A DNA stretch of 64,000 nucleotides from positions 195,242 through 259,241 of the forward strand of contig CP064974.1 in the NCBI GenBank assembly GCA_016699385.1. Direction: 5' to 3'. Position numbers and translations under genes: made by a program. Of the stretch, positions 1 through 64,000 are shown in pieces. The notes under the pieces are model-generated. The model did no database searches. It saw only the letters and a program-made list of their open reading frames with translations, and was not told the DNA's origin. The DNA is from Candidatus Moraniibacteriota bacterium. Its GTDB lineage: Bacteria > Patescibacteriota > Minisyncoccia > Moranbacterales > UBA1568. How positions within the stretch are numbered: the first letter of the stretch is position 1; every line of letters starts with the position of its first letter.

Positions 1-877
1 CGGCAAGGAGAGCGAAAACGACGAACTGGAGTCCGATGATAAAGAAGAGTGCGGAAAAAAAGAGGTAGTTTCGATAGGGGGAAATTTTGAAGTCTTGAAT
101 ATAGAAAACAAAGAAGGTGCAAAACAGGAGAAACGCGATGCCGATGAGGGTGAAGCCGGGGATGCCGAAGAACTTCATCGGGCGAACGTCTCGCACGGCT
201 TTTACGATGATGCGTGAGCTTTGTCGGATATAGTTTACGATGCTCTTCGTCATTTTGGATTTCCGTCCAGCGAAATAGGTGACGGGAACAGGAATCCAGA
301 TAATCTTGAGTCCTTTGCCAATTGCGTCGATGATAACTTCTTGTGTGTAGGTGAAATTCTCGAGGAGATTGAGACGCAAGAGCGACTCACGACTGTAGGC
401 GCGGAAGCCGCAAGTGAGATCTTGTATTGGTGTTTTGAGAAATCTGGATATAAGGCTTGCAGCGAGACGGTTGAGGCGATCTTTGACGAGGGGAATATTT
501 TGTGCGGCGTGTTCGCCGAAACGGTCGGCACTTACGATGTCCGCCTCTCCTGAGAGTATGGGCGCAATGAGTGTACCAATATCGTTGGGATCGAACTGTC
601 CATCGGCGTCGATGTTTACCATGATGTCCGTATCTGATTCGAGCGCTGTCTCGACCGAGGTGCGAAAGGCTCTTCCGAGTCCCCGGTTGCGTGAGTGTAT
701 GATCACGCGGTCGGCGCCTGCTTCTCGAGCGATTGAGCCGGTATTGTCGTTTGATCCATCATCGACAACATGCACGACCACCTTGTCGATGCCCTCGAAT
801 GATCGGGGAATTCTCCGTATCGTTTCACCGATCTTTTCCGCCTCGTTGAACGCGGGAATATTGATAACAAGTTTCAT
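1..877 (-). CDS. Glycosyltransferase family 2 (DPM1/GtrB-like), partial: N-terminus at 877, runs off the window start
   Basis: Manual reverse translation from ATG (complement of 875-877) gives MKLVINIPAFNEAEKIGETIRRIP...VVHVVDDGSNDNTGSIAREAGADRVI...NIDADGQFDP, a typical GT2 DXD architecture, followed by C-terminal TM segments. Missing from the ORF track because there is no stop inside the window. Confidence 0.8.
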   Translation of the reverse strand, partial: MKLVINIPAFNEAEKIGETIRRIPRSFEGIDKVVVHVVDDGSNDNTGSIAREAGADRVIIHSRNRGLGRAFRTSVETALESDTDIMVNIDADGQFDPNDIGTLIAPILSGEADIVSADRFGEHAAQNIPLVKDRLNRLAASLISRFLKTPIQDLTCGFRAYSRESLLRLNLLENFTYTQEVIIDAIGKGLKIIWIPVPVTYFAGRKSKMTKSIVNYIRQSSRIIVKAVRDVRPMKFFGIPGFTLIGIAFLLFCTFFVFYIQDFKISPYRNYLFFSALFFIIGLQFVVFALLA

Positions 878-878
878 A

Positions 879-1109
879 TCATTTTTTCTTTATGAGTTTT
901 GAAAATTCAAAACAGGCGACTTTGCAGCGGGCGTTTTCGGTTCCGTTCTTTACGATATCTTGCTGGCATTCGAGTGCGACGCCGAAGCAGCGACTCTGGC
1001 TCTCTCGGATATACAACCAGTCTATTTGGTAGTGGAAGAAATTCAAAAGGAAACTCCCGACGACGATTGCGCCAACTATCCAAATAGCGAGACGAAGAAG
1101 ATGAAACAT
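879..1109 (-). CDS. Small hypothetical membrane protein (76 aa) immediately upstream of the GT2 gene
   Basis: ORF track; hydrophobic segment LLRLAIWIVGAIVVGSFLLNFF; its stop abuts the GT2 start. Weak support. Confidence 0.3.
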   Translation of the reverse strand: MFHLLRLAIWIVGAIVVGSFLLNFFHYQIDWLYIRESQSRCFGVALECQQDIVKNGTENARCKVACFEFSKLIKKK

Positions 1110-1135
1110 ACGTGTTATTAGCAGTGTGTTCTGTG

Positions 1136-2428
1136 CTATCGCCCGATACCTTTGTAGACGATTCCGGACTTTCGGAACAAATTTTTATCAAACGCGTTCT
1201 TGCCATCGATGAAAACTTTAATCTTGTGTTTCTTGAGAAGAGTGGGGGTAATTGCTTCTTTGAATTCCGCATGATCGGTTGCGAGGATGAGCGCGGTGGA
1301 TTTCTTGAGTATGGCGTCGAGAGACTTCAGGCTTGAGCGATCGAGAATATGCGGATCGAAAGTTTCTACTTTTGCTTGGTGTTTCTTGAGATGCTCGATG
1401 ATGCGCACGGATGGTGATTCGCGCACGTCGTCGATATTCGCTTTGTAGGCGATGCCGAGAACGCCAATAGTGGTGCCATTGAGAGGGAGCTTAACCGTGT
1501 TGAGCGCATCTTGGAGGAGCTCGACCGTATAATCTGGCATGTCATTGTTGATTTCTCGGGCAAGACGCAGGAATTTGTGATCGAATCCGGCTTTCTTGGC
1601 GCGCTCTATCAAATAGTAGGGATCGACTGGAATGCAGTGACCGCCGACGCCACAGGAAGGGAAGTGTGCAAGGAAAGAGAATGGCTTGGTTGCAGCACCG
1701 CGGATAACGTCAGTGACATCAATACCGAGTCGGTCGAAGGATCGGGCAAGCTCATTGACGAAGGCGATATTTATATCTCGAAAGGAATTTTCAACCACCT
1801 TGACCGCTTCGGCTTCGCGGATGGACTTCATAGGGCGGATTTCACCGTCAATTATAGACTGATAGAAATCAAGGGCGCGTTTGAGTCCGATGGCATCGAG
1901 TGAACCGACGACGCGAGGGATATTGGTGACATTCCATACCTCGTCTCCCGGATTGATGCGCTCGGGACAGTGAGCAATGAAGACATCTTTGTTGATGATG
2001 TGTCCCGCTTTTTCAAAAAGGGGAACAACAACTTCTTCGGAAACGCCGGGATTGACGGTTGACTCGAGTACGACGAGCGCGCCCTTCTTGAGATTCCCAG
2101 CGATAGTCTCCATGGCACCAATGACGGGTGTCAGATCGGGCGCGTACATTTCATCGACGGGTGTCGGGACGCAGACGAGGATGATATCCGCGCGTTTGAG
2201 TGTATGTGGATCGGAAGAAGTGGAGAAAGGATATTTTGGAAGGTTCTCTTCGAGGTACTGATCTTCGATAGGGCTTTTTCCTCGGCTGATGAGGGCGTTC
2301 TTTTTTTCGTCGAGATCAAATCCGACAACATCGTATCCTCGTTCTTTTGCACGTACAGCAAGTGGCAATCCCACATATCCCAATCCGACAATACCAACGG
2401 TTGTATTTTTTTTCTCACCTTCTTTCAT
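1136..2428 (-). CDS. Nucleotide-sugar dehydrogenase (UDP-glucose/GDP-mannose dehydrogenase family)
   Basis: N-terminal Rossmann motif GIVGLGYVGLPLA and catalytic region GGHCIPVDPYYL; 430 aa. Confidence 0.9.
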   Translation of the reverse strand: MKEGEKKNTTVGIVGLGYVGLPLAVRAKERGYDVVGFDLDEKKNALISRGKSPIEDQYLEENLPKYPFSTSSDPHTLKRADIILVCVPTPVDEMYAPDLTPVIGAMETIAGNLKKGALVVLESTVNPGVSEEVVVPLFEKAGHIINKDVFIAHCPERINPGDEVWNVTNIPRVVGSLDAIGLKRALDFYQSIIDGEIRPMKSIREAEAVKVVENSFRDINIAFVNELARSFDRLGIDVTDVIRGAATKPFSFLAHFPSCGVGGHCIPVDPYYLIERAKKAGFDHKFLRLAREINNDMPDYTVELLQDALNTVKLPLNGTTIGVLGIAYKANIDDVRESPSVRIIEHLKKHQAKVETFDPHILDRSSLKSLDAILKKSTALILATDHAEFKEAITPTLLKKHKIKVFIDGKNAFDKNLFRKSGIVYKGIGR

Positions 2429-2570
2429 AGCGCAGTATAATCAGATTATTCTTTCTGCCCCTTATTGTACGAAAAAAGAGTAAAGAAGTCGAGGTGCGCG
2501 GATGAAAGAGGTGTAATCGGGCGTAGCAGGGGTCTTCTAACCCTTCGTGAGAGGAGAACGCTTTGTGGTC

Positions 2571-2600
2571 TTGACAAAACATTGTATTATGCGTTAATAT
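2571..2600 (+). promoter_or_regulatory. Sigma70-type promoter: TTGACA, 17-18 nt spacer, TAATAT
   Basis: TTGACA at 2571-2576 and TAATAT at 2595-2600, seen directly, upstream of the ATG at 2636. Confidence 0.5.
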
Positions 2601-2635
2601 TATTTCACTCAATTTTATCCGAAGAACGCATCATT

Positions 2636-3790
2636 ATGACAGCCCCAGACACGAGAGCGGAGGGAAAACTCAAGCACAGAACGCGTCAGATTCAGAAGAC
2701 GGCGAAGATGGAGAAAACAGGGAAGATATCTCGAAAGGATGCCTCCTCCCGAGGGTTTTATGGTACGGCATTTCACCGTTTCTTGCACTCGATATCGCCA
2801 CGGGCAGTTGCTATTGTCTCGGCGCGCTACGGCGCAGGCGGGAAGGAACCGATGACGCTCGAAGAAATCGGGAAGACCTATGGCATTACGCGTGAGCGAA
2901 TTCGTCAGATTATCTCGGTACTCCTCGGGAATGTTCGCGCACGTCGTTACCCGGCATCACTCGAGGAAGTATCGAAGCGCATGGAGTCGACGCTCATGGG
3001 CAAAAGTGGTATCATGAAGAGGCAAGTATTTTTTGAAGCGATTGCTGGAACAGACACAAAAGAACAGGGCGCCGCTCGGTTTTTCTTGGCTGTTTTGTCG
3101 GAGCGTTTTCGAATGCTCGAAAGCAATTCGATGACACCTTCTATTGCTGTGGCTTCGTTTGCTGATGCCTCATGGGAGGCAGTAAACACGGCAGCAAAAA
3201 CACTACTTGTCGAAAACGGCGAATCACTCCTCGAAGCAGAATTTTTGAAACGAATCGCCAAACACCCTTCACTCAAAGCGGTTTCTCAGAAGACGATATT
3301 GGATTTTCTCGCGGTGTCGGAAGACTGTCGCAAGAATCCTTTTGGTCAGTGGGGACTTCCTGAATGGAGTGATATTTGTCCGCGAGGAACACGAGAGCGT
3401 GCCTATCTCGTTGTTCGCGCCGAAGGAAAGCCACTGCACTTCCGTGAGATAGCAGCGAAAATAGACCAGTCCGGATTGCAGAAGCCAGGGAAGGTGACGC
3501 ATCCCCAGACCGTGCACAATGAATTGATCAAAGATAAGCGATTTGTGTTGGTAGGGCGTGGTACCTATGCGCTCGTGGAGTGGGGATTCCGACGAGGAAC
3601 TGTCCGCGAAGTTGTTGAGGAAATACTGCGTGAGCGAGGCGTGCCCGTGAAGCGTGATGAGCTTGTGTCTGAGGTGCTCAAAGTTCGCGATGTGAAGGCA
3701 TCTACGGTGGTTATCAATCTCAATGCCTTTTTTGCTCGTACTCCAGAGGGTACCTATAGCTTGAAGGAGTCGAAGAAGCGAGCGAAATAG
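2636..3790 (+). CDS. Sigma-70 region 4-like HTH domain protein with a long C-terminal extension
   Basis: Segment MTLEEIGKTYGITRERIRQIISVLLGNVRA resembles RpoD region 4.2. Start placed at M 2636 (downstream of the promoter) rather than the upstream in-frame M at 2465. Confidence 0.55.
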   Translation: MTAPDTRAEGKLKHRTRQIQKTAKMEKTGKISRKDASSRGFYGTAFHRFLHSISPRAVAIVSARYGAGGKEPMTLEEIGKTYGITRERIRQIISVLLGNVRARRYPASLEEVSKRMESTLMGKSGIMKRQVFFEAIAGTDTKEQGAARFFLAVLSERFRMLESNSMTPSIAVASFADASWEAVNTAAKTLLVENGESLLEAEFLKRIAKHPSLKAVSQKTILDFLAVSEDCRKNPFGQWGLPEWSDICPRGTRERAYLVVRAEGKPLHFREIAAKIDQSGLQKPGKVTHPQTVHNELIKDKRFVLVGRGTYALVEWGFRRGTVREVVEEILRERGVPVKRDELVSEVLKVRDVKASTVVINLNAFFARTPEGTYSLKESKKRAK

Positions 3791-3829
3791 GAGGGAAGTA
3801 CGCTCTTTAGAGTCTGCTAAGAAGAACAA

Positions 3830-5227
3830 TTGTTCCTGAAAAGACAGTGCGGAAGTATACCTTTTGAGTGTTTCTTTGGCAGACTCTTAATCAACAGAAT
3901 GCGTGAGGGATTTTCAACGAACTATCCCATGGGCACTATTTTATTGCAGAATTTTAGAGGCATGTCGGAGGCGCTCTTGTCTATCTGGAGCGTTATGGGA
4001 GAAGTGTGGTTTTTGGTGCTCCCACCAGCACTCTACTTTGTTTTCAAATTTCTCTGGATGGATCACATCCAGAATCAGTACATCGGAAATACCAAGAACG
4101 TGCTTCTCGAGATTATTTCGCCACGCGATATCGAGAGGAGTCCCAAGGTGATGGAGACGATTTTCGATGGTATTGCAGGGGTTGATAAAGGTCCAACGAC
4201 AGTCGAGACTTATGTACAAGGGTATCTCCCGCCACTCATTAGTCTTGAGATGACGGGCGATGGTGTCGAGGGCACGCATCTCTATGTGCGGACGCCGGTG
4301 GTTTTTAGGAATCTTATTGAGGCATATTTTTACGCGCAATATCCCAATGTCGAAATCGTTGAGGTAGCTGACTATGTCGATGAAATTCCAAAAGGTGCGC
4401 CGAATCGAGACTGGGATCTGTTTGGAGTTGATATTGAATTTACCAAGCCTGATGCCTATCCGATCAAGACGTATCACTACTATGAGGAAGAAGTGACAGG
4501 GAAAATGATTGATCCGCTCGCAGGGCTTTTCGAGAGCTTTGGGAAATTGCCGCCGGGTCAGAAGCTCTGGTTTCAAATGATCATTACGCCACTCAAGCCG
4601 GATTATTACAATACCGGGAAGGCGCTCCTTGATGAAATTATTGGGCGTGCGGTCAAGGTGAAGCCGTCTTCGGCGCTTGGCAATCTGGCAGCGGGTATTG
4701 GAGAAATAGCGACGGCTGTTCCCAAAGCGTTCTTCGGGCCAGTCGAATTCGCTCCAGCAACACCAGAAAAGCCGGATAAAAAAGACTTTCTTGAATATCA
4801 ATTGACGCCGGTCGAAAAAGAAGTAGTGAAGGCGCTCGAGTCGAATATCGGGCGCAATGTGTTCGGGTCTCGTCTTCGTATGATCTATATCGGCAAGAGA
4901 AAGGGCTTCGACAAATCATTTGTGTCGACATTTTTTGGAGGACTCAAGCAGTTCAACGACTTCAATCTCAATGGCTTCAAGCCGAATGACGCGTCGAAAA
5001 CCTATGCGAACTATCTCCTGACCGATATGCGCCTTCGCTATCGACAGCGGAAAATTTTGCGTCGTTACAAATTTCGCGATCCCGACTCTCCGGTTCCGAT
5101 GCTCGCGCTCAGTACTGCGGAGCTTGCGACGCTCTTCCACATTCCTGACATGAACGTTGTTGCACCTTCCCTGCCACGCATCTCCGCGAAGCGAGGTTCT
5201 GCACCACAGAATTTGCCGATTCAATAG
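3830..5227 (+). CDS. Conserved hypothetical protein with N-terminal TM helix, partner of the downstream VirD4-like ATPase
   Basis: 465-aa ORF; TM segment VWFLVLPPALYFVFKFLW; possible later starts at 3929 or 3962; no recognisable catalytic motif. Confidence 0.55.
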   Translation: MFLKRQCGSIPFECFFGRLLINRMREGFSTNYPMGTILLQNFRGMSEALLSIWSVMGEVWFLVLPPALYFVFKFLWMDHIQNQYIGNTKNVLLEIISPRDIERSPKVMETIFDGIAGVDKGPTTVETYVQGYLPPLISLEMTGDGVEGTHLYVRTPVVFRNLIEAYFYAQYPNVEIVEVADYVDEIPKGAPNRDWDLFGVDIEFTKPDAYPIKTYHYYEEEVTGKMIDPLAGLFESFGKLPPGQKLWFQMIITPLKPDYYNTGKALLDEIIGRAVKVKPSSALGNLAAGIGEIATAVPKAFFGPVEFAPATPEKPDKKDFLEYQLTPVEKEVVKALESNIGRNVFGSRLRMIYIGKRKGFDKSFVSTFFGGLKQFNDFNLNGFKPNDASKTYANYLLTDMRLRYRQRKILRRYKFRDPDSPVPMLALSTAELATLFHIPDMNVVAPSLPRISAKRGSAPQNLPIQ

Positions 5228-5276
5228 TTTGAGTTGGTTTTGTGTTGGATTTCTGTTTCTTTTGAGTTTCTTGCCT

Positions 5277-7361
5277 ATGTCTGATATCACCTATTTTGCA
5301 AAAACGAATTTTCGGAACGAAGATCGCGTCTTCGGCATCAAGGCCGATGATCGCCGACGACACATGTATGTCATCGGAAAGACAGGCATGGGGAAGACGA
5401 ATATGCTCGAAAACCTTGTCATTCAAGATATTCAGCACGGACATGGCGTTGCCTTTATCGATCCACACGGCGATACGGCAGAGAAACTCATACGCGCCAT
5501 TCCGCCGTCACGCGTCAATGATGTGATTTATTTCAATCCGTCGGATCAAGATTTCCCGGTCGCCTTCAATGTGATGGAACATGTGTCGGCAGAATACCGA
5601 CATTTGGTTGCTTCTGGTTTGGTGGGTGTATTCAAGAAGATCTGGGCGGATTCTTGGGGACCGCGTCTCGAATATATTTTGCGAAATGCGATTCTCGCAC
5701 TCCTTGAATATCCGGGGAGTACGCTCCTTGGCGTGATGCGCATCTTGGTCGACAAAGAATATCGCAAGCGCGTGGTCGACAAAGTGACGGATCCGGTGGT
5801 GAAGTCGTTTTGGGTGGATGAATATACCAAGTGGAATGACCGAGTGTTGCAGGAAGTAATTGCGCCAATTCAGAACAAGGTTGGGCAATTTCTCTCGAGC
5901 TCGCTTATCCGCAATATTGTCGGGCAGACGGTTTCGTCATTCGATGTCCGCGATATTATGGACAATCGAAAGATTCTCATCATGAATCTTTCGAAGGGAC
6001 GTATCGGTGAGGATAATAGTGCGCTTATTGGCGCGATGATGATTACGAAGATTCAGCTCGCTGCTATGGGACGCGTAGATATTCCCGAGGACGAACGGCG
6101 GGATTTCTATCTCTATGTCGACGAATTCCAGAACTTTGCAACGGAATCATTTGGGAATATTCTTTCCGAAGCGCGAAAATACCGCCTTAACCTCGTCCTC
6201 GCCAATCAATACATCTTGCAGATTGAGGAACCCGTGCGGGATGCCATTTTTGGCAATGCAGGAACCATTATCAGTTTTCGTGTCGGGTCAACGGACGCTG
6301 AATTTCTCGAAAAGGAATTCTCACCGATTTTCTTGGCGACGGATATCGTGAATCTGGAGAAATATCACATCTATCTGAAGCTCATGATTGATGGCATCTC
6401 TGGCGATGCCTTCAGTGCGACAACGCTTCCGCCCATTGATCTTCCAGAAAGCGCTGACAACGCTGACAAAGTAATCCGCATTTCTCGCGAGCGATATGCG
6501 GCAAAGAAACAGGATGTTGAAGACAAGATTCGTCGTTGGACGGGCATTCTCACGGAAGAAGAGCGCCAGAGCTTCGAAGAACGCATGCGAATGCGTGTTG
6601 AGACGACGCTCACCAAACGAACTTCTCAGGAAATGAATGTTTCAGTTCCAGCGCCTTCTGCTTCACCTTCGAATCGAGAGGCTTCGCTTGGGCAGCATCG
6701 AGAAAGTCGGTACTCTTCTGAAAGAGCGGTTTCTCGGGAGTTTCCGTCGCATTTGCAGCAACCGTCTCCACGAAAAGAATTTTCCGCTCCCAATGAACTC
6801 ACAGTTTCTTCCACTCCACGGTATGAATCGAATGTGTCTTTTTCTTCATCACGTTCGGATGTTCGTCCGAGTCAGAGACAAGAAGCGTTATCGGGAAATG
6901 ACGCGCCGTCTTTCAACAATCGCCCCTTGTACAAGTCTGTGTGTGCCGTGTGCGGTGTTGAGATAGACGTTCCTTTCAAACCCGATGGGAAGCGCCCGAC
7001 ATTTTGTCGTGAGCATTTCAAGAATTTCCAGAAAACTGTTGCTCGGACTCGGGTGGATACTTCCACAGCTCTTCCGTCATTGGATTCGCGTTCAGATGCT
7101 GTTCAGAGCAGTGGTATGCCGAGAAATTTTGAGCCGAATCTTGCAAGGCGTGACGATCGTATGTCGCCGAGACTGCCACGTGAACAGAATTCCTTCATTC
7201 CCAAGGCATATACTCCAAAAGACGCGCCGATTTCTTTGGGGCAAATGCAACATATCGCCCCAAAACCTTTCAAGCGGGTGAAAGAAACGGTGGATCTGAG
7301 CGAAGTGCGAAAGATTCTTTCGTCCGAGCGAATGCCAGATGTCGATTCGAAGATTGACTAG
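5277..7361 (+). CDS. VirD4/TraG/TraD-like type IV coupling-protein-family ATPase with a Ser/Pro/Arg-rich C-terminal tail and C-terminal zinc ribbon
   Basis: Walker A YVIGKTGMGKTNMLENL...AFIDPHGD and Walker B-like ILIMNLSKGRIGE...LYVDEFQNFA, typical of TraG/VirD4/HerA-like ATPases. C-terminal 300 aa are low complexity and include CAVCGVEIDVPFKPDGKRPTFCREHF (C-x2-C...C-x2-H). Start chosen at MSDITYFAK (5277) rather than the upstream in-frame M at 5157. Confidence 0.7.
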   Translation: MSDITYFAKTNFRNEDRVFGIKADDRRRHMYVIGKTGMGKTNMLENLVIQDIQHGHGVAFIDPHGDTAEKLIRAIPPSRVNDVIYFNPSDQDFPVAFNVMEHVSAEYRHLVASGLVGVFKKIWADSWGPRLEYILRNAILALLEYPGSTLLGVMRILVDKEYRKRVVDKVTDPVVKSFWVDEYTKWNDRVLQEVIAPIQNKVGQFLSSSLIRNIVGQTVSSFDVRDIMDNRKILIMNLSKGRIGEDNSALIGAMMITKIQLAAMGRVDIPEDERRDFYLYVDEFQNFATESFGNILSEARKYRLNLVLANQYILQIEEPVRDAIFGNAGTIISFRVGSTDAEFLEKEFSPIFLATDIVNLEKYHIYLKLMIDGISGDAFSATTLPPIDLPESADNADKVIRISRERYAAKKQDVEDKIRRWTGILTEEERQSFEERMRMRVETTLTKRTSQEMNVSVPAPSASPSNREASLGQHRESRYSSERAVSREFPSHLQQPSPRKEFSAPNELTVSSTPRYESNVSFSSSRSDVRPSQRQEALSGNDAPSFNNRPLYKSVCAVCGVEIDVPFKPDGKRPTFCREHFKNFQKTVARTRVDTSTALPSLDSRSDAVQSSGMPRNFEPNLARRDDRMSPRLPREQNSFIPKAYTPKDAPISLGQMQHIAPKPFKRVKETVDLSEVRKILSSERMPDVDSKID

Positions 7362-7520
7362 AGCCTATCTCAAAAATAATCTTTGCTTTACTTTCTGTAA
7401 ATTTTGACGGGAAATCATTCAAAATTCGTTGAAATATCTCGATATACCTCCTCGTTTTTCATGATTTTCCATTCAAATTTCCTAAAAAGCGTCGAAAGCT
7501 ATTTTTGAGATAGGCTCTAG
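7357..7520. repeat. Perfect 21-bp inverted repeat (CTAGAGCCTATCTCAAAAATA / TATTTTTGAGATAGGCTCTAG) bracketing 121 bp
   Basis: Seen directly at 7357-7377 and 7500-7520; the left arm overlaps the stop codon of the VirD4-like gene. Confidence 0.8.
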
Positions 7521-7528
7521 GAATTGAC

Positions 7529-7744
7529 ATGTACGTTGAGGGCTTCTGGCAATTTTCTCTCTGTGAATTTTTTGCTATACTGTCTGATGCCGTTGATTTC
7601 TTGTATTTACTGTTTGATGAAACGCGTATGACATCATTCAAAAAACGCTATCGACGAATCTATGCCGCTTGGGTCGTTGTGTCGATTCTCGCGGTCATAT
7701 CGATGATATTCTTCCTGATTGCTCCTATCTTTACGTATCGATAA
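7529..7744 (+). CDS. Small hypothetical membrane protein (possibly only the 38-aa C-terminal part from M 7628)
   Basis: ORF track; C-terminal TM segment AAWVVVSILAVISMIFFLIAPIF; an extended -10 (TGcTATACT, 7573-7581) lies inside the longer ORF, which argues for the shorter form. Confidence 0.2.
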   Translation: MYVEGFWQFSLCEFFAILSDAVDFLYLLFDETRMTSFKKRYRRIYAAWVVVSILAVISMIFFLIAPIFTYR

Positions 7745-7769
7745 ATCGCCTGTGTGGAGACTCTGATGT

Positions 7770-8168
7770 ATGAAGAGAATCGCGCTTACTTTTGTGTCTG
7801 GTGCCGTGGTTTTGTTTGGCGTTGTCGGGAGTATAGTGATGGGATATCGTGCGTATCAGGAATCTGAGCGAAACAAGGCTATTGCGGAAGAAATTCAATC
7901 ACTCCAAGATGAAGCGAATCGAGTTGATCAAGAGAATCGGAAATTGAGTGATCGTATAGAATACCTCCAGTCGGACACGTTTCGTGAGCGGGAAGCAAAG
8001 CGGGTTCTTGAATATCAGAAATCGGGAGAAAAAGTAGTTTTCATTCGAGAACGTGCCGGCATGCCAAAGGATTCTTCGGAGGATTCATCTCAAGATGAGC
8101 CATTTGTGCTTGGAGTATCAACTGATACGGAACCAAATCCCCTCAAATGGTGGCGAGAGTTTTTCTGA
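7770..8168 (+). CDS. FtsB/DivIC-like septum formation initiator
   Basis: N-terminal TM plus coiled coil (EEIQSLQDEANRVDQENRKLSDRIEYLQSD), 132 aa. Confidence 0.65.
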   Translation: MKRIALTFVSGAVVLFGVVGSIVMGYRAYQESERNKAIAEEIQSLQDEANRVDQENRKLSDRIEYLQSDTFREREAKRVLEYQKSGEKVVFIRERAGMPKDSSEDSSQDEPFVLGVSTDTEPNPLKWWREFF

Positions 8169-8256
8169 GAAACAATAAGCATGTTTTCCTAGTGCCTTGA
8201 GCAGGATTTGAGTTGTCTGAGAATGGTTTTTAGTTTTCTTCTCTCTGATATTCGTT

Positions 8257-9342
8257 ATGTCTCAATACGATACACAATCTGAGATTGCTAAAGAAAATGC
8301 GAAGAAACACGGAGTTGTTCGTGTTCGGACGGTGCTTTTTGGACTGCTCCTTACGGGTATTTTGGCTATGCTGGGGCTATCCTTGCTTGTGGCATTTGCT
8401 CCGGATGCATCCGTTGGCGTGGTTATGCGTCGCGTCCTTCCGTTTCCGGTTGCCATTGCCGATGGTGCTTTCATCTCATATGGCGAACTCGATAAGAATC
8501 GAGAGTCTCTTCGCCGTTTTTACGAATCGCAGTCGGATGATTTGGAACAGCGGGGATTTCGTGTGGATTTCAACACGCCAGATGGAAAGAAACGATTGCT
8601 TCTTCGAGAGAAGGATATTTTAAACAAGCTTGTGGAAGATCGCATCATTCTTTTCTTGGCACAGGGAAAGGGCATTCGATTCTCCGATGGAGAAGCGATG
8701 GCAAAGGTTAAAGAGGCGATACAAGAGCAGGGTGGCAGTCAAGAAAATCTTGAGAATCAACTCGCGCGTTTCTATGGATGGAACCTTTCGGAGTTTAAAG
8801 AGAAGATTGTTGTTCCATCGCTTTATCGGGAAGCACTTGAGGCGTCTTTCATGAAAGAGCGTGACGTGACAGCGGCAAAGTCGGCAATTGAGAAAGCGGC
8901 TTCAGAGCTTAGTAATGGGACGGCGTTCGAAACTGTTGCAGAGACGTTTTCGGATGGTGACTCCAAGAAAGATGGCGGCGATCTCGGCTGGACAGATATT
9001 GAGGCATTGGTTCCGGAACTGCAGGATGCGGCGCGAACACAGTCTATTAATGCGGTTGGGTCGATACTTGAGAGTACGCTTGGATTCCATATTGTGGTCG
9101 TCTTGGATCGGAAAACAGAATCCGGAAAAGAGCTGGTTCGAATGCGGCAAATATTTACGCGAAAGCCATCATTTCCGGACTGGCTTGCTGAGAAGAAGCG
9201 TGAGGCAGTAATTTTTATTCTTCCTCGTCGCTATCTCTGGGATGCGGAAAGTGGGAGTGTCATATTTCGTGACGAAGCGTTGCGTGCTTTTGAGAAGACG
9301 GCGCTTCAACAATCTGAAGGAGATCCCTCGCTTGTCTTCTAA
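8257..9342 (+). CDS. PpiC/parvulin-type peptidyl-prolyl isomerase (PrsA/SurA-like), membrane anchored
   Basis: Parvulin signature DGGDLGWTD...GFHIVVVL and an N-terminal TM segment. Confidence 0.8.
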   Translation: MSQYDTQSEIAKENAKKHGVVRVRTVLFGLLLTGILAMLGLSLLVAFAPDASVGVVMRRVLPFPVAIADGAFISYGELDKNRESLRRFYESQSDDLEQRGFRVDFNTPDGKKRLLLREKDILNKLVEDRIILFLAQGKGIRFSDGEAMAKVKEAIQEQGGSQENLENQLARFYGWNLSEFKEKIVVPSLYREALEASFMKERDVTAAKSAIEKAASELSNGTAFETVAETFSDGDSKKDGGDLGWTDIEALVPELQDAARTQSINAVGSILESTLGFHIVVVLDRKTESGKELVRMRQIFTRKPSFPDWLAEKKREAVIFILPRRYLWDAESGSVIFRDEALRAFEKTALQQSEGDPSLVF

Positions 9343-9391
9343 TGTCCCTCGAAATCTTCTTTACAATTCATAATTCTTTTTACTTCTTCGT

Positions 9392-10696
9392 ATGGAAACA
9401 ACAGATAGTGTCGTTCCAACGACGGAACGATCGGATATTTCTCGTCGAAAGGTTTGTCGCCATGGCGGCGCCTCGCTCTTGTTAATGAGTTTTTTCCTCG
9501 GCGTATTCGGCGGTATTCTTGGGTGGTGGGTTGGGCCACGCGTGGCACATGATTTGAAACTCCCCATGTCGCCAGCTTTTCTGGAAATGACAAAGAATGC
9601 GGGGAATATCGGCAGTAAGGATATGTCAGCAACACTGCCGCCATCAGTGTCGTCGGAAGAGTCGCTTCTCGTTTCTCTGGTCGAGAAGAGTACTTCAGGT
9701 GTGGTAAGTGTTGTCATCTCAAAAGACGTTCCAAAATATCGCAGTTTTTTTGATGATCCAAGCTTCCCATCATTTTTCTTTGGGCGTCCATTTGGCGGTG
9801 ATGCAAATTCGAATCAAGGAGAAACCGAAAAGCAAACTATTGGTGAAGGGTCGGGATTCTTTGTGTCTTCCGACGGTACTATTGTGACCAATAAACATGT
9901 TGTCGAGGATTTGCAGGCGGATTACACAGTGATAACGAGCGACAAAAAAGAACACGTGGCTCGTGTGCTCGCTCGTGATCCGGTGCAAGATATCGCTATC
10001 CTGAAAATCGACGGAGATGGTTTCCCAGCACTTGATTTGGGTGATTCGGAGAATCTGCGCGTTGGACAAACAGCGGTGGCTATCGGAAATTCGCTCGGGG
10101 AATTTTCCAATACGGTGAGTCGTGGCATTATATCCGGACTGCAGCGGAGTCTTGTTGCGGGATCGGGAATGGGCGCTTCCGAGCGTCTCTCAGGCATTAT
10201 TCAGACGGATGCTGCTATCAATCCGGGGAATTCGGGCGGACCACTCTTGGACCTTTCGGGAAATGTGATTGGCATCAATGTTGCCATGGCACAGGGGGCG
10301 CAGAATATTGGCTTCGCAATACCGGTCAATAGCATCAAGCATGCGCTTGACGAGGTACGAAATACGGGGAAAATCTCGGCGCCCTTTCTTGGTGTCCGCT
10401 CGGTTGCGATTACGCCGGAAATTCAGAAGGCGAATAATCTTCCGTTTGCATATGGAGCGCTTATAGTTCGCGGGCAGAACATTACCGATCTCGCCGTCGT
10501 GCCTGGTTCTCCGGCGGACAAGGCGGATATCGTCGAAAATGATATTGTTCTCGAGATTGATGGAACAAAAATTGATACCGATGCTCAACTTGCTGACGTG
10601 ATTGCTTCGAAGCATGCGGGCGATACGGTGACGCTCAAAGTATGGCACAAGGGCGATACGAGAGATGTTGATGTGACGCTCGAGGAACGAAAGTGA
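9392..10696 (+). CDS. HtrA/DegP-family serine protease with PDZ domain
   Basis: GSGFFVSSDGTIVTNKHVV, DIAILKI, GNSGGPLLDLSGNVIGIN (His/Asp/Ser triad context) and a C-terminal PDZ-like region. Confidence 0.9.
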   Translation: METTDSVVPTTERSDISRRKVCRHGGASLLLMSFFLGVFGGILGWWVGPRVAHDLKLPMSPAFLEMTKNAGNIGSKDMSATLPPSVSSEESLLVSLVEKSTSGVVSVVISKDVPKYRSFFDDPSFPSFFFGRPFGGDANSNQGETEKQTIGEGSGFFVSSDGTIVTNKHVVEDLQADYTVITSDKKEHVARVLARDPVQDIAILKIDGDGFPALDLGDSENLRVGQTAVAIGNSLGEFSNTVSRGIISGLQRSLVAGSGMGASERLSGIIQTDAAINPGNSGGPLLDLSGNVIGINVAMAQGAQNIGFAIPVNSIKHALDEVRNTGKISAPFLGVRSVAITPEIQKANNLPFAYGALIVRGQNITDLAVVPGSPADKADIVENDIVLEIDGTKIDTDAQLADVIASKHAGDTVTLKVWHKGDTRDVDVTLEERK

Positions 10697-10721
10697 TGGT
10701 AGTCACTTCGTCATAAGAAAC

Positions 10722-10752
10722 AAAAAGAAGTCTTCTAGAGAGACTTCTTTTT
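10722..10752. terminator. Bidirectional intrinsic terminator (12-bp perfect stem AAAAAGAAGTCT/AGACTTCTTTTT, 7-nt loop)
   Basis: Seen between the convergent htrA-like and RND genes; A/T runs on both sides. Confidence 0.7.
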
Positions 10753-10756
10753 GAAT

Positions 10757-13700
10757 TTAGCGTGATGCTGATTTGATGGGATTCTTCTTGACCAACATCG
10801 ACGAGAGAACGGGGACGATGAGGAGGGTGAAGAAAGATGAAACGGCAAGCCCGAAGATGATGGCAGTACCGAGTGCTCGCCATAGGGCATCAGAGAGGGT
10901 GATAGGAATGAGTCCTAATATGGTGGCGAATGAAGTGATGAATATCGCTTCGATTCGAGACTTCCCGGCATCGATAATCGCTTCGGTATGTTCGAGACCG
11001 CTTGCCCAATTGAGATTCATCTTGTCTATGAGTATGATGGCGTTTTTTACGACGATGCCAAAGAGCGCGAGAATGCCGATGAGCCCCGGGAAGGAGAGGG
11101 GGACGTGGAATATCGCCATGCCAACAAAGACACCAATCATAGCAAGTGGGAGTGTTGTAAGGACGATAGCAGCTTGCTTTACAGAGTTGAATTGAATGAT
11201 AAGGGTGGCAACGATAAGTGCGATGGCAATGACGAGCGCGCGCAGGATAGAAGCGACCGACTCTTGATTCTGTTCGTTTTCACCGCCATAGGAGAGGGAA
11301 TAGCCATCAGGGAGATGATAGCTCTCCTTCACTTTTTTCTGAAAGGCAGTGAGGATTTCAGCGGGGCGGACATCGGTATTGACGCCGGCAGAGAGGAGAG
11401 CTGTCCGCTTCTGATCGATGCGAGTGATGGAATCGACGGAGGGTTTGAGTTCGATGGTAGCGAGATCACTGAGGCGAATCATATTGCCGGAGGCATTTCG
11501 AAATTCGATATTTCGCACATCATCGAGTGAAGGTATTGAGCGTTCGGCGAATCGGGCATTGACGCTGATTTCTTTGTTGTCGCGCAGGACAGTAGTGACT
11601 TCGATGCCGGAAATTGCCATGCGAAGCGTGCTCCCAACACTGGTTGCGTCGAGTCCGTAGTAGGCGAGACGGTCATGATTGAGTGTAAAGGTATAGTCGG
11701 CAGGAGCATTCTTGAGTGAGCTATTAATATTAGTCGTGCCTGGGATAGTCGCGAGAATGCCCTTGAGGTCGCGTGCGATTTCGTCGATGGTTTTCAAATC
11801 GTCACCCGATATTCGTGCTTCGAAGGCGGCTCCTGATGGAGGACCACCCTGCTGGCTTGCGATGCGGATATCGGCATCTTTGATGTCAGAGACGTCAGTG
11901 CGCAATGCGTCGGCAATCGCAGAAGATGTGCGACTCCGGTCATGCTTGTCGGAGAGTTTGATGACGATACCGGCGAGGTGTGAGGAATTTCCACTCGTGC
12001 TTCCGGTGCCATCTTGGGAAACGCCGGCATTTCCGACGACAGTAGAGAAATTCACAATTTCGGGATAGGCAAGAAGCTTGTGTTCAACCTGTTGCACGAT
12101 AGTGTTCGTCTCATCGAGTTTGAGTCCTGTGGGAGCTTCGACATTGACAAAGATGAGATCTTCATCAGATGCGGGGAAGAATTCGACGGGCACGATGCCA
12201 AGTACGGGCAATAAGACGGCGCTTATGAAGATGGCACCGGTTCCGATGAGGACAGTCCATTTGCGCCGAGTGCTCGAAAGGACGCTTCGAAGCAATCTCT
12301 CATAGGGCGGAATAATGCGATCGAAATGGATGATGCCATGGATGAATCGGTCCTTGAGGGTGCCGTTTTCGCGATTTCCTGCTTCTTTGAGACGAGTTTT
12401 TATGAGGTTTTCGTCAGCCCATTCCGCGTCGACGAGTGCGGAATTATTTGCAAGAAGAATCTTTCCTTTGCGGAGGAAATACCAGAGTAGGAGTCGTATC
12501 GCGATAATGAATGACACTCCTGCAATGGCAAATCCCCAGAAGTTTCTGAAGGAAAGACCGTATGTGCCGAGTCCAAGGAGAAAAATCGTTGCAATGATAA
12601 ACCAATTTTTGGTAAATCGAATGCGCTCAAGTGCGGCGGCAAGTGGGTGATTGATCATGAGAGCGATACCGAGAGATGCTGTCAGTGTGACAGAAACGGT
12701 GACCGGAATAGACTTGATGAATTGTCCAATAAGACCGGTTGCAAGGAGGAGCGGCAAGAATGCCCACATCGTTGTGAGCGTCGTGGTCGTGAGGACGACT
12801 TTGAAATCGCGAAGCACCAGGAGTACGGCTTCTTCTGGGGTGAATTTTCCGGTTCGGAGGTATTGTTTGGTTGCCGATACGACGACGATGGCGTCATCGA
12901 CCAGGAGTCCCATGGACAAGAGAAGGGAGAAGAGCGAGAGAAAGTTGAGGGATATACCAGAGAGAAGCATCGTGCCGAAAGTGATAAAGAAAACAAGTGG
13001 AATAGTGAGTCCGGCAATGAGCGCTTCTTTCAGTCCAACGATGAGAATAAGCGTGCCAACAACGAGCCCGACCGTGAGGAAAAAGTCGCGAGTCAGTTCG
13101 TCAAAGTTTTTGCGAATTTCTTTGGCGAGGTCGACGGTCGTCGTCCATTCTACGCCTCCGGGGAAACTCGCAGATAATTGACTCATGGTCTTCTCTGCTT
13201 CATCGACAGTTTCAATGATAGATCCGCCGGTTCGTTTTGTGATATCCAATGTGACCGCGCTTGCCGGGATTGATCCACTGATAGAGAGTCGCGAGAGAAC
13301 GGTTCGTTTTATGGCACGTTCTTCTACGGTAGCGATATCCTTGAGGAGTACTGCACCGCCATTTGCTGAAAATCGAATGGGAATATTTCCGAGGGTGTCT
13401 GCGTTGAAGAATCGCGCATCGGTTCGCACGGGGTAGGAGAATCGCGACCCGTCGAAAGTACCGGCGGGAACGGCGCGATTGGTAAGAGCGATAGCGCGAT
13501 TGGCTTCGTCGGGGGAGATGCCAAGTGCGGAGAGTTTTGCCGGATCGTAGGCGACGGAGAATTCGCGTTCATCACCGCCGGAGACTTTTACTTCTCGGAC
13601 GCCGGGGATTTTCTTGAGTTCATCACTTGCGGTGTCGGCGAGTGATCGAAGAGCGAGCCCGTCGATTGGACCGGAGAGGGCGATAGTGAGTATTGGCTGA

Positions 13701-14197
13701 TCATCAAAAGAGACTTCCTTAACGGAAGGGTCATTGGCGTCGTCAGGGAGATCACTCTTTACTTCAGAGACCGCATCGCGAAGATTGCGAATAGCATCGT
13801 CAATCGGTTCGTTTGCTTCATATTCAACCGTGACCAATGAGAGGGAATTTGCGGAATTCGAAGTAATCTTTTTGATACCGGAGAGCCCACTAATCTTTGT
13901 CTCTATCTTTTTGGTGACGAGTTCTTCGACATCCGACGGCGAAGCGCCTGGGAACGGCGTAATGACGATGCCGACCGGAATTTTTATTTCCGGATTGGAT
14001 TCGCGCGGAAGCTGGAAGAATGACCAAAGTCCCCAGATGGTGATGGCGGTAATGAGGAGGAGAATGACCCGAGGGCGCGTGACGAAGAAATTGAAAGCGC
14101 TTTTTCGGAGTGCCGGATCAAACTCGAGTTTTCTCAGGTATTCCGAATCGGAAGAGGTATCGTGTGAAGTATTTTTGGACATAGCGTGGACCGTCAT
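10757..14197 (-). CDS. RND efflux transporter permease (AcrB/HAE1 family)
   Basis: 1146 aa, 12-TM topology with large periplasmic loops, characteristic AcrB-like motifs. Confidence 0.9.
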   Translation of the reverse strand: MTVHAMSKNTSHDTSSDSEYLRKLEFDPALRKSAFNFFVTRPRVILLLITAITIWGLWSFFQLPRESNPEIKIPVGIVITPFPGASPSDVEELVTKKIETKISGLSGIKKITSNSANSLSLVTVEYEANEPIDDAIRNLRDAVSEVKSDLPDDANDPSVKEVSFDDQPILTIALSGPIDGLALRSLADTASDELKKIPGVREVKVSGGDEREFSVAYDPAKLSALGISPDEANRAIALTNRAVPAGTFDGSRFSYPVRTDARFFNADTLGNIPIRFSANGGAVLLKDIATVEERAIKRTVLSRLSISGSIPASAVTLDITKRTGGSIIETVDEAEKTMSQLSASFPGGVEWTTTVDLAKEIRKNFDELTRDFFLTVGLVVGTLILIVGLKEALIAGLTIPLVFFITFGTMLLSGISLNFLSLFSLLLSMGLLVDDAIVVVSATKQYLRTGKFTPEEAVLLVLRDFKVVLTTTTLTTMWAFLPLLLATGLIGQFIKSIPVTVSVTLTASLGIALMINHPLAAALERIRFTKNWFIIATIFLLGLGTYGLSFRNFWGFAIAGVSFIIAIRLLLWYFLRKGKILLANNSALVDAEWADENLIKTRLKEAGNRENGTLKDRFIHGIIHFDRIIPPYERLLRSVLSSTRRKWTVLIGTGAIFISAVLLPVLGIVPVEFFPASDEDLIFVNVEAPTGLKLDETNTIVQQVEHKLLAYPEIVNFSTVVGNAGVSQDGTGSTSGNSSHLAGIVIKLSDKHDRSRTSSAIADALRTDVSDIKDADIRIASQQGGPPSGAAFEARISGDDLKTIDEIARDLKGILATIPGTTNINSSLKNAPADYTFTLNHDRLAYYGLDATSVGSTLRMAISGIEVTTVLRDNKEISVNARFAERSIPSLDDVRNIEFRNASGNMIRLSDLATIELKPSVDSITRIDQKRTALLSAGVNTDVRPAEILTAFQKKVKESYHLPDGYSLSYGGENEQNQESVASILRALVIAIALIVATLIIQFNSVKQAAIVLTTLPLAMIGVFVGMAIFHVPLSFPGLIGILALFGIVVKNAIILIDKMNLNWASGLEHTEAIIDAGKSRIEAIFITSFATILGLIPITLSDALWRALGTAIIFGLAVSSFFTLLIVPVLSSMLVKKNPIKSASR

Positions 14198-14256
14198 GAA
14201 GATGAAGAATGAAATCTGTACGAAATATCTCGTGTCTGGGTTGTTTCAACACGCTC

Positions 14257-15366
14257 CTATTCCTCGGTACTTACGGAGACCCCTTCTTCGAGAATTCTTC
14301 CGCTTTCAATGATGATGTTTGTGTCGTCCGAGATGTCTGCCGAGACAATGCCTGTTTCACCAGAGACGGTCACAGAAGTGGCGATAACTTTTTTTGCTTT
14401 GCCCTCTTCTTCGATAAAGAAAAACGATCCATCTTGTCCGGTCGTGATGGCGGAAAGCGGAAGGGAAAATGTGGAAACGTTGGTCAAAGCACGCTCTGTT
14501 TTGAGGGTCACTGTTGCTATGGATCCTGCACGGAGACTTTTGTCTGAGAGTTTCGCTTCGATGGGGAATTTCCCAGTACTGGAATCAGCGATGGCGCCGA
14601 GAGAAATGATACGTGCTTCGGATGAAACATTTCCCGAGGTCACTGTAATCGTGTCGCTAAGCGCAAGTGCGTGTCGTGTGTCGGTAGACACCTGGAATCG
14701 TATCTTGGGCGCCGTGCCGGAAGCGATGGTTGCAAGTGTGGTGCCAGGTGAGACTGTGCTCCCAACAGCAACATTTTTCTCTGAAATGATGCCGGAGAGT
14801 GTTGCTCGGACAAGGGCACTGTTGCGAGCGTTGTCGAGTGCTATGGTTGCGCTTTCGAGACGAAGCTTTGCGAGGTTTCGTGCGAGTGTATTGGCAGTGC
14901 TCTTTGTGCTGTCCTTTTCAGTGAGGCGAGCGGCATCCTTGTAGGCTTTATTGGCAAGGGACACGGCAATTTCTGCCTGTCGGATAGTCTCTGATAGTAA
15001 GCCGTCTTTTGAAACGGCAGACCCAAAGGGCGTGTCGATGCGGAAGAGCATCGATCCGAGTGCGACAGTGCTACCAACCTCGAATGGGGCAGAGGAAATA
15101 GTACCGGAAGTAGTAGCAAGGAGAGTGGTTTCATTTTCGGGGACAATGACACCGGGAAGATGGTCTTCGGTAGTGGTGCTTTTGAGATCGCGCGCTTTTT
15201 TGGCGGTGACCTGAAGAGGAGTTATTTCATCGGTTTTCAAGGTTTCTTCTTGGCTTTTTGAAGTATTCTTTTGTGAGAGAAAGACCCAGACACTGCCGAT
15301 GATAATGAGGAGTATTGTAAAGATCCAGAGAGTTGATCGTCGCGATTGTGGCATTGGAAACGGCAT
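14257..15366 (-). CDS. RND efflux periplasmic adaptor (membrane fusion protein, HlyD family)
   Basis: N-terminal TM, coiled-coil and beta-barrel regions; directly upstream of the RND permease in the same orientation. Confidence 0.8.
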   Translation of the reverse strand: MPFPMPQSRRSTLWIFTILLIIIGSVWVFLSQKNTSKSQEETLKTDEITPLQVTAKKARDLKSTTTEDHLPGVIVPENETTLLATTSGTISSAPFEVGSTVALGSMLFRIDTPFGSAVSKDGLLSETIRQAEIAVSLANKAYKDAARLTEKDSTKSTANTLARNLAKLRLESATIALDNARNSALVRATLSGIISEKNVAVGSTVSPGTTLATIASGTAPKIRFQVSTDTRHALALSDTITVTSGNVSSEARIISLGAIADSSTGKFPIEAKLSDKSLRAGSIATVTLKTERALTNVSTFSLPLSAITTGQDGSFFFIEEEGKAKKVIATSVTVSGETGIVSADISDDTNIIIESGRILEEGVSVSTEE

Positions 15367-15512
15367 AGGAGTTTCGGCTTAAAAACAAATAAATATTCTT
15401 TGAACAATCTGCCCATTATCCTCGAAATAATCTACTTTGTCAAGATGGGGCGCCTTTTTATGAGGGCGGATATGTTTGACGAAAAGAGATTTTTTTGGTA
15501 TAGCAGTGGAAT

Positions 15513-15818
15513 ATGTCTTCGAAATTTTTTCAAAAACGCGTTGAGGATTTCTCGTGCGGGCATTGCGCTGCTGCTGTATCGGGGGATGGCTATACCAATC
15601 ACTGCCCGCATTGCCTGTGGAGTCGGCATGTCGACATCCATCCCGGTGATAGGCTGTCGAGATGTGGCGAGCTTATGGAACCCGTTTCAGCATTCCTCGA
15701 GCATGGCGAGTGGCAGGTACAGCACCACTGTCTCTCTTGTGGATACGAAAAAAAGAACCGCCTCGCAGCGGACGATGATATGAGTGTACTTGCCAAAATT
15801 GTTCACGGGGAGAAATAA
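15513..15818 (+). CDS. RNHCP domain-containing protein
   Basis: Motif YTNHCPHCLWSRH plus flanking CxxC pairs (CGHC...CLSCGYEKKNRL). Confidence 0.75.
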   Translation: MSSKFFQKRVEDFSCGHCAAAVSGDGYTNHCPHCLWSRHVDIHPGDRLSRCGELMEPVSAFLEHGEWQVQHHCLSCGYEKKNRLAADDDMSVLAKIVHGEK

Positions 15819-16182
15819 AAAGCTCCCGATGTGATTTGTGGGAGTGGCAGCGATTGGGAATGCCATGGGAATCACATCGGGAGAAGATCTTCACGCTTGG
15901 GAGAAGGCATTGGCTGCGTGAAAGATTGGTTTGAAATCCTGAACATTGTCAGGATTCCGGAATTGGTCGGGCGGACACGGACGCATTTCGCTCGTCGCTA
16001 CTTTGCATGTATTCCCGCGCCGCCCGGAGAACTGCAAGGATGGGTTGTTCCTTGCAGGGAACTTCACCCCAGATAGGGTTTGTCTGGGGTTCTTCTGTTG
16101 CCTTTGTAATCTCTGGACAGCACTTAAAGAGAACACAAAGACGTGTAGAAGCCTAGGTTGTTAAAGATTTAATACTACCTTT

Positions 16183-17853
16183 CTACTGTACATTTTCTGT
16201 GGCGTCAAGTGGTATGGGGAGGCGCCACTGCCAGGGGTGGTTGGGAATTTTGAAAAATTCGGCATTGTCGGGGGCGCTTTTGTCGAGTTTGTAGTGGATG
16301 TGTTGCAGGGTCTTTCCTTGCGGGTCGCGCAGTTCTATATATTGCCTCGTATTGCCAAGGGTGAAGGCAGATTCTTGATGGGTGAGTGTTTTCGACTCGC
16401 CGGGTTTGAGAAGAAAGTCTTCGTGTATAACGTGGTTTGTGAAATTCTTTGTGGTGCGTTTGGATTTGGTGGAAATGCTCCACTTCTTCAGGTTGACATT
16501 TTTCTTTGATTTGTTTTGGACGAGAATCGACTCTCGGTTGGTATCGGCGCCTTGGGGGTTTGGCATGAGAGAAACAATGCGGACTTTTGGCGCGACATAT
16601 TTCTCAATTTTGACGTGGAATGTTTTCGTTTTGTCGGCGATGCCGTCGGTGTAGGTGAGCTTCACGGTGTATCGTCCGGTCTTGGCAAAAGTATGCATTG
16701 TGTCTTTCTTGTAGCTCTTGTGTCCGTCACCGAAATCCCATACGACTTTGGTTTTGTCGCGGTCTTTATCGCGAATCTTTGCGGTGAATTCCAGAGAGAT
16801 TTTTGCGAAGCCTTCCTTCGGAACGGATGTTTTGGCGGAGGGGTCGTTGCCAAATCGGTTTGCTTCGCCGGGGGTGAGGAATTTGGTATTGCGCCAGGCA
16901 CTACCGTCTCGGGCGAGTGAGATGTTTTCGTGAGTTGTGTCCCAAGAAATGCTGTCGGATTTGGTGCCGGTTGCATCTTCGAGCGTGACGGTTTCATGGC
17001 TATTGTTGAGCGCAAAGATGAAGTCGGGGCGGAAGATGGTAAGGAAAGCGTTTGGCTCGATGGCACTTTTGGTGGGGAAAGTGTATTTCCCGGTTTTGGA
17101 GGCGTCGCGAAGCGTCCACTTGGAGAGATCGACGGTTTTACTGCTTCGGTTTTCGAGTTCGATGAATTCGTTTTTTGATTCGTCTCCTTTTGGATTGGCG
17201 AGAATCTCGGAGAGGACAATATGCGCATCACCCACATGGTCTTTGGATGCGCCACAAAAATCGACAGATGTGTGGGAGGAGGTTTGCCTGGTTGGCAGAA
17301 AAGCTTTTTCAATGCTTGGCGCATTTGTTTTAGATATTCGGACAATCATCTCGTGAGCTTCGGGATTTCGAACATTCGGTTCGTCGCTTCGGAATGGTTT
17401 GTTCACGATGCCCCATGAGAGGGAATCGACGATTGCGTCATCTGTATCGAGGAGGGCGAGAGAGTTGTTGTCTGTGAGCGTTGCCGTGCTTGATTCTGTT
17501 GCGTGCAGGGTACTCGCAAAACTGTTTGCGGAATTTGCCCAGAGGAGTGTCGCACCAGGTGGCAACGTGTTCGATGTGTCGCCGAATACTTTGACGGATG
17601 ACTCACTGCCACTCCCGATTCGTTTTCGGAGTTTCCAGCCGGAGAGGTCGAGCGCACAGTCTTCATCGTTTCGTATTTCTATGAAGTCTTCGGAAGTGGT
17701 GTCGCCTGAAGTCTGGACGGTTCGTATAAAGACATTCCAAGAGTTTTCTTGTGCTTCGGCGATTTCAGTGAGAACAAAAAAAGCGCTTCCGAGCGATATC
17801 GCGAGAAGGGCGCTCTGTTTTATATAGGCGGAGAATGCTGTGCGAGCAGTCAT
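16183..17853 (-). CDS. Secreted protein with three lamin-tail domain (LTD) repeats and a PKD domain
   Basis: Signal peptide; LTD-like repeats EDFIEIRNDEDCALDLSGWKL, NEFIELENRSSKTVDLSKWTL and ESILVQNKSKKNVNLKKWSI; PKD signature VVWDFGDGHKSYKKDTMHTFAKTGRYTVKLTYTDG. Confidence 0.8.
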   Translation of the reverse strand: MTARTAFSAYIKQSALLAISLGSAFFVLTEIAEAQENSWNVFIRTVQTSGDTTSEDFIEIRNDEDCALDLSGWKLRKRIGSGSESSVKVFGDTSNTLPPGATLLWANSANSFASTLHATESSTATLTDNNSLALLDTDDAIVDSLSWGIVNKPFRSDEPNVRNPEAHEMIVRISKTNAPSIEKAFLPTRQTSSHTSVDFCGASKDHVGDAHIVLSEILANPKGDESKNEFIELENRSSKTVDLSKWTLRDASKTGKYTFPTKSAIEPNAFLTIFRPDFIFALNNSHETVTLEDATGTKSDSISWDTTHENISLARDGSAWRNTKFLTPGEANRFGNDPSAKTSVPKEGFAKISLEFTAKIRDKDRDKTKVVWDFGDGHKSYKKDTMHTFAKTGRYTVKLTYTDGIADKTKTFHVKIEKYVAPKVRIVSLMPNPQGADTNRESILVQNKSKKNVNLKKWSISTKSKRTTKNFTNHVIHEDFLLKPGESKTLTHQESAFTLGNTRQYIELRDPQGKTLQHIHYKLDKSAPDNAEFFKIPNHPWQWRLPIPLDATENVQ

Positions 17854-17996
17854 AGGTTAGAAGAGTCGTTTCAGGAAAGCAGTGAGTGTATCTTCAGTAT
17901 TTCGAATTTTCTGGACATAGTAGCAACTGTTCTTGTTTTGTCAATATTCTGGTATACTTCCCCTAGGAGGTTGAAAGAGACTTTTTATATACGCGT

Positions 17997-18344
17997 ATGA
18001 CTGAGACAACACAAGAATCAGCTGGAGGAACTCAGAAAGATGCGAAGCCATCGTGGGTTTCGTTGTTGCTTGATATGGTCTCACGACACGCCAAGGAAGT
18101 TGTCGGCGGAGCACTTGCGATTGCCGGCACAGTCGAAGGGGATATTCGCGCATTCATTATGCGGTTTATCCGAGAGATTGTGCTGGGCATGGTGTTTCTC
18201 TTGATCGGATTTGGGTTTGTTGTGTTTGGTCTCGGAATGGCATTGGTCGAGGTGTTTCGTCTCGGACCATCGGCAGGACCGCTCGTTGTGGGGACGCTCT
18301 TCGTTGCAACGGGCGCACTTCTCTTGATGTTTTCCCGACGGTAA
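17997..18344 (+). CDS. YqjE-like (DUF1469 / holin-X family) small inner-membrane protein
   Basis: 115 aa, two predicted TM helices, immediately upstream of a DUF883 gene as in the E. coli yqjD-yqjE arrangement. Assignment by architecture and context. Confidence 0.45.
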   Translation: MTETTQESAGGTQKDAKPSWVSLLLDMVSRHAKEVVGGALAIAGTVEGDIRAFIMRFIREIVLGMVFLLIGFGFVVFGLGMALVEVFRLGPSAGPLVVGTLFVATGALLLMFSRR

Positions 18345-18416
18345 AGGTGGTAGCACAAGAATGCGCGTGGCAGGTTCTATTCTTCACAGAAGTATTAATG
18401 TTAATATCACTATCCT

Positions 18417-18653
18417 ATGAATGATTTTATGGATCGAGCAAAGAAAGAAGTTGGAAAAGCGTCGGAGAAAGCTGGTGAGATGCGAGACACCGTCGTCGAG
18501 AAGGCGGGACAAGCGCGGGAGAAAATCGCCGAAACAGCGGATGATGCGCGGGAGTATGTCAAGGAAAATCCTGTTAAATCAACCGGCATAGCCCTCGGTG
18601 TTGGCGCTGCCATAGGAGCCATTGTCGGCTTCTTCACCGGGAGGAAGAAATAG
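18417..18653 (+). CDS. DUF883 family protein (ElaB/YqjD/YgaM-like ribosome-associated membrane-anchored protein)
   Basis: Charged helical N-terminus and C-terminal anchor ENPVKSTGIALGVGAAIGAIVGFFTGRKK, typical of ElaB/YqjD. Confidence 0.75.
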   Translation: MNDFMDRAKKEVGKASEKAGEMRDTVVEKAGQAREKIAETADDAREYVKENPVKSTGIALGVGAAIGAIVGFFTGRKK

Positions 18654-18684
18654 TTCTCTCGTTATCATGGATTTGACACGAACC

Positions 18685-18708
18685 TTCTCTTCGGAGAGGG
18701 TTTTTGTT
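18685..18708 (+). terminator. Intrinsic terminator (CTCT-UUCG-AGAG stem-loop extended by G-U pairs, then TTTTT)
   Basis: Seen directly downstream of the DUF883 gene. Confidence 0.5.
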
Positions 18709-18719
18709 ATTATGAGGAC

Positions 18720-19580
18720 ATGAATGAATTTTTCAAAAATCCGTGGACGTGGCTTCTCGTTCTGTTTGTGTTGGTTTCGGGGGGTGTGGGCATCTTCTTG
18801 TTTCGGGGAGATTCAGCAAGAGTGGTTGAGAACGAAATGCGAGATACGTCGGCGAACGCGACAAGTGAGGTGCTTTCACAAGAGGACTCCGCGGGTATTG
18901 TCGAGAAGCTCGAAGCGGGAAATGCGATGCCGAGAGAAGCGGAGAGTGGTGATAATGCGGCTAGCGCATCTAATCAAGCAATGCCAAATGAACAAGAATC
19001 TGCTTCGTCGCCAGCTTCAGCAATGGAAGTACCAACATCATCGCCGGAAGTGGCAGCGCCTTCACAGGAGCAGGAGGTAGCTGTGTCGAAACAGGATTCG
19101 GGCGGAAAATTCTCGATAGAGAATCGACTCGTATCATGGGGATTTACCAAGGCGAGCGGGCGGACAATTGATACGGTGGTCGTTCACTCGACCTACAATG
19201 CGACGGGTGGCGACCCATTCTCGGTTTCGAAAATTATTGATATCTACAAGAGCTATGGTGTGTCGCCGCATTATCTGGTCGCGCGAGATGGCGCGGTGTA
19301 TCGCATGGTTGAAGAAAAGAATATTGCCTACCATGCAGGGGATTCCGAGATGCCCGACGGTCGGACGAATGTGAATGCGTTTTCGATTGGCATCGAAGTA
19401 ATTGGGAAGGATAACGGCAGCCCGAGTGATGCGCAGTATGTCTCGCTCAAAAAACTTCTTGCCGATATCAAGAGTCGAAATAGCATCAAACATATCGTGG
19501 GACACAGTGATATCGCGCCGGGAAGAAAGACTGATCCGTGGGGATTTGATTGGAAAAAGATAGGTGGAAAAATTTTGTAG
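18720..19580 (+). CDS. N-acetylmuramoyl-L-alanine amidase (Amidase_2/PGRP domain), membrane anchored with low-complexity linker
   Basis: TVVVHSTYNAT...HYLVARDGAVYRMVEEKNIAYHAG...HSDIAPGRKTDPWGFDW matches the amidase_2 zinc-binding pattern. Confidence 0.85.
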   Translation: MNEFFKNPWTWLLVLFVLVSGGVGIFLFRGDSARVVENEMRDTSANATSEVLSQEDSAGIVEKLEAGNAMPREAESGDNAASASNQAMPNEQESASSPASAMEVPTSSPEVAAPSQEQEVAVSKQDSGGKFSIENRLVSWGFTKASGRTIDTVVVHSTYNATGGDPFSVSKIIDIYKSYGVSPHYLVARDGAVYRMVEEKNIAYHAGDSEMPDGRTNVNAFSIGIEVIGKDNGSPSDAQYVSLKKLLADIKSRNSIKHIVGHSDIAPGRKTDPWGFDWKKIGGKIL

Positions 19581-19621
19581 AGACGCAAGATTTTGCGTCT
19601 TTCGGTATTTGGATTTTTATG

Positions 19622-19903
19622 CAGAAGCAACAAGAGTGCAGGTTTCTTTTTCATGTTGAGGAAGTGGCGACACATGTCGTTTTGTTTCGTGGCGCGGAGG
19701 AAATCGGGCGGGTACGCATCGAGCCCAATCGGGAGTTGTTGGAGAAAATTTTGCCAGTGATTGACGGGCTTCTTTTGGAACATAAACTTTTGCCGAGCGA
19801 CATCACTGATATAAAAGTTGAATCGGAGTTGCCGGATGGCTATTCCTCTCGCCGTATCGCAGAGACGGTCGCGGGTGTGTGGAAGCGATTTAAGCGTTCT
19901 TGA
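19622..19903 (+). CDS. Short TsaB/YeaZ-like protein (N-terminal domain only, degenerate)
   Basis: HVVLFRGAEEIGRVRIEPNRELLEKILPVIDGLLLEHKLLPSDITDIKV aligns by eye with the TsaB N-terminus, but the Gly-rich GPGSFTG motif is absent. Start chosen at M 19622. Confidence 0.35.
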   Translation, partial: QKQQECRFLFHVEEVATHVVLFRGAEEIGRVRIEPNRELLEKILPVIDGLLLEHKLLPSDITDIKVESELPDGYSSRRIAETVAGVWKRFKRS

Positions 19904-19998
19904 GGGGCAGTAACATTTGAGATTGTTTCAGTTGTAATAGAATTCAGGAACTTACTATTGACAAATATAAATTATTTGTTTAGTATAAGGAAGTTATT

Positions 19999-20463
19999 TT
20001 GACAACTACAAGAGAGGTATTTTCTCAATGTGTCTTGCAGATTTTCCGGAAAGAAAAAGTTTTTGGGTTGATGTGGTTGTACATAGAAAGGAAGGAAGTG
20101 ATCGGAGTTCATTTCTCGTTCCGAGTGTTGCTCGTGCATTGGAATGTGCACAAAGGTACTACTCGGATTTTTCAGGAACAGGAGAAATACTCCTCTTTGT
20201 TGAAAGAGGTGATAGTGGCTATGAAAAAGAATCCTTGTTATTCGTTCATTTCAACAGAGGAGAATACGATGGCGACGCAGTGTAAGTCTAGGAAAGGAAA
20301 GGGGAAACGCGAGCATGCACCGAGAGATGTTGCCGTGAAGAGTGGCTTGCAGCAAGGGTATTTCGCAAAAAAGTACGCCGGCAGTATATCGTCGAAAGTT
20401 TCATTCTCTTCAGCTCACGCCCACGCTGAATGGCAGCGTCGGCAGGACAATGATGGAATATGA
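19999..20463 (+). CDS. Hypothetical ORF of doubtful coding status in an otherwise unannotated 680-bp region
   Basis: ORF track only; composition is not convincingly protein-like. Confidence 0.15.
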   Translation: MTTTREVFSQCVLQIFRKEKVFGLMWLYIERKEVIGVHFSFRVLLVHWNVHKGTTRIFQEQEKYSSLLKEVIVAMKKNPCYSFISTEENTMATQCKSRKGKGKREHAPRDVAVKSGLQQGYFAKKYAGSISSKVSFSSAHAHAEWQRRQDNDGI

Positions 20464-20586
20464 CAGAGGTAGGTAGCTGAACTTAAATTTATTGGAACGC
20501 TCAGAGCTTTGCTCGGGCGTTTTCTTTTTTGACACTTTGGGGCTGAAACGATAGGATAGAGGCAGATAAATTCTTGGAAAATCCCT

Positions 20587-22071
20587 ATGAATACGGCGGA
20601 AATAACCATGGACAAGATTGTCTCGCTCGCAAAGCGACGCGGCTTTGTTTTTCCGGGGAGTGATATTTACGGGGGGCTTGCGAATTCGTGGGACTACGGT
20701 CCATACGGCGCGCAGCTCAAGAAGAACATCAAAGATCATTGGTGGAAGACCTTTGTCGAGAGTCGTGATGATATGGTTGGGCTCGATGCCGCTATTGTTA
20801 TGAATCCAAAGGTATGGGAAGCGAGCGGGCATATTTCTGGTTTCAATGACTTCCTAGTTGAGTGCAAGGAATGCCATGAGCGACTACGACCGGATCAGCA
20901 TCTCGATGCGGTGAATCAAAACGAATTCATGTTGTCATTCTCGGAAATGACATTCAAGAAAATGGAGATTGAGAAGCTCAAGAAAGAAGCGTCTCCAGAT
21001 CAGGCAACAGTAGAGAAATACGAACATGATATTGAGAAGCTTGCCGAGAAGCTCTTTGGTGCTTTGCGAACCATTGCGTGTCCGCATTGTGGGAAGCGCG
21101 ATTGGTCGCATCCGACACTCTTCAATCTCATGTTCAAGACTTTCATAGGTCCTGCCGAAGAGAGCGCCAACATTGCCTATCTTCGTCCGGAGACGGCGCA
21201 GGCGATGTTTGTGGATTTTCCACTGGTCGCCGGTGTGTCAAGAAAACGCTTGCCGTTTGGTATTGCTCAAATCGGAAAGGCATTTCGCAATGAAATAACG
21301 CCAGGGAATTTCATCTTTCGTACGCGGGAGTTTGAGCAAATGGAAATAGAATATTTTTTTGACTCCAAGAAACGAGAGTGGAATGACGTATTTGGTTATT
21401 GGCAGGGAGAGATGGAAGGATGGATGCAATCGGTTGGCATGGATATGGATCGAGTACACCCGACGGAGATAGCCGAGAATGAACGAGCACACTATTCGGC
21501 GCGTACGGTGGACTTCGAATTCGACTATCCCTTCGGACGAAAAGAGCTCTTCGGACTTGCCTGTCGGACGGACTATGACCTTTCGCGTCACGCGAAGTTC
21601 TCTGGTCGGGATATGACATGGCAGGATCCTGAGACGAAAGAAAAGATTACGCCATTTGTGATTGAGCCAACATTTGGACTTGATCGCGGGCTTCTCGCGA
21701 TTCTTCTTTCCGCCTATGATGAGGAGATGCTGGAAGGCGGTGAGACACGCATCGTGCTTCGCTTGGCAAAATCGATTGCTCCAGTGAAGGTTGCCATATT
21801 CCCGCTCATGAAAAATAAACCCGAGCTTGTTGCGAAGGCGCGTGAGGTATTTGATATTCTCAAGAAAGATGTCGTCTGCGAATTTGATGACAACGGCAAT
21901 GTTGGGAAGCGATATCGACGTCAGGACGAGATCGGGACGCCGTACTGCGTGACGATTGACTTTCAGACTCTTGATGATGGCACGGTGACGGTGCGCGACC
22001 GCGACACGATGAAACAAGAGCGACAGTCGCTCGCCGACCTCGGGAATTATTTGTGGGAACATCTTCGGTAA
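20587..22071 (+). CDS. glyQS: Glycine--tRNA ligase (alpha2-type GlyRS)
   Basis: N-terminus IVSLAKRRGFVFPGSDIYGGLANSWDYGPYGAQLKKNIKDHWWKTFV matches the Thermus/archaeal-type GlyRS signature; class II motifs present; 494 aa. Confidence 0.85.
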   Translation: MNTAEITMDKIVSLAKRRGFVFPGSDIYGGLANSWDYGPYGAQLKKNIKDHWWKTFVESRDDMVGLDAAIVMNPKVWEASGHISGFNDFLVECKECHERLRPDQHLDAVNQNEFMLSFSEMTFKKMEIEKLKKEASPDQATVEKYEHDIEKLAEKLFGALRTIACPHCGKRDWSHPTLFNLMFKTFIGPAEESANIAYLRPETAQAMFVDFPLVAGVSRKRLPFGIAQIGKAFRNEITPGNFIFRTREFEQMEIEYFFDSKKREWNDVFGYWQGEMEGWMQSVGMDMDRVHPTEIAENERAHYSARTVDFEFDYPFGRKELFGLACRTDYDLSRHAKFSGRDMTWQDPETKEKITPFVIEPTFGLDRGLLAILLSAYDEEMLEGGETRIVLRLAKSIAPVKVAIFPLMKNKPELVAKAREVFDILKKDVVCEFDDNGNVGKRYRRQDEIGTPYCVTIDFQTLDDGTVTVRDRDTMKQERQSLADLGNYLWEHLR

Positions 22072-22105
22072 AGAATTTTTTGGGAGGAGGCGATTTTATT
22101 CTTGA

Positions 22106-23386
22106 ATGTCTGTCGTTATGCACTACGAAAAAATTGTTTTGTCGAATGGATTGCGGGTAATTTTGGCGCCGATGAAAGAGGCGGAAACGGTGACGGTGCT
22201 TATCACGACGGCGACGGGGTCGCGATATGAAACGAAGAAAGAGGGTGGGCTTTCGCATTTCTTGGAGCACATGTTTTTCAAGGGGACGAAGAAACGCCCA
22301 ACGGCTCTTTCGATTAGTGAAGAACTCGATGCGGTTGGCGGGGAATACAATGCCTTCACATCGAAGGATCGAACTGCTTACTATGCCAAAGTTGACAAGA
22401 AGCATGCTGAGATGGCGCTTGATATCGTGAGCGATATTTTCCTCAACTCGACGCTTCCGGCAGAGGAGATTGATCGCGAGCGGGGACCGATTTTGCAGGA
22501 GCTCAATATGTATGAGGACACGCCAGTGCGACATGTAGGTGATGTATTTGAAATGCTCCTCTACGGAGAGCATCCGCTTGGACGAGACATCATTGGGACG
22601 CGAGAGAATATCAAGAGCTTCAAACGCTCGGAATTTATCCGCTATCTCAATCGCGCCTATGTTGCCTCAAATGTCGTTGTTGGCATTGCGGGAAACTTCG
22701 ATGCCGCTTGGGCAAAGAAGATAATCGAGCGGAGTTTTGCGGATATGCGAACAGGGAAGAATCCCGAGCGAAAGAAAATTACTGAGAAGCAGAAAGCTCC
22801 TGCTGTGCTCTTGCAGAGTAAGAAGACTGACCAGACGCACTTCATCCTCGGTGTGCGGACATTTGATTTCTTTCATGCGGATCGATATACGCTTGCGGTT
22901 CTTTCGACGATACTTGGTGGTGGCATGTCGAGTCGGCTCTTTATGGCGGTTCGCGAGCGGCGCGGTCTCGCCTATAGTGTGCACACGGGGACGGACGCAT
23001 ATCACGATGCGGGGTATCTCTCGACGCAATGCGGTGTCGAGCATGGCAATCTTGAGAAAACAATCGCGGTTATTCTTGAGGAATACAAGCGAATTGCAAC
23101 GGAAGCGGTTCCAGAAAAAGAACTTCTGAAAGCCAAGGAACATATCAAGGGAAGTATGGCAATGCATCTCGAATCTTCCGATGATATCGTGGGTTATCTC
23201 GTCGATCAGGAGGTGCTGAAGGGTGAAATCGTCCTTCCGGAGAATCGCTATGCAAAAATTGACGCCGTGACCAGTGCGGATGTGCGTCGAGTTGCGGAAA
23301 TGATTTTCCGTTCCGATCGACTCAATCTGGCTATTATCGGTCCGCAGAAATCAGCCAAGAAATTGGAGAAAATGCTTACTTTGTAA
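22106..23386 (+). CDS. M16 family zinc peptidase (insulinase/pitrilysin-like)
   Basis: Inverted zinc motif HFLEHMFFKGT (HxxEH) and downstream E; 426 aa. Confidence 0.85.
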   Translation: MSVVMHYEKIVLSNGLRVILAPMKEAETVTVLITTATGSRYETKKEGGLSHFLEHMFFKGTKKRPTALSISEELDAVGGEYNAFTSKDRTAYYAKVDKKHAEMALDIVSDIFLNSTLPAEEIDRERGPILQELNMYEDTPVRHVGDVFEMLLYGEHPLGRDIIGTRENIKSFKRSEFIRYLNRAYVASNVVVGIAGNFDAAWAKKIIERSFADMRTGKNPERKKITEKQKAPAVLLQSKKTDQTHFILGVRTFDFFHADRYTLAVLSTILGGGMSSRLFMAVRERRGLAYSVHTGTDAYHDAGYLSTQCGVEHGNLEKTIAVILEEYKRIATEAVPEKELLKAKEHIKGSMAMHLESSDDIVGYLVDQEVLKGEIVLPENRYAKIDAVTSADVRRVAEMIFRSDRLNLAIIGPQKSAKKLEKMLTL

Positions 23387-23442
23387 GAATACGTGCAAGA
23401 ACGTGGGGTGTTGATTGATGTATGCCTTGTGGAATTTCTTTT

Positions 23443-24477
23443 ATGACCAAAGAACAATACATTGAGGCGTGGACGAAGATCTTGTTGCATGGCGTTGTTG
23501 CAGCGATAACGCTTTTTTTCCTGTATTTCATTCGCGATATTATCATCGTGTTCTTTGTGGCGATTATTATTACAGCATCGGTTGCGCCGGCTATTGAGCG
23601 ACTGGAGATGTTTCGGATCCCGCGCATGCTGAGTGTGCTCGGCGTCTACGCGCTTATTGTTGGTGTTCTCGTCACCATTATTTCGCTTATCGTGCCAATA
23701 TTCTCAAGTCAGATGGTGGAATTCTCAGCAAATGTTCCGCGCTACCTTGAGAGAATCTCGCTTTTTGTAAATGGCATCGATTCATTTTTTCGTATCCACG
23801 ATGTGCCTCTTGATGGAGCGGCGATGTCGAGTAGCGGCGAATCATCGGGGACGGTTTCGGGAATTTTCTCGACAACGGTAAGTGTCTTTCATGCGATTTT
23901 TTCAGTGGTGGTGATTTTTTTCCTCTCGCTCTATATGTCGTTTGAACGGCGCGGTATCGACAAGGTTCTCCGAACGGTGACACCCGCTGAATATGAGGAG
24001 CGCGTACTCTATTTCTCTCGGAAAATTCAGGAGAAAATCGGGCAGTGGATGTTTGGGCAATTGCTTCTCATGGCGATTGTGTTTACGTTTTATTTCATCG
24101 GGCTTACCGCACTCGGCATTCCCTATGCGCTTCTCTTGGCGCTTCTTGGTGGTTTGCTGGAGATGGTACCCTATGCCGGTCCAACCGTGGCAGCTCTTCC
24201 GGCAATTGCTTTGGGACTTCTTGTTTCGCCCTGGTTGGGTGCGGCGGTTGTTCTTCTCTATTTCGTTATCCAACAAATACAGAATCACATTGTTGTACCG
24301 CAGGTCATGCGACGTACGGTAGGGCTCAATCCTGTGGCGGTTATTCTCGCGCTCTTGATTGGCGCAAAGCTTGCGGGGATTGCGGGAATATTGCTCGCGG
24401 TTCCTTCGGCAGCAGCACTCTCGGTGTTTACGGATGAGTTCTTGGGAACTCGGAAACCCGCGCAGATTGAAGAATAG
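23443..24477 (+). CDS. AI-2E family transporter (UPF0118/PerM-like permease)
   Basis: 8-TM architecture, conserved C-terminal region; start taken at MTKEQYIEAW. Confidence 0.8.
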   Translation: MTKEQYIEAWTKILLHGVVAAITLFFLYFIRDIIIVFFVAIIITASVAPAIERLEMFRIPRMLSVLGVYALIVGVLVTIISLIVPIFSSQMVEFSANVPRYLERISLFVNGIDSFFRIHDVPLDGAAMSSSGESSGTVSGIFSTTVSVFHAIFSVVVIFFLSLYMSFERRGIDKVLRTVTPAEYEERVLYFSRKIQEKIGQWMFGQLLLMAIVFTFYFIGLTALGIPYALLLALLGGLLEMVPYAGPTVAALPAIALGLLVSPWLGAAVVLLYFVIQQIQNHIVVPQVMRRTVGLNPVAVILALLIGAKLAGIAGILLAVPSAAALSVFTDEFLGTRKPAQIEE

Positions 24478-24492
24478 AGGAGAGAATGGAAT

Positions 24493-25218
24493 ATGAAGAA
24501 TATGGATAATTTTGAAGAAGAAATTCAAATCGACACGGAAGAAAAATCCGAAACTGGAATGCTCTTTGTCGTGGCGACGCCGATTGGGAATATGGAAGAT
24601 ATTACGCTCCGCGCGCTTCGCATTTTGAATGAATGCGATTTGATAATTTGTGAAGACACGCGAGTCGCCAAGAAGCTTTTCTTTAGACACAATGTGTCAA
24701 AGCCACTCCTTGCTATTCCGCAGCGAGCAGCAGATGAGAAAATTCGTCGTGTGCTTGATGTTCTTCGAACTGGAAAGAATGTGGCGCTGACGACTGATGC
24801 TGGCACACCGGGTGTTTCCGATCCGGGGAACGAGGTCGTGGAAAAGGTGATTGCGGCGGGCTTCTGCGTTTCACCTGTACCGGGTCCGTCGGCGCTTGCA
24901 GCGCTTCTCTCGGTCGCTGGAGTGAATACGCAGGAATTTCTCTTCAAAGGATTTCCACCACACAAGAAGGGAAGAGAAACATTTTTTCGTGCTATTGCTC
25001 AGTCAAAAGTTCCGGTCGTCTACTACGAATCGCCCTATCGCGTTGTCAAAAATTTGGAACTCCTTGCATCGCTTGCATCAGAAAGAAATGTGATTATCGG
25101 ACGCGAGCTTACCAAGATGTTTGAGGAAATTCAAAGAGGAAGTGTTGGAGAAGTGCTAGAATATTACCAAAAGAATCCAGGAAAAGTGAAGGGAGAGTTT
25201 GTGGTGATGGTGATGTAG
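24493..25218 (+). CDS. rsmI: 16S rRNA (cytidine1402-2'-O)-methyltransferase
   Basis: Tetrapyrrole-methylase fold motifs LFVVATPIGNMEDITLRALRIL...ICEDTR. Confidence 0.9.
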   Translation: MKNMDNFEEEIQIDTEEKSETGMLFVVATPIGNMEDITLRALRILNECDLIICEDTRVAKKLFFRHNVSKPLLAIPQRAADEKIRRVLDVLRTGKNVALTTDAGTPGVSDPGNEVVEKVIAAGFCVSPVPGPSALAALLSVAGVNTQEFLFKGFPPHKKGRETFFRAIAQSKVPVVYYESPYRVVKNLELLASLASERNVIIGRELTKMFEEIQRGSVGEVLEYYQKNPGKVKGEFVVMVM

Positions 25219-25338
25219 AGTGGAATGCGCATTTTTCCAGGATGTTGTGTATATAAAAATGAGGGACGGAAGAAATTATCTCGCGTCCCTATGGGGAATT
25301 TGCTTGGAAAGCGTGGCACCTTTGTGTTTCTTGTGCAT

Positions 25339-25680
25339 CTAGTGCGATGAGAAGAGGGAGATGGTGAGGTACAATGTTGTTCCATTTGTGCATCGCACTT
25401 CGTAATTTACTGCCCTTCCGTTACGGTCAACAAATCCATTGCTGACGCTTCGAGAAAACTGCACGGCACATCCCTGCTGAGTAGCAATTTCCCGAGCTTG
25501 TTCTTGTCGGTAGTCATCGCTTTTTCCGACGAAATAGATATACGATGCAACCAAAAGAAGGGGAATTGCTATGAATAAGAGTAGGTTTGAATGCTTCCTC
25601 GGGCGATTTTTTGGGGATAAGCAATGAGGAGGATGAGGATGCCCTCCTATTTGTTGAAAGTTGCTTCTTTGTATAATCAT
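25339..25680 (-). CDS. Hypothetical membrane-anchored small protein
   Basis: ORF track; one TM helix (LLLFIAIPLLLVASYIYFV). Confidence 0.3.
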   Translation of the reverse strand: MIIQRSNFQQIGGHPHPPHCLSPKNRPRKHSNLLLFIAIPLLLVASYIYFVGKSDDYRQEQAREIATQQGCAVQFSRSVSNGFVDRNGRAVNYEVRCTNGTTLYLTISLFSSH

Positions 25681-25754
25681 GGTGCTTTCTCCTCGGATGA
25701 ATTGGTAAAGAAAATTTTACGAAATCGATTACATACTGCAATAAATAAAATATT

Positions 25755-27182
25755 ATGTCAAGATTCTATATTACTACCGCTATCGATTACGTGAATGCGA
25801 AGCCACATGTGGGGCATGCGCTCGAGAAGGTGCTTACGGATACAATGGCGCGGTTTCATCGCGCGTGTGGGGAAGAGGTTTACTTTCTTACTGGATCTGA
25901 CGAGAATAGTTTGAAGAATGTGCAGGGAGCAGAGAAAGCGGGGAAGCCAGTTGGAGAATTTGTCGCAGAGAATGCGGAGTCGTTCCGCGATTTGGGAAAG
26001 CTCCTGAATCTCTCCTTTGATGATTTCATTCGAACAACCGAGAAGCGACACTTCGATGGAGCGCAGAAACTCTGGCGTTCATTCAAGGCTGAAGACGTGT
26101 ATACCAAAAAGTATTCCGGACTCTACTGTGTCGGGTGTGAAGAATTCAAATTGCCGAAAGATTTGATTGATGGGAAATGCCCGGATCACCAAAAAGAACC
26201 GGAACTTGTGGAGGAAGAAAACTACTTTTTTCGACTTTCAGCGTATGCTGATATTTTGAAGCAAAAAATAGAGAGCGGCGAGTTACACATTGTGCCGGAC
26301 TTTCGGAGGAATGAAGTGTTGTCGTTTATTTCGATGGGACTGGAGGACTTTTCCATCTCGCGATCGGTCTCGCGCGCGAAGGATTGGGGTGTGCCGGTGC
26401 CGGGAGATCCTTCGCAAATCATGTATGTGTGGGTTGATGCTTTGTCAAACTATATTACGGCTCTTGATTATGCAAGTGGCGGCGTACTCTATGAAAAGTT
26501 CTGGGCGAGCGATGGTGAGCGTGCTCATGTGATTGGGAAGGGGATACTGCGATTTCATGCGGTGTATTGGCCGGCAATGCTACTTTCAGCCAATCTTCCA
26601 ATTCCGACAACGATTTATGCGCATGAATATCTCACTGTGGATGGACAGAAGATGTCGAAGTCGCTCGGGAATATTATTGATCCGGTGGACTTGGTTGCGA
26701 AGTATGGCATTGATGGTGCAAGGTATCTTCTTCTCTCAACACTCCCATTCTCCAATGACGGCGATGTGTCATGGGAAAAACTCACTGAGAAATACAACGC
26801 CGATCTGGCGAACGGGTTGGGGAATTTAGTGTCGCGTGTTTTGAAATTAGGAGAAAAATTGGAAGATGGAAGCTGGAAGATGGAAGGAAGTAATGAAGGA
26901 TTTCCAGATGAGTTTGGGAAGTTGCTTGAGAGTTATCATCTAAGTGAGGGATTGGAATATATTTGGAGCATTGTGCGCGAGAGCAATAAATATATTGAGA
27001 AAGAGAAGCCATGGGAACTTGCCAAGACGAATCTAGAAAAGTTTGCATTGGTGATGCAGAAGCTCTTGAGAGATTTGGAGCGTATTGCGACTCTCCTTGC
27101 GCCATTCCTTCCGGAGACTTCAGAGAATATTCAATCAATGCTTGCTAATCGGAAAGGTGGAATTCTCTTTCAGCGAATCTGA
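25755..27182 (+). CDS. metG: Methionine--tRNA ligase
   Basis: Class I motifs: HIGH-region variant PHVGHAL and KMSKS (DGQKMSKSLGN). Confidence 0.9.
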   Translation: MSRFYITTAIDYVNAKPHVGHALEKVLTDTMARFHRACGEEVYFLTGSDENSLKNVQGAEKAGKPVGEFVAENAESFRDLGKLLNLSFDDFIRTTEKRHFDGAQKLWRSFKAEDVYTKKYSGLYCVGCEEFKLPKDLIDGKCPDHQKEPELVEEENYFFRLSAYADILKQKIESGELHIVPDFRRNEVLSFISMGLEDFSISRSVSRAKDWGVPVPGDPSQIMYVWVDALSNYITALDYASGGVLYEKFWASDGERAHVIGKGILRFHAVYWPAMLLSANLPIPTTIYAHEYLTVDGQKMSKSLGNIIDPVDLVAKYGIDGARYLLLSTLPFSNDGDVSWEKLTEKYNADLANGLGNLVSRVLKLGEKLEDGSWKMEGSNEGFPDEFGKLLESYHLSEGLEYIWSIVRESNKYIEKEKPWELAKTNLEKFALVMQKLLRDLERIATLLAPFLPETSENIQSMLANRKGGILFQRI

Positions 27183-27188
27183 AATGCT

Positions 27189-28022
27189 ATGATTGATACG
27201 CATGCGCATATTCATGATGAGATGTTTGATGTCGATCGAGAAGAGATGCTCCTTCGAGCGTTTGACAGCGGCGTGAAACGAATTATCACGATTGGTACCA
27301 GTATTTCGGAAAGCGAAGATGCTCTTGCTGCGGCGAAAAAGTACGACAATATTTTCGCAACGGTTGCGGTTCATCCAGAGGAATATTCTAAGCTTCCTGA
27401 TGAAGAAACGAGGAATTTGTGGATGAAGTGTCTTGGAAAATTGGCGATGGATTCGAAAGTGGTGGCAATCGGGGAATGCGGTCTCGATTATCATGCGTTT
27501 AACACTGTTGCGGTGACGGAGAAACAAAAGGAAAGTCAGAAAATCGGATTTCGTGATCATCTCGAGCTTGCAAAGCGCATTGGGAAGCCAGTCGTTATTC
27601 ATGCGCGCGAGTCGTATAGGGACGTACTTGAAATCGCGCGCGAGTATGTCGGCGATATTCCTTTTGTCGTGCTTCACTGTTATCAAGGCAATACTGAGGT
27701 GACAGAAGAGTTTCTCAATCTTGACGAACGCGTTTTGTTTTCCTTTGCGGGGAATATTACGTATCCGGTGAAAAAGTCACTTGTAGGGACGAAAGGCGAT
27801 ATTCTCGAGAGCATACGACTCATACCAATTGAGCGAATGCTCACTGAAACCGATTGCCCGTATCTCGCGCCACAAGCATATCGCGGAACTCGGAATGAAC
27901 CAGCGTATGTTATGGAAGTTGCTCGAAAGATTGCGGAAGTAAAAAAAGTTTCTTTTAAAGAAGTCGAGCGCGCGACGGAAGAGAATACGAATCGATGTTT
28001 TCCAAGAAAGTTTGCCAGTTAG
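27189..28022 (+). CDS. tatD: TatD family metal-dependent hydrolase/DNase
   Basis: MIDTHAHI N-terminus and conserved His/Glu/Asp pattern of TatD. Confidence 0.9.
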   Translation: MIDTHAHIHDEMFDVDREEMLLRAFDSGVKRIITIGTSISESEDALAAAKKYDNIFATVAVHPEEYSKLPDEETRNLWMKCLGKLAMDSKVVAIGECGLDYHAFNTVAVTEKQKESQKIGFRDHLELAKRIGKPVVIHARESYRDVLEIAREYVGDIPFVVLHCYQGNTEVTEEFLNLDERVLFSFAGNITYPVKKSLVGTKGDILESIRLIPIERMLTETDCPYLAPQAYRGTRNEPAYVMEVARKIAEVKKVSFKEVERATEENTNRCFPRKFAS

Positions 28023-28053
28023 TAGGTGGGCGGTCTATCTTATTCTTATTGTC

Positions 28054-28086
28054 AAAAACGCTCTAAATTGAAGCGTTTTTTCTGTT
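28054..28086 (+). terminator. Intrinsic terminator (9-bp stem AAAAACGCT/AGCGTTTTT then T-run)
   Basis: Seen directly downstream of tatD. Confidence 0.7.
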
Positions 28087-28099
28087 TTTAATCACGTAC

Positions 28100-28128
28100 T
28101 TGACACACGCAACTTAGTTGCGTTATCG
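28100..28128 (+). promoter_or_regulatory. Promoter (-35 TTGACA) whose 17-nt spacer is a perfect palindrome ACGCAACTTAGTTGCGT: candidate Zur/Fur operator
   Basis: Palindrome at 28107-28123 sits exactly between TTGACA (28100-28105) and a -10-like TTATCG, directly upstream of the Fur-family gene. Confidence 0.5.
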
Positions 28129-28135
28129 TGTAAGT

Positions 28136-28554
28136 ATGGAAAAAGCGAACACTATTTTGAATAATCTCCGGAAAAGGGATTTCGCCGATCTCTCGCGCGA
28201 GAGGAAATTCTTTCTGTGCTCGTAAGCGCTTCGAAACCGGTTTCGGTATTTGAAATTCTTGATATACTTTCCAGAAAAAAGAGGGTGTTCAATAAGACGA
28301 CGCTCTATCGCGAGATGGAAGTTCTGAAAAAAGAAGGGTATGTGAAAGAAGTTTTCTTTCGAAACGATACGGCGCTTTACGAGCTTGTTGGGGAACATCA
28401 CCATCATCTTGTTTGCACCTCATGTGGTGACGTTCGAGATGTACACCTTGAAGAATCTCTCGAGTGTGAAGAAAGAAAATTGGAACGTCGTGAACATTTT
28501 ATCATTCTCGATCATTCACTTGAATTTTTTGGCAAGTGTAAGGAGTGTCAGTAA
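28136..28554 (+). CDS. Fur-family metalloregulator (likely Zur, given downstream znuABC); apparent 1-nt frameshift near 28172-28185
   Basis: ATG 28136 opens MEKANTILNNLRKR in frame +2. The Fur-like continuation (G)FRRSLAREEILSVLVSASKPVSVFEILDIL...HHHHLVCTSCGDV...CKECQ is in frame +1, annotated from GTG 28216. A run of A and G at the junction suggests a homopolymer indel. Confidence 0.7.
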
Positions 28555-28580
28555 GTTTTTAGGATTATAAGAAAACACGT

Positions 28581-29513
28581 ATGAAAAAGCTGGTATATTT
28601 TTTTGTTCTCGCGATCTTTGTTTGTGGAGGCGCATATGCTGTATTTTGGAACTTGGGGAAGGAGTCGTCGTCTACTCTTCATCAGCCAGGGAAGCTTCAA
28701 GTCGTGGCGAGTTTCTACCCGTTGTATTTTTTCTCTCAGCAAATTGGTGGCGACAAGGCGAGTGTGACGAATATTGTGCCAGCGGGAGCGGAGCCACATG
28801 ATTATGAACCGACTGCGCAAGATATGGCACGGATGGAAAAGAGTGGACTCATCATTTTAAACGGAAGCGGACTTGAATCATGGGGCGATAGTATTGGAAA
28901 AAATATCAATACAGCCAAGACTATTATTGTTGTTACAGGAGAAGGCTTGACGACGCGAGAGATGACGCGAGAGGACCAGCTTACGACAGATCCGCATGTG
29001 TGGCTTGACCCGGTGTTCGCTGGGAAAATGGTAGAGAATATTACTCGCGGGTTCGAGGCTGCTGATCAGGAAAATGCGATCTATTTTCGTGAAAACGCCA
29101 ACCAACTCCTCGAGAAATTGAAAGATGTGGATATCGCGTATCGAAGTGGTCTTCAAAAGTGTGCGGAGAAAAATATTATCACATCTCATGATGCATTTGG
29201 CTATCTTGCAGCGGAGTATGGATTCAATCAGGTGTCGATCGCAGGTTTGTCGCCCGATGCCGAACCATCGCCCTCGCAGCTTGCCGACACTGTACAATTC
29301 GCCAAAGTGAACAATGTCAGGTATATTTTCTTTGAGAGCCTCGCGAGTCCAAAGCTTTCGCAAACAATCGCGACTGAAGTCGGCGCGCAGACGCTCGTGC
29401 TCAATCCGATTGAGGGGTTGAGCGATGATGAGATATCAAAAGGCAAAGATTATTTCTCGGTTATGTATGATAACCTCAAAAATTTGCAAACAGCACTGCA
29501 ATGTACTCAATAG
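28581..29513 (+). CDS. znuA: Zinc/manganese ABC transporter substrate-binding protein (ZnuA/TroA family)
   Basis: TroA-like cluster 9 solute-binding-protein motifs; signal/TM N-terminus. Confidence 0.85.
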   Translation: MKKLVYFFVLAIFVCGGAYAVFWNLGKESSSTLHQPGKLQVVASFYPLYFFSQQIGGDKASVTNIVPAGAEPHDYEPTAQDMARMEKSGLIILNGSGLESWGDSIGKNINTAKTIIVVTGEGLTTREMTREDQLTTDPHVWLDPVFAGKMVENITRGFEAADQENAIYFRENANQLLEKLKDVDIAYRSGLQKCAEKNIITSHDAFGYLAAEYGFNQVSIAGLSPDAEPSPSQLADTVQFAKVNNVRYIFFESLASPKLSQTIATEVGAQTLVLNPIEGLSDDEISKGKDYFSVMYDNLKNLQTALQCTQ

Positions 29514-30277
29514 ATCACGCGGACAACATTTTTGAAGTTGAGAACATTTCTTTCTCGTATGACGGGAAAGAAAATGTTCTTCAGGGTATCACGCTCGCGA
29601 TTCATCGTGGGGATTATGTCGGGCTCGTGGGTCCCAATGGTGCCGGGAAGACGACACTTCTCAAAATCATGCTTCATCTCCTCTCTGCGGAGAGTGGCAC
29701 GGTGCGACTTTTTGGGAAAGATATTCATGAATTCTCAGAGTGGAACAAAGTTGGGTATGTGCCACAGACGGCGGTGCGTTTCGATGTGCATTTTCCTGCG
29801 AGTGTGTACGAAGTGGTATTGATGGGTCGATACAAGAATCGGCGGCTTTTTCAGCAAATGAATGCATCCGATCGCGAGGCAGTGCAGGAGGCGCTTTCCA
29901 AAGTGGGTATGCTGGAATATCAAGATCGGCTTATTGGGGATCTCTCTGGCGGGCAACAGCAGAGAGTCTTCATTGCTCGCGCGCTCGTGAATCAGCCGGA
30001 AATACTCTTCCTTGATGAGCCAACGACCGGCGTCGACAAGAAGACGCAAGAGAGTTTCTATACATTGCTCAAGAGGCTCAATAGCGAATTTGGCATCACG
30101 CTCGTGCTTGTGTCTCACGATATCGATCGCATCACGCAGGAGGTGATGCATATTGCCTGCATCGACCGATCACTTATTCGGTATCTCTCACCCGAAGAGT
30201 ATCGTGCAGAAAGTGCATCGGCAGACATCTTTGAACGTGATATCAAGGTAGAGCCACATCGCCATCACTACGCCTGA
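29501..30277 (+). CDS. znuC: Metal ABC transporter ATP-binding protein
   Basis: Walker A GPNGAGKTT, signature LSGGQQQRVFIARAL, Walker B LFLDEPT. Confidence 0.9.
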   Translation: MYSIDHADNIFEVENISFSYDGKENVLQGITLAIHRGDYVGLVGPNGAGKTTLLKIMLHLLSAESGTVRLFGKDIHEFSEWNKVGYVPQTAVRFDVHFPASVYEVVLMGRYKNRRLFQQMNASDREAVQEALSKVGMLEYQDRLIGDLSGGQQQRVFIARALVNQPEILFLDEPTTGVDKKTQESFYTLLKRLNSEFGITLVLVSHDIDRITQEVMHIACIDRSLIRYLSPEEYRAESASADIFERDIKVEPHRHHYA

Positions 30278-30279
30278 TT

Positions 30280-31080
30280 ATGATAGAAAATATCTTCCAA
30301 TATAGCTTTATCCTCCGCGGTCTCGAAGCGGGCATTATCGTCGCTTGTGTTGCGCCGCTTATTGGTACATTTCTCGTATTGCGACGATATTCTCTGATTG
30401 CCGATACGCTGTCTCATGTGTCCCTTGCGGGTATTGCTCTCGGACTGCTTCTGAAGGTGAATCCGCTTTTGATGGCGCTTGGTGCGACGACAGTGGCGTC
30501 ACTTGGTATTGAGCGTTTGCGAAATTCGAAACGAGTCTATGGTGAGTCGGCGCTTGCTCTCTTTCTCTCGGGAAGTCTTGCCTTAGCAGTCGTGCTTCTG
30601 AGTCTTGCAAATGGCTTCAACTCGAGTCTTTTTAACTATCTCTTTGGGAGCATTGTGACCGTGACAGAGAATGATGTGCTTGTCATCGGTGTCGTCTCAG
30701 CATTTGTTATTATTGTATTGTTCGCGCTCTTCAAACCATTGCTCTATGTCACCTTCGATGAAGAAGCGGCACAAGTGAGTGGTATGCCGACGCGATTCCT
30801 CAATCTCACACTCATATTGCTCACGGCACTCACCGTTTCTGTGGCTATTCCTATTGTGGGCGTGCTCCTCATTGCGGCGCTCATGGTGATTCCGGTCATT
30901 GCGGCACTGCAGTGGAAGCGGGGATTTACGGGGACAATCATTATTGCAGAAATTATATCGATACTCTCAGTACTTACGGGTATCATTGCCTCGTTTTATC
31001 TCAATCTCGCAACGGGAGGGACTATCGTGCTCATTATGCTCTTTGCGTTTATCATTTCTTTGTTTGTCAATAGGCAGTAG
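30280..31080 (+). CDS. znuB: Metal ABC transporter permease
   Basis: 8-TM ABC-3 family permease. Confidence 0.9.
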   Translation: MIENIFQYSFILRGLEAGIIVACVAPLIGTFLVLRRYSLIADTLSHVSLAGIALGLLLKVNPLLMALGATTVASLGIERLRNSKRVYGESALALFLSGSLALAVVLLSLANGFNSSLFNYLFGSIVTVTENDVLVIGVVSAFVIIVLFALFKPLLYVTFDEEAAQVSGMPTRFLNLTLILLTALTVSVAIPIVGVLLIAALMVIPVIAALQWKRGFTGTIIIAEIISILSVLTGIIASFYLNLATGGTIVLIMLFAFIISLFVNRQ

Positions 31081-31103
31081 AAGTGATATTTTTTGGTTCT
31101 TGA

Positions 31104-31135
31104 AAAACATCAATGCTCGGGAGCATTGATGTTTT
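31104..31135. terminator. Bidirectional terminator hairpin (14-15-bp perfect stem AAAACATCAATGCTC/GAGCATTGATGTTTT)
   Basis: Seen between convergent znuB and nrdG. Confidence 0.75.
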
Positions 31136-31165
31136 GGTGTCCTGAATTTCAAAGGGTTCTTTGCG

Positions 31166-31966
31166 TCATCGACGAATATCGACGTGTTCAATGAAGGGGA
31201 GGAGTCTGGCTCGGGCACTATTGAGGTCTACAGATTTGTTTCGTGCGCTTTTTGCAAGTGTCGGATCGTAGAGTTTTATATCTCGGAATTCCTGGAGCGC
31301 GAAGTGTCGTGCACCGCGAATCCATTTGCCGATTTCTTGGAAGTCATCTTCGGTGTGTATGCCCGGAACGACCGTGGTGCGGAATTCATAGTCGGCGCCA
31401 CTCTCCATGATAATGCGAACGCTCTCTTGGAAGCGACTGATATCGATATCGGTATTGCCGGAGGCGAGTGGATATTTCTCCGGCGTGTGTTTGATATCCA
31501 TCGCCCAAAAGTCTACGAGCTTGGTCTCGGCGATTTTCCGGACAATATTCGGGAAAACACCATTGGTGTCGAGCTTCACCAAAAAGCCCATATTTTTTAT
31601 CTTTCGAATGAAATCGAGAAGATCAGCGTGGAGTGTCGGTTCGCCACCCGTGATACAGATACCGTCGAGTTTGCCTCCTCGTTTCTTGAGAAAATTCAGA
31701 AATTCATCGGTCTTGTCGCCACCCGTTTTCGCAAGGTACTCTTTGCTCGGCTCTATGAGCTCGGGGTTGTGGCAGAAAGGGCATCGCAAGACACAGCCGA
31801 GCGTAAACACCGTCGCGGCGAGTTTGCCGGGGTAGTCGAGGAGTGTGAGTGGTTGGTAGCCGGCGATATACATAATGCGATGGGCTTGCAATTTTGACGT
31901 ATTTCTTCGTCGCAAATTCCGATACTCGACACGGTATGACTCCATACAGCTTATTCTGCTTCTCAT
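31166..31966 (-). CDS. nrdG: Anaerobic ribonucleoside-triphosphate reductase activating protein (radical SAM)
   Basis: LTLLDYPGKLAATVFTLGCVLRCPFCHNPEL: CxxxCxxC radical-SAM cluster in NrdG-like context; downstream of nrdD. Confidence 0.85.
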   Translation of the reverse strand: MRSRISCMESYRVEYRNLRRRNTSKLQAHRIMYIAGYQPLTLLDYPGKLAATVFTLGCVLRCPFCHNPELIEPSKEYLAKTGGDKTDEFLNFLKKRGGKLDGICITGGEPTLHADLLDFIRKIKNMGFLVKLDTNGVFPNIVRKIAETKLVDFWAMDIKHTPEKYPLASGNTDIDISRFQESVRIIMESGADYEFRTTVVPGIHTEDDFQEIGKWIRGARHFALQEFRDIKLYDPTLAKSARNKSVDLNSARARLLPFIEHVDIRR

Positions 31967-32029
31967 TTGCGCCTCGAAATAAACTCAAAATTGCAAGCCT
32001 TGGTAGTATTGAGAAATATGCAGATATCC

Positions 32030-32281
32030 CTAGGCGACGGATGGGGTGTACTCCAAGCGGTCGGCGTATTCTTGTTGCTTGCCCTTGTTCCATTGCTCGA
32101 CGGGGCGGATATAGCCGACGACGCGCGTGTAGGTTTCGGTTTTCTGGAAGTCGGAGAGTTCCGGTTTTGCCTCATGGCACGCGCGACACTTCGCCATTGT
32201 TTTCCCGTTCACTTCGTAGGGCATATACTCTGCCCCTCTCTCGAGCGCCTTCCCACAATCATGACAGGTTATCTTTTGCAT
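32030..32281 (-). CDS. Stand-alone NrdD C-terminal module: zinc ribbon plus glycyl-radical motif (83 aa)
   Basis: CHDCGKALERGAEYMPYEVNGKTMAKCRACH (CxxC...CxxC) then TRVVGYIRPVEQWNKGKQQEYADRLEY, which matches the class III RNR glycyl-radical segment (RV/ICGY...WN.GK..E..DR). Own AGGAAA RBS 7 nt upstream of the ATG. Confidence 0.7.
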   Translation of the reverse strand: MQKITCHDCGKALERGAEYMPYEVNGKTMAKCRACHEAKPELSDFQKTETYTRVVGYIRPVEQWNKGKQQEYADRLEYTPSVA

Positions 32282-32293
32282 AACTTTTTTCCT

Positions 32294-32308
32294 AACAAAT
32301 TATTTGTT
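32294..32308. promoter_or_regulatory. 15-bp perfect palindrome AACAAAT-T-ATTTGTT immediately upstream of the RBS of the glycyl-radical ORF
   Basis: Seen directly; AT-rich palindrome reminiscent of repressor boxes. No assignment possible. Confidence 0.3.
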
Positions 32309-32327
32309 TAGAGTCTGTTGAGAAGGG

Positions 32328-32409
32328 CTGTTTTTCAGAAAAAATTGTTTTTTTACTTGTCTACGCTTGCTCCGAAAGCCGCAAAAAAACAATTTTTTCT
32401 GAAAAACAG
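32328..32409 (-). ncRNA. Hairpin element copy A: 27-bp perfect stem (CTGTTTTTCAGAAAAAATTGTTTTTTT) with conserved 28-nt loop ACTTGTCTACGCTTGCTCCGAAAGCCGC, between nrdD and the glycyl-radical ORF
   Basis: Seen directly; a second copy with an essentially identical loop and a different but complementary stem is at 34720-34774. Confidence 0.6.
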
Positions 32410-32449
32410 TGCGAGAAGTACGCCTTTTTGATACTTTTTTAGCAGGCTC

Positions 32450-34528
32450 TCAGACTTTTTGATATTCCTTTGTGGTTGAAATAGTGATGCATTGTGGGCA
32501 CGTCTTGTGTTCGCCGGGGAGGTAACCGTGGGTGGGACAGACGCTGAAAGTGGGAGAGAGTGTGAAATAGGGGAGATGGTATTTCTCGGCGATACGGCGG
32601 ACGAGAGTGCGTGCCATATCGGGGTCATTGATGCGTTCGCCCAAGAATCCGTGGAGGACGGTGCCGCCCGTGTACTGCGTCTGCAGGTTATCCTGGAGGT
32701 CGAGGGCTTCGAAGATATCGTCGGTAAAGCCAACAGGAAGATGCGAAGAATTGGTGTAGTAGGGTTCGGCGTGTCGAGTCTGCACTTCTTTCTGATTGGC
32801 AACGATGATATCAGGATAGTGTTTCTTGTCGAGGAGCGCGAGGCGATAGGCGGTGCCTTCGGCGGGAGTCGCTTCGAGATTGTAGAGATTATTGGTCTTT
32901 TCTTGGTAGTTTCCGATATGCTCGCGCATGTGTGTCAGAATTCTCTTGGCAAATGCCTGACCTTTTTCGGTGGTGATATCGGTATGGATGAGATTTTGAA
33001 TGGCTTCATTGGTGCCGACGAGTCCAATGGTGGAGAAATGATTCTTCCAGTATTGATGGAATCGCTTCTTGATATTTCCGAGGTAGAATTTTGTATAGGG
33101 GTAGAGGCCCTTTTCGGTGAGTTGCTCGACGATTTTCCGTTTGACTTCGAGGCTTTCTTGAGCGATGTCCATGAGGCGATCAAGACGCTTGAAGAAATCC
33201 TTTTCATTCTTGGAAAGGTAGCCGATTCGAGGGAGATTGATAGTGACGACGCCGATTGAGCCGGTTAGGGGATTGGCGCCGAAGAGTCCGCCGCCGCGCT
33301 TCCGAAGTTCGCGATTGTCGAGGCGTAGGCGACAGCACATACTGCGCGCGTCGTCCGGACTCATGTCGGAATTGACGAAGTTGGCGAAGTAGGGGATGCC
33401 ATATTTGGCGGTCATTTCCCAGAGCGGAGCATAGGCGGGATTTTCCCAGTCGAAATTCTTGGTGATGTTGTAGGTCGGGATAGGGAAAGTGAAGATACGT
33501 CCCGAAGCATCTCCTTCGCACATTACTTCGGCAAAGGCGCGGTTGATCATTGCCATCTCCGTGGCGAAGTCGCCATAGGTTTCTTTCTGTGGCTCGCCGC
33601 CGATGATGACGTGGTTCTTTGCGAGAATCTTGGGCGGGATGATGTCCATCGTGATGTTCGAAAACGGCGTTTGGAATCCGACGCGCGTCGAGACATTCAT
33701 GTTGAAGACGAAAGATTGGATTTCCTGTTTTACCTGTGCATAAGAAAGTTTGTCTTTTCGAACGAAGGGAGCAAGGAGTGTGTCAAAGTTGGAGAATGCC
33801 TGCGCGCCGGCGACTTCGCCCTGGAGGGTGTAGATAAAATTAACCATTTGTCCCAAGATTGATCCCAGGTGCTTGGCAGGTTTGCAAGAAACTTTGCCAG
33901 GGACGCCGGTGAAGCCTTGTCGCAAGAGGTCTTCGAGATCCCAGCCACAACAGTAGGCAGAGATGAGTTGGAGATCGTGAATATGGAGATCGCCGGATTC
34001 GTGGGCATCACGCACTTCTTTGGAATAGATTTTGTTCATCCAGTACTTGGTGCTGATAGCACTCGAGACATAGTTGTTGAGCCCTTGGAGAGAATACGCC
34101 ATGTTTGCATTTTCCTTCACAAGCCAGTCGAGATTGCCGATGTATTTGTCGACGAGGTGCACGGCTTTGACGAGAGATTCTTCCGTTTCGCGGACTTCCG
34201 CGTGTTGCTGTCGGTAGAGGATATAGGCTTTGGCGGTGTCATGAAAGCCTTCGGACATGAGGACGGTTTCGACGAGGTCCTGAATCTCTTCTATTTTTGG
34301 AATGAAGGGACCGAGGTTTTGCTTTGCGTAGTGTCGAGCTTTCTTTTCGAGGAGGGAGAGGACTTTCTTGCCGACGCGTGCGGCGTCTTTTTCACTTCCT
34401 TCCGTGGTTGCAAAGAGCGCTTTCTCGATGGCATTAATAATCTTGTACGGATTGAACGATGTGGTTCGTCCACTTCTTCTTCGTACGGATTCGATGGATA
34501 CTTTCTCTGTTTTCTTTCTTTGTTTCAT
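32450..34528 (-). CDS. nrdD: Anaerobic ribonucleoside-triphosphate reductase (class III) with N-terminal ATP-cone; ends at the zinc ribbon and lacks the glycyl-radical motif
   Basis: 692 aa; ATP-cone N-terminus (VRRRSGRTTSFNPYKIINAIEKA), conserved NrdD core, C-terminal CPTHGYLPGEHKTCPQC, then a TGA stop; no RxCGY-type motif in the ORF. Confidence 0.9.
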   Translation of the reverse strand: MKQRKKTEKVSIESVRRRSGRTTSFNPYKIINAIEKALFATTEGSEKDAARVGKKVLSLLEKKARHYAKQNLGPFIPKIEEIQDLVETVLMSEGFHDTAKAYILYRQQHAEVRETEESLVKAVHLVDKYIGNLDWLVKENANMAYSLQGLNNYVSSAISTKYWMNKIYSKEVRDAHESGDLHIHDLQLISAYCCGWDLEDLLRQGFTGVPGKVSCKPAKHLGSILGQMVNFIYTLQGEVAGAQAFSNFDTLLAPFVRKDKLSYAQVKQEIQSFVFNMNVSTRVGFQTPFSNITMDIIPPKILAKNHVIIGGEPQKETYGDFATEMAMINRAFAEVMCEGDASGRIFTFPIPTYNITKNFDWENPAYAPLWEMTAKYGIPYFANFVNSDMSPDDARSMCCRLRLDNRELRKRGGGLFGANPLTGSIGVVTINLPRIGYLSKNEKDFFKRLDRLMDIAQESLEVKRKIVEQLTEKGLYPYTKFYLGNIKKRFHQYWKNHFSTIGLVGTNEAIQNLIHTDITTEKGQAFAKRILTHMREHIGNYQEKTNNLYNLEATPAEGTAYRLALLDKKHYPDIIVANQKEVQTRHAEPYYTNSSHLPVGFTDDIFEALDLQDNLQTQYTGGTVLHGFLGERINDPDMARTLVRRIAEKYHLPYFTLSPTFSVCPTHGYLPGEHKTCPQCITISTTKEYQKV

Positions 34529-34550
34529 ACGGTTTTTGTCTAGAATATTC

Positions 34551-34781
34551 GATTTTGGAGAAAAGAAAAACCGTGGACATCAAGACCTCCCCCACGGAGT
34601 GCGCGTTTCCGTTGTGCGCCTCCTCATTATCTTCCAAAGTTTCTAACTCGTAAAGTTTCCTTTGGTGGAAAGAAAAATGGTATACTTTGAAGAGCACTGT
34701 CTCGCGGAAGTATTCGGCAGAAATTCTTTTTTACTTGTCTATGCATGCTCTGAAAGCCACAAAAGAAGAATTTCCACCAAA
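34551..34781 (-). promoter_or_regulatory. Structured nrdD 5' leader: hairpin element copy B (34720-34774, loop ACTTGTCTATGCATGCTCTGAAAGCCAC), an enclosing 11-bp helix (34661-34671 with 34771-34781), and a terminator-like hairpin (CCGTGG...CCACGG plus U-run, 34551-34597) about 25 nt before the start codon
   Basis: All pairings seen directly in sequence and read on the minus (mRNA) strand. This is the architecture expected for a cis-regulatory RNA with an expression platform. Confidence 0.5.
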
Positions 34782-34827
34782 TGCAGCGCATCATTTGAAG
34801 AAGAAATAATCCATCATTTTCTGCCGT

Positions 34828-36951
34828 ATGAACATTCAGTCTTTGTTTGAGCCGAAATCAATCGCTATTGTGGGAGCATCGACGAAGGTTGGGAGTGTCG
34901 GAAACGACATCGTGAAGAATTTGGTCGAGCAAAAATATCAGGGCGAAATATACCCAGTCAATCCAAAGACTGATTCACTCTATGATCGACGCTGTTACCC
35001 ACATCTTGCGGCGATTGAGGGAGAGGTTGATTGCGCTATTATCGCGGTCCCAGCGCCAATTGTGTCAACTGTTTTGCGAGAGGCAGTGGCAAAGCAAGTG
35101 AAAAGCGCGGTGGTTATTTCCGCCGGGTTTCACGAAGCAGGGAATGCCGAACTCGAGCGGGAAATCTCCGATATTGCACGTTCGGGTGATATGGCGCTTC
35201 TTGGTCCGAATTGTCTCGGTGTAGTCAATCCGCATCTCTCCATGAATGCCTCTTTTGCGCGGACGCTTCCGAAGAAGGGCAATATCGCATTTTTATCACA
35301 AAGCGGCGCACTCGGAACAGCCGTGCTCGATATGGCAGCAAATATCGGTGTGGGTTTCTCGAAATTTGTGAGTCTTGGGAATAAAGCGCTTCTTGATGAG
35401 TCGGCACTGCTTGAATATTTTGCAAATGATAGGAAGACGAAGGTGATTGCTATATACGCCGAGGATCTTCGAAATCCTACGGCAATTAAGAATGTGGCGC
35501 GCGCGATGGCACTGGCAAAGAAGTCGAAACCAATCATCATACTCAAATCAGGGAAAACATCGGCAGGTGCACAGGCGCTTTCATCGCACACCGGGTCTCT
35601 TGCGGGAAATGATGCGAGTTATGAGGCGCTCTTTGAGGAGGCGGGGATTCTTCGTGCCGAGACAGCGGAAGAGCTCTTTTTGCTGGCGCGAGGTTTCTCG
35701 CTTCTCCCGCTTCCTCTGGGGAAAAATATTGCCGTACTCACCAATGCCGGCGGTCCGGGTGTGCTCTCTGCGGATGCGGCGCTTGAGTCAGGACTTTCGC
35801 TTGCGCCGCTTTCTGAGGCGACGATGACCGAATTGCGTTCGTTTTTGCCACTAGCTTCGGGTGTGAAAAATCCAGTTGATATCTTGGGCGATGCAAAAAG
35901 TGACCGCTATGCTCGTGCGCTCGACACGATTCTTCTCGATACGTCCGTTCATATGGTGATGGTGGTGCTCACGCCACAGTCTATGACGGATGTTGAAGCA
36001 ATAGCAGAAGTAATCGCGGAGCGTGCCAAAGTGGCTACTGTGCCAATGGTTGCTGCCTTCATGGGAGGGAAGCTGGTTGCTGGTGGCATCAAAGTGCTTC
36101 TGCGAAAAAAGGTCCCTGTAGTCGGGTTTCCGGAAGATGGCATACATATGCTCGCCGCACTCGCGCACTTTCGCGAAATGCGAGAAGAGATGCGGGTTGA
36201 TGCGGGAGATTTCTCAGGATTCGAAGCATCGGGAACGATTGACCGGTCGCGAGTCGAAGCGATTTTCCATGAAATAGAAGTATCTGGACGGAAGGCGTTG
36301 TCGGCAGTGGAGACGCTCGAGGTGTTTTCGGCGTATGGACTCTCTCTGCCTCGATATGCTGTTGCAACGACTGCCGAAGAGGCGAGTCGAGTGGCACGTG
36401 AGATTGGCACACCTTGTGCGCTGAAAATTCTGTCGGAAGACATCACACACAAGAGCGACGCAGGCGGTGTCCTTCTCAATATCTCGCCGGAAAATGCCGG
36501 AGCGTCGTTTCAGGCGATTATAGACCGTGTGAGAGCTTCTTCTCCCGAGGCGAAGATAGAGGGCGTATTATTTATGGAAATGGCAGCAAGGGGTGGTATT
36601 GAACTCATTGCGGGCAGCTTCCGCGATCCAAACTTGGGACAGACTATTATGCTCGGGAGTGGCGGTATCTATGTCGAAATTTTGAAAGACGCGGCGTTTG
36701 GTCTCGCTCCGGTTTCTCGGAATCGTGCCGAAGAAATGCTTCGGAAACTCCGAATCTTCCCGCTGCTCGATGGTGCGCGCGGTGGCACGAAATACGATGT
36801 TGCTTCCGTCGTTGAATGCGTCGGTCGCCTCTCGCAACTTCTCGCTGATTTCCCCGCTATCCACGAACTCGACATCAACCCAATTATCGTCTATCCGCAG
36901 TCTTCAGAGAGCACACATGCTCTCATTGTCGATGGTCGACTGTCATTGTGA
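34828..36951 (+). CDS. ADP-forming acetyl-CoA synthetase / acyl-CoA synthetase (NDP-forming), fused alpha-beta
   Basis: N-terminal CoA-binding domain (SIAIVGASTKVGSVGNDIVKNL), succinyl-CoA-synthetase-like flavodoxin domain and C-terminal ATP-grasp; 707 aa. Confidence 0.85.
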   Translation: MNIQSLFEPKSIAIVGASTKVGSVGNDIVKNLVEQKYQGEIYPVNPKTDSLYDRRCYPHLAAIEGEVDCAIIAVPAPIVSTVLREAVAKQVKSAVVISAGFHEAGNAELEREISDIARSGDMALLGPNCLGVVNPHLSMNASFARTLPKKGNIAFLSQSGALGTAVLDMAANIGVGFSKFVSLGNKALLDESALLEYFANDRKTKVIAIYAEDLRNPTAIKNVARAMALAKKSKPIIILKSGKTSAGAQALSSHTGSLAGNDASYEALFEEAGILRAETAEELFLLARGFSLLPLPLGKNIAVLTNAGGPGVLSADAALESGLSLAPLSEATMTELRSFLPLASGVKNPVDILGDAKSDRYARALDTILLDTSVHMVMVVLTPQSMTDVEAIAEVIAERAKVATVPMVAAFMGGKLVAGGIKVLLRKKVPVVGFPEDGIHMLAALAHFREMREEMRVDAGDFSGFEASGTIDRSRVEAIFHEIEVSGRKALSAVETLEVFSAYGLSLPRYAVATTAEEASRVAREIGTPCALKILSEDITHKSDAGGVLLNISPENAGASFQAIIDRVRASSPEAKIEGVLFMEMAARGGIELIAGSFRDPNLGQTIMLGSGGIYVEILKDAAFGLAPVSRNRAEEMLRKLRIFPLLDGARGGTKYDVASVVECVGRLSQLLADFPAIHELDINPIIVYPQSSESTHALIVDGRLSL

Positions 36952-36975
36952 GTCAAGGTAAGCGTGAGAGCTTGT

Positions 36976-37830
36976 CTATTTCTTCATGAACTCTATGCTG
37001 TCGATGGTGATGTTTTCTTTGGGGTGGTCGTTTTTGTTGGTGTCGACTTTTTCTATTTTGTTGACGACGTCCATGCCATCCGTCACTTCGCCGAAGTTGG
37101 TGTATTTGCCGTCCAAGAGCGGTGTCGATTTGGCGGTGACGATGAAGAATTGTGAACCATTTGTGTTTGGTCCGGAGTTTGCCATGGCGACGGAGCCTTC
37201 GATGAGTTTGTGTGAGTTTATCTCGTCGTCGAAAGCGTAGCCGGGTCCGCCTTGTCCGTCGTCCGACCAATTCTCATCTTTAGAATTGGGGTCGCCTGCT
37301 TGGATGATGAAACCCTTGATGACGCGATGGAATCGGATGCCGTCATAGAAATTCTCGCTGGCGAGTTTGAGAAAGTTATTCACGGTTTTTGGCGCGTCGT
37401 CATTGTAGAAGTGCACCGTAATATTTCCTTTGCTTGTTTTGATAATAGCGCCATCGTATTTCTTGAGGAATTTCAAATCGGCGTCTTTTTGAGAGGTATC
37501 TTCTTTGACAGCAGGGCTTTCTGTTGTTGGTTTCACATTGGTTGACGCTGGATTGCTTTGAGTTGAATCTGGCGAATCTGCCGATGTCTGATCGTCGGCG
37601 ACTTGCGGCGAGGGTGCTGTTTGTGGCATTGCCTGAGCGGGTCGCTTCTGCGTTGACTGTGGAGTTGCTCCTGTAGCAGCAGCTCCGGAACTTTCGCCGA
37701 AAGCTCGCGAGAGATACGTGTAATCGCCCGCTTTTTTGCTCTGCAGCGTTTCTGCTGCTGGCTCTTGCGAGCATCCGGAGAGCGTGAGTGTAGCAATGAA
37801 GAGAATTGCGGAGAGGACTATTTTTTTCAT
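36976..37830 (-). CDS. Cyclophilin-type peptidyl-prolyl isomerase, lipoprotein with low-complexity linker
   Basis: Lipobox MKKIVLSAILFIATLTLSGC; cyclophilin motifs FHRVIKGFIIQAGDP...MANSGPNTNGSQFFI. Confidence 0.9.
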   Translation of the reverse strand: MKKIVLSAILFIATLTLSGCSQEPAAETLQSKKAGDYTYLSRAFGESSGAAATGATPQSTQKRPAQAMPQTAPSPQVADDQTSADSPDSTQSNPASTNVKPTTESPAVKEDTSQKDADLKFLKKYDGAIIKTSKGNITVHFYNDDAPKTVNNFLKLASENFYDGIRFHRVIKGFIIQAGDPNSKDENWSDDGQGGPGYAFDDEINSHKLIEGSVAMANSGPNTNGSQFFIVTAKSTPLLDGKYTNFGEVTDGMDVVNKIEKVDTNKNDHPKENITIDSIEFMKK

Positions 37831-37958
37831 AGGATTCTTCGGGGATTTTGCTTCCATTGTAGGGGAAAATGAGATTTCTCTCAAGATTCGCCGATATCGA
37901 CGAGATGGGTTTTCTGTGGTATATTTCTCGGTACTTTATTGTTCAGGATTCTTTGAGT

Positions 37959-38660
37959 ATGTCTCGAAAAAACTGCTTTTTGGCGGTGCTCAATCTTCTG
38001 CTTGCGGGGTCGTTTTCAATGCTCGCAGCACGGATGTTTGTGGCGATGACGGATGGTTACTTTTTTCTTCTCTGGAATTTGTTCTTGGCGGTGATACCAT
38101 ATGCGTTCGCTGTAGCATTTGAACGAATTGCTCGGAAGAGTGTTTCCATGACGTGGAGTGCGTGGGTCGTGTTTTTTCTCTGGCTCTTTTTCTTTCCAAA
38201 CGCGCCATATATCGTGACGGATTTCGTGCATTTGCCATGGGAATATATGTGGTCACGGAATTTTATCTACGATTTTTCACTCATTGCTGTGTTTGCGGTG
38301 ACGGGATTGCTCTTGGGAATGGGGGCACTCTTTCGGGTGCATCGTGTGCTTCGGCGGATGATTGGTGATATGTGGGCAGGTTTCATGATAGTCTCGGTGA
38401 TTTTTCTTTCGGGCGTAGGGATGTATCTTGGGCGGTTTCTTCGGTGGAACAGTTGGGATGCATTTCTCAATCCTCTCGAGATGCTTCGTGATACCGTTTC
38501 GCACTATGGCGATCCGGTATGGTTTGGTCGTGCCGTCACGCTTTCGTGTTTTTTTGCGATATTTATCGGGCTGTCGTATCTCCTCTTTGTAGCTGCATAC
38601 TGGCTTCTCGGGTTGCGAGAGAATCGTGCTCGCGAGTGTGTTGGCAGAAACGATGAATAA
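37959..38660 (+). CDS. DUF1361-like polytopic membrane protein
   Basis: Multiple TM helices and motif NAPYIVTDFVHL; start chosen at MSRKNCF to avoid overlap with the convergent PPIase gene. Confidence 0.55.
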   Translation: MSRKNCFLAVLNLLLAGSFSMLAARMFVAMTDGYFFLLWNLFLAVIPYAFAVAFERIARKSVSMTWSAWVVFFLWLFFFPNAPYIVTDFVHLPWEYMWSRNFIYDFSLIAVFAVTGLLLGMGALFRVHRVLRRMIGDMWAGFMIVSVIFLSGVGMYLGRFLRWNSWDAFLNPLEMLRDTVSHYGDPVWFGRAVTLSCFFAIFIGLSYLLFVAAYWLLGLRENRARECVGRNDE

Positions 38661-38663
38661 ACA

Positions 38664-39815
38664 CTATTCATCCGTATCCTCGGCAAGGGTTTTCTTGACA
38701 CGGAGTGTGGTGGTTTCTTTTCCGATTGTTTTCGCTTCAGACTCTATTGCCGTGCGTGTTTCGAGTGGAAGTGAGGCGAGTGTTTTCTTGACGAGTGTCT
38801 GATTGACAGCAAGGACGCTTTCCCACTTGCCAAGCGGCTCGAGGTAATCGCGAAGTTTGTTGGCATCGTAGTCATATTTCTGCGTTCGTGCTCGCTCGAT
38901 GATTCCGGCATCACCGAAAAGCCGTTCAACATCTTCGGCGTCCATATATTCCAGTATGGTCGCCTGGAGTTTCATGAGCTTTTGTTTGTCGAGCTCAATC
39001 GCACGTTTGGTGGCGAGGTAGTCATTGACGGCTTGTTCTTTTTCCTCGGTGGTTGCGGTGCGGAGCTCACGGAATTTGTGTTTCCACATGGGGCAGATCT
39101 TCTGAAAGCCGCACCAATCGCAAAGGGGATTTACACGCGGCTCAAAGTGCCCGGCTTCTATTTCTTGGATTGTCTCCAAGAAAATATCGTCAACTTTTTG
39201 GAGGTCTCCTGCGGTTCTTGTTGAGGAAAGTTTTACGCCGTGCTTGAGAAAATAGAGGCTTACCGTGAGACTTTCCAGATGCTCAGCCTCTTTTGGATAG
39301 CGGGCGAGGAATGCTTTGGCATAGACGGAGAGTTGGAGATTGTGATCGACGTCCGCTTGGGAGGGCATCTTGCGTCCGGTTTTGTAGTCGATGATTTCGT
39401 AACCGGTCGGTGTCTTGTCGATGCGATCGATGATGCCCTTTATGGTATGTGTCGTGCCAGTTGAGTCGGCAATCTCTATTTGAAACGGACTTTCGAGCGC
39501 GATGATGGCGAAGTCTTTTGGGTCATTGTGTTCGGCGTAGCGTCGGATTATATCGACGCCAGCGGAGAAAGCGGCGCGCTCCTCATCTGGGTTATCATAG
39601 ACCGCGTCATTCCAGTTTTTGGAGAAATGATTGAGCGCGTCTTCGAGCGAAGGCGGGAGAAGTGCTGGCTCATGGAAAAATTTCAGCGTTGAATGAACGA
39701 GTGTTCCAAAGACTGCTTCTTTCGACTTCGGCTCTCTCAGCCGGTTGATTTCCTTGAATTTGTACTTCAGCGGGCACGTCTGATACGTGCCGAGAGATGA
39801 GTAGGAGAGGCGCAT
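38664..39815 (-). CDS. PD-(D/E)XK nuclease superfamily protein (RecB/Cas4-like nuclease domain with C-terminal Cys cluster)
   Basis: IIDYKTG (D...E/DxK context) and C-terminal CDWCGFQKICP cysteines, typical of RecB-family nucleases with an Fe-S/zinc finger. Confidence 0.7.
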   Translation of the reverse strand: MRLSYSSLGTYQTCPLKYKFKEINRLREPKSKEAVFGTLVHSTLKFFHEPALLPPSLEDALNHFSKNWNDAVYDNPDEERAAFSAGVDIIRRYAEHNDPKDFAIIALESPFQIEIADSTGTTHTIKGIIDRIDKTPTGYEIIDYKTGRKMPSQADVDHNLQLSVYAKAFLARYPKEAEHLESLTVSLYFLKHGVKLSSTRTAGDLQKVDDIFLETIQEIEAGHFEPRVNPLCDWCGFQKICPMWKHKFRELRTATTEEKEQAVNDYLATKRAIELDKQKLMKLQATILEYMDAEDVERLFGDAGIIERARTQKYDYDANKLRDYLEPLGKWESVLAVNQTLVKKTLASLPLETRTAIESEAKTIGKETTTLRVKKTLAEDTDE

Positions 39816-39867
39816 AAAGGGTTTTGTTAACTGTCAGCTGTTAGCCCGAGAACTATTGCTGTCCACA

Positions 39868-39923
39868 CTGTAGCAAGAAAAAAAGAAAAGAAAAACCGGT
39901 CTGCATATGCGAATGAGACCGGT
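39868..39923 (-). terminator. Intrinsic terminator for the minus strand (8-bp stem ACCGGTCT/AGACCGGT, then long U-run)
   Basis: Seen directly downstream of the 39995-40360 gene. Confidence 0.6.
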
Positions 39924-39994
39924 GGTTGGAGTGGTTTGTCCGAAAACCATAGTTTTCGAATTTTTGTTCAGGTTCTTGAGCGGTGGTCGCGACA

Positions 39995-40360
39995 CTAGCT
40001 TGGAACGACCGTATCTTGATTGGCCAACCTGATAATGCTGTTGGCTATACAGCGGACAATGTGAGTGTTTCTTTCTGCGGCTCGAGGAGGCCAGTAGTCC
40101 TCTGTATTTAGCGCTTCCGCCTCTTTTGCTTTAAGGAGAGAAAGGATTGCTGGATCACGATTTTTTATTTTTTCCTCGATATCTCCCAATGCGCCGAGAT
40201 ATCCTATGCCGATATTACTTTTGGTAAGAACATGCTCCGAGATGTGTTGTTGGAGCAGGGTGAGCGCCATCGGAAGAATTCTATGATCGCCTGCTGAGAG
40301 CTCTATCGTCTTTGTGACCGAAGAACTTATGTGGTATATGAGGGGTATTCTCTTGGACAC
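39995..40360 (-). CDS. Hypothetical protein, possible HEPN-like fold (R-x6-H: RAAERNTH), GTG start
   Basis: 121-aa ORF with its own terminator, in an AT-rich spacer; the motif assignment is weak. Confidence 0.3.
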   Translation of the reverse strand: MSKRIPLIYHISSSVTKTIELSAGDHRILPMALTLLQQHISEHVLTKSNIGIGYLGALGDIEEKIKNRDPAILSLLKAKEAEALNTEDYWPPRAAERNTHIVRCIANSIIRLANQDTVVPS

Positions 40361-40440
40361 TTCAGCTCTCCTATTTGCATGGTTTTGGACTGGGTTGTGA
40401 AAGAATTGATTTCCTGCTACAGTAGCGAGAAACTTACTTT

Positions 40441-42468
40441 ATGTCAAGAGAAAACAATACCTTTCGTCTCGTGGCGCCGTATGTTCCGGCAGGGGATCAG
40501 CCGAAGGCGATAGCGTCGCTTGTTTCGGGGTTGCGAGCGGGAATGAATCGGCAGACCCTCTTGGGGGTGACGGGATCAGGGAAGACCTTCACGATGGCAA
40601 ATGTGATTCAGCAGATAGGGAAGCCGGCTCTGGTCATCGCACACAACAAGACGCTTGCTGCACAGCTTGCTCAGGAATATCAGGGGTTTTTCCCCGATGC
40701 GGCGGTGCACTATTTCGTCTCGTACTACGACTTCTATCAGCCGGAGGCATATATTCCCGCAAGCGATACGTATATTGAGAAAGACGCCGCAATCAATGTG
40801 GAGATCGAGCGGTTGCGGCATGCGTCGACGCAGGCGCTCCTCACGCGTCGCGACACGATTATCGTCGCGTCGGTGTCGTGCATCTATGGCTTGGGGTCGC
40901 CGGAAGAATACGAACGCGAGAATATGCGGGTCGAACTCGGCATGCCGTGTTCGCGTGCGGAATTTCTTCGGGCGCTTATCGGTCGGCATTTCGAGCGGAC
41001 GAATGTCGATCTCTCGCCAGGCACATTTCGTGCGATGGGAAATCGAATCGAGGTGATGCCGGTGCAAGAGAAAGCCATCTTCGAAATCGAGCTCTCGGGA
41101 AATGCAATCGGGCGAATTCGGAAAATAGACCCCGTGTCGCAAACCATTCTCGAAGAGCCAAGCAATTTTTTTCTTTTCCCGGCAAAGCATTTCGTGACGA
41201 CAGAAGAAGAGCAGAAAAAATCACTCGTTTCCATTCGGACTGAGCTGGAGGAACAGCTCAAAAAAATGACGGACGCCGGGAAACTTCTTGAAGCAGATCG
41301 ACTCAAACGCCGGACAAACTATGACCTCTCGATGATTGAGGAAATCGGCTATACCAATGGTATTGAGAATTATTCGCGGCACCTTTCGGGGAAGGCGCCC
41401 GGCGAGCCGCCTGAGACGCTGCTCTCGTATTTCCCGAAGACTCCTGATGGGCAGTCGGACTTCCTCACTATTATTGATGAATCGCACGTCACACTTCCAC
41501 AAATTCGTGGCATGTATGCGGGTGACCAGTCACGCAAGAAGACGCTTGTCGAGCACGGCTTTCGACTTCCGTCCGCGCTCGACAATCGTCCGCTTCGTGG
41601 CGAAGAATTTGAGGCGCGTGTCGGGCAGACTCTTTTTACGTCCGCGACGCCGGGCGATGAAGAACGGCGAACGAGCAAGAATATCGTCGAGCAAGTGATA
41701 CGCCCGACGGGACTCGTCGATCCTCTGCTGATAATTCAGCCCGTTCGCGCTGATGGAGAATATGCCGGACAGATCCAAAATTTCATCGCCGAAGCGGAGA
41801 AAGAAATCGCCAAAGATGGCAGAGTTATTGCAACGACACTGACCAAGAAGATGGCGGAAGACCTCTCGACATTTCTCAAGGAGAAGAACATCAAGGCAGA
41901 ATATTTGCACAGCGATGTGAAGACAATCGATCGGATTCGCATTCTCACTAATTTTCGCAAGGGAAATTTCGACTGTCTTGTTGGTGTGAACTTGCTGCGC
42001 GAAGGGCTTGATCTTCCCGAGGTGACATTTATCGGCATTTTGGACGCGGACAAAGAAGGATTCTTGCGATCGGAAACCGCGCTTATTCAGACAATCGGAC
42101 GCGCGGCGCGAAATGTTTCGGGGCGCGTCGCACTCTATGCGGATAGAGTGACTGGTTCACTCAAGCGCGCAATCGACGAGACGAATCGCCGTCGTGATAT
42201 TCAGCTCGCGTACAATGTCAAGCACAACATTACGCCGATCACTATCCGCAAGGAAATTCACGACATTACCGATAAGATGGAAAGTGATCACGATCGCGCC
42301 GTCCGCGCCGATCTCGCGCTCGATGAAAAAGTATTTGGTAATGACAAAAAGAAACTCATTCGCCGAAAGAAGAGCGAGATGAATGAAGCCGTGAAAGTTC
42401 TCGACTTCGAAACCGCCGCTCTCTTGCGCGACGAGATACAGGAATTAGAAGGACTTGAAAAGAAGTAA
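40441..42468 (+). CDS. uvrB: Excinuclease ABC subunit B
   Basis: LLGVTGSGKTFTMANVI Walker A, helicase motifs, C-terminal UvrB/UvrC interaction region; 675 aa. Confidence 0.95.
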   Translation: MSRENNTFRLVAPYVPAGDQPKAIASLVSGLRAGMNRQTLLGVTGSGKTFTMANVIQQIGKPALVIAHNKTLAAQLAQEYQGFFPDAAVHYFVSYYDFYQPEAYIPASDTYIEKDAAINVEIERLRHASTQALLTRRDTIIVASVSCIYGLGSPEEYERENMRVELGMPCSRAEFLRALIGRHFERTNVDLSPGTFRAMGNRIEVMPVQEKAIFEIELSGNAIGRIRKIDPVSQTILEEPSNFFLFPAKHFVTTEEEQKKSLVSIRTELEEQLKKMTDAGKLLEADRLKRRTNYDLSMIEEIGYTNGIENYSRHLSGKAPGEPPETLLSYFPKTPDGQSDFLTIIDESHVTLPQIRGMYAGDQSRKKTLVEHGFRLPSALDNRPLRGEEFEARVGQTLFTSATPGDEERRTSKNIVEQVIRPTGLVDPLLIIQPVRADGEYAGQIQNFIAEAEKEIAKDGRVIATTLTKKMAEDLSTFLKEKNIKAEYLHSDVKTIDRIRILTNFRKGNFDCLVGVNLLREGLDLPEVTFIGILDADKEGFLRSETALIQTIGRAARNVSGRVALYADRVTGSLKRAIDETNRRRDIQLAYNVKHNITPITIRKEIHDITDKMESDHDRAVRADLALDEKVFGNDKKKLIRRKKSEMNEAVKVLDFETAALLRDEIQELEGLEKK

Positions 42469-42526
42469 AGGCGCGCGTATGCTCCAGAGTCGGACTTCGA
42501 CGGTAGTGTAACAAGAGGGGAATGAG

Positions 42527-42892
42527 ATGAATGCGGAAAAAATCGTGATGAACGTACAGAGATATGTCGGTAGATTGGAAGAAGCAATACTCGTGATGTT
42601 GTTGAGTAGGGGAGTTGGTGAATGGGTGAATGTAGGACGAATATCGAAGCATCTTCAAGACACGATGGGTATACGCGCCACGATTGGCTCGGTGCATTCG
42701 ACACTTGCGCGGTTGGAAATGAAAAGTTTAGTGAAGACGCGGCTTGAATCCATGCAAGAATACTCTGGGAGGCGGTTGAAAAAGCCGACAGGACGCCGAC
42801 GCAAGATGATTCAAATCACCCCAGCTGGCAGGAACATGACGATACTTGTACGCGAATGTACAGATCGTATCTGGGGTTCTCAAGAAGATTGA
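42527..42892 (+). CDS. PadR-like winged-helix transcriptional regulator
   Basis: EEAILVMLLSRGVGEWVNVGRISKHL...GSVHSTLARLEMKSLVKTR pattern resembles PadR. Confidence 0.5.
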   Translation: MNAEKIVMNVQRYVGRLEEAILVMLLSRGVGEWVNVGRISKHLQDTMGIRATIGSVHSTLARLEMKSLVKTRLESMQEYSGRRLKKPTGRRRKMIQITPAGRNMTILVRECTDRIWGSQED

Positions 42893-42912
42893 AACGTGGG
42901 GAATAAAAACAT

Positions 42913-42950
42913 GACGGCTGTTCTATCTTTGAACAGCCGTCTTTTTTCTC
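42913..42950 (+). terminator. Intrinsic terminator (11-bp perfect stem GACGGCTGTTC/GAACAGCCGTC plus TTTTTT)
   Basis: Seen directly downstream of the PadR-like gene. Confidence 0.8.
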
Positions 42951-43009
42951 GAGAGTTTCAAAAGTTATGCCGATAGTGTTGTGCTGCCGGCGATCTGAAT
43001 ATTTCGAAA

Positions 43010-43450
43010 TTATATCCCCCAAACGGCGAAGAAGAGGAGGGTGAGCAGGATTCCGACTAGGGCGCCGACAGCGACTTCTTCGGGTTTGTGTCCGACACGC
43101 TCTTTGAGGCGAGGGAAATTTGATTCGTCGAGTTTGAGCTCTTTGGTGAGATTGTTGAGATAGCGTGCATGCTCGCCCATGTAGACGCGCAGACGAAGTG
43201 CGTCGAAGACAACGATGATGGCGAGCGTGAGCGCGATGGCAAATGATGTCTTGGTGAAGCCATCGATGAGGGCGACGGTTGTCACGAGGGAAGAGACGAA
43301 CGCCGTGTGCGCGCTCGGCATGTGTCCATAGGCTATCGAGTAGCGCAGATCCCAGCCGTGTTTGCGACAGTAATTGGCAAACTTGATACCCTCAGTGATG
43401 ATGCCGACGAGAATCGGAATTAGGAAGAGCATAATTTCGTTTCGAATCAT
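43010..43450 (-). CDS. Divergent PAP2 family membrane protein (DUF212-like)
   Basis: Motif AYGHMPSAHTAFVSSL resembles the GGMPSSHSA signature; 4 TM segments. Confidence 0.7.
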   Translation of the reverse strand: MIRNEIMLFLIPILVGIITEGIKFANYCRKHGWDLRYSIAYGHMPSAHTAFVSSLVTTVALIDGFTKTSFAIALTLAIIVVFDALRLRVYMGEHARYLNNLTKELKLDESNFPRLKERVGHKPEEVAVGALVGILLTLLFFAVWGI

Positions 43451-43486
43451 AAGAAGAAAAATAAAGAATGAAAAATAATTAAGTAA

Positions 43487-44197
43487 TCAGTCTTTCTTAT
43501 ACCACTTCGGTTCCAAAGGAGTATCTCGTCCTTTGCTTTGCGATTTGTACCAAATTCCTACTGATCCGCCAATCATATTGAACATTGTATCGAGATATTC
43601 TTCTACATTCCCACCTTCTTTTCGCTTTCCATTGAGGAATTGCAAGTTAAATCCGGCTATGTATGCTTCGTATTCCATTAGCTCTATAGGCATTCCTGAA
43701 CTCTGATTTTCTTGAAAGGCATGGATGAGTTCATGTTCAAATGTACCTAAGTTCTTTGAATAGGTCTCGAGGTCGTTTCTGTTGATATCTATACCAATTT
43801 TGTTTGACTCTGGAAGAAAGACTCCACCTGCCGCATGGTTTTCAGCGAAAAATTTTCCACATTCGCTTTTGGATCGTATGGCAACGTTGGAATTTTTTGC
43901 CATTTCTCGGAGCATTTTTTCATATTCACTTGGCTGATCAAACCGCATATCCCTTTGCGGTAAACGGTATTTGGATCGAATAATATTTTGATCTTGAATA
44001 AGGCGATCTAAAAAAGTCGGATCATTCAGTTTTAGCCCGGTTATATGCTCGGCAAGCTGATGACTGAATTTTTCTGGACTTTTTTCTTTAGATACTTCTT
44101 GTGGTAGCGTGTTTTCTTCTCTGCTCTCCTTTGGTGGTGTCGGGTTTTCGAATCGATTCATAGAATTACCTCTTTTTAAGTACCAATCAATAAACAT
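43487..44197 (-). CDS. Hypothetical protein with HExxH motif (possible zinc metallopeptidase-like)
   Basis: FEHELIHAFQ (HExxH) in a 236-aa ORF; no other recognisable domain. Confidence 0.45.
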   Translation of the reverse strand: MFIDWYLKRGNSMNRFENPTPPKESREENTLPQEVSKEKSPEKFSHQLAEHITGLKLNDPTFLDRLIQDQNIIRSKYRLPQRDMRFDQPSEYEKMLREMAKNSNVAIRSKSECGKFFAENHAAGGVFLPESNKIGIDINRNDLETYSKNLGTFEHELIHAFQENQSSGMPIELMEYEAYIAGFNLQFLNGKRKEGGNVEEYLDTMFNMIGGSVGIWYKSQSKGRDTPLEPKWYKKD

Positions 44198-44370
44198 ATT
44201 CTTCTTGTTTGTTGATTATACTAATTATACAACGCTTGTTCTTTTTTTGATATTATACTGCTTTTCATTGGGGGATTTTTGTGTTAGTGTTGAGGTGTTG
44301 GGAATAAGTATTTTGCTTTAACGAAGACGATTTTCTTCGGAATTTCCGGAGGTGGTCGGCTCGCACGTCT

Positions 44371-44922
44371 ATGGCGATTTATATTTTGCTTGGAATAGTG
44401 GTCGTTCTTGTGGTGTGGGGAGTAGCGGCATACAATGGCTTGGTTATGTTCAAGAATCGCGCTGGAGAAGCGTGGAGCGATATCGATGTTCAGCTCAAAC
44501 GTCGCTATGATCTCATCCCAAATCTGGTAAGTACAGTGAAAGGCTATGCTGCACATGAGTCCGGTGTTTTCCAGAAGGTGACCGAGGCGCGGAGTCAGGC
44601 AATGCAAGCAGGTGGCACAGTGGAGAAAGCGCAGGCGGAGAATATGCTCTCGGGTGCCCTGAAGAGTCTCTTTGCGGTTGCAGAAGCGTACCCCGATCTC
44701 AAAGCGAATCAGAATTTCCTCGAGCTTCAGCGCGAGCTCTCCGATACGGAAAACAAGATTCAGGCATCACGTCGCTTCTACAATGGTGTCGTGATGGAGT
44801 ACAACACGAAGATAGAAACCGTTCCGACAAATATCATTGCTAACATGTTCACCTTTACCAAGCGCGAATTCTTCGAACTCGAAGAAGAAGCAGCAAAGCA
44901 ACCGGTGAAAGTGGAATTTTAG
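44371..44922 (+). CDS. lemA: LemA family protein
   Basis: N-terminal TM and conserved LemA core ([20 protein letters not shown]...[10 protein letters not shown]). Confidence 0.85.
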
Positions 44923-44931
44923 TATTTCTGT

Positions 44932-45822
44932 ATGGCAACTCTGTATACGAGTTATGACAAGAACACTCGATTGACCTGGGCTTATATCACGGGGTTTTTG
45001 GTGTTTGTGATTGGGGTGGGGTATGTGTTTGCGGGCGCGATGCAGTCGAGTGCGATTCTCTACGGGGCGGTGATTTTCTCAATCATTATGAGCTTTGGCT
45101 CCTATTGGTGGAGTGACAAGATCGTGCTCGCGATGAGCGGCGCCAAGGAAGTGACGCATGAGAATGGTCGCGAGATTTATCGTCTCGTTGAAAACCTCTG
45201 CATCACAGCGGGGTTGCCGACGCCCAAGATTTATATTATCGAAGATTCTGCGATGAACGCTTTTGCGACAGGACGCGATGCGAAGCACGGCGTGATTTGT
45301 CTCACAACAGGTATTATCAACCGGCTTGAGAAAATAGAGCTTGAGGGAGTGATTGCACATGAATTGTCGCATATCGGGAATCGTGATATTTTGCTCTCGA
45401 CGGTGGTTGTGGTGATGGTGGGATTTGTGACACTTCTCGCGGATTGGTTTCGTAACTGGGCGTTTTTCGGTCGGCGAAGCGATGATCGTGAGAGCGGGCA
45501 ATTGCAATTTGTTTTTATGATTCTCGCCATCGTACTCTCTATTCTCGCGCCGATTGCTGCCGTGCTTATGCAGCTCGCCATTTCGCGAAAGAGGGAATTC
45601 TTGGCAGATGCGTCAGGTGCGCTTCTGACTCGTTATCCAGAAGGACTTGCGAGTGCCCTTTTGAAGATTTCGGGCGACACGGAGCCACTCGAAGCCGCGA
45701 ATCGCGCGACAGCTCATCTCTATATTGCCAACCCTTTTAAGGGTAAGAAGATGATGAATCTTTTCATGACACATCCGCCGATGGAAGAGCGGATTGCGGC
45801 ACTTCGTGGGATGAAACTCTAG
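44932..45822 (+). CDS. htpX: M48 family zinc metalloprotease HtpX-like
   Basis: HELSHIGNRD (HExxH) with flanking TM helices; classic LemA-HtpX gene pair. Confidence 0.85.
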   Translation: MATLYTSYDKNTRLTWAYITGFLVFVIGVGYVFAGAMQSSAILYGAVIFSIIMSFGSYWWSDKIVLAMSGAKEVTHENGREIYRLVENLCITAGLPTPKIYIIEDSAMNAFATGRDAKHGVICLTTGIINRLEKIELEGVIAHELSHIGNRDILLSTVVVVMVGFVTLLADWFRNWAFFGRRSDDRESGQLQFVFMILAIVLSILAPIAAVLMQLAISRKREFLADASGALLTRYPEGLASALLKISGDTEPLEAANRATAHLYIANPFKGKKMMNLFMTHPPMEERIAALRGMKL

Positions 45823-45886
45823 CGCGTATTGCGAGGTGGTGTATACTTCTAAGGTGAGACCTTCATAAATTTTTTAGACACACGAT

Positions 45887-46267
45887 ATGTCAGAAGAAAC
45901 ATCTGAGAAAAAGGAAGAGAATGCAAAAGCATGGGAAACCGTACATGAGGGTGCTGAGGCACCGAAGGTGGATAAGGATGTTGAGGAGAACAAGGTTGTC
46001 GCGGCGCTGAGTTATCTCGGACCCCTCTTTTTCATTCCGCTTTTTCTCAAACGTGAGAGCCCGTTTTGTCAGTTTCATGCAAAACAAGGGTTGGCGCTTT
46101 TCATTGTCTGGATAGTCGGGAAGTTTGTCTTTTGGTTCCCGATATTTGGGTGGGCGATCGCAATCGCAGTTGCGGTGCTCAATATTATGGCTTTAATAAA
46201 GACTCTTGCCGGGGAGAAGTGGGATATACCGCTTATTGGAGACCTTGCAAAGAAAATCAACATCTAG
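45887..46267 (+). CDS. DUF4870 domain small membrane protein
   Basis: AALSYLGPLFFIPLFLKRESPFCQFHAKQG matches the DUF4870 signature. Confidence 0.65.
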   Translation: MSEETSEKKEENAKAWETVHEGAEAPKVDKDVEENKVVAALSYLGPLFFIPLFLKRESPFCQFHAKQGLALFIVWIVGKFVFWFPIFGWAIAIAVAVLNIMALIKTLAGEKWDIPLIGDLAKKINI

Positions 46268-46443
46268 GATCCGTCTTCGCGCGTTGTGAGACATGGGTTT
46301 CTGCGAGAATTTTTGCTTGCTCGGGGAAGGAAAAAGGTGTGAAGCCTTTTTTCTTTTGCCTCTTGCCGATTTTCCTGATAGGATACTCCGGGTGGCATTT
46401 CGAATGAAATTTTTAGTGCGTTCTATCTCTCAATAAAACCTGT

Positions 46444-47874
46444 ATGAAAAAGAATACCAAGATCGTGGCGACGATTGGTCCGGCATCGGAGTCGAAGGAG
46501 AAATTGCGCGAGATGGCAGAGGCGGGCATGAATGTGGTGCGACTTAATTTTTCTCATGGCGAGTATGCTTGGCATGAGATGGTAATCAATCGCGTGCGTG
46601 AGGTGTCTGAAGAATTGAAGCGTCCGATTGCTATTCTTGCGGATATTCAGGGTCCGCGTATTCGGACTCAGATAGACGAACCGTTTCACGTTGCAAAGGG
46701 GGATGCAGTCTTTGTGGGAGATATTTCAAATGAGGCGGAATTTCCAAAGACGCGCGGGCATTGGTTCTTTCTTGACCAGCCGAATATTGTTCACGATATC
46801 AATGTCGACGATCTCATTTTGGTGGAAGACGGTCTCTTGCAGTTTCGCGTCATGAAGAAGGAGGGGAATGTTCTCGAACTTGAGGCGGTGAATGATGGTG
46901 AAGTGAAAAATCACAAAGGTGTAAATCTTCCCGACTCAAAACTTCAGCTCCCGGTTATTACTGAGAAGGATACGCGAGATCTTCATTTCGTTGTGGAGCA
47001 TGGTGTTGACTATGTCGGGCTCTCGTTTGTCGGGAATGCCGATGATATCCGCTTGGCACGCACAGTGATGGCGGAGGGCGGTCTTGCGGAATCGGCACTG
47101 CCCAAGATTGTGGCAAAGATTGAGCGAAAAGAAGCGGTCAAGAATCTCAGTGAAATCGTGCATGAAGCGGATGCGGTGATGGTGGCGCGCGGCGACCTCG
47201 GCATCGAGCTTCCCGAGACGCGCGTCGCTATTTTGCAGAAAGAAATCATTGCGGCGAGTCTCTCTGCTGTGCGACCGGTTATCGTGGCAACACAGATGAT
47301 GAAGTCTATGACTGAGAATCCTCGTCCGACGCGTGCCGAAGTGAGTGATGTCACCAATGCCGTCATCGATCATGCGGACGCCGTGATGCTCTCGGAAGAG
47401 TCGGCAATGGGGAAGTATCCCGTCGAGACGATTCGCACGATGAGTGAAATCATTGCCAGTACCGAAGAGTCGCCCTTCGACAATGTATATCAAACTATCG
47501 GCATGAATCTTCGTTCCGAATATGCGACCATGGTGCGGAGTGTCTACGAGCTTGCAAAGAGCTATGATGCCGAAATTATCCTCCTTATGAGCGAGAGCGG
47601 TTTTACGGCGCGACTCATGTCGCATTTCCGACCGGATTCGCGACTCTTCGTGGCGACGAATAATCAAAATGCATGGAATCGGATGGCACTCTTCTGGGGA
47701 GTTGACGCGACGCTTTTTGCGGATAATACTCAACTTGACGGCATCATCGATCGACTCATTGAGAAGCTTCTCGCCGAAGGCAAGGTCAAAAAAGGCGAGC
47801 GCGCCGTCCTCTGCCTCGGCCGCCACCGCAAGAGCGACCAGCTCCAGCTCGTCGGCGTACGAGAGATTGGGTAA
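46444..47874 (+). CDS. pyk: Pyruvate kinase
   Basis: KIVATIGPAS...NVVRLNFSHG and the canonical PK barrel/C-domain motifs. Confidence 0.9.
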   Translation: MKKNTKIVATIGPASESKEKLREMAEAGMNVVRLNFSHGEYAWHEMVINRVREVSEELKRPIAILADIQGPRIRTQIDEPFHVAKGDAVFVGDISNEAEFPKTRGHWFFLDQPNIVHDINVDDLILVEDGLLQFRVMKKEGNVLELEAVNDGEVKNHKGVNLPDSKLQLPVITEKDTRDLHFVVEHGVDYVGLSFVGNADDIRLARTVMAEGGLAESALPKIVAKIERKEAVKNLSEIVHEADAVMVARGDLGIELPETRVAILQKEIIAASLSAVRPVIVATQMMKSMTENPRPTRAEVSDVTNAVIDHADAVMLSEESAMGKYPVETIRTMSEIIASTEESPFDNVYQTIGMNLRSEYATMVRSVYELAKSYDAEIILLMSESGFTARLMSHFRPDSRLFVATNNQNAWNRMALFWGVDATLFADNTQLDGIIDRLIEKLLAEGKVKKGERAVLCLGRHRKSDQLQLVGVREIG

Positions 47875-47894
47875 CCATTCTTTTATAAGTTGCC

Positions 47895-48227
47895 ATGGAA
47901 ATGCGTGAATTGCTTGAGTTTACGGAACGGGTGGCAAGTGAGCTTTCCAAAAGGACGCCAAACTCGACATCGACAGAGCGAGCGTTTGCTCGTATGGTAA
48001 AGCTGACCGAAGAAGTTGGGGAGCTTGCTGATGAAGTGCTCGCTTCACAAGGTGATCAGCGGAAGGAGAAGCTTGAAGAAAAACGCGCTGAAGGTCTTGG
48101 GGATGAGATTGCCGATGTGCTTATCACAACACTCATACTCGCCGCTTCGCTCGAGGTGAATGTTCCAGAGGCGCTTGCAAGGAAAATCACAAAGATAGAG
48201 GCGCGATTTTACGGGAACATTCGATAG
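47895..48227 (+). CDS. MazG-like nucleotide pyrophosphohydrolase domain protein
   Basis: EEVGELADEV...LGDEIADVLI EExxE/D motifs. Confidence 0.75.
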   Translation: MEMRELLEFTERVASELSKRTPNSTSTERAFARMVKLTEEVGELADEVLASQGDQRKEKLEEKRAEGLGDEIADVLITTLILAASLEVNVPEALARKITKIEARFYGNIR

Positions 48228-48267
48228 AAGGATATGGTAGGTAAATTTCTCAATAATCTTCCATAAA

Positions 48268-48564
48268 TTGGTATCTATGCAAGAGAGAATACTGACACAG
48301 TGGAATACTCCCGATGGAGTTGTGGAAAGAGAATGTCAGGAAGACTTGAGAAAGCTTAAACAGCTGGAGGATAAACTGAATGAGCTGACTTTGGCGCTTT
48401 CTGGTATTCGGAGGCTCCTTCATCCTCGTGAGGCATTCAATGTGGAGCAGGCAATCAGAGCTCTTTACCCGAGATTAAAGGCGGCAAGGATTCGAATTGA
48501 ACAAGGAGGGAGTTCGCACGAAAGAAAACAAGACGATGAAGAAATTGAGGGAGGAGAAGTGTAA
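48268..48564 (+). CDS. Hypothetical protein
   Basis: ORF track only; helical, charged. Confidence 0.25.
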   Translation: MVSMQERILTQWNTPDGVVERECQEDLRKLKQLEDKLNELTLALSGIRRLLHPREAFNVEQAIRALYPRLKAARIRIEQGGSSHERKQDDEEIEGGEV

Positions 48565-48786
48565 GTGACTTGGAAGATGCAAGGGCATGGTGCGATCTTG
48601 GGAATAGAAGAGCATTCTCAAGGAAATGTCGAATCGACAAGGAATCGGCGACCACTTGAATTGCTTTGTTATGAAGCCTACTCTTTCAAAGAGGAAGCCC
48701 TGGGGAGAGAAAAATATTTGAAAACAAGTGATGGAAAAAAAGACCTGAAGAAGAGATTGACAAAAAGTTTTACGGAAGGGTGCTAG
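48565..48786 (+). pseudogene. GIY-YIG nuclease family protein, N-terminally truncated remnant (GIY strand missing), overlapping the tRNA-Ser 5' end
   Basis: EEHSQGNVESTRNRRPLELLCYEAYSFKEEALGREKYLKTSDGKKDLKKRL matches the C-terminal two-thirds of small GIY-YIG proteins (R..xP..L.Y.E.F....A...E..LK...G). GTG start directly after the upstream stop in the same frame. Confidence 0.55.
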
Positions 48787-48860
48787 AGTGGTCGAATAGG
48801 ACAGTCTCGAAAACTGTTGTACCGGAAACGGTACCGTGGGTTCGAATCCCACCCCTTCCG
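48774..48860 (+). tRNA. tRNA-Ser (anticodon CGA), type II tRNA with long variable arm; no encoded CCA
   Basis: Cloverleaf folded by hand: acceptor GGAAGGG/CCCTTCC, D-stem CUA/UAG, anticodon stem ACAGU/ACUGU with loop CUCGAAA, variable stem-loop UACCG-GAAA-CGGUA, T-arm GUGGG-UUCGAAU-CCCAC, discriminator G. Confidence 0.9.
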
Positions 48861-50330
48861 CATTTGTTCAATATCCGCCGTACCCCCTGCTTTTTCAAGT
48901 ATGCGGTACGGCTGTTTTAGTGTATACGAAGCCATCTCGCCATTTACAATCGTCGCGTTCAAAAGTACCGTTTCCAGTACCTTCCTCTTTTTCACATCAT
49001 CGCCCTCGATAAAATCCTTTTCCGCACCAGAAGCGGACAAAAAGACTTTTTTCACCTGTTCTAAAGTGCGAGTCATGGTTTCGGGATTGTGCCTCTCCAA
49101 TTCCTTGAGTCGCTGTTGTATCTCGGCGGTTTCTTTGTTGAAGGCTTCCAGCTTCGCGTCTACGGTCTCTCCCGCATACTTTCCCGCCAGTTGGATATCA
49201 AGAAGCCTCATCTCTTGTTGTGCGAGTGTCTCGCGCCGTTTTTCGAGGTTTGACTTCATGGTTTCAAAGAAACTCCCGTCTTTTTTGTTTTTCTCTCGGT
49301 CGGCTTCGTAGCACAACTCGATGAATTCTTCGTCAAAGTGAATTTTCTTGAAGATTGAGGCAAGTATTTTCTCGGCTTCTTCACTTCGCATATACTGCTT
49401 GTGCGCTTCACAGTTTCCTTTCCCATTGGTGCAGTAGTAATACGTGAAGCCTTTCTTCTCCATGGCGGTCATGAGACACCCGCACGAATGACAGGTCATA
49501 AAGCCTCGCAAAGGGAAAAAATGTTTCTTGTATCGGCTTCTGTTTTTTCCCGTGAAAACATCCTGTGTCTTCTCAAACAATTCTTTGGATATGATGGTTT
49601 CGTGATTGCCCGAATAATATATGCCGTGGACATACATGATGCCGTGATAGAAAGGGTCTTTGAGAATTTTCTGAATTCTTCCTTTGCGATATTTGTACCC
49701 GCTTCGAGAACGGAAGCCTTCTTGAAAAAGCAGGTCGGATATTTTTTTGAGGCTATAACTTCCCGAAGCGTACAATTCAAAAGCCCTCTTGATAAAGGGG
49801 GCGCGTTCGGTATCAACGAGTATCGTTTTGTTGAGTCGGTCGTTGAGGTATCCAATTTTGGCATAATTGGGGTAGCCGCCATTTTCCAGTTTCGACGCCA
49901 TGCCTCGCTTTACTCGTGTACTCAAGGTGCGGATTTCCTGATTTGCTTCTCCGGTTTTAACACTGAAAAGTACGGCGTCATCGCTTGGCAGATAGCATTT
50001 CTCCATCGTCTGAATTTCCTTGATGATTCCTTCCTGCAAAAGCCACAGGATTTTTCCGCTGTCTATCGGGTTTCTCGAAAGGCGGTCTAATGCCCAGCAG
50101 ACAATGCCGTCTGCTTCGCCGTCTTCAATCATTCGTATCATTTCCGTAAACATCGGGCGATTGTAGGGTTTCTTGGCGGACTTGGATTCGGCGAAGACTT
50201 TGATGATATTCAAGCCCAATTCACTTGCCCGTCTTTGCATGTTGCTGATTTGCGATTCAAGGGAGAGGGCTTGCCGATTCTTGTCTTCGGAAGATTTTCG
50301 GACGTAGAGGAGGTATTTCATAGTGTCCAT
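48783..50330 (-). CDS. Large serine recombinase (resolvase/invertase catalytic domain, recombinase domain, zinc ribbon); annotated C-terminus reads through the tRNA
   Basis: N-terminal YVRKSSEDKNRQALSLESQ (catalytic Ser context), C-terminal CHSCGC...YYYC zinc ribbon; 515 aa. The last ~25 aa are the translated tRNA complement, so the true end is probably earlier. Confidence 0.9.
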   Translation of the reverse strand: MDTMKYLLYVRKSSEDKNRQALSLESQISNMQRRASELGLNIIKVFAESKSAKKPYNRPMFTEMIRMIEDGEADGIVCWALDRLSRNPIDSGKILWLLQEGIIKEIQTMEKCYLPSDDAVLFSVKTGEANQEIRTLSTRVKRGMASKLENGGYPNYAKIGYLNDRLNKTILVDTERAPFIKRAFELYASGSYSLKKISDLLFQEGFRSRSGYKYRKGRIQKILKDPFYHGIMYVHGIYYSGNHETIISKELFEKTQDVFTGKNRSRYKKHFFPLRGFMTCHSCGCLMTAMEKKGFTYYYCTNGKGNCEAHKQYMRSEEAEKILASIFKKIHFDEEFIELCYEADREKNKKDGSFFETMKSNLEKRRETLAQQEMRLLDIQLAGKYAGETVDAKLEAFNKETAEIQQRLKELERHNPETMTRTLEQVKKVFLSASGAEKDFIEGDDVKKRKVLETVLLNATIVNGEMASYTLKQPYRILEKAGGTADIEQMRKGWDSNPRYRFRYNSFRDCPIRPL

Positions 50331-50355
50331 AAGCTACCGAAAACAAAGGATAAAA

Positions 50356-51123
50356 TCAAGCAGACGAAGCATTGAGACGAAAAATCGCGTAGAAAATTTC
50401 TCCGAGGTAATTGCTGGTAAATGTCGTTTCCCACCCATTTTCCATATTTCCAGCATTCTCTTGCATGAAAACTCGGGCGTCGTCGTTGACGATTTCAACT
50501 GGTCTTTCCAAATCCTGTGAACAAAAAAACTTCTTCTTCTTGCCAAGCATTCTTTTGTCGAACATATCTTTCTGCAGGTACTTTGACAGGTATCGTCCCA
50601 AGTTGGAAACATGCCGTACTCGCTTGATTTTGATAAACCCATTGCCCCAAATTTTCTCGATTTCCTTGCTTCTTACATACCGCAAGTTGCAAAGCAGGTG
50701 GTAATGCGCCGCGCCGCCCTCGGGTTTCACGTTTCCGAAAAAATCCACGTCTTTCTGAAATTCCAAGACGGCAAAGTACTGAAACTCGGGAAAGCGGTCT
50801 TTCATGCGCTGGGTGAAGAGATTAAAACAGTGATTCGATTTTTTTCCGTCGGTTATCTTCGAGGTGAGTGTCAAAAACTTTGTGAGTTGTGGGTTTGAGT
50901 TTACAGTCCGTCGAATTTCTCGGCGAGTACGTCGAACGGAGGATTCCGCTTTTTCCGTCTGACCTTTTTCTTCTTTCTTGTCGTTCTCATTTTTTTCTCG
51001 TTTCCTGCGTTTGTAGTTGCGAAGGACGGGTCGGTCTTTGTACTGGTATTGTTCGCATTCAAAACCAGAAACCACCACTTTTTCATAAATTCTCTCGGTA
51101 TACCTTCCCGTAGATGTGTTCAT
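50356..51123 (-). CDS. Rolling-circle replication initiator (HUH endonuclease superfamily Rep)
   Basis: Motif 1 FLTLT, motif 2 AHYHLLCN (HUH), motif 3 GRYLSKYLQK (catalytic Tyr-x-x-Lys). Confidence 0.65.
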   Translation of the reverse strand: MNTSTGRYTERIYEKVVVSGFECEQYQYKDRPVLRNYKRRKREKNENDKKEEKGQTEKAESSVRRTRREIRRTVNSNPQLTKFLTLTSKITDGKKSNHCFNLFTQRMKDRFPEFQYFAVLEFQKDVDFFGNVKPEGGAAHYHLLCNLRYVRSKEIEKIWGNGFIKIKRVRHVSNLGRYLSKYLQKDMFDKRMLGKKKKFFCSQDLERPVEIVNDDARVFMQENAGNMENGWETTFTSNYLGEIFYAIFRLNASSA

Positions 51124-51127
51124 AGAA

Positions 51128-51430
51128 TCAAGTTAAGAGAGGAACACTGGGTGCTTGCATTTCCCTCGCTGGCGCGTCAAGGTCGTGCGCCTTCGGCGCC
51201 TCCACCTTGACCCGCACTCGGGAAATGCGGGTACCCTCATAGGTTTCCTTCGGAAACCTTGTTTCACCGGAAGCCACAGGGGAACGGGTGCCATAAGAAA
51301 ACGCTGAATACAAAGTCGCCATCGAAGCAAGGTACAAGTCGGCTTCTTCATGGTTTATCGTTTCTCCGTGGACGCGGAGGAAGTACTCGATAAGCTTGTC
51401 TCGGAGGTTTTGGGTGAAGGAGTAGGACAC
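51128..51430 (-). CDS. Hypothetical small protein
   Basis: ORF track only; overlaps the candidate origin hairpin, so coding status is doubtful. Confidence 0.2.
   Translation of the reverse strand: MSYSFTQNLRDKLIEYFLRVHGETINHEEADLYLASMATLYSAFSYGTRSPVASGETRFPKETYEGTRISRVRVKVEAPKAHDLDAPAREMQAPSVPLLT
51163..51223. promoter_or_regulatory. GC-rich nested hairpin immediately upstream of rep (GTCAAGGT...ACCTTGAC enclosing GCGCC-TTC-GGCGC): candidate replication origin (dso/sso)
   Basis: Inverted repeats seen directly; position relative to rep fits RC-plasmid origins (inference). Confidence 0.3.
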
Positions 51431-51496
51431 AAAAAAAGACCGTATTGATTTACGGTCTTTAGGGTAGAGAGTTTTGAGGGGACGGTATAAGGCGCG

Positions 51497-52207
51497 CTAG
51501 GTTTTCTTGGGTGATATGCAGTTTGCGCCTTTTTTAAGCCTTGTGATGATGTTTAGAATATCCTCATAGTTGAGTCGTGGTATTTTGTACTTTTCGTTTA
51601 TCTTCGACGCAATGTCTTGTGTTTTCATTCCTGCTTTGTAAAGGCTGAATATTTCCATGTCTCTTTCCAAGTTTTTCCGTCTGTTTTTTCTCCCGAGTTT
51701 TCTTTGCGCCAAGATTTCTTGTTGAGCCCTTTTGATTCTTGGCCAATTGGCTTTCATGTCGCCCCACGACGTTTCGGGGTATATTTTTAATGGGATAACT
51801 CCTCGTGTTTCCGTGGTTGTAAAATATGGGTTGAGGTGCCACATTTCTGAACGTAACTTGCAATTATTCATGTTTCCTTCTTGAACAAGATACAGGATTG
51901 CCAATTGGTATGACTCCGAGAGTATGTATTTTTCTCTCAACGCTTTCACGTCTTTTTTCAAAGGTTCGAGTACGTCCAAGAGGTGTTTCGGCGTACCATC
52001 TTTTTCTCTTTGTTCGGGAGGGGCGGGAAAATGGTATTTTTCCTGCAATACGCGTATGTCTGCCATGAAGTCGTCGTCCGTCATCAAAAGGGAGACTCCT
52101 TGGAGAATTTTTTCTTCGAAGGTGAATTTGGGAGGCATAGGGAAGGTATTTTCTAGGTCAGTGAAGTTATAGGGTATTTTGAGGTTGGTGTCAAAGTGAA
52201 GATGCAA
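51497..52207 (-). CDS. Hypothetical protein with C-terminal HTH-like segment (element 1)
   Basis: 236 aa; C-terminal MKTQDIASKINEKYKIPRLNYEDILNIITRL resembles a DNA-binding HTH. Confidence 0.4.
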   Translation of the reverse strand: MHLHFDTNLKIPYNFTDLENTFPMPPKFTFEEKILQGVSLLMTDDDFMADIRVLQEKYHFPAPPEQREKDGTPKHLLDVLEPLKKDVKALREKYILSESYQLAILYLVQEGNMNNCKLRSEMWHLNPYFTTTETRGVIPLKIYPETSWGDMKANWPRIKRAQQEILAQRKLGRKNRRKNLERDMEIFSLYKAGMKTQDIASKINEKYKIPRLNYEDILNIITRLKKGANCISPKKT

Positions 52208-52356
52208 AGAATGAGGCTTTATGAAGCATTTTTACTGTATTTTCGTGAGTGGGTATTGACTAATAAAAGAGAATATTATATACTCCACAGTTATCGGAAA
52301 CGAAAACCCGTATCACGTCGGCCACGTGAAGAGTACTTTAATTTCGAGGTATCGTC

Positions 52357-52653
52357 ATGGCACAAGTCATTACAGAAGGTAGCGTTCCTTCACCGGAAGA
52401 GTGGTCTACGCAGATTAAATGTATTGGTAGCGGTAGCGATGAAAGTAAAGGATGTGGTGCCATACTTAAAGTTACTAAGGACGATGTAGTCTTGATGAAG
52501 TGGTATGGCACTCACTTCAAGCATCACTATCCGGCGACTCAATGTCCGCGCTGTTTGAAATACACTTACATCAAAGAACTGCCTGATACCATCTGGAAAC
52601 CACTCCTGAAAAAGGGAAAGGCTATTTTTGATGGGGTTGATGACCGTATTTGA
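52357..52653 (+). CDS. Hypothetical zinc-ribbon protein (element 1)
   Basis: CIGSGSDESKGCG ... CPRC cysteine pairs; 98 aa. Confidence 0.35.
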   Translation: MAQVITEGSVPSPEEWSTQIKCIGSGSDESKGCGAILKVTKDDVVLMKWYGTHFKHHYPATQCPRCLKYTYIKELPDTIWKPLLKKGKAIFDGVDDRI

Positions 52654-52807
52654 CGGACAACAACTTTTCCTATCTCGAACACAACTGTCCACACAGAATG
52701 GCGCAATAACCTCGAGAACACGAAGACATCTTGACCGATATGCCCTGTGCGTATCGGTCTTTTTTATGCTACAGTTAGCTGATTTGAGAAATGGCTTTGA
52801 TACACTA

Positions 52808-52843
52808 AATACGTTCTCACTTCGTCCCACCCCTTCCGCCAAT
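52808..52843 (+). repeat. attR-like repeat 1: TACGTTCTCACTTCGTCCCACCCCTTCCGCCAAT (partial tRNA-Ser 3' end)
   Basis: 34-bp sequence identical to 56453-56486; 15-bp core TCCCACCCCTTCCGC identical to the tRNA 3' end. Confidence 0.8.
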
Positions 52844-53281
52844 TTTCATTTTTGTTCGAAACGGTAGAACGTGGAGTGTTGCTTCGTGGTGCGCTCGCTC
52901 TTGTTATTTCGGACAAAAGTAAAAAAGTAAGCAATGCGCGCCTCGCGTTTCCGCTGCTTTGTAAACAGAGGCGTCACAATGGGATCTTTATGTTTTTTAG
53001 CTTGGGATTTGTTACCTGTGTATAGATTTGTGTCGTCCGTATATTGCTATGCCCCAAAAGCTCTTGCACATATCGAACATCGGTACCGTTCTCTAAATTT
53101 CGCTTCACCCCATTCTTTCACGATGCTCGGCGCTGACGCCCGCTCTTAGAAAGAATCCGATTTTGTTTTTCTTTTATTGTAGAGGGGAAATATGGAGTTT
53201 TCTCCGCTTCGCTACGAAAACATTTATCTTATAAGGGAAAAACGGACATAATGCAATTGCTTAGTTTGAAAAATAATAAAT

Positions 53282-53965
53282 ATGAACCCACTTAAAACAA
53301 ATGGTCTAATAATACAGAGCTTTCCGCAAGAGAAATATGAATCTATTCACCTTATTTTAAGTAGCAGATATGCAGAAAAGAATGAATACGAACATTTTTC
53401 AGGAGCGTGGAATGCTATAGCATATCGATACAGAGGAGCAATTGACTATGGAAGTGATTTCGTCAAATTAATAAAATTATACGGAACAGCACCACAGCCA
53501 GAAAAAAGATATTTACAAGAACAAGCTCTTTTTAATCATTTCAGTTCTTGCTTTTCAGTTTTTGAATCAGTGTGTTATGGATTTTTTGCGATAGGATCTA
53601 TTATTAATCCAGAATATTTTTCCATAAGCGACAAAGCTGATCAACGAAAAATATCTCCAGAAACAACAAAAAAAACTTTTCAAAAGGCATTTCCTGATGA
53701 ACAAATCACTAAAACATTAATTGAGTTAACTGCCGATTCAGAATTCGAAAATATTAGAAATACTAGGAATATTCTTATTCATAGAACAGCGCCGGGAAGA
53801 AAGATTTATCTACACATAGGAGAGGATGAATCACTCCCGACAGAATGGAAATTGAACAATAAACCCTTAAATGAATTGATAGTCAAATCAAACGAGGATA
53901 GCATGGAAATGCTTTTAAATAATTTACTAACTGCAGGAGAAGTTTTTTGCAGGTCACATTTATAA
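53282..53965 (+). CDS. Hypothetical protein with C-terminal HEPN-like R-N-x3-H motif (NIRNTRNILIHRT): candidate RNase toxin / abortive-infection effector
   Basis: 227 aa, AT-rich codon usage; the motif was seen directly but the HEPN assignment is by motif only. Confidence 0.45.
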   Translation: MNPLKTNGLIIQSFPQEKYESIHLILSSRYAEKNEYEHFSGAWNAIAYRYRGAIDYGSDFVKLIKLYGTAPQPEKRYLQEQALFNHFSSCFSVFESVCYGFFAIGSIINPEYFSISDKADQRKISPETTKKTFQKAFPDEQITKTLIELTADSEFENIRNTRNILIHRTAPGRKIYLHIGEDESLPTEWKLNNKPLNELIVKSNEDSMEMLLNNLLTAGEVFCRSHL

Positions 53966-53969
53966 TTAT

Positions 53970-54953
53970 ATGGCACGTAAAAATATTTTAAAAATACCAG
54001 CTAAAATAAGAAATCAGATAAAAACATTTAGTCAGGATGATGTTGTTGTAGCTTGTGTAAAATATATTCCAAAAGAAGAAATTCATAGATGCAAACATCT
54101 GAGGATACGCTATATTGACGGCGAACTTATTCTCCCACCTTCGGAAACCCCAAATCCTAATACCGGGAAATTTTCTCGGGCAAACCTGGAAGGTTTGGAG
54201 AAAAAAAGAACTGATTTGCCAAAAATATCAAAAGAATTCAGCTCTGAAGCTCCAAATTGGAATGGAAATGGTGCGCATGTTGTTTCTTATTCGCGAGATG
54301 TATATCGAAAAGATTTTTATCCACCCAAAGAAGTTGAGTTGAAAATTGAGCAAATAGAAAAAAGAGAGCATGGTTTCAAAATAAAATTTTTAATTGATCA
54401 AGTAATTAATCGAAATACTCCGAATTTTGAAAAAGAATTATTGTACAACTTAAATTTATTACAAGAAAACGTTGGAATGATAGATGTCTTTCCGAGTATT
54501 GCAACTTTGGCAGATTACGCAAAAACCGTTTATATTGATTGGGAAATATTACCGCCAGGAACCGTTGATGAAATTATAGAAGCTTTGCTAAAGAACCAAA
54601 AAACAGAAAGTATTACCCCAGATCAAATAAAAATAATGAGAGAAAGAATAGGTGTTATGTCAAAATTAAAGCCCGTTGTTTATATAAAAGGTACAAATGG
54701 TTTTTTAAGATATTTTGGGGCAAAGTTCGGAGATGATTTTGTTGTTTTTGAAAATATAAAATATGGAAACGCCTTATATATAATGTATAATTCATGGGCG
54801 GAGCTAAGTAAAAAAAGCAGGACAGAATTACTCAATGGACCAAGAGAAGACTTTGATCGCATAGAACATAGAGATGGATGGGGTGATGTTTTACAAAAAT
54901 TTGTTAGAGAATATAGGCGTAAAAACAAAACTATAAATGAAGGGCTATTTTAA
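53970..54953 (+). CDS. Hypothetical protein (327 aa), operon partner 4 nt downstream of the HEPN-like gene
   Basis: No recognisable motifs; tight coupling (stop at 53965, start at 53970). Confidence 0.45.
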   Translation: MARKNILKIPAKIRNQIKTFSQDDVVVACVKYIPKEEIHRCKHLRIRYIDGELILPPSETPNPNTGKFSRANLEGLEKKRTDLPKISKEFSSEAPNWNGNGAHVVSYSRDVYRKDFYPPKEVELKIEQIEKREHGFKIKFLIDQVINRNTPNFEKELLYNLNLLQENVGMIDVFPSIATLADYAKTVYIDWEILPPGTVDEIIEALLKNQKTESITPDQIKIMRERIGVMSKLKPVVYIKGTNGFLRYFGAKFGDDFVVFENIKYGNALYIMYNSWAELSKKSRTELLNGPREDFDRIEHRDGWGDVLQKFVREYRRKNKTINEGLF

Positions 54954-55304
54954 AGAAATTTAATTAGAAACCAATTTCCTGTACATGACAAATAAAAGGA
55001 GTTTTTGATTTTTGGCATGCACCCCTACCTCTCTGGCCAAAATCCAAAACAGAAAAAGAAATTTTAAAATTTTTTAAAACAATTCCGACATTAGTCGGAA
55101 AAAAGAAAAGGAATACATCAGCTAACAACGAGTATCCGGTTACGGCTTTTACACAAAAGCCTCCATCCAAATTTTTCCTCCGCTACGCTACAGAAAAACT
55201 TCGGATACTCGTAACGTTAAGTGACATATTTCCAAGTCTCTTTTTTAGAATAAGGAACGAGTGAAAAATTTTCTTTATTTTAATGAGGGGAAATAAGGAA
55301 TTTT

Positions 55305-55580
55305 CTCAGCTTCTTCACTCCGCAAATATCGCTTGCGCGCTTCACAGTTTCCTTTGCCATTGGTGCAGTAGTAATACGTGAAGCCTTTTTTCTCCATGGC
55401 GGTCATGAGACATCCGCACGCGTGGTAATTCATAAAGTCTCGAAGCGGAAAGAAATGCTTTTTGTATCGGCTTCGATTTTTTCCTGTGAAAACATCTTGC
55501 GCCTTCTCAAACAACTCTTTGGAAATGAGAGTGTCGTGATTGCCCGCGTAATATATCCCGTGGACATAGCCTGCCTGCTT
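55305..55580 (-). pseudogene. Serine recombinase gene remnant (internal zinc-ribbon region only)
   Basis: 79-aa ORF MFEKAQDVFTGKNRSRYKKHFFPLRDFMNYHACGCLMTAMEKKGFTYYYCTNGKGNCEARKRYLRSEEAEKI is ~90% identical to residues of the full recombinase at 49380-49650; nucleotide similarity extends about 270 bp. Confidence 0.8.
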
Positions 55581-55620
55581 GTGGTAATGTCAAAATGTAA
55601 AAATTAGGTAAAATAAAAAT

Positions 55621-56337
55621 ATGAATAAAAATATAAGAACAGAGATTGCTGTGGGAATAATACTTGTCATTTTTATTGTTATTGTGGGTTTTATTTGGCT
55701 GGGTAGCAAACAGCAAACATTGGATTCAGTAGTTAAACCCGTGGTCAAATCCGTAGAAAATCAAAGTATAACTGAAAAGAAAAGTCTTCCAGCAACTCTT
55801 TCTTCTTCTGCTGCTGGTAGAGATACGTCTGGACGTGAGCTTAAAGTCGAAGACATATCAATTTCAAATGTTAAATTCACTTTGCCAAACTCAACCATTG
55901 ATTCCCCTGTAAAAAATAATTTTTCATTTCAAAATGTAAAAAAATATACGTTGACGACGCCTACAGGAGTCGCACCAATTTTTTATGTTGACGACCAACC
56001 ACAGAGAGACGGGACTGTTAAGAGTGTAGAAGTGGATGTCCCAAGTGGAAAATCTATAATAGGCGTCAGAGTAATAGTTAGCAACGAGAAAAACACTGCT
56101 AGTTTGTCAATAAACCCGAATTTTCTTTTATCAGTCAATGATATAAAAGTAGCCCCAGTTAACTATAATGTTGCTAGCTTTAGTATTCCGGGTGGGGCTT
56201 CGGTTGAATTTGAGTATTTATTTGCAGTGGGTGAAAAGACAAATACTTTCGTATTGAGTTTTGGCGAAAATACGGAAAATCCAGAGGGTCGACTTCTTGT
56301 TGACTTTGGGCAGAAAAATTTTACCTCATTAAAGTAG
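55621..56337 (+). CDS. Hypothetical membrane-anchored/secreted beta-rich protein (element 2)
   Basis: N-terminal TM IAVGIILVIFIVIVGFIWLG then a Ser/Thr/Asn/Val-rich domain. Confidence 0.45.
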   Translation: MNKNIRTEIAVGIILVIFIVIVGFIWLGSKQQTLDSVVKPVVKSVENQSITEKKSLPATLSSSAAGRDTSGRELKVEDISISNVKFTLPNSTIDSPVKNNFSFQNVKKYTLTTPTGVAPIFYVDDQPQRDGTVKSVEVDVPSGKSIIGVRVIVSNEKNTASLSINPNFLLSVNDIKVAPVNYNVASFSIPGGASVEFEYLFAVGEKTNTFVLSFGENTENPEGRLLVDFGQKNFTSLK

Positions 56338-56451
56338 TTTTTTTGCTTCTCACACAGTGCTTATCTTGAAGCCTCCACATAGGAGGCTTTTTGTTTCCAA
56401 AAATTTATCGTACAATCATGGGTACTTGGTGGAATGATGGAAATTGAAGCA

Positions 56452-56487
56452 CATACGTTCTCACTTCGTCCCACCCCTTCCGCCAAT
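56452..56487 (+). repeat. attR-like repeat 2 (second partial tRNA-Ser 3' end copy)
   Basis: Identical 34-bp sequence to 52809-52842. Confidence 0.8.
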
Positions 56488-56890
56488 CTCAAGTTGATGA
56501 AGAAACACTAATTCAGATAAAAGAAAAAATTAAGGATAATTTAAAGTAGTGCCCCTTTGTCTGACTTTCTCGCTATCGCTCGAACCACGCTTCGCTCTTA
56601 CTTCGCTACGCTACATTCGTGTCTTCAGCAAGAGATAAAAGAAAAATTGCTCGGCTTGAGATCCCTCCTAAATTTCTTTCGCTACATTCCGCAAACTTCT
56701 CATAATCCTGACGTTATTCGCAATTTCACTTTGCTCCATTGCGAATAAAGCCTGCGGATGATAATCTTGCTATTCTCCTCCATTTCGCTTCGCGAAACTC
56801 CGTATAACAGCGAGATATTCGAAATTTTCCTTTCAAGAATTTCATTTCTTTTCAGAAAAACGTCGCATCATCCGTAGGCGTTATATTCAA

Positions 56891-57380
56891 TTCGGGCTGG
56901 CTCGCAAAACATTTAAATCCTTGCAATTTTTACTATAATTATGACTATGAAAATATATTTTGCTGGTTCAATTCGTGGCGGAAGAGGTGATAAAGATTTA
57001 TATCTTCAGCTAATCCAACACCTCGCTAAACATGGTAAAGTTTTAACTGAACATGTCGGCGATGGAAACCTAACAGAGATCGGTGAAGACGGCCCCAATG
57101 ACGAATATATCTACGAGCGTGATATGGATTGGGTTCGCCAATCAGATGTTGTTATTGCCGAAGTTTCCACACCATCGCTCGGTGTTGGATACGAAATCGG
57201 AAAAGCTGAGGATATGAACATAAAAATGTTGTGTCTTTATAGGAATCAGCAAAATAAAAGATTATCTGCAATGATTAGTGGAAATCCAAACGTAAAAATT
57301 GCAAGATATGAAACTTTTGAAGATGCAGTTTCTCATATTGATAGTTTCTTTGAATCATTGAAGTAGCGAGCCAGCCCGAA
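56891..57380. repeat. Perfect 15-bp inverted repeat TTCGGGCTGGCTCGC / GCGAGCCAGCCCGAA flanking a single gene, plus roughly 25-bp direct repeats GCA(A/G)ACTTCTCATAATCCTGAC(G/A)TTA at 56692-56717 and 57464-57489
   Basis: Seen directly at 56891-56905 and 57366-57380; the right arm begins inside the stop codon. Confidence 0.8.
56941..57366 (+). CDS. Nucleoside 2-deoxyribosyltransferase family protein (DNPH1/Rcl-like)
   Basis: KIYFAGSIRGGRGD ... E catalytic pattern typical of 2'-deoxynucleoside 5'-phosphate N-hydrolase / NDT family. Confidence 0.7.
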   Translation: MTMKIYFAGSIRGGRGDKDLYLQLIQHLAKHGKVLTEHVGDGNLTEIGEDGPNDEYIYERDMDWVRQSDVVIAEVSTPSLGVGYEIGKAEDMNIKMLCLYRNQQNKRLSAMISGNPNVKIARYETFEDAVSHIDSFFESLK

Positions 57381-57652
57381 CTCTGAAATTTTCCTTCGGA
57401 ACGTTGCACTAAATTTCAGCCCTTCGGGGAATATAACAAGTATTATGAGGTTACGAAGTCTTGCAGACTTCTCATAATCCTGACATTAGCTGAAATATTC
57501 CTTTAGTCAGGAATTTTGATAAGCTTTTCAGTAGGGGATAAATTTAATTTTTCGTATACTATAGGGAGCGGTGGAAGGTAATAGAGTGCTTTCTTTCACT
57601 CTGGTACAGAAAACGAATTGTTTTTAAATCTTTCATCGGTAATGATGATATT

Positions 57653-58069
57653 ATGAAAATTACAGTTCAAACAACGATATCAGCAGACAAAAAGAAGGTT
57701 TGGGATCTTTATACAAATCCTAAGCATATTGTAAATTGGAATTTTGCATCAGAAGACTGGTGTTGTCCGAGTGCGGAAAATGATCTACAGGTTGGCGGGA
57801 AATACAAGGCACGAATGGAAGCAAAGGACAAAAGTTTTGGTTTTGATTTTGAAGCAACCTACAGTGAAGTTGTCGAGGGTGAAAGATTTTCATCCACTCT
57901 GGAAGATGGAAGAGAAGTAAATGTTTCTTTTGAAAACCTCGATGGTCAAACCAAGGTAGTAGTCGTTTTTGATGCAGAAAAAGAAAATTCTGAAGAAAAA
58001 CAAAGAAGTGGTTGGCAATCAATACTGGATAATTTTCGGTCTTATGCTGAAAGAGAAAAAAATGGGTAA
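57653..58069 (+). CDS. SRPBCC superfamily protein (AHSA1/START-like, YndB-type)
   Basis: 138 aa; KVWDLYTNPKHIVNW...GGKYKARMEAKDKSFGFDFEATY pattern. Confidence 0.65.
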   Translation: MKITVQTTISADKKKVWDLYTNPKHIVNWNFASEDWCCPSAENDLQVGGKYKARMEAKDKSFGFDFEATYSEVVEGERFSSTLEDGREVNVSFENLDGQTKVVVVFDAEKENSEEKQRSGWQSILDNFRSYAEREKNG

Positions 58070-58340
58070 AAACGATATTGAAACTAGCGTTGTTCACAAG
58101 ATACCTTCTGACCTAAACGAAGTCTTGACTTCTCGTTCAGACGTGCTTGAAAAATGGAACAAACTCACCCCATTGGCACGCAATGAGTGGATATGCTGGG
58201 TGACCATTGTCAAAAAACAAGAAACACGTAAAGAACATCTGGTTCGTTTGCAAGAGGATATTCTGAAAGGGAAAAAGCGACCCTGTTGTTGGCCGGGGTG
58301 TCCGCATCGCAGAGAAAGTGCGAAAAAGTGGTTTAAGTAA
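58062..58340 (+). CDS. YdeI/OmpD-associated family protein
   Basis: [33 protein letters not shown] matches the conserved core of that family; start chosen at MGKNDIE. Confidence 0.6.
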
Positions 58341-58575
58341 AACGAAATACATCGCATTACTGAGAGGAATAAATGTCGGAGGAAATCGAAAAGTTGAGAT
58401 GAAAAAACTCAAAAAACTTTTCGAATCTTTGGGCTACGCAGATGTTGTAACGTATTTGAATTCCGGAAATGTTCTATTTGAATCAGATACGGAACAGGAT
58501 ACTTTGCAGAAAGAGATTCCAAAAAATTGGACAAATCTTTGCATAAAAGAATTCTTGGAGGCACTGTGGATATGA
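58318..58575 (+). pseudogene. DUF1697 family protein, N-terminal fragment only (85 aa versus about 180 aa typical)
   Basis: [31 protein letters not shown] matches the DUF1697 N-terminus; the ORF terminates early. Confidence 0.55.
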
Positions 58576-58726
58576 CTTCTGAGAGATGAAATGAGGAGAA
58601 AAGAACCGCGAATATTTCTGAAAAAACAAAGAAATTTGACAATTCATTGCGGAGCGTCGAGAATGATTGTACGCTTCTCTTTGTCTTTGCAGTCTCGCTT
58701 TTGAACGGGACTCGTGTTCTACTTGT

Positions 58727-59728
58727 ATGCTTGGGAATGGATTTACTCGCAAGAAAGTCGGGTCGCTCACGCTCGGCGAGAAACTTCAAAAAATACGCGC
58801 GGAGTATCGAGTGAATCTTGCGGATGTGGTTCGCGAGACGGGTATTCGTCGAGAATATCTCGAGTATCTTGAGCGTGGAGAATATACCAAATTGCCCGCG
58901 GATGTGTACATTCGCGGATTTTTGCGTAGTTACGCGCGGTTTCTCGGGGTTGATCCCAAGGCGCTCGTTCGTCTCTATGAACGGGAGCGGAGCATTGCTA
59001 AGAATCTTGGCAAAGAGCCTGAGAAGGCGCTTTCCGCGACTGCTAAGCCATCTCGGAAATTTTCGTTCTTTGTTGTCACGCCAAAGGTGATGATTGGGAG
59101 TGTTGTTGCTGTATGTGTGTTTGGCATTGCGCTCTATCTCTATCAGGAATACCGCACATTTGTCTCGGAACCCTATCTGGTACTTTTGGAACCATCGAAT
59201 GGGCAGACGGTTTCGAGTGATGAGAGCACCGTGGTCGGGAAGACAGACAAAGACGCAAAGCTCTTTTTGAATAATCAGCCGGTATTTGTGGATGAGTCAG
59301 GGGGATTTCGAGAACGAGTGCGCCTCCAGCCGGGAGTGAATACTGTCACCGTGAAAGTGGTGAATCGCTTTGAAAAAGAGCGTGTGGAGACGGTTTCGGT
59401 AATTGCCAACTATGATGTGCCAGAAAGCCCAGATCAGCCATCGTCAGAGGGGTCTGAGGCACCTCGAGTGCCAAAGCTGGTTCTCTCGACGAATGAGAAG
59501 AAGCCCGTGTCGATACTGGTTCGCTCCGATGGGCGCGAACTCTACAAGGGCGACCTCTTGACGGGGGAGACGAAAGAATTTGAATGCGAACGGGGCTGTA
59601 CGGTAGACTCGACATCTGGCTCGGGGACGCTTGCGAGTTGGGATGGTGGTGAGGCAAAGCCGATAGCAGAGAAGTCGGGGACAATTGTCGGCGTCGACTT
59701 CTCGCTTGCGCCGGAAAAGCAGGAATGA
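58727..59728 (+). CDS. rodZ: RodZ-like cytoskeleton protein (XRE-type HTH, TM, C-terminal DUF4115-like domain)
   Basis: LTLGEKLQKIRAEYRVNLADVVRETGIRREYLEYLERGEY HTH, one TM, beta-rich C-terminus. Confidence 0.65.
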   Translation: MLGNGFTRKKVGSLTLGEKLQKIRAEYRVNLADVVRETGIRREYLEYLERGEYTKLPADVYIRGFLRSYARFLGVDPKALVRLYERERSIAKNLGKEPEKALSATAKPSRKFSFFVVTPKVMIGSVVAVCVFGIALYLYQEYRTFVSEPYLVLLEPSNGQTVSSDESTVVGKTDKDAKLFLNNQPVFVDESGGFRERVRLQPGVNTVTVKVVNRFEKERVETVSVIANYDVPESPDQPSSEGSEAPRVPKLVLSTNEKKPVSILVRSDGRELYKGDLLTGETKEFECERGCTVDSTSGSGTLASWDGGEAKPIAEKSGTIVGVDFSLAPEKQE

Positions 59729-59788
59729 TATCGTTGAAGACTTTCTTGTTGTGAGAGGCTCGCAGTTTTTATATTAATCAGCACGAAT

Positions 59789-60829
59789 ATGTTTAAAGGA
59801 AAAGAAAAAGTGGAGAAGGCAGCGAAAACCGTCGAAAAAGCGGGTAAGAAGGATTTGAATGCGGTCATGGAGGAGATTCGTGAGAAGTTCGGTGATGGGA
59901 TGATTATGAAGCTAGGCGATGTGAAGAAGGTGGATGTTCAGGCGATTCCGACTGGCTCTGTGTCGCTCGATTTGGCACTTGGTATTGGCGGTGTGCCACG
60001 GGGGCGCATTGTCGAAATCTACGGACCAGAGTCGTCCGGAAAGACAACGCTCACGCTTCATATTGTCGCAAATGCCCAGAAGGCGGGCGGTTCAGCAGCC
60101 TTTGTGGATGCTGAGCATGCGCTTGACCCGGAATATGCCAAGCGGATCGGGGTGAATGTCGATGAACTGCTTATTTCTCAGCCGGATACAGGTGAGCAGG
60201 CGCTTGATATTGTTGAGACGCTTGTACGGTCGAATGCGGTTGATATTATTGTCGTCGACTCAGTGGCAGCGTTGGTGCCTAAAGCGGAAATCGAGGGCGA
60301 GATGGGAGATCAACATGTTGGTCGCCAAGCGCGACTTATGTCTCAGGCGCTTCGGAAATTGACGGCGATTATCTCTCGTTCCAATACGATTGTCGTGTTT
60401 ATCAATCAGATTCGCATGAAAATCGGCGTCATGTTTGGGAATCCGGAGACGACGACTGGCGGGCAAGCGCTCAAATTTTATTCATCTGTTCGTATCGAGG
60501 TGCGCCGCGCGGCACAGATCAAGAAGGGTGAAGAAATCGTTGGCAATCGCGTGAATGTGAAAATCGTCAAGAACAAAGTAGCACCGCCGTTTCGCAAGGC
60601 GGAATTCGATATCATGTACAATGAAGGCATCTCTCGAGAGGGCGATCTTCTCGATACGGGACTGCTTTACGAGGTTGTCAAGAAGAGTGGGAATTCCTTT
60701 CTTTTTGGTGAAGAAAAGCTCGGCGTCGGTCGTGAGGCCGCTCGGAATTTCCTCAAAGAGCATGCCGATATTGCTGAGAAAATAGAAATGGCAATAACTG
60801 AAAAAGCTAAGGATGACAGCAAGGTATAG
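59789..60829 (+). CDS. recA: Recombinase A
   Basis: [39 protein letters not shown] and the full RecA core. Confidence 0.95.
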
Positions 60830-60880
60830 TGCGACCTTGGTGTGTGGGTGAGTGTTTCGCAGAAACGATTCTTGCGATGC

Positions 60881-60910
60881 TTGACAAAAGAAAATGCAAT
60901 TGCTAGACTC
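60881..60910 (+). promoter_or_regulatory. Sigma70-type promoter TTGACA, 17 nt, TAGACT upstream of tuf
   Basis: Seen directly. Confidence 0.45.
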
Positions 60911-61103
60911 TGAAAAGCGCTCGGGGTTCCGAGTATTTCTCTTTCTTTTTGAAGGGGATGTGGTACACTCAAAAAAGTAATGTTTGCGTAAACTGTTAAT
61001 TCTCCTGTAAAGGAAGTTTCCGCGTCATGTTATTTTCTGTTTCCTTCTCCTGGAGAAGTGATGACAGAAATACAAAGGACGTAAACTTTCCGGGACAAAT
61101 CGT

Positions 61104-62294
61104 ATGGCGGAGCAATTCAAGCGGGATAAGCCGCACGTGAATGTTGGAACTATCGGTCATGTCGACCACGGAAAGACAACTCTTACCGCGGCACTTTTGC
61201 ATGTTCTGAGTCTGAAGGGTTTTGCAAAAGAGAAAAATGTCAATGAAATTGACAATGCTCCAGAAGAGAAAGCTCGCGGTATTACGATTGCTACCTCACA
61301 CTGCGAGTATGAATCCGAGGCGCGTCACTATGCACACGTGGACTGTCCGGGACATGCTGACTATATCAAGAACATGATTACGGGAGCCGCTCAGATGGAT
61401 GGAGCGATTCTCGTGGTGTCTGCGACCGATGGTCCGATGCCACAGACTCGTGAGCACATCCTTTTGGCTCGCTATGTTAATGTTCCTGCCATTGTGGTCT
61501 TCCTCAATAAGGTAGACATGGTGGATGATCCAGAACTTGTTGATCTCGTTGAAGCAGAAGTCCGGGAATTGCTTTCGAAGTATGAATTTGATGGAGACAA
61601 TGCTATTGTGGTTCGCGGAAGCGCGCTCAAAGCACTCGAGTCGAAGTCTGTTGATGATGCCGATGCAAAGCCGATTCTTGATCTTGTTGCAGCACTTGAT
61701 TCGAAAATTCCAGCGCCAACACGCGATATGGACAAGGCGCTTCTCATGCCAATCGAAGATATCTTTTCCATTGAAGGTCGCGGCACGGTAGTCACTGGTC
61801 GTATCGAACGTGGTTCCGTCAAGATAAACGAGGAAGTTGAAATCGTTGGAATTCGCCCAACAGTGAAGACTGTCGTGACGGGTATCGAAATGTTCAATAA
61901 ATCACTCGATAGCGGAAACGCTGGCGACAATGCCGGAATTCTTCTTCGAGGTATCAAGAAAGAAGATGTCGAACGTGGTCAGGTTTTGGCAAAGCCAGGC
62001 TCCATAACCCCGCATACAGAGTTTGAGAGCGAAGTGTATGTCCTGACCAAAGAAGAAGGCGGGCGACACACACCTTTCTTTAAGGGCTACAAACCTCAGT
62101 TCTATATCCGAACAACCGACGTGACTGGCGATGTCACGCTTCCAGAAGGTTCTGAAATGGTGATGCCTGGTGATACAGTGAAGCTCAAAGTGAAGCTTCT
62201 TGCTCCAGTCGCCATGGAAGAAGGAATGCGCTTCGCTATTCGTGAGGGTGGACGAACGGTTGGTGCTGGTGTGGCAACTTCTATTATCAAGTAG
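61104..62294 (+). CDS. tuf: Elongation factor Tu
   Basis: [35 protein letters not shown]; 396 aa. Confidence 0.95.
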
Positions 62295-62426
62295 ATTTTC
62301 GAGAAAGAGCGCAAGCTGAAGAATTCTCTCCAGCTTGCCACTGTTTCCCGAAACAAACGTTTCCAAGACATTGGAAAATGGTCAGGATATTCTTCGGGAA
62401 AGATTTAATTTCGGTATTCCTCTCAC

Positions 62427-62756
62427 ATGAAGAAGTCGGAACCGGTTGGAGCACTCAATCGAGTGAGAATCAAGATTAAGGCATACGATCACAAAGTGAT
62501 TGATCAGACGGCTCGGAAAATCGTCGAGACGGCGGAGCGGACAGGGGCTCGGGTAGCTGGTCCAGTGCCTTTGCCGACTGAGACACATCGGGTGACAGTG
62601 AACCGATCTTCGTTTGTGCATAAAGATGCGCGAGATCAGTATGAAATGCGCGTTCATAAAAGGGTAGTAGACATCCTCGAGCCAACGGCAAAAACCATAG
62701 ATCATCTGACGAATCTTGATCTTCCGGCGGGGGTGGATATTGAAATAAAAATGTAA
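62427..62756 (+). CDS. rpsJ: 30S ribosomal protein S10
   Basis: [38 protein letters not shown] is a canonical S10. Confidence 0.95.
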
Positions 62757-62768
62757 GAGTAAGGGCAT

Positions 62769-62812
62769 TCGAAAAATCGGCGCATTCCCGTGTACCTATT
62801 TTTCGAATGTTC
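62769..62812 (+). other. Hairpin with 12-bp perfect stem (CATTCGAAAAAT/ATTTTTCGAATG, 20-nt loop) in an unusually long (248 bp) rpsJ-rplC spacer
   Basis: Seen directly. Confidence 0.6.
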
Positions 62813-63004
62813 TGCTCCTTTCTCGAAAAATAGAAAACTCGTTCAAGTCCGACTCTCGGGGAAGAAACGGATGGAGAGAATGGATACTCAGCGGGACCGA
62901 AACAGACTCTATGTCTGTAGTATGGGACTGGCTTTTGACCGGTTTTTTTGTTGCTTGAGATTCGAGAGGCTTCATCCGAAAATTCACTGTCTTTGCTGTA
63001 TTCT

Positions 63005-63601
63005 ATGAAATTTCTTCTGGGGAAAAAACTCGGCATGACGACTATCCATGATCCGGAAAAGGGTGCGCGGAATGTCACGCTTATTGAATGTGACACTAAT
63101 ACCGTAACTTTGGCGCGCAGTATTAAACGTGATGGATATGTGGCGCTTCAGGTGGAGATGCTGAAGACACGACGTAAGAATGCCCAGCGAGAGTTTCGTC
63201 TTGATAAGAAGCTTTCTGAGACGGAATCATCTGCTTTGGTGGAGTCATTTCCGATTGGTGCCGTGTTGCCGATGGATATCTTTACAGTCGGAGAACGTGT
63301 TTCTGTTTCTGGTATCACAAAAGCAAAAGGCTTTCAGGGTGTTGTGAAGCGGCATGGATTCAAAGGTGCACCAAAAACACACGGACATAAACACGATCTT
63401 CGTGCACATGGATCGATTGGAGCAACATTCCCACAGCATGTTATCAAGGGAATGCGTATGGCAGGGCGTATGGGAGGAGTTCGATCGACAACGAAGAATC
63501 TCTCAGTCTCCTATGTAGACCCAGAGAAACGGCTGATAGGACTCCGTGGAGCAGTTCCTGGCAGTCGGGGGAGTGTCATTGAAATACGGTCGGCTAAGTA
63601 A
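63005..63601 (+). CDS. rplC: 50S ribosomal protein L3
   Basis: MKFLLGKKLGMTTIHD... canonical L3 N-terminus; start chosen at 63005 rather than the upstream in-frame M at 62948. Confidence 0.9.
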   Translation: MKFLLGKKLGMTTIHDPEKGARNVTLIECDTNTVTLARSIKRDGYVALQVEMLKTRRKNAQREFRLDKKLSETESSALVESFPIGAVLPMDIFTVGERVSVSGITKAKGFQGVVKRHGFKGAPKTHGHKHDLRAHGSIGATFPQHVIKGMRMAGRMGGVRSTTKNLSVSYVDPEKRLIGLRGAVPGSRGSVIEIRSAK

Positions 63602-63636
63602 CTAACATGAATCGGATTTGAACGGAAAATGAACTG

Positions 63637-64000
63637 ATGCAGCATGTGAATCTTATGACAACACTTCCAGTCTACAATCTTGAAGGGAAAGAGGTGAGCT
63701 CGATTGAGCTCGATGAACGCGTGTTTGCGCTTCCTAAAAATGATGCACTTCTTCACGAAGTCTATGTCTCTTTGTCGGCGAATGAGCGAGGGGTGTATGC
63801 GCATACCAAGGGGCGTGGCGAGCGGAAGGGTTCAGGGAAGAAGCCGTGGAAGCAGAAACATACGGGTCGCGCACGCGCAGGAAGCGTTCGAAGTCCTCTG
63901 TGGAGGAAGGGTGGCGTTGTTTTTGGACCGAAGAAAGATCGAAATTTTTCAAAGAAGATAAATCGTAAGGTTCGTCAGAAAGCAATAAAGATTGCATTGA
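63637..64000 (+). CDS. rplD: 50S ribosomal protein L4, partial (runs off the window end)
   Basis: Manual translation: MQHVNLMTTLPVYNLEGKEV...KPWKQKHTGRARAGSVRSPLWRKGGVVFGPK, a canonical L4. Confidence 0.85.
   Translation, partial: MQHVNLMTTLPVYNLEGKEVSSIELDERVFALPKNDALLHEVYVSLSANERGVYAHTKGRGERKGSGKKPWKQKHTGRARAGSVRSPLWRKGGVVFGPKKDRNFSKKINRKVRQKAIKIAL

Follow-up and report, generated by a model that had tools for sequence, protein, structure and literature searches.

A stand-alone glycyl-radical module that probably completes a tail-less class III ribonucleotide reductase in Moranbacteria

Introduction

How could a class III ribonucleotide reductase (RNR) work when its catalytic chain ends just before the radical glycine and the glycine itself lies on another open reading frame? 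This question is raised by the nrdD locus within a 64,000-nucleotide stretch of the genome of an uncultivated Candidatus Moraniibacteriota bacterium (GCA_016699385.1, contig CP064974.1, positions 195,242 to 259,241; hereafter the window). On its minus strand a 692-aa ORF, nrdD-L, is followed by a spacer, by an 83-aa ORF, nrdD-S, and by the activase gene nrdG. The original prediction considered two readings of this arrangement: either NrdD functions as two polypeptides, one of them a stand-alone radical-bearing module, or an inserted element has disrupted the gene, leaving a pseudogene or a gene that needs an unusual rescue.

Spare radical domains have a precedent in GrcA/YfiD, which rescues oxygen-cleaved pyruvate formate-lyase (PFL). 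According to a review of glycyl-radical enzymes published in June 2026, formate lyases (PFL) are the only enzymes with known spare-part proteins, and whether other family members have them is "yet to be determined", which supports the predicted absence of an earlier case in class III RNR. In the literature searched, no NrdD was described whose glycyl-radical domain is split off or acts in trans.

Results

The large ORF is a predicted catalytic subunit that stops short of the radical glycine

The nrdD-L ORF, read from 34528 to a TGA stop at 32450-32452, encodes an ATP-cone, a barrel with an MCCR finger loop and a canonical zinc ribbon, and is devoid of a glycyl-radical loop (Table 1). The Pfam profile NRDD (PF13597) matches residues 139-684 over profile positions 1-531 of 562 (619 bits), and the cut-offs of the class III RNR NrdD family are exceeded both for NF006126 (1045.5 bits against 548, profile positions 3-649 of 684) and for TIGR02487 (531.5 bits against 326). 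The finger loop with the catalytic cysteine was found in the translation as SMCCRLRLD, the motif classes of this loop in NrdD (MGCR or MCCR) having been described (PMC9669993), and the ribbon motif CPTHGY..CPQC (residues 664-680) is identical in full-length relatives. These matches bear out the ATP-cone, the catalytic core and the TGA after the ribbon that had been predicted for this ORF, and its product is predicted to catalyse glycyl-radical-dependent class III ribonucleotide reduction.

The protein ends in ..CPTHGYLPGEHKTCPQCITISTTKEYQKV*, and no RVxGY glycyl-radical motif occurs anywhere in the 692-aa translation; the motif that NrdD family members carry on the same chain is instead borne by the 83-aa ORF. 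The final residues, TKEYQKV, correspond in the alignment to TEVYSRV, which in intact NrdDs forms the strand leading up to the radical glycine, and the stop falls 1-2 residues short of the glycine position. Alignment with the NrdD of T. maritima (4coi) pairs nrdD-L residues 166-682 with residues 96-610 and nrdD-S residues 44-76 with residues 609-642. No second RNR was present among the ORFs of at least 475 aa in the window.

Table 1. Location of the features of the nrdD-nrdG locus in the window
Feature	Coordinates	Strand	Evidence
nrdD-L, class III RNR catalytic subunit (predicted)	32450..34528	minus	Pfam and NCBIfam matches, PDB alignment, dN/dS
ATP-cone domain of nrdD-L, residues 14-110	34199..34489	minus	PF03477, E = 9e-20
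Canonical NrdD zinc ribbon kept in nrdD-L, C664-x2-H ... C677-x2-C680 (CPTHGYLPGEHKTCPQC)	32489..32539	minus	translation
Vestigial strand TKEYQKV of nrdD-L	32453..32473	minus	tails of truncated versus intact relatives; T. maritima alignment
Intergenic spacer, 168 nt	32282..32449	minus	junction comparison: window, L081, L083, L085/86, L087
Perfect 27-bp inverted repeat, 28-nt loop	32328-32354 / 32383-32409	.	sequence, shuffles, folding
15-bp palindrome AACAAATAATTTGTT (32294-32308), then AGGAAA RBS (32288-32293) before ATG	32288..32308	minus	sequence, junction comparison
nrdD-S, 83-aa stand-alone predicted glycyl-radical module	32030..32281	minus	Pfam, homologous clusters, alignment, dN/dS
Cys4 zinc ribbon of nrdD-S (C6, C9, C32, C35)	32177..32266	minus	family alignment, AF2 model
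RVVGY motif of nrdD-S	32111..32125	minus	family alignment, AF2 model, T. maritima NrdD glycyl segment
G56 codon, predicted radical glycine	32114-32116	minus	RVVGY motif
nrdG activase, radical SAM, CxxxCxxC	31166..31873	minus	TIGR02495, relatives' gene calls, dN/dS

The small ORF combines its own zinc ribbon with a glycyl-radical segment

The nrdD-S product consists of a Cys4 ribbon of its own and the segment ..TRVVGYIRPVEQWNKGK.., with the glycyl loop ..TRVVG56YIRPVEQWNKGK... Pfam NRDD matches it with E = 3.9e-12 at profile positions 510-562 of 562, that is, the C-terminal ribbon and glycyl-radical segment, bearing out the predicted separate ORF with ribbon and glycyl segment. The C-terminus of NRDD was the sole match, and the PFL-type Gly_radical profile PF01228 (IPR011140) gave none at E ≤ 0.01. 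A PDB sequence search with nrdD-S returned weak matches (E about 0.7) positioned on the correct NrdD segment. In the family alignment, residues C6, C9, C32, C35, R53, V55, G56 and Y57 are invariant. An AF2 model of nrdD-S alone (pLDDT 75.5) contains beta-hairpins at residues 4-6, 19-24 and 27-32 and strands 49-52 and 57-60 around G56, which is placed at the tip of a hairpin following the ribbon. Foldseek comparison of the isolated module with the PDB retrieved generic zinc ribbons only, all with E > 0.1.

The nrdG gene that follows scores 201.7 bits with TIGR02495 (cut-off 131.15), and its translation contains the cluster motif CVLRCPFC. Its start is likely the ATG at 31873, which gives 235 aa as in relatives, the ORF being open as far as 31966.

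The structured spacer varies among relatives

The hairpin, the palindrome and the AGGAAA sequence lie in the spacer where they had been predicted, whose length is 168 nt and not 170 bp. The 27-bp inverted repeat occurred in 0 of 100 shuffles, and the spacer folds with -51.5 kcal/mol (z = -4.5). The hairpin lacks a U-tract and shows no conservation, being missing in L083. Comparison of the junctions indicated that the spacer is mostly a lineage-specific insertion whose final ~25 nt (AATAATTTGTTAGGAAAAAAGTT) are the sole part common to relatives, and that the right half of the palindrome and the AGGAAA RBS are kept. A scan of the coding strand of the spacer detected no promoter-like or terminator-like sites, and an Rfam scan of 31000-35500 yielded no intron, riboswitch or other known RNA, with miRNA-like hairpin matches far below gathering scores. 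The hairpin was also considered as a repeated mobile element, an option rejected on finding its arm at a single site in the window and without an exact match in the JGI metagenome contigs. The stem-loop could have been inserted incidentally, or it could act in mRNA stability or processing. A close relative has just 25 nt at this place; the structured spacer is not part of the system, and its structure appears to be incidental.

The split recurs in relatives and its genes are under purifying selection

The same layout was found in five related assemblies, in which the large ORF stops with TGA, TAA or TAG and the spacers measure 25, 152, 168 and 1414 nt in differing frames. An independent NCBI assembly (L081, GCA_049643625.1) has exactly the junction of the window, and assemblies from Logan, ENA and JGI, at 74-89% protein identity, have the layout too. 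The junction of L087 holds two further ORFs as well as duplicates of the 3' end of nrdD. The dN/dS values against relatives were 0.04-0.09 for nrdD-L, 0.09-0.13 for nrdD-S and 0.07-0.13 for nrdG; all three genes are under purifying selection. The repeated layout and the purifying selection led us to reject the reading of an insertion that left a pseudogene or requires an unusual rescue, and the identical junction, together with relatives having different stops, an assembly error that introduced the stop.

Loss of the tail is frequent: 36 of the 120 closest NrdD clusters (~30%) lack the glycyl motif and end at the EVYSRV vestige. Seven truncated nrdD genes were sampled by NrdD-core homology alone and not through the glycine motif, which would be circular, and an ORF with ribbon and glycine was located just downstream in all seven.

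The module also occurs beside intact nrdD genes and as an orphan

Stand-alone homologues of nrdD-S form 105 clusters (64-131 aa) conserved from their own ATG and RBS. A profile search retrieved 832 representatives at E ≤ 1e-10, the best 150 of which were all 42-159 aa long. Module proteins of 45-150 aa are at present annotated "anaerobic ribonucleoside-triphosphate reductase", and one paper took such a mini-protein for a complete viral RNR. Three entries (L218, L219, L232) considered as fused NrdDs with the module's extended ribbon were rejected, being canonical on inspection.

In 12 species-level genomes of the candidate phyla radiation (CPR), the module lies between an intact, tail-bearing nrdD and nrdG, and seven metagenome contigs likewise have it beside an intact nrdD. 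The dN/dS of the module in six pairs of the intact-nrdD CPR genomes was 0.03-0.12. Within one genome, cis tail and trans module have 83% identity in their glycyl segments, against 72% between genomes, with lineage-specific residues shared; this likeness could stem partly from gene conversion instead of a common docking site, the third positions of same-residue codons agreeing in up to 23 of 27. In a neighbour-joining tree of NrdD cores, the states cis only, cis plus trans and trans only are interleaved. Orphan modules far from any nrdD or nrdG were detected in Desulfobacterales, an ANME-1-type archaeon, other CPR genomes and many viral contigs, and the neighbourhoods examined held no conserved partner.

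The original prediction had read the full ribbon on both ORFs as fitting either a duplication at an insertion junction or a purpose-built module. Both ribbons were confirmed; a simple fission at an insertion junction was not, because the module also adjoins intact, tail-bearing nrdD genes. The history is therefore likely to be that a trans module was duplicated or acquired and the cis tail was subsequently lost.

Discussion

A two-polypeptide class III RNR

We propose that the locus probably encodes a class III RNR made of two polypeptides and an activase, the mechanism below being inferred throughout. The more than 100 clusters of modules, the purifying selection and the module downstream of every sampled truncated nrdD favour this reading, in which the 83-aa nrdD-S most likely supplies the radical tail missing from nrdD-L. 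The three genes would be co-transcribed, with nrdD-S translated from its own RBS and ATG. NrdG, with SAM and its [4Fe-4S] cluster, would abstract hydrogen from G56 of NrdD-S; the activated module would then dock in trans, its glycine loop entering the NrdD-L barrel in the place of the missing cis tail, and generate a thiyl radical on the NrdD-L finger loop. For the module to dock, both the ribbon and the vestigial strand that NrdD-L retains would need to be accommodated or displaced. Should oxygen damage cleave the chain at the glycine, the 83-aa module alone would need replacing.

With regard to its origin, the module may have begun as a duplicate of the C-terminal domain of NrdD. Sister lineages retain it alongside an intact NrdD, for which it would be a spare part, as GrcA/YfiD is for PFL, and the lineage of the window, together with roughly 30% of related NrdD clusters, would have lost the cis tail, making the module obligatory. 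The spacer with its 27-bp hairpin would be a later, lineage-specific insertion outside this mechanism.

Alternatives to the proposed two-piece enzyme

A different role for a genuine, expressed nrdD-S deserves consideration, although we regard it as unlikely. The module might act on NrdG as a regulator or by titration, be a radical store or work with another partner, and NrdD-L would then be inactive, repurposed or backed up by an RNR elsewhere. Such a role would agree with the orphan modules of Desulfobacterales, other CPR genomes and viral contigs, and with the coexistence of the module with intact NrdD, where it is unneeded for basic activity. However, the seven truncated nrdD genes were sampled independently of the module and each has it directly downstream, the glycyl segment of the module tracks the cis tail of its own lineage, and the truncation point is the position of the glycine. 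Moreover, a dead NrdD-L is disfavoured because a dead enzyme would not show purifying selection as strong as that of the truncated ORF.

It is highly unlikely that nrdD-S is a selfish or virus-derived passenger between nrdD and nrdG that brings the host no benefit. Related modules do occur on many viral contigs and the nrdD-L/nrdD-S junction attracts insertions, as in L087, but the operon position of the module is fixed over deeply diverged CPR lineages, it is under strong purifying selection and has no mobility genes of its own, and repeated loss of the cis tail is so far seen only alongside it.

Synthesis of a full-length NrdD across the spacer, through read-through, frameshifting, ribosomal bypassing, an intron or protein trans-splicing, is scarcely credible. 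Both ORFs share one frame in the window, 168 nt being a multiple of three, the spacer is strongly structured, and introns and inteins are known in phage nrdD genes. Nevertheless, the spacer holds an in-frame TAA, the stops as well as the lengths and frames of the spacers vary among relatives, Rfam returned no intron family and Pfam no intein (Hint) domain, and nrdD-S is conserved from Met1 with its own RBS. Furthermore, the fusion would bear two tandem ribbons, a form absent among about 60 full-length relatives. Finally, a pseudogene or an assembly or sequencing artefact that introduced the stop or spacer can practically be dismissed, for although the layout is unusual and a hairpin might in principle mislead assemblers, the independent assembly and those from Logan, ENA and JGI agree, truncation at this very position is seen in 30% of related NrdD clusters, and dN/dS is far below 1 in both ORFs.

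Comparison with known systems

Among known systems, the proposed two-piece enzyme comes closest to GrcA/YfiD of E. coli and phage T4 Y06I, small stand-alone proteins that, like the module, essentially duplicate the glycyl-radical domain at the C-terminus of a large enzyme. As with GrcA/YfiD, activation is presumed to occur by the enzyme's own activase, judging here from operon position and motif conservation; the small protein coexists with the intact enzyme in many genomes (for the module, the 12 related genomes and seven metagenome contigs); and viral versions exist. NrdD-L, moreover, breaks off at the glycine, as PFL does after cleavage by oxygen, and its remaining last strand overlaps with the module. 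In contrast to GrcA/YfiD, nrdD-S belongs to a different sequence family, matched by NrdD C-terminus models only and not by PF01228, and has its own zinc ribbon where GrcA/YfiD has a disordered N-terminus. Its presumed partner, known here from sequence, is a class III RNR and not PFL, and in the window this partner is genetically truncated, so that nrdD-S would be obligatory and not a repair part.

The locus shares with the single-chain NrdD and NrdG of E. coli, T4 and T. maritima the core, ATP-cone, finger loop, ribbon, glycyl motif, activase and gene order, and differs in having the glycyl loop on a separate polypeptide with a second, extended ribbon. The split class II NrdJa/NrdJb of Pseudomonas aeruginosa and Thermus phage phiYS40 likewise encodes the catalytic chain in two successive ORFs, the latter of which bears the functional C-terminal tail, but it is a plain fission in a different RNR class, with no radical-bearing module and no evidence of the second piece beside intact genes or as an orphan. 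In phages, RNR genes may be split by an intron, an intein or a homing endonuclease (the T4 nrdD intron, Aeh1 nrdA); they resemble the locus in being interrupted at an insertion-prone junction. The nrdD locus, in contrast, contains no intron, intein or endonuclease, and its two pieces overlap in content, with ribbon and pre-glycine strand on both, instead of abutting. The alpha and beta subunits of class I RNR are alike in logic only, a radical being made on a separate, dissociable subunit and passed to the catalytic one; the proteins and the radical chemistry are unrelated.

Implications

We consider the chances about even that NrdD-type 'ribbon + glycine' mini-proteins constitute the first exchangeable glycyl-radical cofactor family outside PFL. 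Where a class III RNR is intact they would serve as spare parts, and in a large fraction of Moranbacteria/Parcubacteria they would be the obligatory radical subunit of a naturally two-piece class III RNR; viruses of anaerobes, including the ANME-1 virus ANMV-1, would carry them to sustain host NrdD activity during infection, a parallel to T4 Y06I. The locus and its relatives provide concrete, cloneable candidates for class III RNR, and the question left by the review is therefore directly testable, with natural controls among the relatives: intact enzyme plus module, tail-less enzyme plus module, and intact enzyme alone. The annotation of the 45-150-aa entries is corrected to that of stand-alone modules, and the viral modules suggest an auxiliary dNTP-supply gene in viruses of anaerobes. 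If the proposed two-piece enzyme is real, the radical domain of class III RNR can work as a dissociable subunit, which would matter for how NrdG reaches the glycine loop and for the way in which strict anaerobes of very small genome size cope with oxygen pulses.

A separate ORF encodes the glycyl-radical segment of NrdD

On the minus strand of the window, three ORFs lie in succession: the large nrdD ORF (nrdD-L), an 83-aa ORF (nrdD-S, hereafter the module) and nrdG, the activase gene. The original observation that nrdD-L lacks the glycyl-radical motif, and that this motif is carried by the small ORF, was borne out by coverage of the NrdD family profile (562 positions), which extended over positions 1–531 in nrdD-L versus 510–562 in nrdD-S. 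NCBIfam model NF006126 matched nrdD-L with 1045 bits (cut-off 548), only over positions 3–649 of 684. The C-terminal end of nrdD-L is ..CPTHGYLPGEHKTCPQCITISTTKEYQKV*, and inspection of its translation for a glycyl motif revealed no RVxGY. The small ORF, preceded by AGGAAAAAAGTT, encodes CHDC..KCRAC and then ETYTRVVGYIRPVEQWNKGKQQEYADRLEY. Alignment with T. maritima NrdD (4coi) placed its residues 96–610 on nrdD-L residues 166–682 and its residues 609–642 on nrdD-S residues 44–76. The spacer behind nrdD-L measures 168 nt rather than the 170 first given, the sole correction to the observation. In the window, the nrdG reading frame extends back to the ATG at 31966 (266 aa); in relatives the gene is called at 235 aa, equivalent to the ATG at 31873, and this shorter form aligns cleanly by codon.

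Coordinates of the features at the nrdD locus, elsewhere in the window and at other loci
Feature	Position	Strand	Remarks
nrdD-L, 692 aa	34528..32450	minus	stop TGA; PF03477 ATP-cone, residues 14–110
nrdD-S, 83 aa	32281..32030	minus	NrdD profile match, E = 3.9e-12
nrdG	downstream of nrdD-S	minus	TIGR02495, 201.7 bits
Perfect inverted repeat, 27 bp	32328–32354 / 32383–32409		
Palindrome, 15 bp	32294–32308		read from sequence
Large serine recombinase (Resolvase + Recombinase + Zn_ribbon_recom)	48783–50330		
TrwB/HerA-like ATPase	5157–7361		treble-clef zinc finger
Truncated nrdD + ~65-aa tail-only ORF	L046 ~4890–5126; L061 ~4929–5126; L055 ~955–1248; L057 ~3011–3241		Thermotogota / Bipolaricaulota MAGs
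Viral modules (examples)	L088 3989–4231; L124 3851–4126; L128 3893–4126		
Stand-alone ribbon + glycyl module, 144 aa, ANMV-1 virus	L168 2686–3120 = KP703175.1 25525–25959		adjoins prohead protease

In the region upstream of nrdD (window 34529–34830), the neighbour is a divergently transcribed ADP-forming acetyl-CoA synthetase-like gene (34828–36951); in seven related loci (L249–L255), nrdR (Zn_ribbon_NrdR + ATP-cone) lies directly upstream of nrdD. A zinc-uptake-type cluster (ABC-3 permease, ABC ATPase, ZnuA and a FUR-family regulator; window 30280–31080 and downstream, from the L081 gene calls) adjoins nrdG, which may be a coincidence or a link to zinc-ribbon proteins. A FUR-family gene also precedes an orphan module at locus L027. 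The recombinase and the TrwB/HerA-like ATPase suggest that mobile DNA may have integrated in other parts of the window.

The two ORFs are genuine genes

The split was also found in related genomes. The window junction is identical over 261 nt to that of GCA_049643625.1 (L081), an NCBI assembly of Candidatus Moraniibacteriota, and four further relatives (L083, L085, L086 and L087; NrdD identity 77–91%) share the architecture, each with an nrdD of 686–693 aa ending in [ST][TA]KEY[QK][KR][VA]*, an 83/84-aa ORF and a 235-aa nrdG. Pairwise dN/dS values were 0.04–0.09 for the large ORF, 0.09–0.13 for the small ORF and 0.07–0.13 for nrdG. The feature is real, conserved and selected.

A recoded gene is ruled out by the stop of the large ORF, which varies among relatives (TGA, TAA or TAG), by an in-frame TAA within the window spacer, by the lack of any intein in Pfam searches, and by Rfam searches that returned nothing at the junction beyond sub-threshold hairpin look-alikes. 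The proposal that an inserted element had disrupted the gene, leaving a pseudogene or a need for unusual rescue, did not hold against the stop variation, the relatives and the dN/dS values; low dN/dS in all three genes and the conserved layout rule out a pseudogene. An assembly artefact is excluded by the identical junction in GCA_049643625.1 and the same layout in four further assemblies.

The structured spacer is incidental

The perfect inverted repeat, far beyond chance expectation, and the palindrome visible in the sequence are both as originally described. They are no part of the split system: the structured spacer is incidental, since it shrinks to 25 nt in L083 and only its last ~25 nt (AATAATTTGTTAGGAAAAAGTT-ATG) are common to the close relatives. 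Elsewhere it measures 168 nt (window and L081), 152 nt (L085/L086, with a different, AT-rich palindromic insert) and 1414 nt (L087). No U-tract comes after the hairpin, the coding strand of the spacer showed neither a terminator-like nor a promoter-like site, and the hairpin arm has no second copy in the window and none in JGI metagenome contigs. In L087 the junction (2586–4000) comprises 1.4 kb with two extra ORFs of 155 aa (PF27709 match) and 138 aa, as well as two degenerate duplicates of the last ~65 nt of nrdD-L; in the window, the last codons of the large ORF are partially repeated in the spacer (32424–32471; AAAGTATCAAAAAG versus GGAATATCAAAAAG). The junction thus looks like a hot spot at which insertion duplicates the target.

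The module also accompanies intact nrdD genes

Script-based analysis of 80 species-level genome loci distinguished four contexts. The first (i) comprises 12 loci of the candidate phyla radiation (CPR) at which a ribbon + Gly ORF separates nrdG from a full-length nrdD with its own tail still in place (..CEVYSRIVGYIRPVEQWNAGK..); the assemblies of two of the 12, L002 and L066, show a frameshift in the large gene. In the second (ii), found at seven more species-level CPR loci, not counting the window and its close relatives, the module accompanies an nrdD cut short after the canonical ribbon. The third (iii), in other CPR and non-CPR loci, is a canonical single-chain nrdD without a module. The fourth (iv) pairs a truncated nrdD with a short downstream ORF that has a glycyl tail and no ribbon; it occurs in Thermotogota, Bipolaricaulota, Anaerolineae, Spirochaetota and some CPR MAGs. 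At four of these loci the small ORF starts with GTG or TTG, 5–7 nt past an AAGGAGG inside the 3' end of the large ORF, so these are real overlapping genes and not frameshift errors. In Thermotogota and Bipolaricaulota the split seems to have arisen independently, with translational coupling and no second ribbon. Metagenome contigs, scanned in turn, yielded seven more loci of type (i) and one more of type (ii). Truncated large ORFs end in a vestige of the pre-glycine strand (KEYQKV*, TVYLKV.., TEVFLKV.. and EVVRKVCC* versus TEVYSRV-VGY).

These contexts change the picture from a "split gene" to a "trans module": the radical ORF is indeed separate, but a plain split does not account for it, since the module also adjoins intact nrdD at the 12 CPR loci. 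Two loci (L044 4869–5016 and L071 2977–3265) differ, in that the large ORF ends mid-ribbon in ..GEHFECPY and a stop (TGA and TAA, respectively) and the small ORF, which lies 144 or 285 nt further on without a change of frame, starts with M(S/A)CK(H/C)KTEVYSR, which would complete the ribbon. They look like a short intervening sequence within the ribbon, not a clean domain split.

Cis tail and trans module appear interchangeable

In a neighbour-joining tree of NrdD cores, "cis only", "cis + module" and "module only" states are interleaved within the CPR clade, indicating repeated losses of the cis tail or the module. Modules beside intact nrdD are under strong purifying selection (dN/dS 0.03–0.12). 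Across 34 residues, the glycyl segment of the cis tail averages 83% identity to that of the module within a genome and 72% between genomes, and the two share lineage-specific residues (RIVGY..WNAGK..EEYKDR in L010/12/13/16; LRPVSQWNEGKQQEF in L034/35). Third-codon-position identity at same-residue codons ranged from 12/27 to 24/31; selection and some gene conversion may therefore both contribute to this similarity.

Loci retrieved by their glycine motif are no test of whether a truncated nrdD always has a module, so an independent sample was drawn with the large ORF as query. The glycyl motif was absent from 36 of the 120 best NrdD clusters, which displayed several distinct vestigial tail types, one cluster (P0292) appearing to be mid-decay. 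In all seven motif-less clusters examined, chosen only by tail type and contig size, a 70–103-aa ribbon + Gly ORF lay just downstream of the truncated nrdD; at L249 the gene caller had missed it, and at L250 a 196-aa ORF intervened. Together, these sequence data suggest that the cis tail and the trans module can replace each other.

A family of short modules in bacteria and viruses

A word-indexed search with the small ORF retrieved 105 clusters, all short (64–131 aa; 38–98% identity), whose named members are Parcubacteria-type CPR bacteria. A profile search of 1.84 billion representatives gave 4503 matches at E <= 1e-3 (832 at E <= 1e-10), the best 150 all being 42–159 aa long. Residues C6, D8, C9, K31, C32, C35, E49, Y51, R53, V55, G56, Y57, R59, P60, K68, E71 and R75 are invariant in a 36-sequence alignment and amount to a predicted Cys4 ribbon and glycyl-radical loop. 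Pfam, NCBIfam and PHROGs hold no dedicated model, matches being limited to the C-terminal end of full-length NrdD models. Modules often end in a cysteine pair (..ACC, ..CGC, ..CSC, ..SCC), as do many full-length NrdD tails of the same subfamily, resembling the C-terminal redox shuttle of class I/II RNRs; the window module ends ..TPSVA, without cysteines.

Orphan modules of 110–130 aa occur in Desulfobacterales, Syntrophales and one Methanophagales archaeon (L018, L020–L023, L025, L026, L029, L031–L033, L036–L038 and L042; match near 5001 in most). Their N-termini are extended by a helix-like segment (MTIQRLHELFDENPGK..) and their ribbon insert is longer; the gene neighbourhoods are mutually unrelated.

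Among viral contigs (IMG/VR), 337 relatives were confirmed. Of the best 80 (L088–L167), 77 are small orphan ORFs, neither nrdD nor nrdG lying within 4 kb; 31 of these have their own ribbon and 46 are tail-only, many of the latter with the N-terminal motif NGDLxLDNGxxIPAxKR. Phage-like neighbours (homing endonucleases, an SbcC-like protein, RuvC and an exonuclease) were seen at L128 and L089, and the viral modules parallel phage T4 Y06I, which serves PFL. The 144-aa ORF of ANMV-1 virus is annotated as "anaerobic ribonucleoside triphosphate reductase" and was read in the original ANMV-1 paper as evidence of a virus-encoded oxygen-sensitive RNR; this is contradicted by its content, the radical domain only.

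A probable two-piece class III RNR

The locus probably encodes a class III RNR in two pieces, whose glycyl-radical module would act in trans. NrdG would generate the radical at G56 of the small protein, which would need its own ribbon; according to PMC9669993, the zinc site of NrdD probably stabilises the glycyl loop. In an AF2 model of the module (pLDDT 75.5), a beta-hairpin comes after the ribbon hairpins and carries G56 at its tip, where a radical glycine is usually presented. Foldseek against the PDB matched this model to generic zinc ribbons only (E > 0.1). Once activated, the module would dock into NrdD-L. This chain resembles a genetically fixed version of oxygen-cleaved NrdD, stopping at the glycine with the preceding strand kept; the same overlap has been described for YfiD and oxygen-cleaved PFL (June 2026 review). 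A possible benefit is that, after oxygen damage, 83 residues would be replaced instead of 692.

The nearest functional analogue is GrcA/YfiD, with T4 Y06I, although the module falls outside that family because it has no PF01228 match. Class II NrdJa/NrdJb is a known split RNR, and introns, inteins or endonucleases have been described as interrupting phage RNR genes; unlike the present case, neither includes a radical-bearing module that occurs next to intact genes as well. Our literature search found no description of the arrangement; most subscription journals and ~1.4 million PubMed Central manuscripts lay beyond its scope, and a prior mention is possible. Reviews from 2021 and June 2026 list validated spare parts for PFL only and regard those for other glycyl-radical enzymes as undetermined. 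What is new here is the proposed application of spare-part or split-enzyme logic to class III RNR, which brings a question explicitly left open within reach of bench work, the relatives serving as natural controls.

Follow-up and report, generated by a model that had tools for sequence, protein, structure and literature searches.

The NrdR box is a 16-bp palindrome with the consensus acaCwAtATaTwGtgt. Leader terminators occur in the expression platforms of riboswitches and in protein antitermination systems such as BglG/SacY-RAT and PyrR, and 5′-terminal stabiliser hairpins are known on bacterial mRNAs, for instance that of ompA. Nrd-boxes are discussed in PMC3848588, and a cobalamin riboswitch is annotated in the 5′UTRs of nrdDG and nrdAB of Propionibacterium acnes (PMC3848588).

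The DNA analysed here comes from a Candidatus Moraniibacteriota (Patescibacteria) genome, and the window is the whole 64-kb stretch. A preliminary description had flagged 231 bases of the nrdD leader on the minus strand as one riboswitch-like RNA. All of the pairings it listed are found in place on that strand when the sequence is checked. The supposed riboswitch is nevertheless two unrelated parts, a strain-specific palindromic repeat upstream of the promoter and a short conserved leader. On balance we favour one explanation, taken as a whole. The flagged bases would hold three separate things and no single RNA, namely a promoter, a repeat copy upstream of it (element B) and a leader downstream of it. 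The 11-bp helix drawn around element B would be a fortuitous, strain-specific complement of the 5′ arm of that element and inter-promoter DNA. In this subclade, a leader device would stand where more distant relatives have NrdR boxes, and it would be a lineage-specific attenuator that throttles nrdD.

The candidate leader and the cobalamin riboswitch are alike as cis-acting leaders upstream of nrdD(G) that are thought to act by premature termination. However, the conserved leader measures about 63 nt where the riboswitch has about 200 nt, lacks a multi-helix aptamer, and matches no cobalamin riboswitch in Rfam even at E values up to 10. The Rfam 15 scan of the window at gathering thresholds, with the cobalamin and purine/2′-dG riboswitch families among its models, returned only a tRNA, and a scan of positions 34400–34950 at E ≤ 10 gave only chance miRNA and snoRNA matches far below the thresholds. 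The NrdR boxes of L042, L050 and L051 occupy the same place as the conserved leader, at or just after the nrdD promoter, whereas the conserved leader blocks are not AT-rich palindromes. No NrdR box was found in the nrdD leader within 3 mismatches, while the boxes of these more distant relatives served as positive controls (0 mismatches in L051, 2 in L050 and 3 in L042). The statement that the leader fits neither system is thus upheld by both the box scan and the Rfam scans. A tblastn search of the 64-kb window, with an E. coli NrdR query, found no nrdR gene.

The features of the promoter and the leader, all on the minus strand, are as follows.

34649–34654, minus strand: -35 hexamer TTTACG of the predicted nrdD promoter, from a consensus scan, inside the invariant block AAACTTTACGA
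34626–34631, minus strand: -10 hexamer GATAAT of the predicted nrdD promoter, from a consensus scan and conservation
34619, minus strand: predicted transcription start (±2 nt), from promoter geometry, at the first G of the H1 core
34601–34619, minus strand: H1, a 5′-terminal hairpin of GCGC, an 11-nt loop and GCGC, with the basal GCG:CGC invariant
34587–34599, minus strand: 13-nt invariant run CUCCGUGGGGGAG, from invariant alignment columns
34571–34597, minus strand: H2, a terminator-like hairpin of CCGUGG(G), a loop and (U)CCACGG, whose arms are invariant and show no compensatory change
34557–34570, minus strand: U-rich tract UUUUUCUUUUCUCC (equal to TTTTTCTTTTCTCC) directly 3′ of H2, with TTTTT(C/G)TTTTC invariant in all lineages

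A sigma-70-type promoter at 34654–34626 is predicted to drive nrdD from its hexamers, their spacing and the drift of the spacer. Its TTTACG and GATAAT blocks are invariant, with 17 variable bases between them, in 14 of 14 distinct related nrdD leaders, where the -10 element is written (G/C)ATAAT and at least 6 different spacer sequences occur. The hexamers thus lie within the 16–18 bp spacing of this promoter class and are conserved while the spacer sequence drifts. The match to the consensus covers only 9 of 12 positions. The gap between the -10 element and H1 is 6 nt in every lineage; it is purine-rich, constant in length and variable in sequence. The start is placed near 34619 because of this geometry, 6 nt past the -10 element, and transcription from there would give a 5′UTR of about 91 nt ahead of the nrdD ATG at 34528 on the minus strand. 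L043 and L044 keep the same two promoter blocks, followed by an unrelated UTR.

The conserved leader segment spans about 63 nt (34619–34557) within one subclade of Moraniibacteriota. The arms of its first hairpin are GGAGGCGC (34623–34616) and GCGCACUCC (34604–34596) on the minus strand. The apical part of H1 varies in sequence and length by lineage with pairing kept, being UCG/CGA in the L006 group and GCGACGA/UCGUCGC in L034. In the window the arms of H2 are CCGTGG (34597–34592) and CCACGG (34576–34571), separated by a 15-nt loop. Across lineages this loop totals 11–15 nt, with an invariant GGGAG at its start and a variable remainder. The CUCCGUGGGGGAG run can also form a small alternative hairpin, CUCC/GGAG, which excludes H2 and is seen in the minimum free energy structure of the full UTR.

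In the same 10 genomes, the leader has invariant runs of 13 nt and 11 nt against 16% invariant 4-fold sites, and pairwise 4-fold identity is 53–66% in nine cross-lineage comparisons. Judged by this sequence comparison, strong purifying selection acts on the promoter-proximal leader (H1, H2 and the U-tract), which is nrdD-specific; across 424 kb of examined loci and one metagenome scan, the motif was seen upstream of nrdD and nowhere else. Its distance to the ATG runs from 0 nt in L041 through 28 nt in the window and about 150 nt in L004 to about 330 nt in L034. The motif is, from these distances, tied to the promoter and not to the start codon, because the gap from the -10 element to H1 stays at 6 nt while the distance to the ATG varies. 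The proposal of a new cis-regulatory RNA therefore stays plausible for the promoter-proximal part, which is under purifying selection and specific to nrdD, but the enclosing helix and element B do not belong to it. In the alignment of related nrdD leaders the pairings of H1 and H2 are kept, but that of the 11-bp helix is not conserved in the sister strain.

Compensatory substitutions give no support to H1 or H2 (0 pairs across 10 lineages), because their stems never vary. The 5′UTR part folds no better than its shuffles (z = +0.2 to +1.0). A GGAG:CUCC extension had been drawn earlier as a hairpin competing with H2. It probably lies upstream of the transcription start, shows no covariation, and is broken without compensation in 1–3 of 10 lineages. 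An outer helix proposed by RNAalifold has one column with changes on both sides and pairs a purine tract with a pyrimidine tract; it was rejected as a leader structure on account of this tract pairing and its position upstream of the predicted +1.

The terminator-like tract of the preliminary description is present, but it ends at 34557 and not at 34551, 28 nt from the ATG. H2 is a GC-rich hairpin at 34571–34597 followed immediately by the U-tract TTTTTCTTTTCT, and the site lies 29–55 nt downstream of the conserved -10 element. Perfect GC-rich 6-bp hairpins with at least 8 T in 10 bases occur at 5 sites in the 64 kb, against 0.27 expected. Three of the four other sites were checked, and all 3 are at the 3′ ends of genes. 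One terminator, at 39896–39922, has a tail identical to that of H2, a stem of 7–8 bp and a loop of 11–13 nt. By our own scan of the window, the hairpin and tract of H2 group with the genuine terminators of this genome. As a terminator, H2 is weak (6–7 bp, a 13–15-nt loop and -9.8 kcal/mol when folded alone), and it was missed by a standard terminator scan, which needs a loop of 3–8 nt.

In the attenuator reading that we favour, H2 and the U-tract UUUUUCUUUUC would form a terminator in the leader, so that less transcription reads through into nrdD. H1 may protect the 5′ end of the nrdD mRNA. The CUCC...GGAG pairing is a possible competing antiterminator fold, which some factor would have to stabilise. 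The likeness to described attenuators lies in a GC-rich hairpin and U-tract between promoter and start codon, in a short alternative pairing that overlaps the 5′ arm of H2, and in strong conservation, as expected where bases serve two mutually exclusive folds. Unlike BglG/SacY-RAT and PyrR, the nrdD leader has a candidate antiterminator of only 4 bp and is confined to one subclade of Candidatus Moraniibacteriota. If the leader does work as an attenuator, no cis-acting control of a class III ribonucleotide reductase would have been described before it in Patescibacteria, which have tiny genomes and few regulators. It would also illustrate how, in a narrow lineage, an RNA device can take over from NrdR control.

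A 5′UTR that serves nrdD constitutively is an unlikely though serious alternative, with H1 and H2 stabilising the 5′ end of the mRNA and the U-tract aiding translation that lacks a Shine-Dalgarno sequence. The predicted +1 falls on the first base of H1, which would leave no 5′ bases unpaired, and the basal pairs of H1 are conserved while the apex is free to vary, as in ompA-type stabilisers. There is no Shine-Dalgarno sequence upstream of the nrdD ATG, and nrdD, the only ribonucleotide reductase gene seen in the window, may need steady expression. Yet a role in initiation is hard to reconcile with a distance to the ATG that ranges so widely, a stabiliser hairpin needs neither 13 invariant bases nor an invariant U-tract, and L043 and L044 use the same promoter without the motif.

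Three other candidate features of the leader were rejected. An upstream ORF might start from the AUG at 34580 after GGAGG; the relatives have AUA, UUG, AUU or GUU there, and the changes in loop length are not multiples of three. For a pseudoknot of the loop GGGAG with a downstream CUCC, the partner reads CUCC, CCCC, CCUC or CCC, varying among pyrimidines alone, and is indistinguishable from an ordinary pyrimidine tract. Neither the U-tract as an S1 enhancer nor a split ribosome-binding site fits a motif whose distance to the ATG spans 0 to about 330 nt.

It is rather unlikely, but conceivable, that in this one Moraniibacteriota subclade NrdR control has given way to a previously undescribed leader RNA of about 63 nt that senses through its own terminator hairpin (invariant CUCCGUGGGGGAG...CCACGGUUUUU), either as a minimal riboswitch or as the target of a dedicated RNA-binding antiterminator, and would tune nrdD transcription to nucleotide status. 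The narrower proposal, that H1, H2 and the U-tract form a compact riboswitch with an aptamer for a nucleotide-related ligand in the terminator hairpin, seems distinctly improbable. It draws on the invariance around and inside the H2 loop (CUCCGUGGGGGAG), which goes beyond the needs of a plain terminator stem, on the limitation of the motif to nrdD, and on its standing in the place of NrdR boxes. There is also precedent for very small aptamers within terminators, e.g. the HMP-PP/thiS riboswitch. However, the leader matches no Rfam family, and no covariation or thermodynamic support for a ligand-binding fold was found in it. Sequence changes are freely tolerated in the H1 loop and in most of the H2 loop, there is no multi-helix junction or internal loop for a pocket, and the phylogenetic range is very narrow.

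The conserved blocks could instead be a DNA operator over +1 to +60 (CTCC-N5-GGAG and CCGTGG...CCACGG) for a transcription factor, which we consider highly doubtful. Protein-contacted DNA would show such blocks, invariant and free of compensatory change, and they lie immediately downstream of the promoter. But the CCGTGG and CCACGG half-sites stand 11 to 15 bp apart, depending on the lineage, and this varying distance between the arms of H2 is more in keeping with an RNA hairpin than with a dimeric DNA site. The operator also leaves the invariant T-tract 3′ of the repeat unexplained, although this tract matches local terminators, and the 64-kb window has no second copy of the site.

The features upstream of the leader, and those of the neighbouring genes, are the following.

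34771–34781, minus strand: 5′ arm of the enclosing helix, TTTGGTGGAAA, inside the 5′ arm of element B and identical in L001
34661–34671, minus strand: 3′ arm of the enclosing helix, TTTCCACCAAA, between the two divergent promoters
34709–34787, minus strand: element B, a degenerate palindromic repeat copy inserted upstream of the nrdD promoter (fold z = -2.4)
34678–34686, plus strand: TGGTATACT, a possible extended -10 element for the acyl-CoA ligase-like gene, by inference only
34828–36951, plus strand: ADP-forming acyl-CoA ligase-like gene, divergent from nrdD
32450–34528, minus strand: large nrdD ORF of 692 aa, with the ATP-cone and NRDD and without the glycyl-radical tail
32328–32409, minus strand: element A, of the same family as B, with a perfect 27-bp stem and a 28-nt loop (fold z = -7.6)
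32030–32281, minus strand: 83-aa ORF with a zinc ribbon and the NrdD glycyl-radical motif RVVGYIRPVEQWNKGK

The enclosing helix is perfect over 11 bp in the window. In the sister strain L001, 3 of the 11 positions of its 3′ arm differ, and the 5′ arm shows no compensating change. Element B is missing from all relatives except the same-species contigs L001 and L002. It is an insertion and not a part of the leader, because it is absent from the other lineages and further copies of its family lie at unrelated sites. The single architecture of the preliminary description, in which the helix closes around element B and a 48-nt segment and forms a switch with the downstream terminator and a competing hairpin, can be given next to no credence. 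In its favour, its pairings all exist, a perfect 11-bp inverted repeat is not common by chance, turning up in 7 of 300 shuffles of the 299-nt intergenic region that preserve dinucleotides, and the whole leader folds barely better than shuffles (z = -1.7). Against it, the strain in which the helix has three uncompensated changes has an identical NrdD, the other lineages that otherwise retain the leader all lack element B and with it the 5′ arm, the conserved promoter is downstream of both arms, and element B is a member of a repeat family found at unrelated sites. A palindromic repeat inserted beside a promoter can thus mimic a multi-helix riboswitch in genome scans, and a few close relatives suffice to tell such an insertion apart from the core under selection.

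Elements A and B belong to a low-copy palindromic repeat family, whose mobility is suggested only by presence and absence at orthologous sites. An nhmmer search found 5 distinct copies in about 420 kb of examined loci, 2 of them in the 64-kb window. The further copies, in L040 (3466–3546) and L003 (about 7393–7498 and about 8442–8549), are at other intergenic sites. Element A is inserted between the large nrdD ORF and the 83-aa glycyl-radical ORF. In L004 and L038 the spacer between nrdD and the small ORF is only about 25–30 nt, and the site of element A is empty. Both elements are thus present in some genomes and absent from others at orthologous sites, and both have terminal inverted repeats around a short non-coding core.

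The copies were folded one by one, since indels misalign the arms and make column-wise counting of pairs unusable. Folded separately, the copies other than A have 22–29 paired stem positions. The stems differ between copies yet stay paired, through changes from A-U to G-C and from G-C to C-G and through matched 3-nt deletions in both arms. By inspection, no flanking direct repeat marks a target-site duplication at any of the five copies. Exact loop-pattern scans of viral contigs and of metagenome contigs gave 0 matches each. We considered and rejected a promoter within the loop, as the hexamers are poor, their spacing is 15 bp and the L003 copies have an insert of about 20 nt there.

Elements A and B resemble the Correia (nemis) elements of Neisseria and ERIC-type repeats. 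They are about 80–105 nt long, with long inverted-repeat arms and a conserved core, lie in intergenic or intercistronic positions, differ in presence among close relatives, and would form long hairpins when transcribed. They differ from these repeats in their low copy number and in having no target-site duplication. Their arms also diverge with pairing kept, while the loop ends GCGGCTTTC...AAGACAAGY are best conserved. We know of no transposase partner, RNase III cleavage or promoter activity for them. This hairpin family with covarying stems and the two-piece NrdD may interest specialists as much as the leader does.

Element B probably lies in the 5′UTR of the divergent CoA-ligase gene. AGTATACCA, the complement of the possible extended -10 element of this gene, is missing in the L006 group and is conserved in all leaders that have the acyl-CoA ligase-like gene next to them upstream, L034, L042 and L045 among them. 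NrdD itself is in two pieces, with its glycyl-radical domain encoded separately.

The nrdD ORF encodes a 692-aa NrdD with ATP-cone and NRDD domains. Because nrdD and its upstream neighbour, a 707-aa ADP-forming acyl-CoA ligase-like gene (34828-36951, plus strand), are divergent, the 299-nt interval between them must hold two promoters. The preliminary description read the nrdD leader as one riboswitch-like architecture, and all of the pairings it listed are found on the minus strand of the window:

34781-34771, minus: 5' arm of the 11-bp enclosing helix, TTTGGTGGAAA
34671-34661, minus: 3' arm of the enclosing helix, TTTCCACCAAA, exact complement of TTTGGTGGAAA
34709-34787, minus: element B, a long, imperfect hairpin
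34623-34616 paired with 34604-34596, minus: first hairpin, GGAGGCGC with GCGCACUCC
34597-34592 and 34576-34571, minus: H2, a terminator-like hairpin, CCGUGG, 15-nt loop, CCACGG
34570-34557, minus: U-rich tract directly after H2, UUUUUCUUUUCUCC
34528, minus: nrdD start codon ATG

Taken as a single sequence, nothing about the leader stands out. The whole interval folds with z = -1.7 against shuffles, the 5'UTR folds no better than shuffled sequence, and 7 of 300 shuffles of the interval contain a perfect inverted repeat of 11 bp.

Relatives' nrdD loci (given handles such as L004) with 94% down to 72% protein identity were gathered from a genome scan, from look-ups of proteins and from one DNA-pattern scan of metagenomes. 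Among genomes, the closest are MAGs of Candidatus Moraniibacteriota (Patescibacteria), and an identical NrdD is encoded on a contig of GCA_049643625.1 and on one Logan contig. In the aligned upstream regions, AAACTTTACG and (G/C)ATAATG form two invariant blocks. They are read as a predicted promoter and not an RNA motif, because the gap between them is exactly 17 bp yet free in sequence (at least six different spacers in 14 distinct leaders), and because L043 and L044 (NrdD identity 81%) retain the blocks alone, followed by an unrelated UTR. A consensus scan marks the same promoter, TTTACG, 17 bp, GATAAT, at 34654-34626. In 13/13 distinct motif-bearing leaders, the -10 is followed by six purine-rich bases of variable sequence and then by the first G of a GCG...CGC hairpin; this constant gap predicts an nrdD transcription start at about 34619. 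Upstream of the promoter lies a conserved AGTATACCA, found only where the CoA-ligase gene is the neighbour. Its complement, TGGTATACT, is a plausible candidate for the extended -10 of that divergent gene.

A patch of about 40 nt over the promoter spacer differs sharply between the window (34632-34675, GTTAGAAACTTTGGAA) and L001 (5668-5711, GCTCGTGCATGTGCGC), a sister strain whose NrdD is identical and whose 4-fold sites are 98% identical. Each spacer type also occurs in more distant lineages, which suggests that promoter alleles may have been exchanged by recombination. Directly upstream of the promoter, L006 (1-110) and L048 (about 8660-8830) carry a repeat unit of about 40 nt in tandem (CGTCGCTCGCGAGCGACGGTGGCTGGCTCA...).

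Thirteen distinct lineages have one layout in common downstream of the promoter: H1 (a predicted 5'-terminal hairpin, 34601-34619, minus), a 3-nt linker, H2 and UUUUU(C/G)UUUUC. H1 rests on a GCG:CGC base, above which both sequence and length are free; the L006 group adds UCG/CGA, and in L034 the stem, GCGACGA/UCGUCGC, is perfect and closes a 4-nt loop. The arms of H2 are CCGUGG(G) and (U)CCACGG, and its loop opens with an invariant GGGAG followed by 6-10 variable bases. Two runs within the leader, 13 nt (CTCCGTGGGGGAG) and 11 nt (CCACGGTTTTT) long, are invariant, whereas across ten genomes just 16% of the 4-fold degenerate sites of nrdD are (pairwise 4-fold identity 53-66% in nine cross-lineage comparisons), a sign of strong purifying selection. 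Eight leaders were used to build a covariance model which, searched against 424 kb of collected sequence, matched only upstream of nrdD. An exact-pattern metagenome scan returned the motif four times, each time upstream of nrdD in one of these lineages, and the 64-kb window holds no second copy.

The leader keeps a constant position relative to the promoter but not to the ATG, from which it is separated by 0 nt in L041, 28 nt in the window, about 150 nt in L004 and about 330 nt in L034, a pattern that speaks for a function tied to transcription and against one in translation initiation. The L004 gap holds a different, unrelated inserted palindrome (3861-3979, between U-tract and ATG; also in L049), with 25-nt arms that are 96% complementary and 69 nt apart. 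An upstream ORF was also considered; start-like codons vary and non-triplet indels occur between relatives, which argues against it.

The window was scanned for perfect GC-rich stems of at least 6 bp with a 3-16-nt loop and 8 or more T among the 10 bases that follow. Five sites were found against 0.27 expected; of the four besides H2, the three checked (that at 56371 was left out) all lie at gene 3' ends. The terminators at gene ends are:

39896-39922: after a 121-aa ORF, 7-8 bp stem, 11-13-nt loop, tail TTTTTCTTTTCT identical to that of H2
42914-42940: between convergent genes
nrdG: canonical 12-bp terminator

From these locations and the shared tail, H2 is assigned to this genome's terminator class, though as a weak member (-9.8 kcal/mol). 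H2 lies between the nrdD promoter and nrdD, and it is not the upstream gene's terminator, since that gene is divergent.

An invariant alternative pairing, CUCC (34599-34596) with GGAG (34590-34587), excludes H2 and is present in the minimum free energy fold of the full UTR. The invariance of the leader would be accounted for if its bases take part in two mutually exclusive folds. The competing GGAG:CUCC hairpin of the preliminary description is present as a pairing, but it is broken in one to three of ten lineages and lies upstream of the predicted +1. No compensatory change was found in H1 or H2 among the lineages compared, because the stems never vary.

Our preferred reading, somewhat more probable than its contraries taken together, combines three parts: the predicted promoter at 34654-34626; upstream of it, an inserted palindromic repeat; and a conserved leader of about 63 nt, part of a 5'UTR of about 91 nt, in which a 5'-terminal hairpin is followed by a leader terminator. 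The leader would most likely be an attenuator. The same hairpins could instead belong to a constitutive stabilising UTR, which we consider unlikely. The proposal of a new cis-regulatory RNA for nrdD remains plausible for the conserved promoter-proximal leader and fails as a riboswitch with an enclosing helix; a compact riboswitch within the leader is improbable. A DNA operator is less probable still; the spacing of the H2 arms, which varies over 11-15 nt, and the invariant U-tract argue against it. The original single-riboswitch model is very improbable on the evidence of its own helix: element B and the 5' arm are absent from the upstream alignments of every relative outside this species, both arms lie upstream of the predicted promoter, and in L001, which has an identical element B and an unchanged 5' arm, the 3' arm is CTTTCAGCAAA instead of TTTCCACCAAA, three uncompensated changes. 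The helix, unconserved even in this sister strain, is thus a strain-specific coincidence between an element B arm and inter-promoter DNA. What dissolves is the striking multi-helix architecture, and what stays is a leader that is real, under selection and specific to nrdD. The proposed leader terminator is new and narrowly distributed, and of a known kind.

As had been noted, the leader fits neither NrdR boxes nor a cobalamin riboswitch: it contains no NrdR box and matches no Rfam family. In more distant Moraniibacteriota, the promoter of nrdD or of nrdR-nrdD carries NrdR boxes. The L051 box, ACACAATATATAGTGT, is perfect and adjoins TATAAT, and L051 has an nrdR gene; the boxes of L050 and L042 have 2 and 3 mismatches. 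Within this subclade the promoter-plus-leader unit stands where NrdR control is found elsewhere. Among more distant relatives, an nrdR gene lies directly upstream of nrdD in L009, L010, L027 (about 3450-3940) and L051 (978-1427), and none is detectable in the 64-kb window.

Element B, probably antisense within the 5'UTR of the CoA-ligase gene, is one of two copies of a repeat found in the window by nhmmer. Other copies are:

32328-32409, minus: element A, perfect 27-bp stem, 28-nt loop, fold z = -7.6
L040 3466-3546: after nrdG
L003 about 7393-7498: after nrdG
L003 about 8442-8549: between two ABC-transporter genes

The copies constitute a new small palindromic repeat family, possibly but not demonstrably transposon-derived. 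The loop ends, GCGGCTTTC...AAGACAAGY, are best conserved. The arms vary yet pair (A-U to G-C, G-C to C-G, UU:AA to GG:CC), with matched 3-nt deletions in both arms, and the loops of the L003 copies hold about 20 nt of additional inserted sequence. All four copies with co-directional neighbours are in sense orientation, and 4/5 fold better as sense RNA. All are in an nrd/znu-like gene neighbourhood, at intergenic sites that differ between genomes; no target-site duplication was seen around them. The nearest analogues are the Correia/nemis and ERIC-type palindromic intergenic repeats, which can be RNase III substrates and alter adjacent gene expression (PMC2649163).

Element A is also an insertion, because it lies in a 168-nt spacer between nrdD and the next ORF (32282-32449) that is about 25-30 nt in L004 and L038. 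This spacer is an insertion hotspot across relatives (L003 6080-6390, L036 4080-4471, L041 4101-4527, L045 4062-5475), with extra ORFs in L003 (92-109 aa), L041 (100 aa) and L045 (155 and 138 aa) and AT-rich imperfect palindromes in L039 and L040. The last coding bases of nrdD (TATCAAAAAG, 32455-32464) recur 31 nt downstream (32424-32433, minus), just before element A, which looks like a remnant of an older nrdD 3' end. Elsewhere, a perfect 21-bp inverted repeat with arms 121 nt apart (7358-7520), just after an ORF ending at 7361, may be another palindromic element.

The spacer separates two pieces of NrdD:

32450-34528, minus: nrdD large ORF, 692 aa, stopping just before the glycyl-radical motif
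32030-32281, minus: small ORF, 83 aa, zinc ribbon and RVVGYIRPVEQWNKGK

In a 737-aa NrdD that is not split, RVVGYIRPVEQWNKGK aligns to residues 694-728. In L051 (1501-3985), NrdD is full-length (729 aa, with an RVVGY tail of its own), and the 86-aa ORF after it has a near-identical glycyl-radical segment, which suggests that the small ORF may be a GrcA/YfiD-like 'spare part' turned obligatory in this clade. About 105 clusters of 80-130-aa proteins of this type occur across Patescibacteria, annotated only as anaerobic RNR.

A tRNA gene at 48774-48860 is followed by three more copies of its 3'-end-like TCCCACCCCTTCCGC (50429, 52825, 56469). The stretch 48774-56492 further contains two longer repeats, one of 35 nt and perfect (52809 and 56453), the other of 269 nt with 86% identity (49366 and 55300). 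Together with the tRNA-end copies they suggest integrated elements at the tRNA site.

Follow-up and report, generated by a model that had tools for sequence, protein, structure and literature searches.

A tRNA-Ser(CGA) gene in a Candidatus Moraniibacteriota genome as a probable insertion hot spot for a rolling-circle plasmid-like element and older relics

Integrative plasmids of the pSAM2 type and the AICEs of actinomycetes integrate at the 3' end of a tRNA gene, excise as a circle and replicate by the rolling-circle mode with a HUH-type Rep, using a tyrosine integrase with Xis and carrying a conjugation gene. The locus analysed here (we use "window" for the whole stretch of 64,000 nucleotides from contig CP064974.1) holds an element, element 1, that resembles them in its small size, its site-specific position at a tRNA gene 3' end and its HUH-type Rep, with excision and replication presumed in this case; it differs from them in encoding a large serine recombinase (LSR), in having no transfer gene, in its length of 4 kb and in its CPR host. 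The recombinase has the Resolvase-Recombinase-zinc ribbon architecture of A118/LI, TP901-1, phiC31, Bxb1 and SCCmec Ccr, and, as with phage-type large serine integrases, the att sites of element and host share limited identity and the crossover is fixed. Unlike phage-type LSRs, element 1 targets a tRNA 3' end, which is left intact, and its attP overlaps the last recombinase codons, so that the gene takes its stop codon from the host tRNA read in antisense. A review of IMEs ascribes very short direct repeats to serine-recombinase elements, together with the disruption of dispensable genes (PMC5704250), whereas attP and attB of element 1 share 15 bp. The same review describes the accretion of ICEs and IMEs, with decayed CIMEs, at the 3' ends of tRNA or other genes (PMC5704250). 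As in such accretion, insertions at our locus are successive at one att site, relics keep att sites but lose recombination genes, and internal hybrid sites arise; it departs from ICE/IME accretion in its layering of two or more recombinase classes that are unrelated (serine and tyrosine), and from clean tandem accretion in that the relics are fused by deletion.

We consider it probable that the tRNA-Ser(CGA) gene is a hot spot at which 9.8 kb of lineage-specific DNA built up through at least three insertions, the newest being element 1, an integrative rolling-circle plasmid-like element, and the older layers being relics. The host belongs to Candidatus Moraniibacteriota (CPR), and a relative has a complete genome of 1.05 Mb, in keeping with the small, streamlined genome described in the first-pass annotation. 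Element 1 and its target comprise the following features.

48774-48861, + strand: tRNA-Ser(CGA), the sole tRNA found, ARAGORN and Rfam agreeing
48847-48861, + strand: repeat 1 (attL core), the final 15 nt of tRNA-Ser(CGA)
48783-50330, - strand: LSR gene, 515 aa, with Resolvase, Recombinase and Zn_ribbon_recom domains (Pfam)
48862-48912, no strand: P' arm of element 1 (ATTTGTTCAATATCCGCC...), hairpin GCCGTACC...GGTACGGC followed by TGTTTT
50356-51123, - strand: HUH rolling-circle Rep, 255 aa (PF23343 REP_ORF2-G2P, 8e-15; PHROG 3419)
51124-51136, - strand: putative double-strand-origin nick motif TTAACTTGATTCT, directly 5' of the rep ATG
51128-51430, - strand: orf100, N-terminal half conserved as protein, C-terminal half overlapping the origin and conserved as DNA
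51149-51259, no strand: origin hairpins, one long and imperfect (51149-51236), one short (51241-51259)
51497-52207, - strand: orf236, 213 aa counted from the ATG at 52138
52357-52653, + strand: orf98, small four-Cys protein (C22, C33, C63, C66), in a variable cargo slot
52809-52843, + strand: repeat 2, attR of element 1, a 31-bp P arm (pseudo-tRNA 3' end) followed by CAAT

The tRNA gene lies downstream of the pyruvate kinase gene, and its 3' end forms the B arm of the attachment site. The 15-bp core TCCCACCCCTTCCGC occurs in exactly three copies, all on the + strand, starting at 48847, 52825 and 56469 (0.12 copies expected by chance; none of 100 shuffles reached three), which bears out the earlier observation of three copies of the tRNA 3' end. 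The 35 bp at 52809-52843 and those at 56453-56487 match without a single difference; the identity of these two repeats had thus been seen correctly, their length of 34 bp being one base too short. Both read P arm plus CCAAT and are therefore attR-type, not the attL/attR pair of one element. Native tRNA-Ser genes terminate in ...CCGCCA and repeats 2 and 3 read CCGC/CAAT, so that each of the two carries the tRNA CCA trailer. The related elements L008 and L009 have the same 31-bp P arm despite three differing positions at the end of their target tRNA, and since attL and attR of L008 share only TCCGCATC, the crossover is placed in TCCGC. Repeats 1 and 3 formally constitute a further attL x attR pair, and co-excision is possible. 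The att sites have no obvious dyad symmetry; the 5-bp shift of the ZD motif expected between attP and attB (PMC3783163) can be drawn for a GTTC motif and is statistically unconvincing.

The full-length recombinase abutting the tRNA, as reported in the first pass, matches PHROG 95 integrase (2e-73), is 95% identical to the L008 LSR over 492 aa and has the A118/LI integrase as its nearest solved structure. Its frame reads through the crossover without a stop and takes its final 26 codons from the tRNA in antisense; in all related elements, too, the LSR frame continues over the junction and ends within antisense tRNA. The P'-arm bases, read on the - strand, are the last conserved LSR codons; P' arms are conserved between Ser- and Gln-type elements, and the homologous hairpins of L001, L093 and L096 form clean stems with a T-run.

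The Rep displays all three motifs (FLTLT, HYHLL and YLSKYLQK), in agreement with the clear HUH motifs claimed for it, and has 318 homologues, every named one from Patescibacteria. Its three motifs (the third of the YxxKY type), together with a hairpin and a CTTGAT motif beside rep, are those of pC194/phiX174 replicons, from which element 1 differs in being coupled to an integrase and resident in the chromosome, with a presumed nick site. The GC-rich hairpin noted upstream of rep withstood a shuffle test (z = -4.6; 0 of 200 shuffles fold equally well). The origin hairpins are nearly 100% conserved in nucleotides while the flanking DNA diverges, and distant Rep relatives have different GC hairpins at the same position. 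TTAACTTGATTCT is invariant across 5 elements, and Rep relatives with as little as 45% identity keep the motif as CTTAACTTGATTnTATGnACACATCTA. The hairpin and TTAACTTGAT, directly 5' of rep, make up a conserved origin, with a putative nick position that we assign by analogy with phiX174 and pC194.

Of the remaining reading frames, orf236 is all-helical with a weak C-terminal HTH (sub-threshold HTH_7/RovC matches; AF2 pLDDT 69.5); it has only 9 homologues, is 85% identical to L008 orf213, and gave no match in a fold search. For orf98, near which a terminator-like hairpin lies at 52733-52759, no family match was found. It is improbable that element 1 is an integrated single-stranded DNA phage or phage satellite instead of a plasmid. 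Inoviruses with serine recombinases are known, CPR included (PMC6813254), which gives this reading a precedent, and the Rep matches Microviridae VP4 (about 31-34% identity) and PHROG families of "rolling circle DNA replication initiation"; however, the best Rep matches are plasmid Reps (33-42%, to small rolling-circle plasmids of Firmicutes and to small Bacillus, Geobacillus and Fusobacterium plasmids), the three remaining ORFs have no capsid, morphogenesis ATPase or other PHROG match, only 4 kb is available, and searches of IMG/VR yielded almost nothing. Element 1 (48862-52839, 3,978 bp) looks like an intact integrative rolling-circle replicon; the first-pass annotation, going by its LSR, HUH motifs and hairpin, had rightly read it as an integrated rolling-circle plasmid or satellite-like replicon.

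The origin-rep-LSR module adjoins tRNA-Ser or tRNA-Gln in four further element lineages; elements lie at tRNA-Ser(TGA) in L008 and L009, at tRNA-Gln(TTG) in L001 and L005 and at tRNA-Gln(CTG) in L093-L095, and in L073 a 36%-identical LSR reads into tRNA-Ser(GGA) at the same pyk-linked locus. Two other metagenomes contain the interior of element 1 at 99.9-100% identity. At the syntenic pyk-tRNA-Ser...recA site of close relatives the island is missing, and unrelated stretches of 5.5 kb and 1.9 kb stand in its place; the intervening genes, whose presence in a core context of relatives would have counted against the first-pass reading, are absent there. For this lineage no excised circle (P/P' junction) was found, nor an empty site in a strain of the exact lineage, and neither IMG/VR nor the JGI metagenomes contain the exact P arm.

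In the mechanism we propose, the excised circle would carry an attP composed of the 31-bp pseudo-tRNA P arm, a crossover in TCCGC and a P' arm made of the last LSR codons. The LSR would recombine attP with the acceptor/T-arm end of the tRNA, which would stay intact up to its discriminator base, its CCA trailer being displaced to attR. Excision would need a directionality factor, and none was identified for element 1. After excision the Rep would nick CTTG/AT beside the hairpin, and rolling-circle replication would copy the circle.

The DNA downstream of element 1 has a different composition.

52977-53117, - strand: tyrosine recombinase remnant, C-terminal 47 codons, Xer/IntI clade (PF00589)
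53166-55299, + strand: AT-rich block, GC 0.32, with orf227, orf327, "mot" motif and hairpin repeat
53182 and 55285: repeated "mot" motif, AT-rich block
53282-53965, + strand: orf227, HEPN-like, AT-rich block
53970-54953, + strand: orf327, AT-rich block
55110-55233: long hairpin repeat, AT-rich block
55300-56483: relic of a second LSR element
55300-55568, - strand: second LSR gene fragment, codons 233-322, 269 bp, frame open
55621-56337, + strand: orf238, predicted membrane-anchored protein
56388-56487, + strand: right end of the relic element with repeat 3 (its attR: P arm plus CAAT)
56484-58627, + strand: low-GC lineage-specific accessory DNA past repeat 3
56941-57366: nucleoside 2-deoxyribosyltransferase gene, beyond repeat 3
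57434-57488: hairpin repeat, beyond repeat 3
57653-58069: AHSA1 gene, beyond repeat 3
57969-58340: OmdA/YdeI gene, beyond repeat 3
58318-58575: DUF1697 fragment, beyond repeat 3

The region after element 1 ("element 2") does not represent a single decayed sibling of it, as had been suggested, and holds a tyrosine-recombinase remnant, an AT-rich block and the relic of a second LSR element. A strict tandem of two elements, in which 52840-56468 is a single sibling with the AT-rich genes as its cargo and a recombinase shrunk to 270 bp, would account for the identity of repeats 2 and 3 across 35 bp and for the L008-like character of both the LSR fragment and the right end, the latter 88% identical to that of L008 over 106 bp. 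We nevertheless judge it unlikely. Repeat 2 is abutted by the tyrosine-recombinase remnant, missed in the first reading (34.9 bits and 1.7e-8 against PF00589, cut-off 27.1) and present in the sister strain L103 as well, and by no LSR sequence; a sibling's recombinase should abut repeat 2, from which the LSR fragment lies 2.46 kb away. In sister strains the AT-rich genes (98% identical) are accompanied by neither the LSR fragment nor orf238 nor repeat 3 and directly adjoin DNA located beyond repeat 3 in the window. The left edge of the LSR fragment is a 13-nt microhomology (TTTTCTCnGCTTC) with the "mot" of the AT-rich block, and the attR type of both repeats also argues against a single sibling. 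The decayed copy of about 270 bp is thus real (269 bp, 86% identical to 49366-49634 of element 1, zinc-ribbon Cys lost), although it belongs to a second element closer to L008 (89% nt). By position, orf238 appears to occupy this relic's cargo slot, matching orf98 in element 1 and orf137 in L008 in position and strand.

The GC content forms a mosaic that also speaks against a two-element tandem: 0.447 in element 1, 0.32-0.37 in most of "element 2", which confirms its AT-richness, and about 0.48 in the flanks. Low-GC, non-syntenic DNA goes on for 2.1 kb beyond repeat 3 and reaches 58627; repeat 3 does not bound the island as first drawn. This foreign DNA and the three contents of "element 2" imply at least three elements; accretion at the tRNA stands, the count of two does not.

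We give little credence to a decayed integron, in which the remnant would represent the terminal part of intI, with long hairpins ending ...AAC/GTTA acting as attC-like cassette borders. As in integrons and CALINs, the Xer/IntI-clade remnant and the small accessory genes, which have hairpins ending GTTA between them, are on opposite strands; the remnant scores equally on XerD and integron-integrase models (about 50 bits), with only the latter aligning its last residues, hairpin ends are conserved (GCTAAC...GTTAAGT) with covarying stems, sister strains part exactly after ...AACGTTAA, and the genes (AHSA1, DUF1697, YdeI, deoxyribosyltransferase) fit small cassettes. However, there are only two or three such hairpins and none elsewhere in 2 Mb of loci, among them 80 from Moraniibacteriota and other genomes, their extra bases lie on the arm opposite to that of canonical attC sites, and the other strain boundary (57623) is away from any hairpin and misfits a cassette border. 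The gene part with the IntI-specific insertion is gone from the remnant, and an integrase beside a tRNA gene is just as characteristic of ordinary genomic islands. The integron link is a lead, not membership.

It is most improbable that repeats caused chimeric joining of unrelated contigs in this metagenome-assembled genome: the contig of sister strain L103 begins within repeat 2 and the three window junctions are spanned by no independent contig or other assembly, but L008 and L009 were independently assembled with the same tRNA/LSR...P-arm layout, synteny is coherent at both sides, and L100-L103 confirm internal pieces.

Returning to layered insertion at tRNA-Ser(CGA), the older layers may be reconstructed as a tyrosine-recombinase island, of which the AT-rich cargo and the last 47 codons of the recombinase gene remain, and a second LSR element of L008-like type, which has left behind 269 bp of its LSR gene, one cargo gene and its right end with attR (repeat 3), the two relics perhaps fused by a microhomology-mediated deletion. 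This order of events is a reconstruction. In sister strain L102 the AT-rich block is joined to the AHSA1 region without any attR, so the reconstructed history needs extra events. The locus adds a new case to a well-known type of mobile DNA, and its mechanism is not new.

The tRNA-Ser(CGA) gene, the sole tRNA gene in the window, lies downstream of the pyruvate kinase gene (pyk) and upstream of a rodZ-like HTH gene, recA and tuf. Pyruvate kinase relatives, the closest 95% identical, place the host in Candidatus Moraniibacteriota (CPR), and one of them belongs to a complete 1.05-Mb genome, in keeping with the small, streamlined genome supposed in the first-pass annotation. That annotation had read the DNA beyond the tRNA as two integrative elements in tandem, marked by three copies of the tRNA 3' end (repeats 1, 2 and 3). 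The copies hold: the last 15 nt of the tRNA (TCCCACCCCTTCCGC, at 48847) recur exactly at 52825 and 56469, three matches being found in no shuffle, and repeats 2 and 3 are 100% identical over 35 bp (52809-52843 and 56453-56487). Both features of a tRNA-gene integrative element, a recombinase at one end and a flanking tRNA 3'-end repeat, are present. The locus comprises the following features:

48774-48861 (+), tRNA-Ser(CGA)
48862-52839, element 1, a 4-kb replicon
48783-50330 (-), large serine recombinase (LSR) gene
50356-51123 (-), rolling-circle Rep gene (rep)
51128-51430 (-), orf100/orf97
52840-53165, segment holding a tyrosine-recombinase remnant, GC 0.448
52977-53117 (-), tyrosine-recombinase remnant
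53166-55299, AT-rich block, GC 0.323
53282-54953 (+), orf227 and orf327
55110-55233, complete long hairpin
55300-55568, LSR fragment, GC 0.446
55569-56387, orf238, GC 0.365
56388-56483, right end of the relic LSR element, GC 0.417
near 56690-56725, right half of a long hairpin, with another copy in the sister-strain contig L102
57434-57488, complete long hairpin

The island departs from its surroundings in composition: GC is about 0.48 in the flanks, against 0.447 in element 1 and 0.32-0.37 over most of the 3.6 kb that follow it. The gene order pyk, tRNA-Ser(CGA), variable DNA, HTH gene, recA is conserved among relatives. The interval from the tRNA to the HTH gene measures 9,766 bp in the window (48862-58627), is filled by 5.5 kb of unrelated genes in the relative locus L015 and shrinks to 1.9 kb in L011; pyk and tRNA-Ser are kept in both, as in L012 and L013, and synteny resumes past the unrelated inserts of L015 and L011. 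The same genes are thus not found in a vertical context in relatives: the island is absent from the syntenic site and, given the differing intervals, is not vertical core DNA. It reaches 2.1 kb past repeat 3, and a search for further tRNA fragments at its outer border found none. Exact-protein look-ups of pyk, the rodZ-like gene and MazG for empty-site alleles returned no record, a tRNA 3'-end scan of metagenomes gave 120 loci, all from unrelated phyla and matching the tRNA at no more than 74 of its 88 positions, and no independent assembly spans the junctions of the window. Interior pieces of element 1 are 99.9-100% identical in two other metagenomes.

Element 1 does carry a full LSR abutting the tRNA (PHROG integrase, 2e-73), with Resolvase, Recombinase and zinc-ribbon domains. 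The catalytic domain (PF00239, 1.4e-20, residues 8-152) contains the serine motif YxRxS(S/T) as YVRKSSED (residues 9-16), PF07508 (3.7e-16) and PF13408 (3.8e-06) follow C-terminally, both over the cut-off, and the protein aligns to the A118 integrase CTD (4kis). The adjoining Rep (PF23343, PHROG 3419) has the reported HUH signature, with motif I FLTLT, motif II HYHLL (HUH) and motif III YLSKYLQK, which supplies the catalytic Tyr. Its 318 homologues are, where named, Patescibacteria without exception, while the comparison with plasmid and microvirus Reps gives 33-42% identity to the nearest characterised ones, those of small Firmicutes rolling-circle plasmids, and 31-34% to Microviridae VP4. 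Element 1 has no capsid or morphogenesis gene, making a plasmid-like replicon more likely than a virus.

The GC-rich hairpin reported upstream of rep is a long one (z = -4.6), and about 190 nt of this region are nearly invariant across five elements while the neighbouring DNA diverges. Directly 5' of the rep ATG lies TTAACTTGATTCT (51124-51136). Among Rep relatives of 45-100% identity TTAACTTGAT is kept, each time with a hairpin of its own, and CTTAACTTGATTnTATGnACACATCTA persists beside differing GC hairpins down to 45% identity. CTTG/ATA is the nick sequence of phiX174/pC194-type origins, and we infer that TTAACTTGATTCT and the hairpin form a putative double-strand origin. The small orf100/orf97 overlaps this region: its N-terminal half is conserved as protein while the DNA diverges and looks like a real small protein, and its C-terminal half is the origin hairpin, conserved at the nucleotide level. 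Two Rep-family contigs of about 4 kb, L010 (3,981 bp) and L098 (4,044 bp), lack an LSR and keep the origin motif (TTAACTTGAT/TTAACTAGAT); terminal overlap was sought in both and is absent, and L098 further holds SocA_Panacea and DUF2726 genes. No circular contig was found, and searches of IMG/VR with the LSR and Rep returned two distant Rep loci and nothing more.

A block of small ORF, rep and LSR is common to five independent relatives, and in four of the block-bearing lineages, element 1 included, the LSR gene reads into an opposite-strand tRNA gene:

Window, element 1: tRNA-Ser(CGA)
L008/L009: tRNA-Ser(TGA)
L001 and L005: tRNA-Gln(TTG)
L093-L095: tRNA-Gln(CTG)

At the same pyk-linked locus in L073, a 36%-identical LSR runs into tRNA-Ser(GGA). 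The conserved part of the protein stops at the junction in every case (...QMR or ...MLG) and the antisense tRNA supplies the stop codon; in element 1 the frame continues for 26 codons without a stop into the antisense tRNA, and the predicted circular form would encode an LSR with a different 24-residue tail. The swapped tail is not a conserved functional segment, the tails of L002 and L096 diverging directly after the crossover. Because tails are unconserved among relatives, we read the overlap as a by-product of an attP placed on the last codons rather than as a switch. The LSR-Rep modules of L002/L003 (LSR end at 5112) and L096 (LSR end at about 12376) have LSRs some 35 aa longer and no adjacent tRNA, and their left arms resemble P arms, the element-borne attachment-site halves (GTTCCCATGTGTACCCCATCGTCCCAGC in L002). 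Either may be an attP form that sits unintegrated on a larger replicon, or an insertion at a site other than a tRNA; the L096 module adjoins ribosomal protein genes and a type I restriction-modification system. In the more distant Moranbacterium locus L041 (11493-14370), the tRNA-Ser(GGA) downstream of pyk ends ...CCGC/ATCT, in the manner of an LSR attL. Beyond it come a 318-aa ORF and, not in contact with the tRNA, an LSR of 33% identity, a further form of the hot spot.

Comparison with L008 locates the crossover. The L008 element, whose LSR is 95% identical, has at its far end the same 31 bp (ATACGTTCTCACTTCGTCCCACCCCTTCCGC), while its target tRNA ends in TCTCACCTCCTCCGC; identity of the 31 bp despite a different tRNA end marks ATACGTTCTCACTTCGTCCCACCCCTTCCGC as element-borne, a P arm in the form of a pseudo-tRNA. 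The sequence common to attL and attR is TCCGCATC alone in L008 and the 15-bp core in the window, so that the crossover is placed in TCCGC, at the tRNA's very end. Judged from the junction sequences, the hybrid logic of attL and attR fits an attP x attB exchange with a shared centre, the crossover being confined to TCCGC. The predicted attP of the excised circle would read ...ACTTCGTCCCACCCCTTCCGC/ATTTGTTCAATATCC and the empty site of the host lineage ...GGTTCGAATCCCACCCCTTCCGC/CAATTTTCATTTTTG. Native tRNA-Ser genes of relatives and metagenome loci end ...CCGCCA; integration would spare the tRNA through the discriminator base and shift the CCA trailer to attR. The sequence CCGC/CAAT, present in repeat 2 as in repeat 3, makes each of them an attR-type junction. 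The exact P arm had no match in IMG/VR and the JGI metagenomes, and neither attP nor an empty attB of the host lineage was recovered.

The elements at tRNA-Gln have no long repeats, as expected of serine recombinases, and share with those at tRNA-Ser a conserved P' arm. In the window this arm (48862-48912) encodes the LSR C-terminus on the opposite strand and places, on the tRNA strand, a hairpin and T-run about 15-50 nt from the tRNA 3' end, an arrangement also present at the L001, L093 and L096 junctions. The hairpin and T's may terminate transcription of the tRNA, replacing its own terminator after integration. By work on the LI integrase, attP should have its ZD motif 5 bp more distant from the centre than attB has (PMC3783163); the distance from GTTC to the core end is 18 nt in the tRNA arm and 23 nt in the P arm, for a motif of just 4-6 nt that also allows an alternative alignment. 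For excision, orf98 and orf236 are candidate directionality factors; neither has a family or fold match, and a low-confidence structure model of orf236 gave no significant match in a fold search. A 16-nt inverted repeat, 94% complementary, pairs the tRNA variable arm (48819-48834) with LSR coding sequence (48965-48980); it shows no covariation in L008 and is probably due to chance.

The interval between repeats 2 and 3, first described as a second AT-rich element with a decayed recombinase, is not a single element. What stands of the tandem reading is the shared attachment specificity and an older, decayed LSR element: besides the three att-core copies, the interval contains a 269-bp stretch with 86% identity to its counterpart in the LSR gene (the decayed copy of about 270 bp); identity to the L008 element is 88-89% for this fragment and for the 96 bp that immediately precede repeat 3, with no other L008-like match. 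Between them, orf238 fills the cargo slot held by orf98 in element 1 and by orf137 in L008. The motif GAGGGGAAATAwGGAGTTTTCTCCGCTTC, which is repeated in the AT-rich block, falls on the left edge of the LSR fragment, and motif and fragment have TTTTCTCnGCTTC in common, an overlap that is the signature of a microhomology-mediated join.

The beginning of the interval holds part of a different recombinase. A screen of 52840-53165 for LSR remnants found none and revealed, in a six-frame reading, the tyrosine-recombinase remnant that the first-pass annotation had overlooked: 47 C-terminal codons, 137 bp from repeat 2, comprising the catalytic C-terminus with its Tyr box (PF00589, 34.9 bits, over the cut-off). 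It recurs in the sister-strain contig L103 at 143-283 (-), where it ends ...IKSPL. L103 matches 52835-55231 at 98% identity; L102 matches 53370-55231 at 98.6%; next come genes that differ from those of the window, for a cyclodipeptide synthase and a polyketide-cyclase-like protein, and after them a match to 57623-58003 at 97.6%. The AT-rich block is thus contiguous in this sister strain with DNA that in the window lies beyond repeat 3, and L102 has no LSR fragment, orf238 or repeat 3. With a tyrosine-recombinase remnant, strain-variable AT-rich genes and a microhomology-fused LSR relic in the interval, the locus comprises at least three elements with mosaic relics, not a two-element tandem. 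At tRNA-Ser(TGA) in L008, a displaced pseudo-tRNA (about 230-340, minus-strand reading) lacks the first 14 nt, has a 30-nt GC-rich T-loop insertion and is separated from the far end of the LSR element by 620 bp that hold a single 136-aa ORF; this tRNA too has therefore collected more than one element.

The genes of the AT-rich array are all on the plus strand, with repeated intergenic units between them (54998-55311, 56560-56740, 57390-57505 and 53166-53220 in the window; 1629-1975 and 2686-3030 in L102). The set is made up of a GGAGTTTTGAATTTTGG...CCAAAATCC hairpin, a long hairpin and the motif GAGGGGAAATAwGGAGTTTTCTCCGCTTCGCTACG, which stands upstream of genes and at the junctions of both truncated recombinases. 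The remnant and the array together might be what is left of a cassette platform resembling an integron, in a CPR bacterium, a reading that we consider improbable. The remnant belongs to the Xer/IntI clade, scoring 50.3 bits with both TIGR02249 (integron integrase) and XerD, and is oriented opposite to the array genes; in the two complete hairpins the ends (GCTAAC-A-...-AAC-GTTA) are conserved and the stems covary, and divergence between strains begins exactly after ...AACGTTAA. However, the hairpin bulge is on the non-canonical arm, the second strain boundary is not at a hairpin, and a search of 2 Mb of fetched loci detected the hairpin and motif repeats nowhere outside the window and two sister-strain contigs; the part of the gene that would encode an IntI-specific domain is gone, the last 47 codons alone surviving. 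If the reading were true, cassette exchange would explain the differences in gene content among 98%-identical sister strains.

Within the array, orf227 (a sub-threshold Cthe_2314-like HEPN protein) and orf327 form a conserved two-gene unit, also present in L102 and L103. No Pfam domain is present in orf327, whose 602 homologues, 54-60% identical, are spread over several phyla (Moranbacteria, Dadabacteria, Sphingomonas). In L104 (8352-10003) a type I restriction-modification operon, hsdR-hsdM-hsdS, stands immediately before the pair. PADLOC matched none of the island ORFs; we regard orf227 and orf327 as a candidate defence pair.

For the mosaic of at least three elements, a history in four steps can be reconstructed. 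An L008-like LSR element would have inserted, its attR forming repeat 3 against the trailer native at that time, CAATCTCAAG. A tyrosine-recombinase island would have entered at the end of the tRNA, or at a duplicate of that end, and brought in CAATTTTCATT... together with the AT-rich genes; deletions would then have fused both older elements and removed most of both recombinase genes. Finally, insertion of element 1 at the tRNA would have produced repeat 2 against CAATTTTCATT... This reconstruction reproduces all three junctions and does not fix the order of the L008-like and tyrosine-recombinase insertions; the sister strain requires further events.

Targeting of a tRNA 3' end without inactivating the tRNA is a niche usually held by tyrosine integrases, and element 1 adds to it a serine integrase. 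Functionally it is like a pSAM2-type integrative rolling-circle plasmid, whereas in place of a tyrosine integrase it has a large serine integrase of the phage type. In its layering, the locus is similar to ICE/IME-CIME accretion, and the serine-recombinase elements reviewed in the same work have very short repeats and disrupt dispensable genes (PMC5704250); a serine integrase at a tRNA end that spares the tRNA is less usual, but not a new principle. A search of the accessible literature brought up no description of such elements from CPR; CPR inoviruses carrying serine recombinases are known (PMC6813254).

A streamlined genome of roughly 1 Mb still keeps a fast-turnover tRNA hot spot, struck by serine- and tyrosine-recombinase elements both, at which 98%-identical strains differ in gene content. 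Mobile elements of CPR/Patescibacteria are poorly described, and genetic manipulation of the organisms themselves is hard. The locus defines a compact, apparently intact module of origin, Rep and an LSR with a tRNA-end attB; since this module is compact and recurs across Moranbacteria and related lineages, it could be a natural template for replicating or integrating vectors in Patescibacteria.
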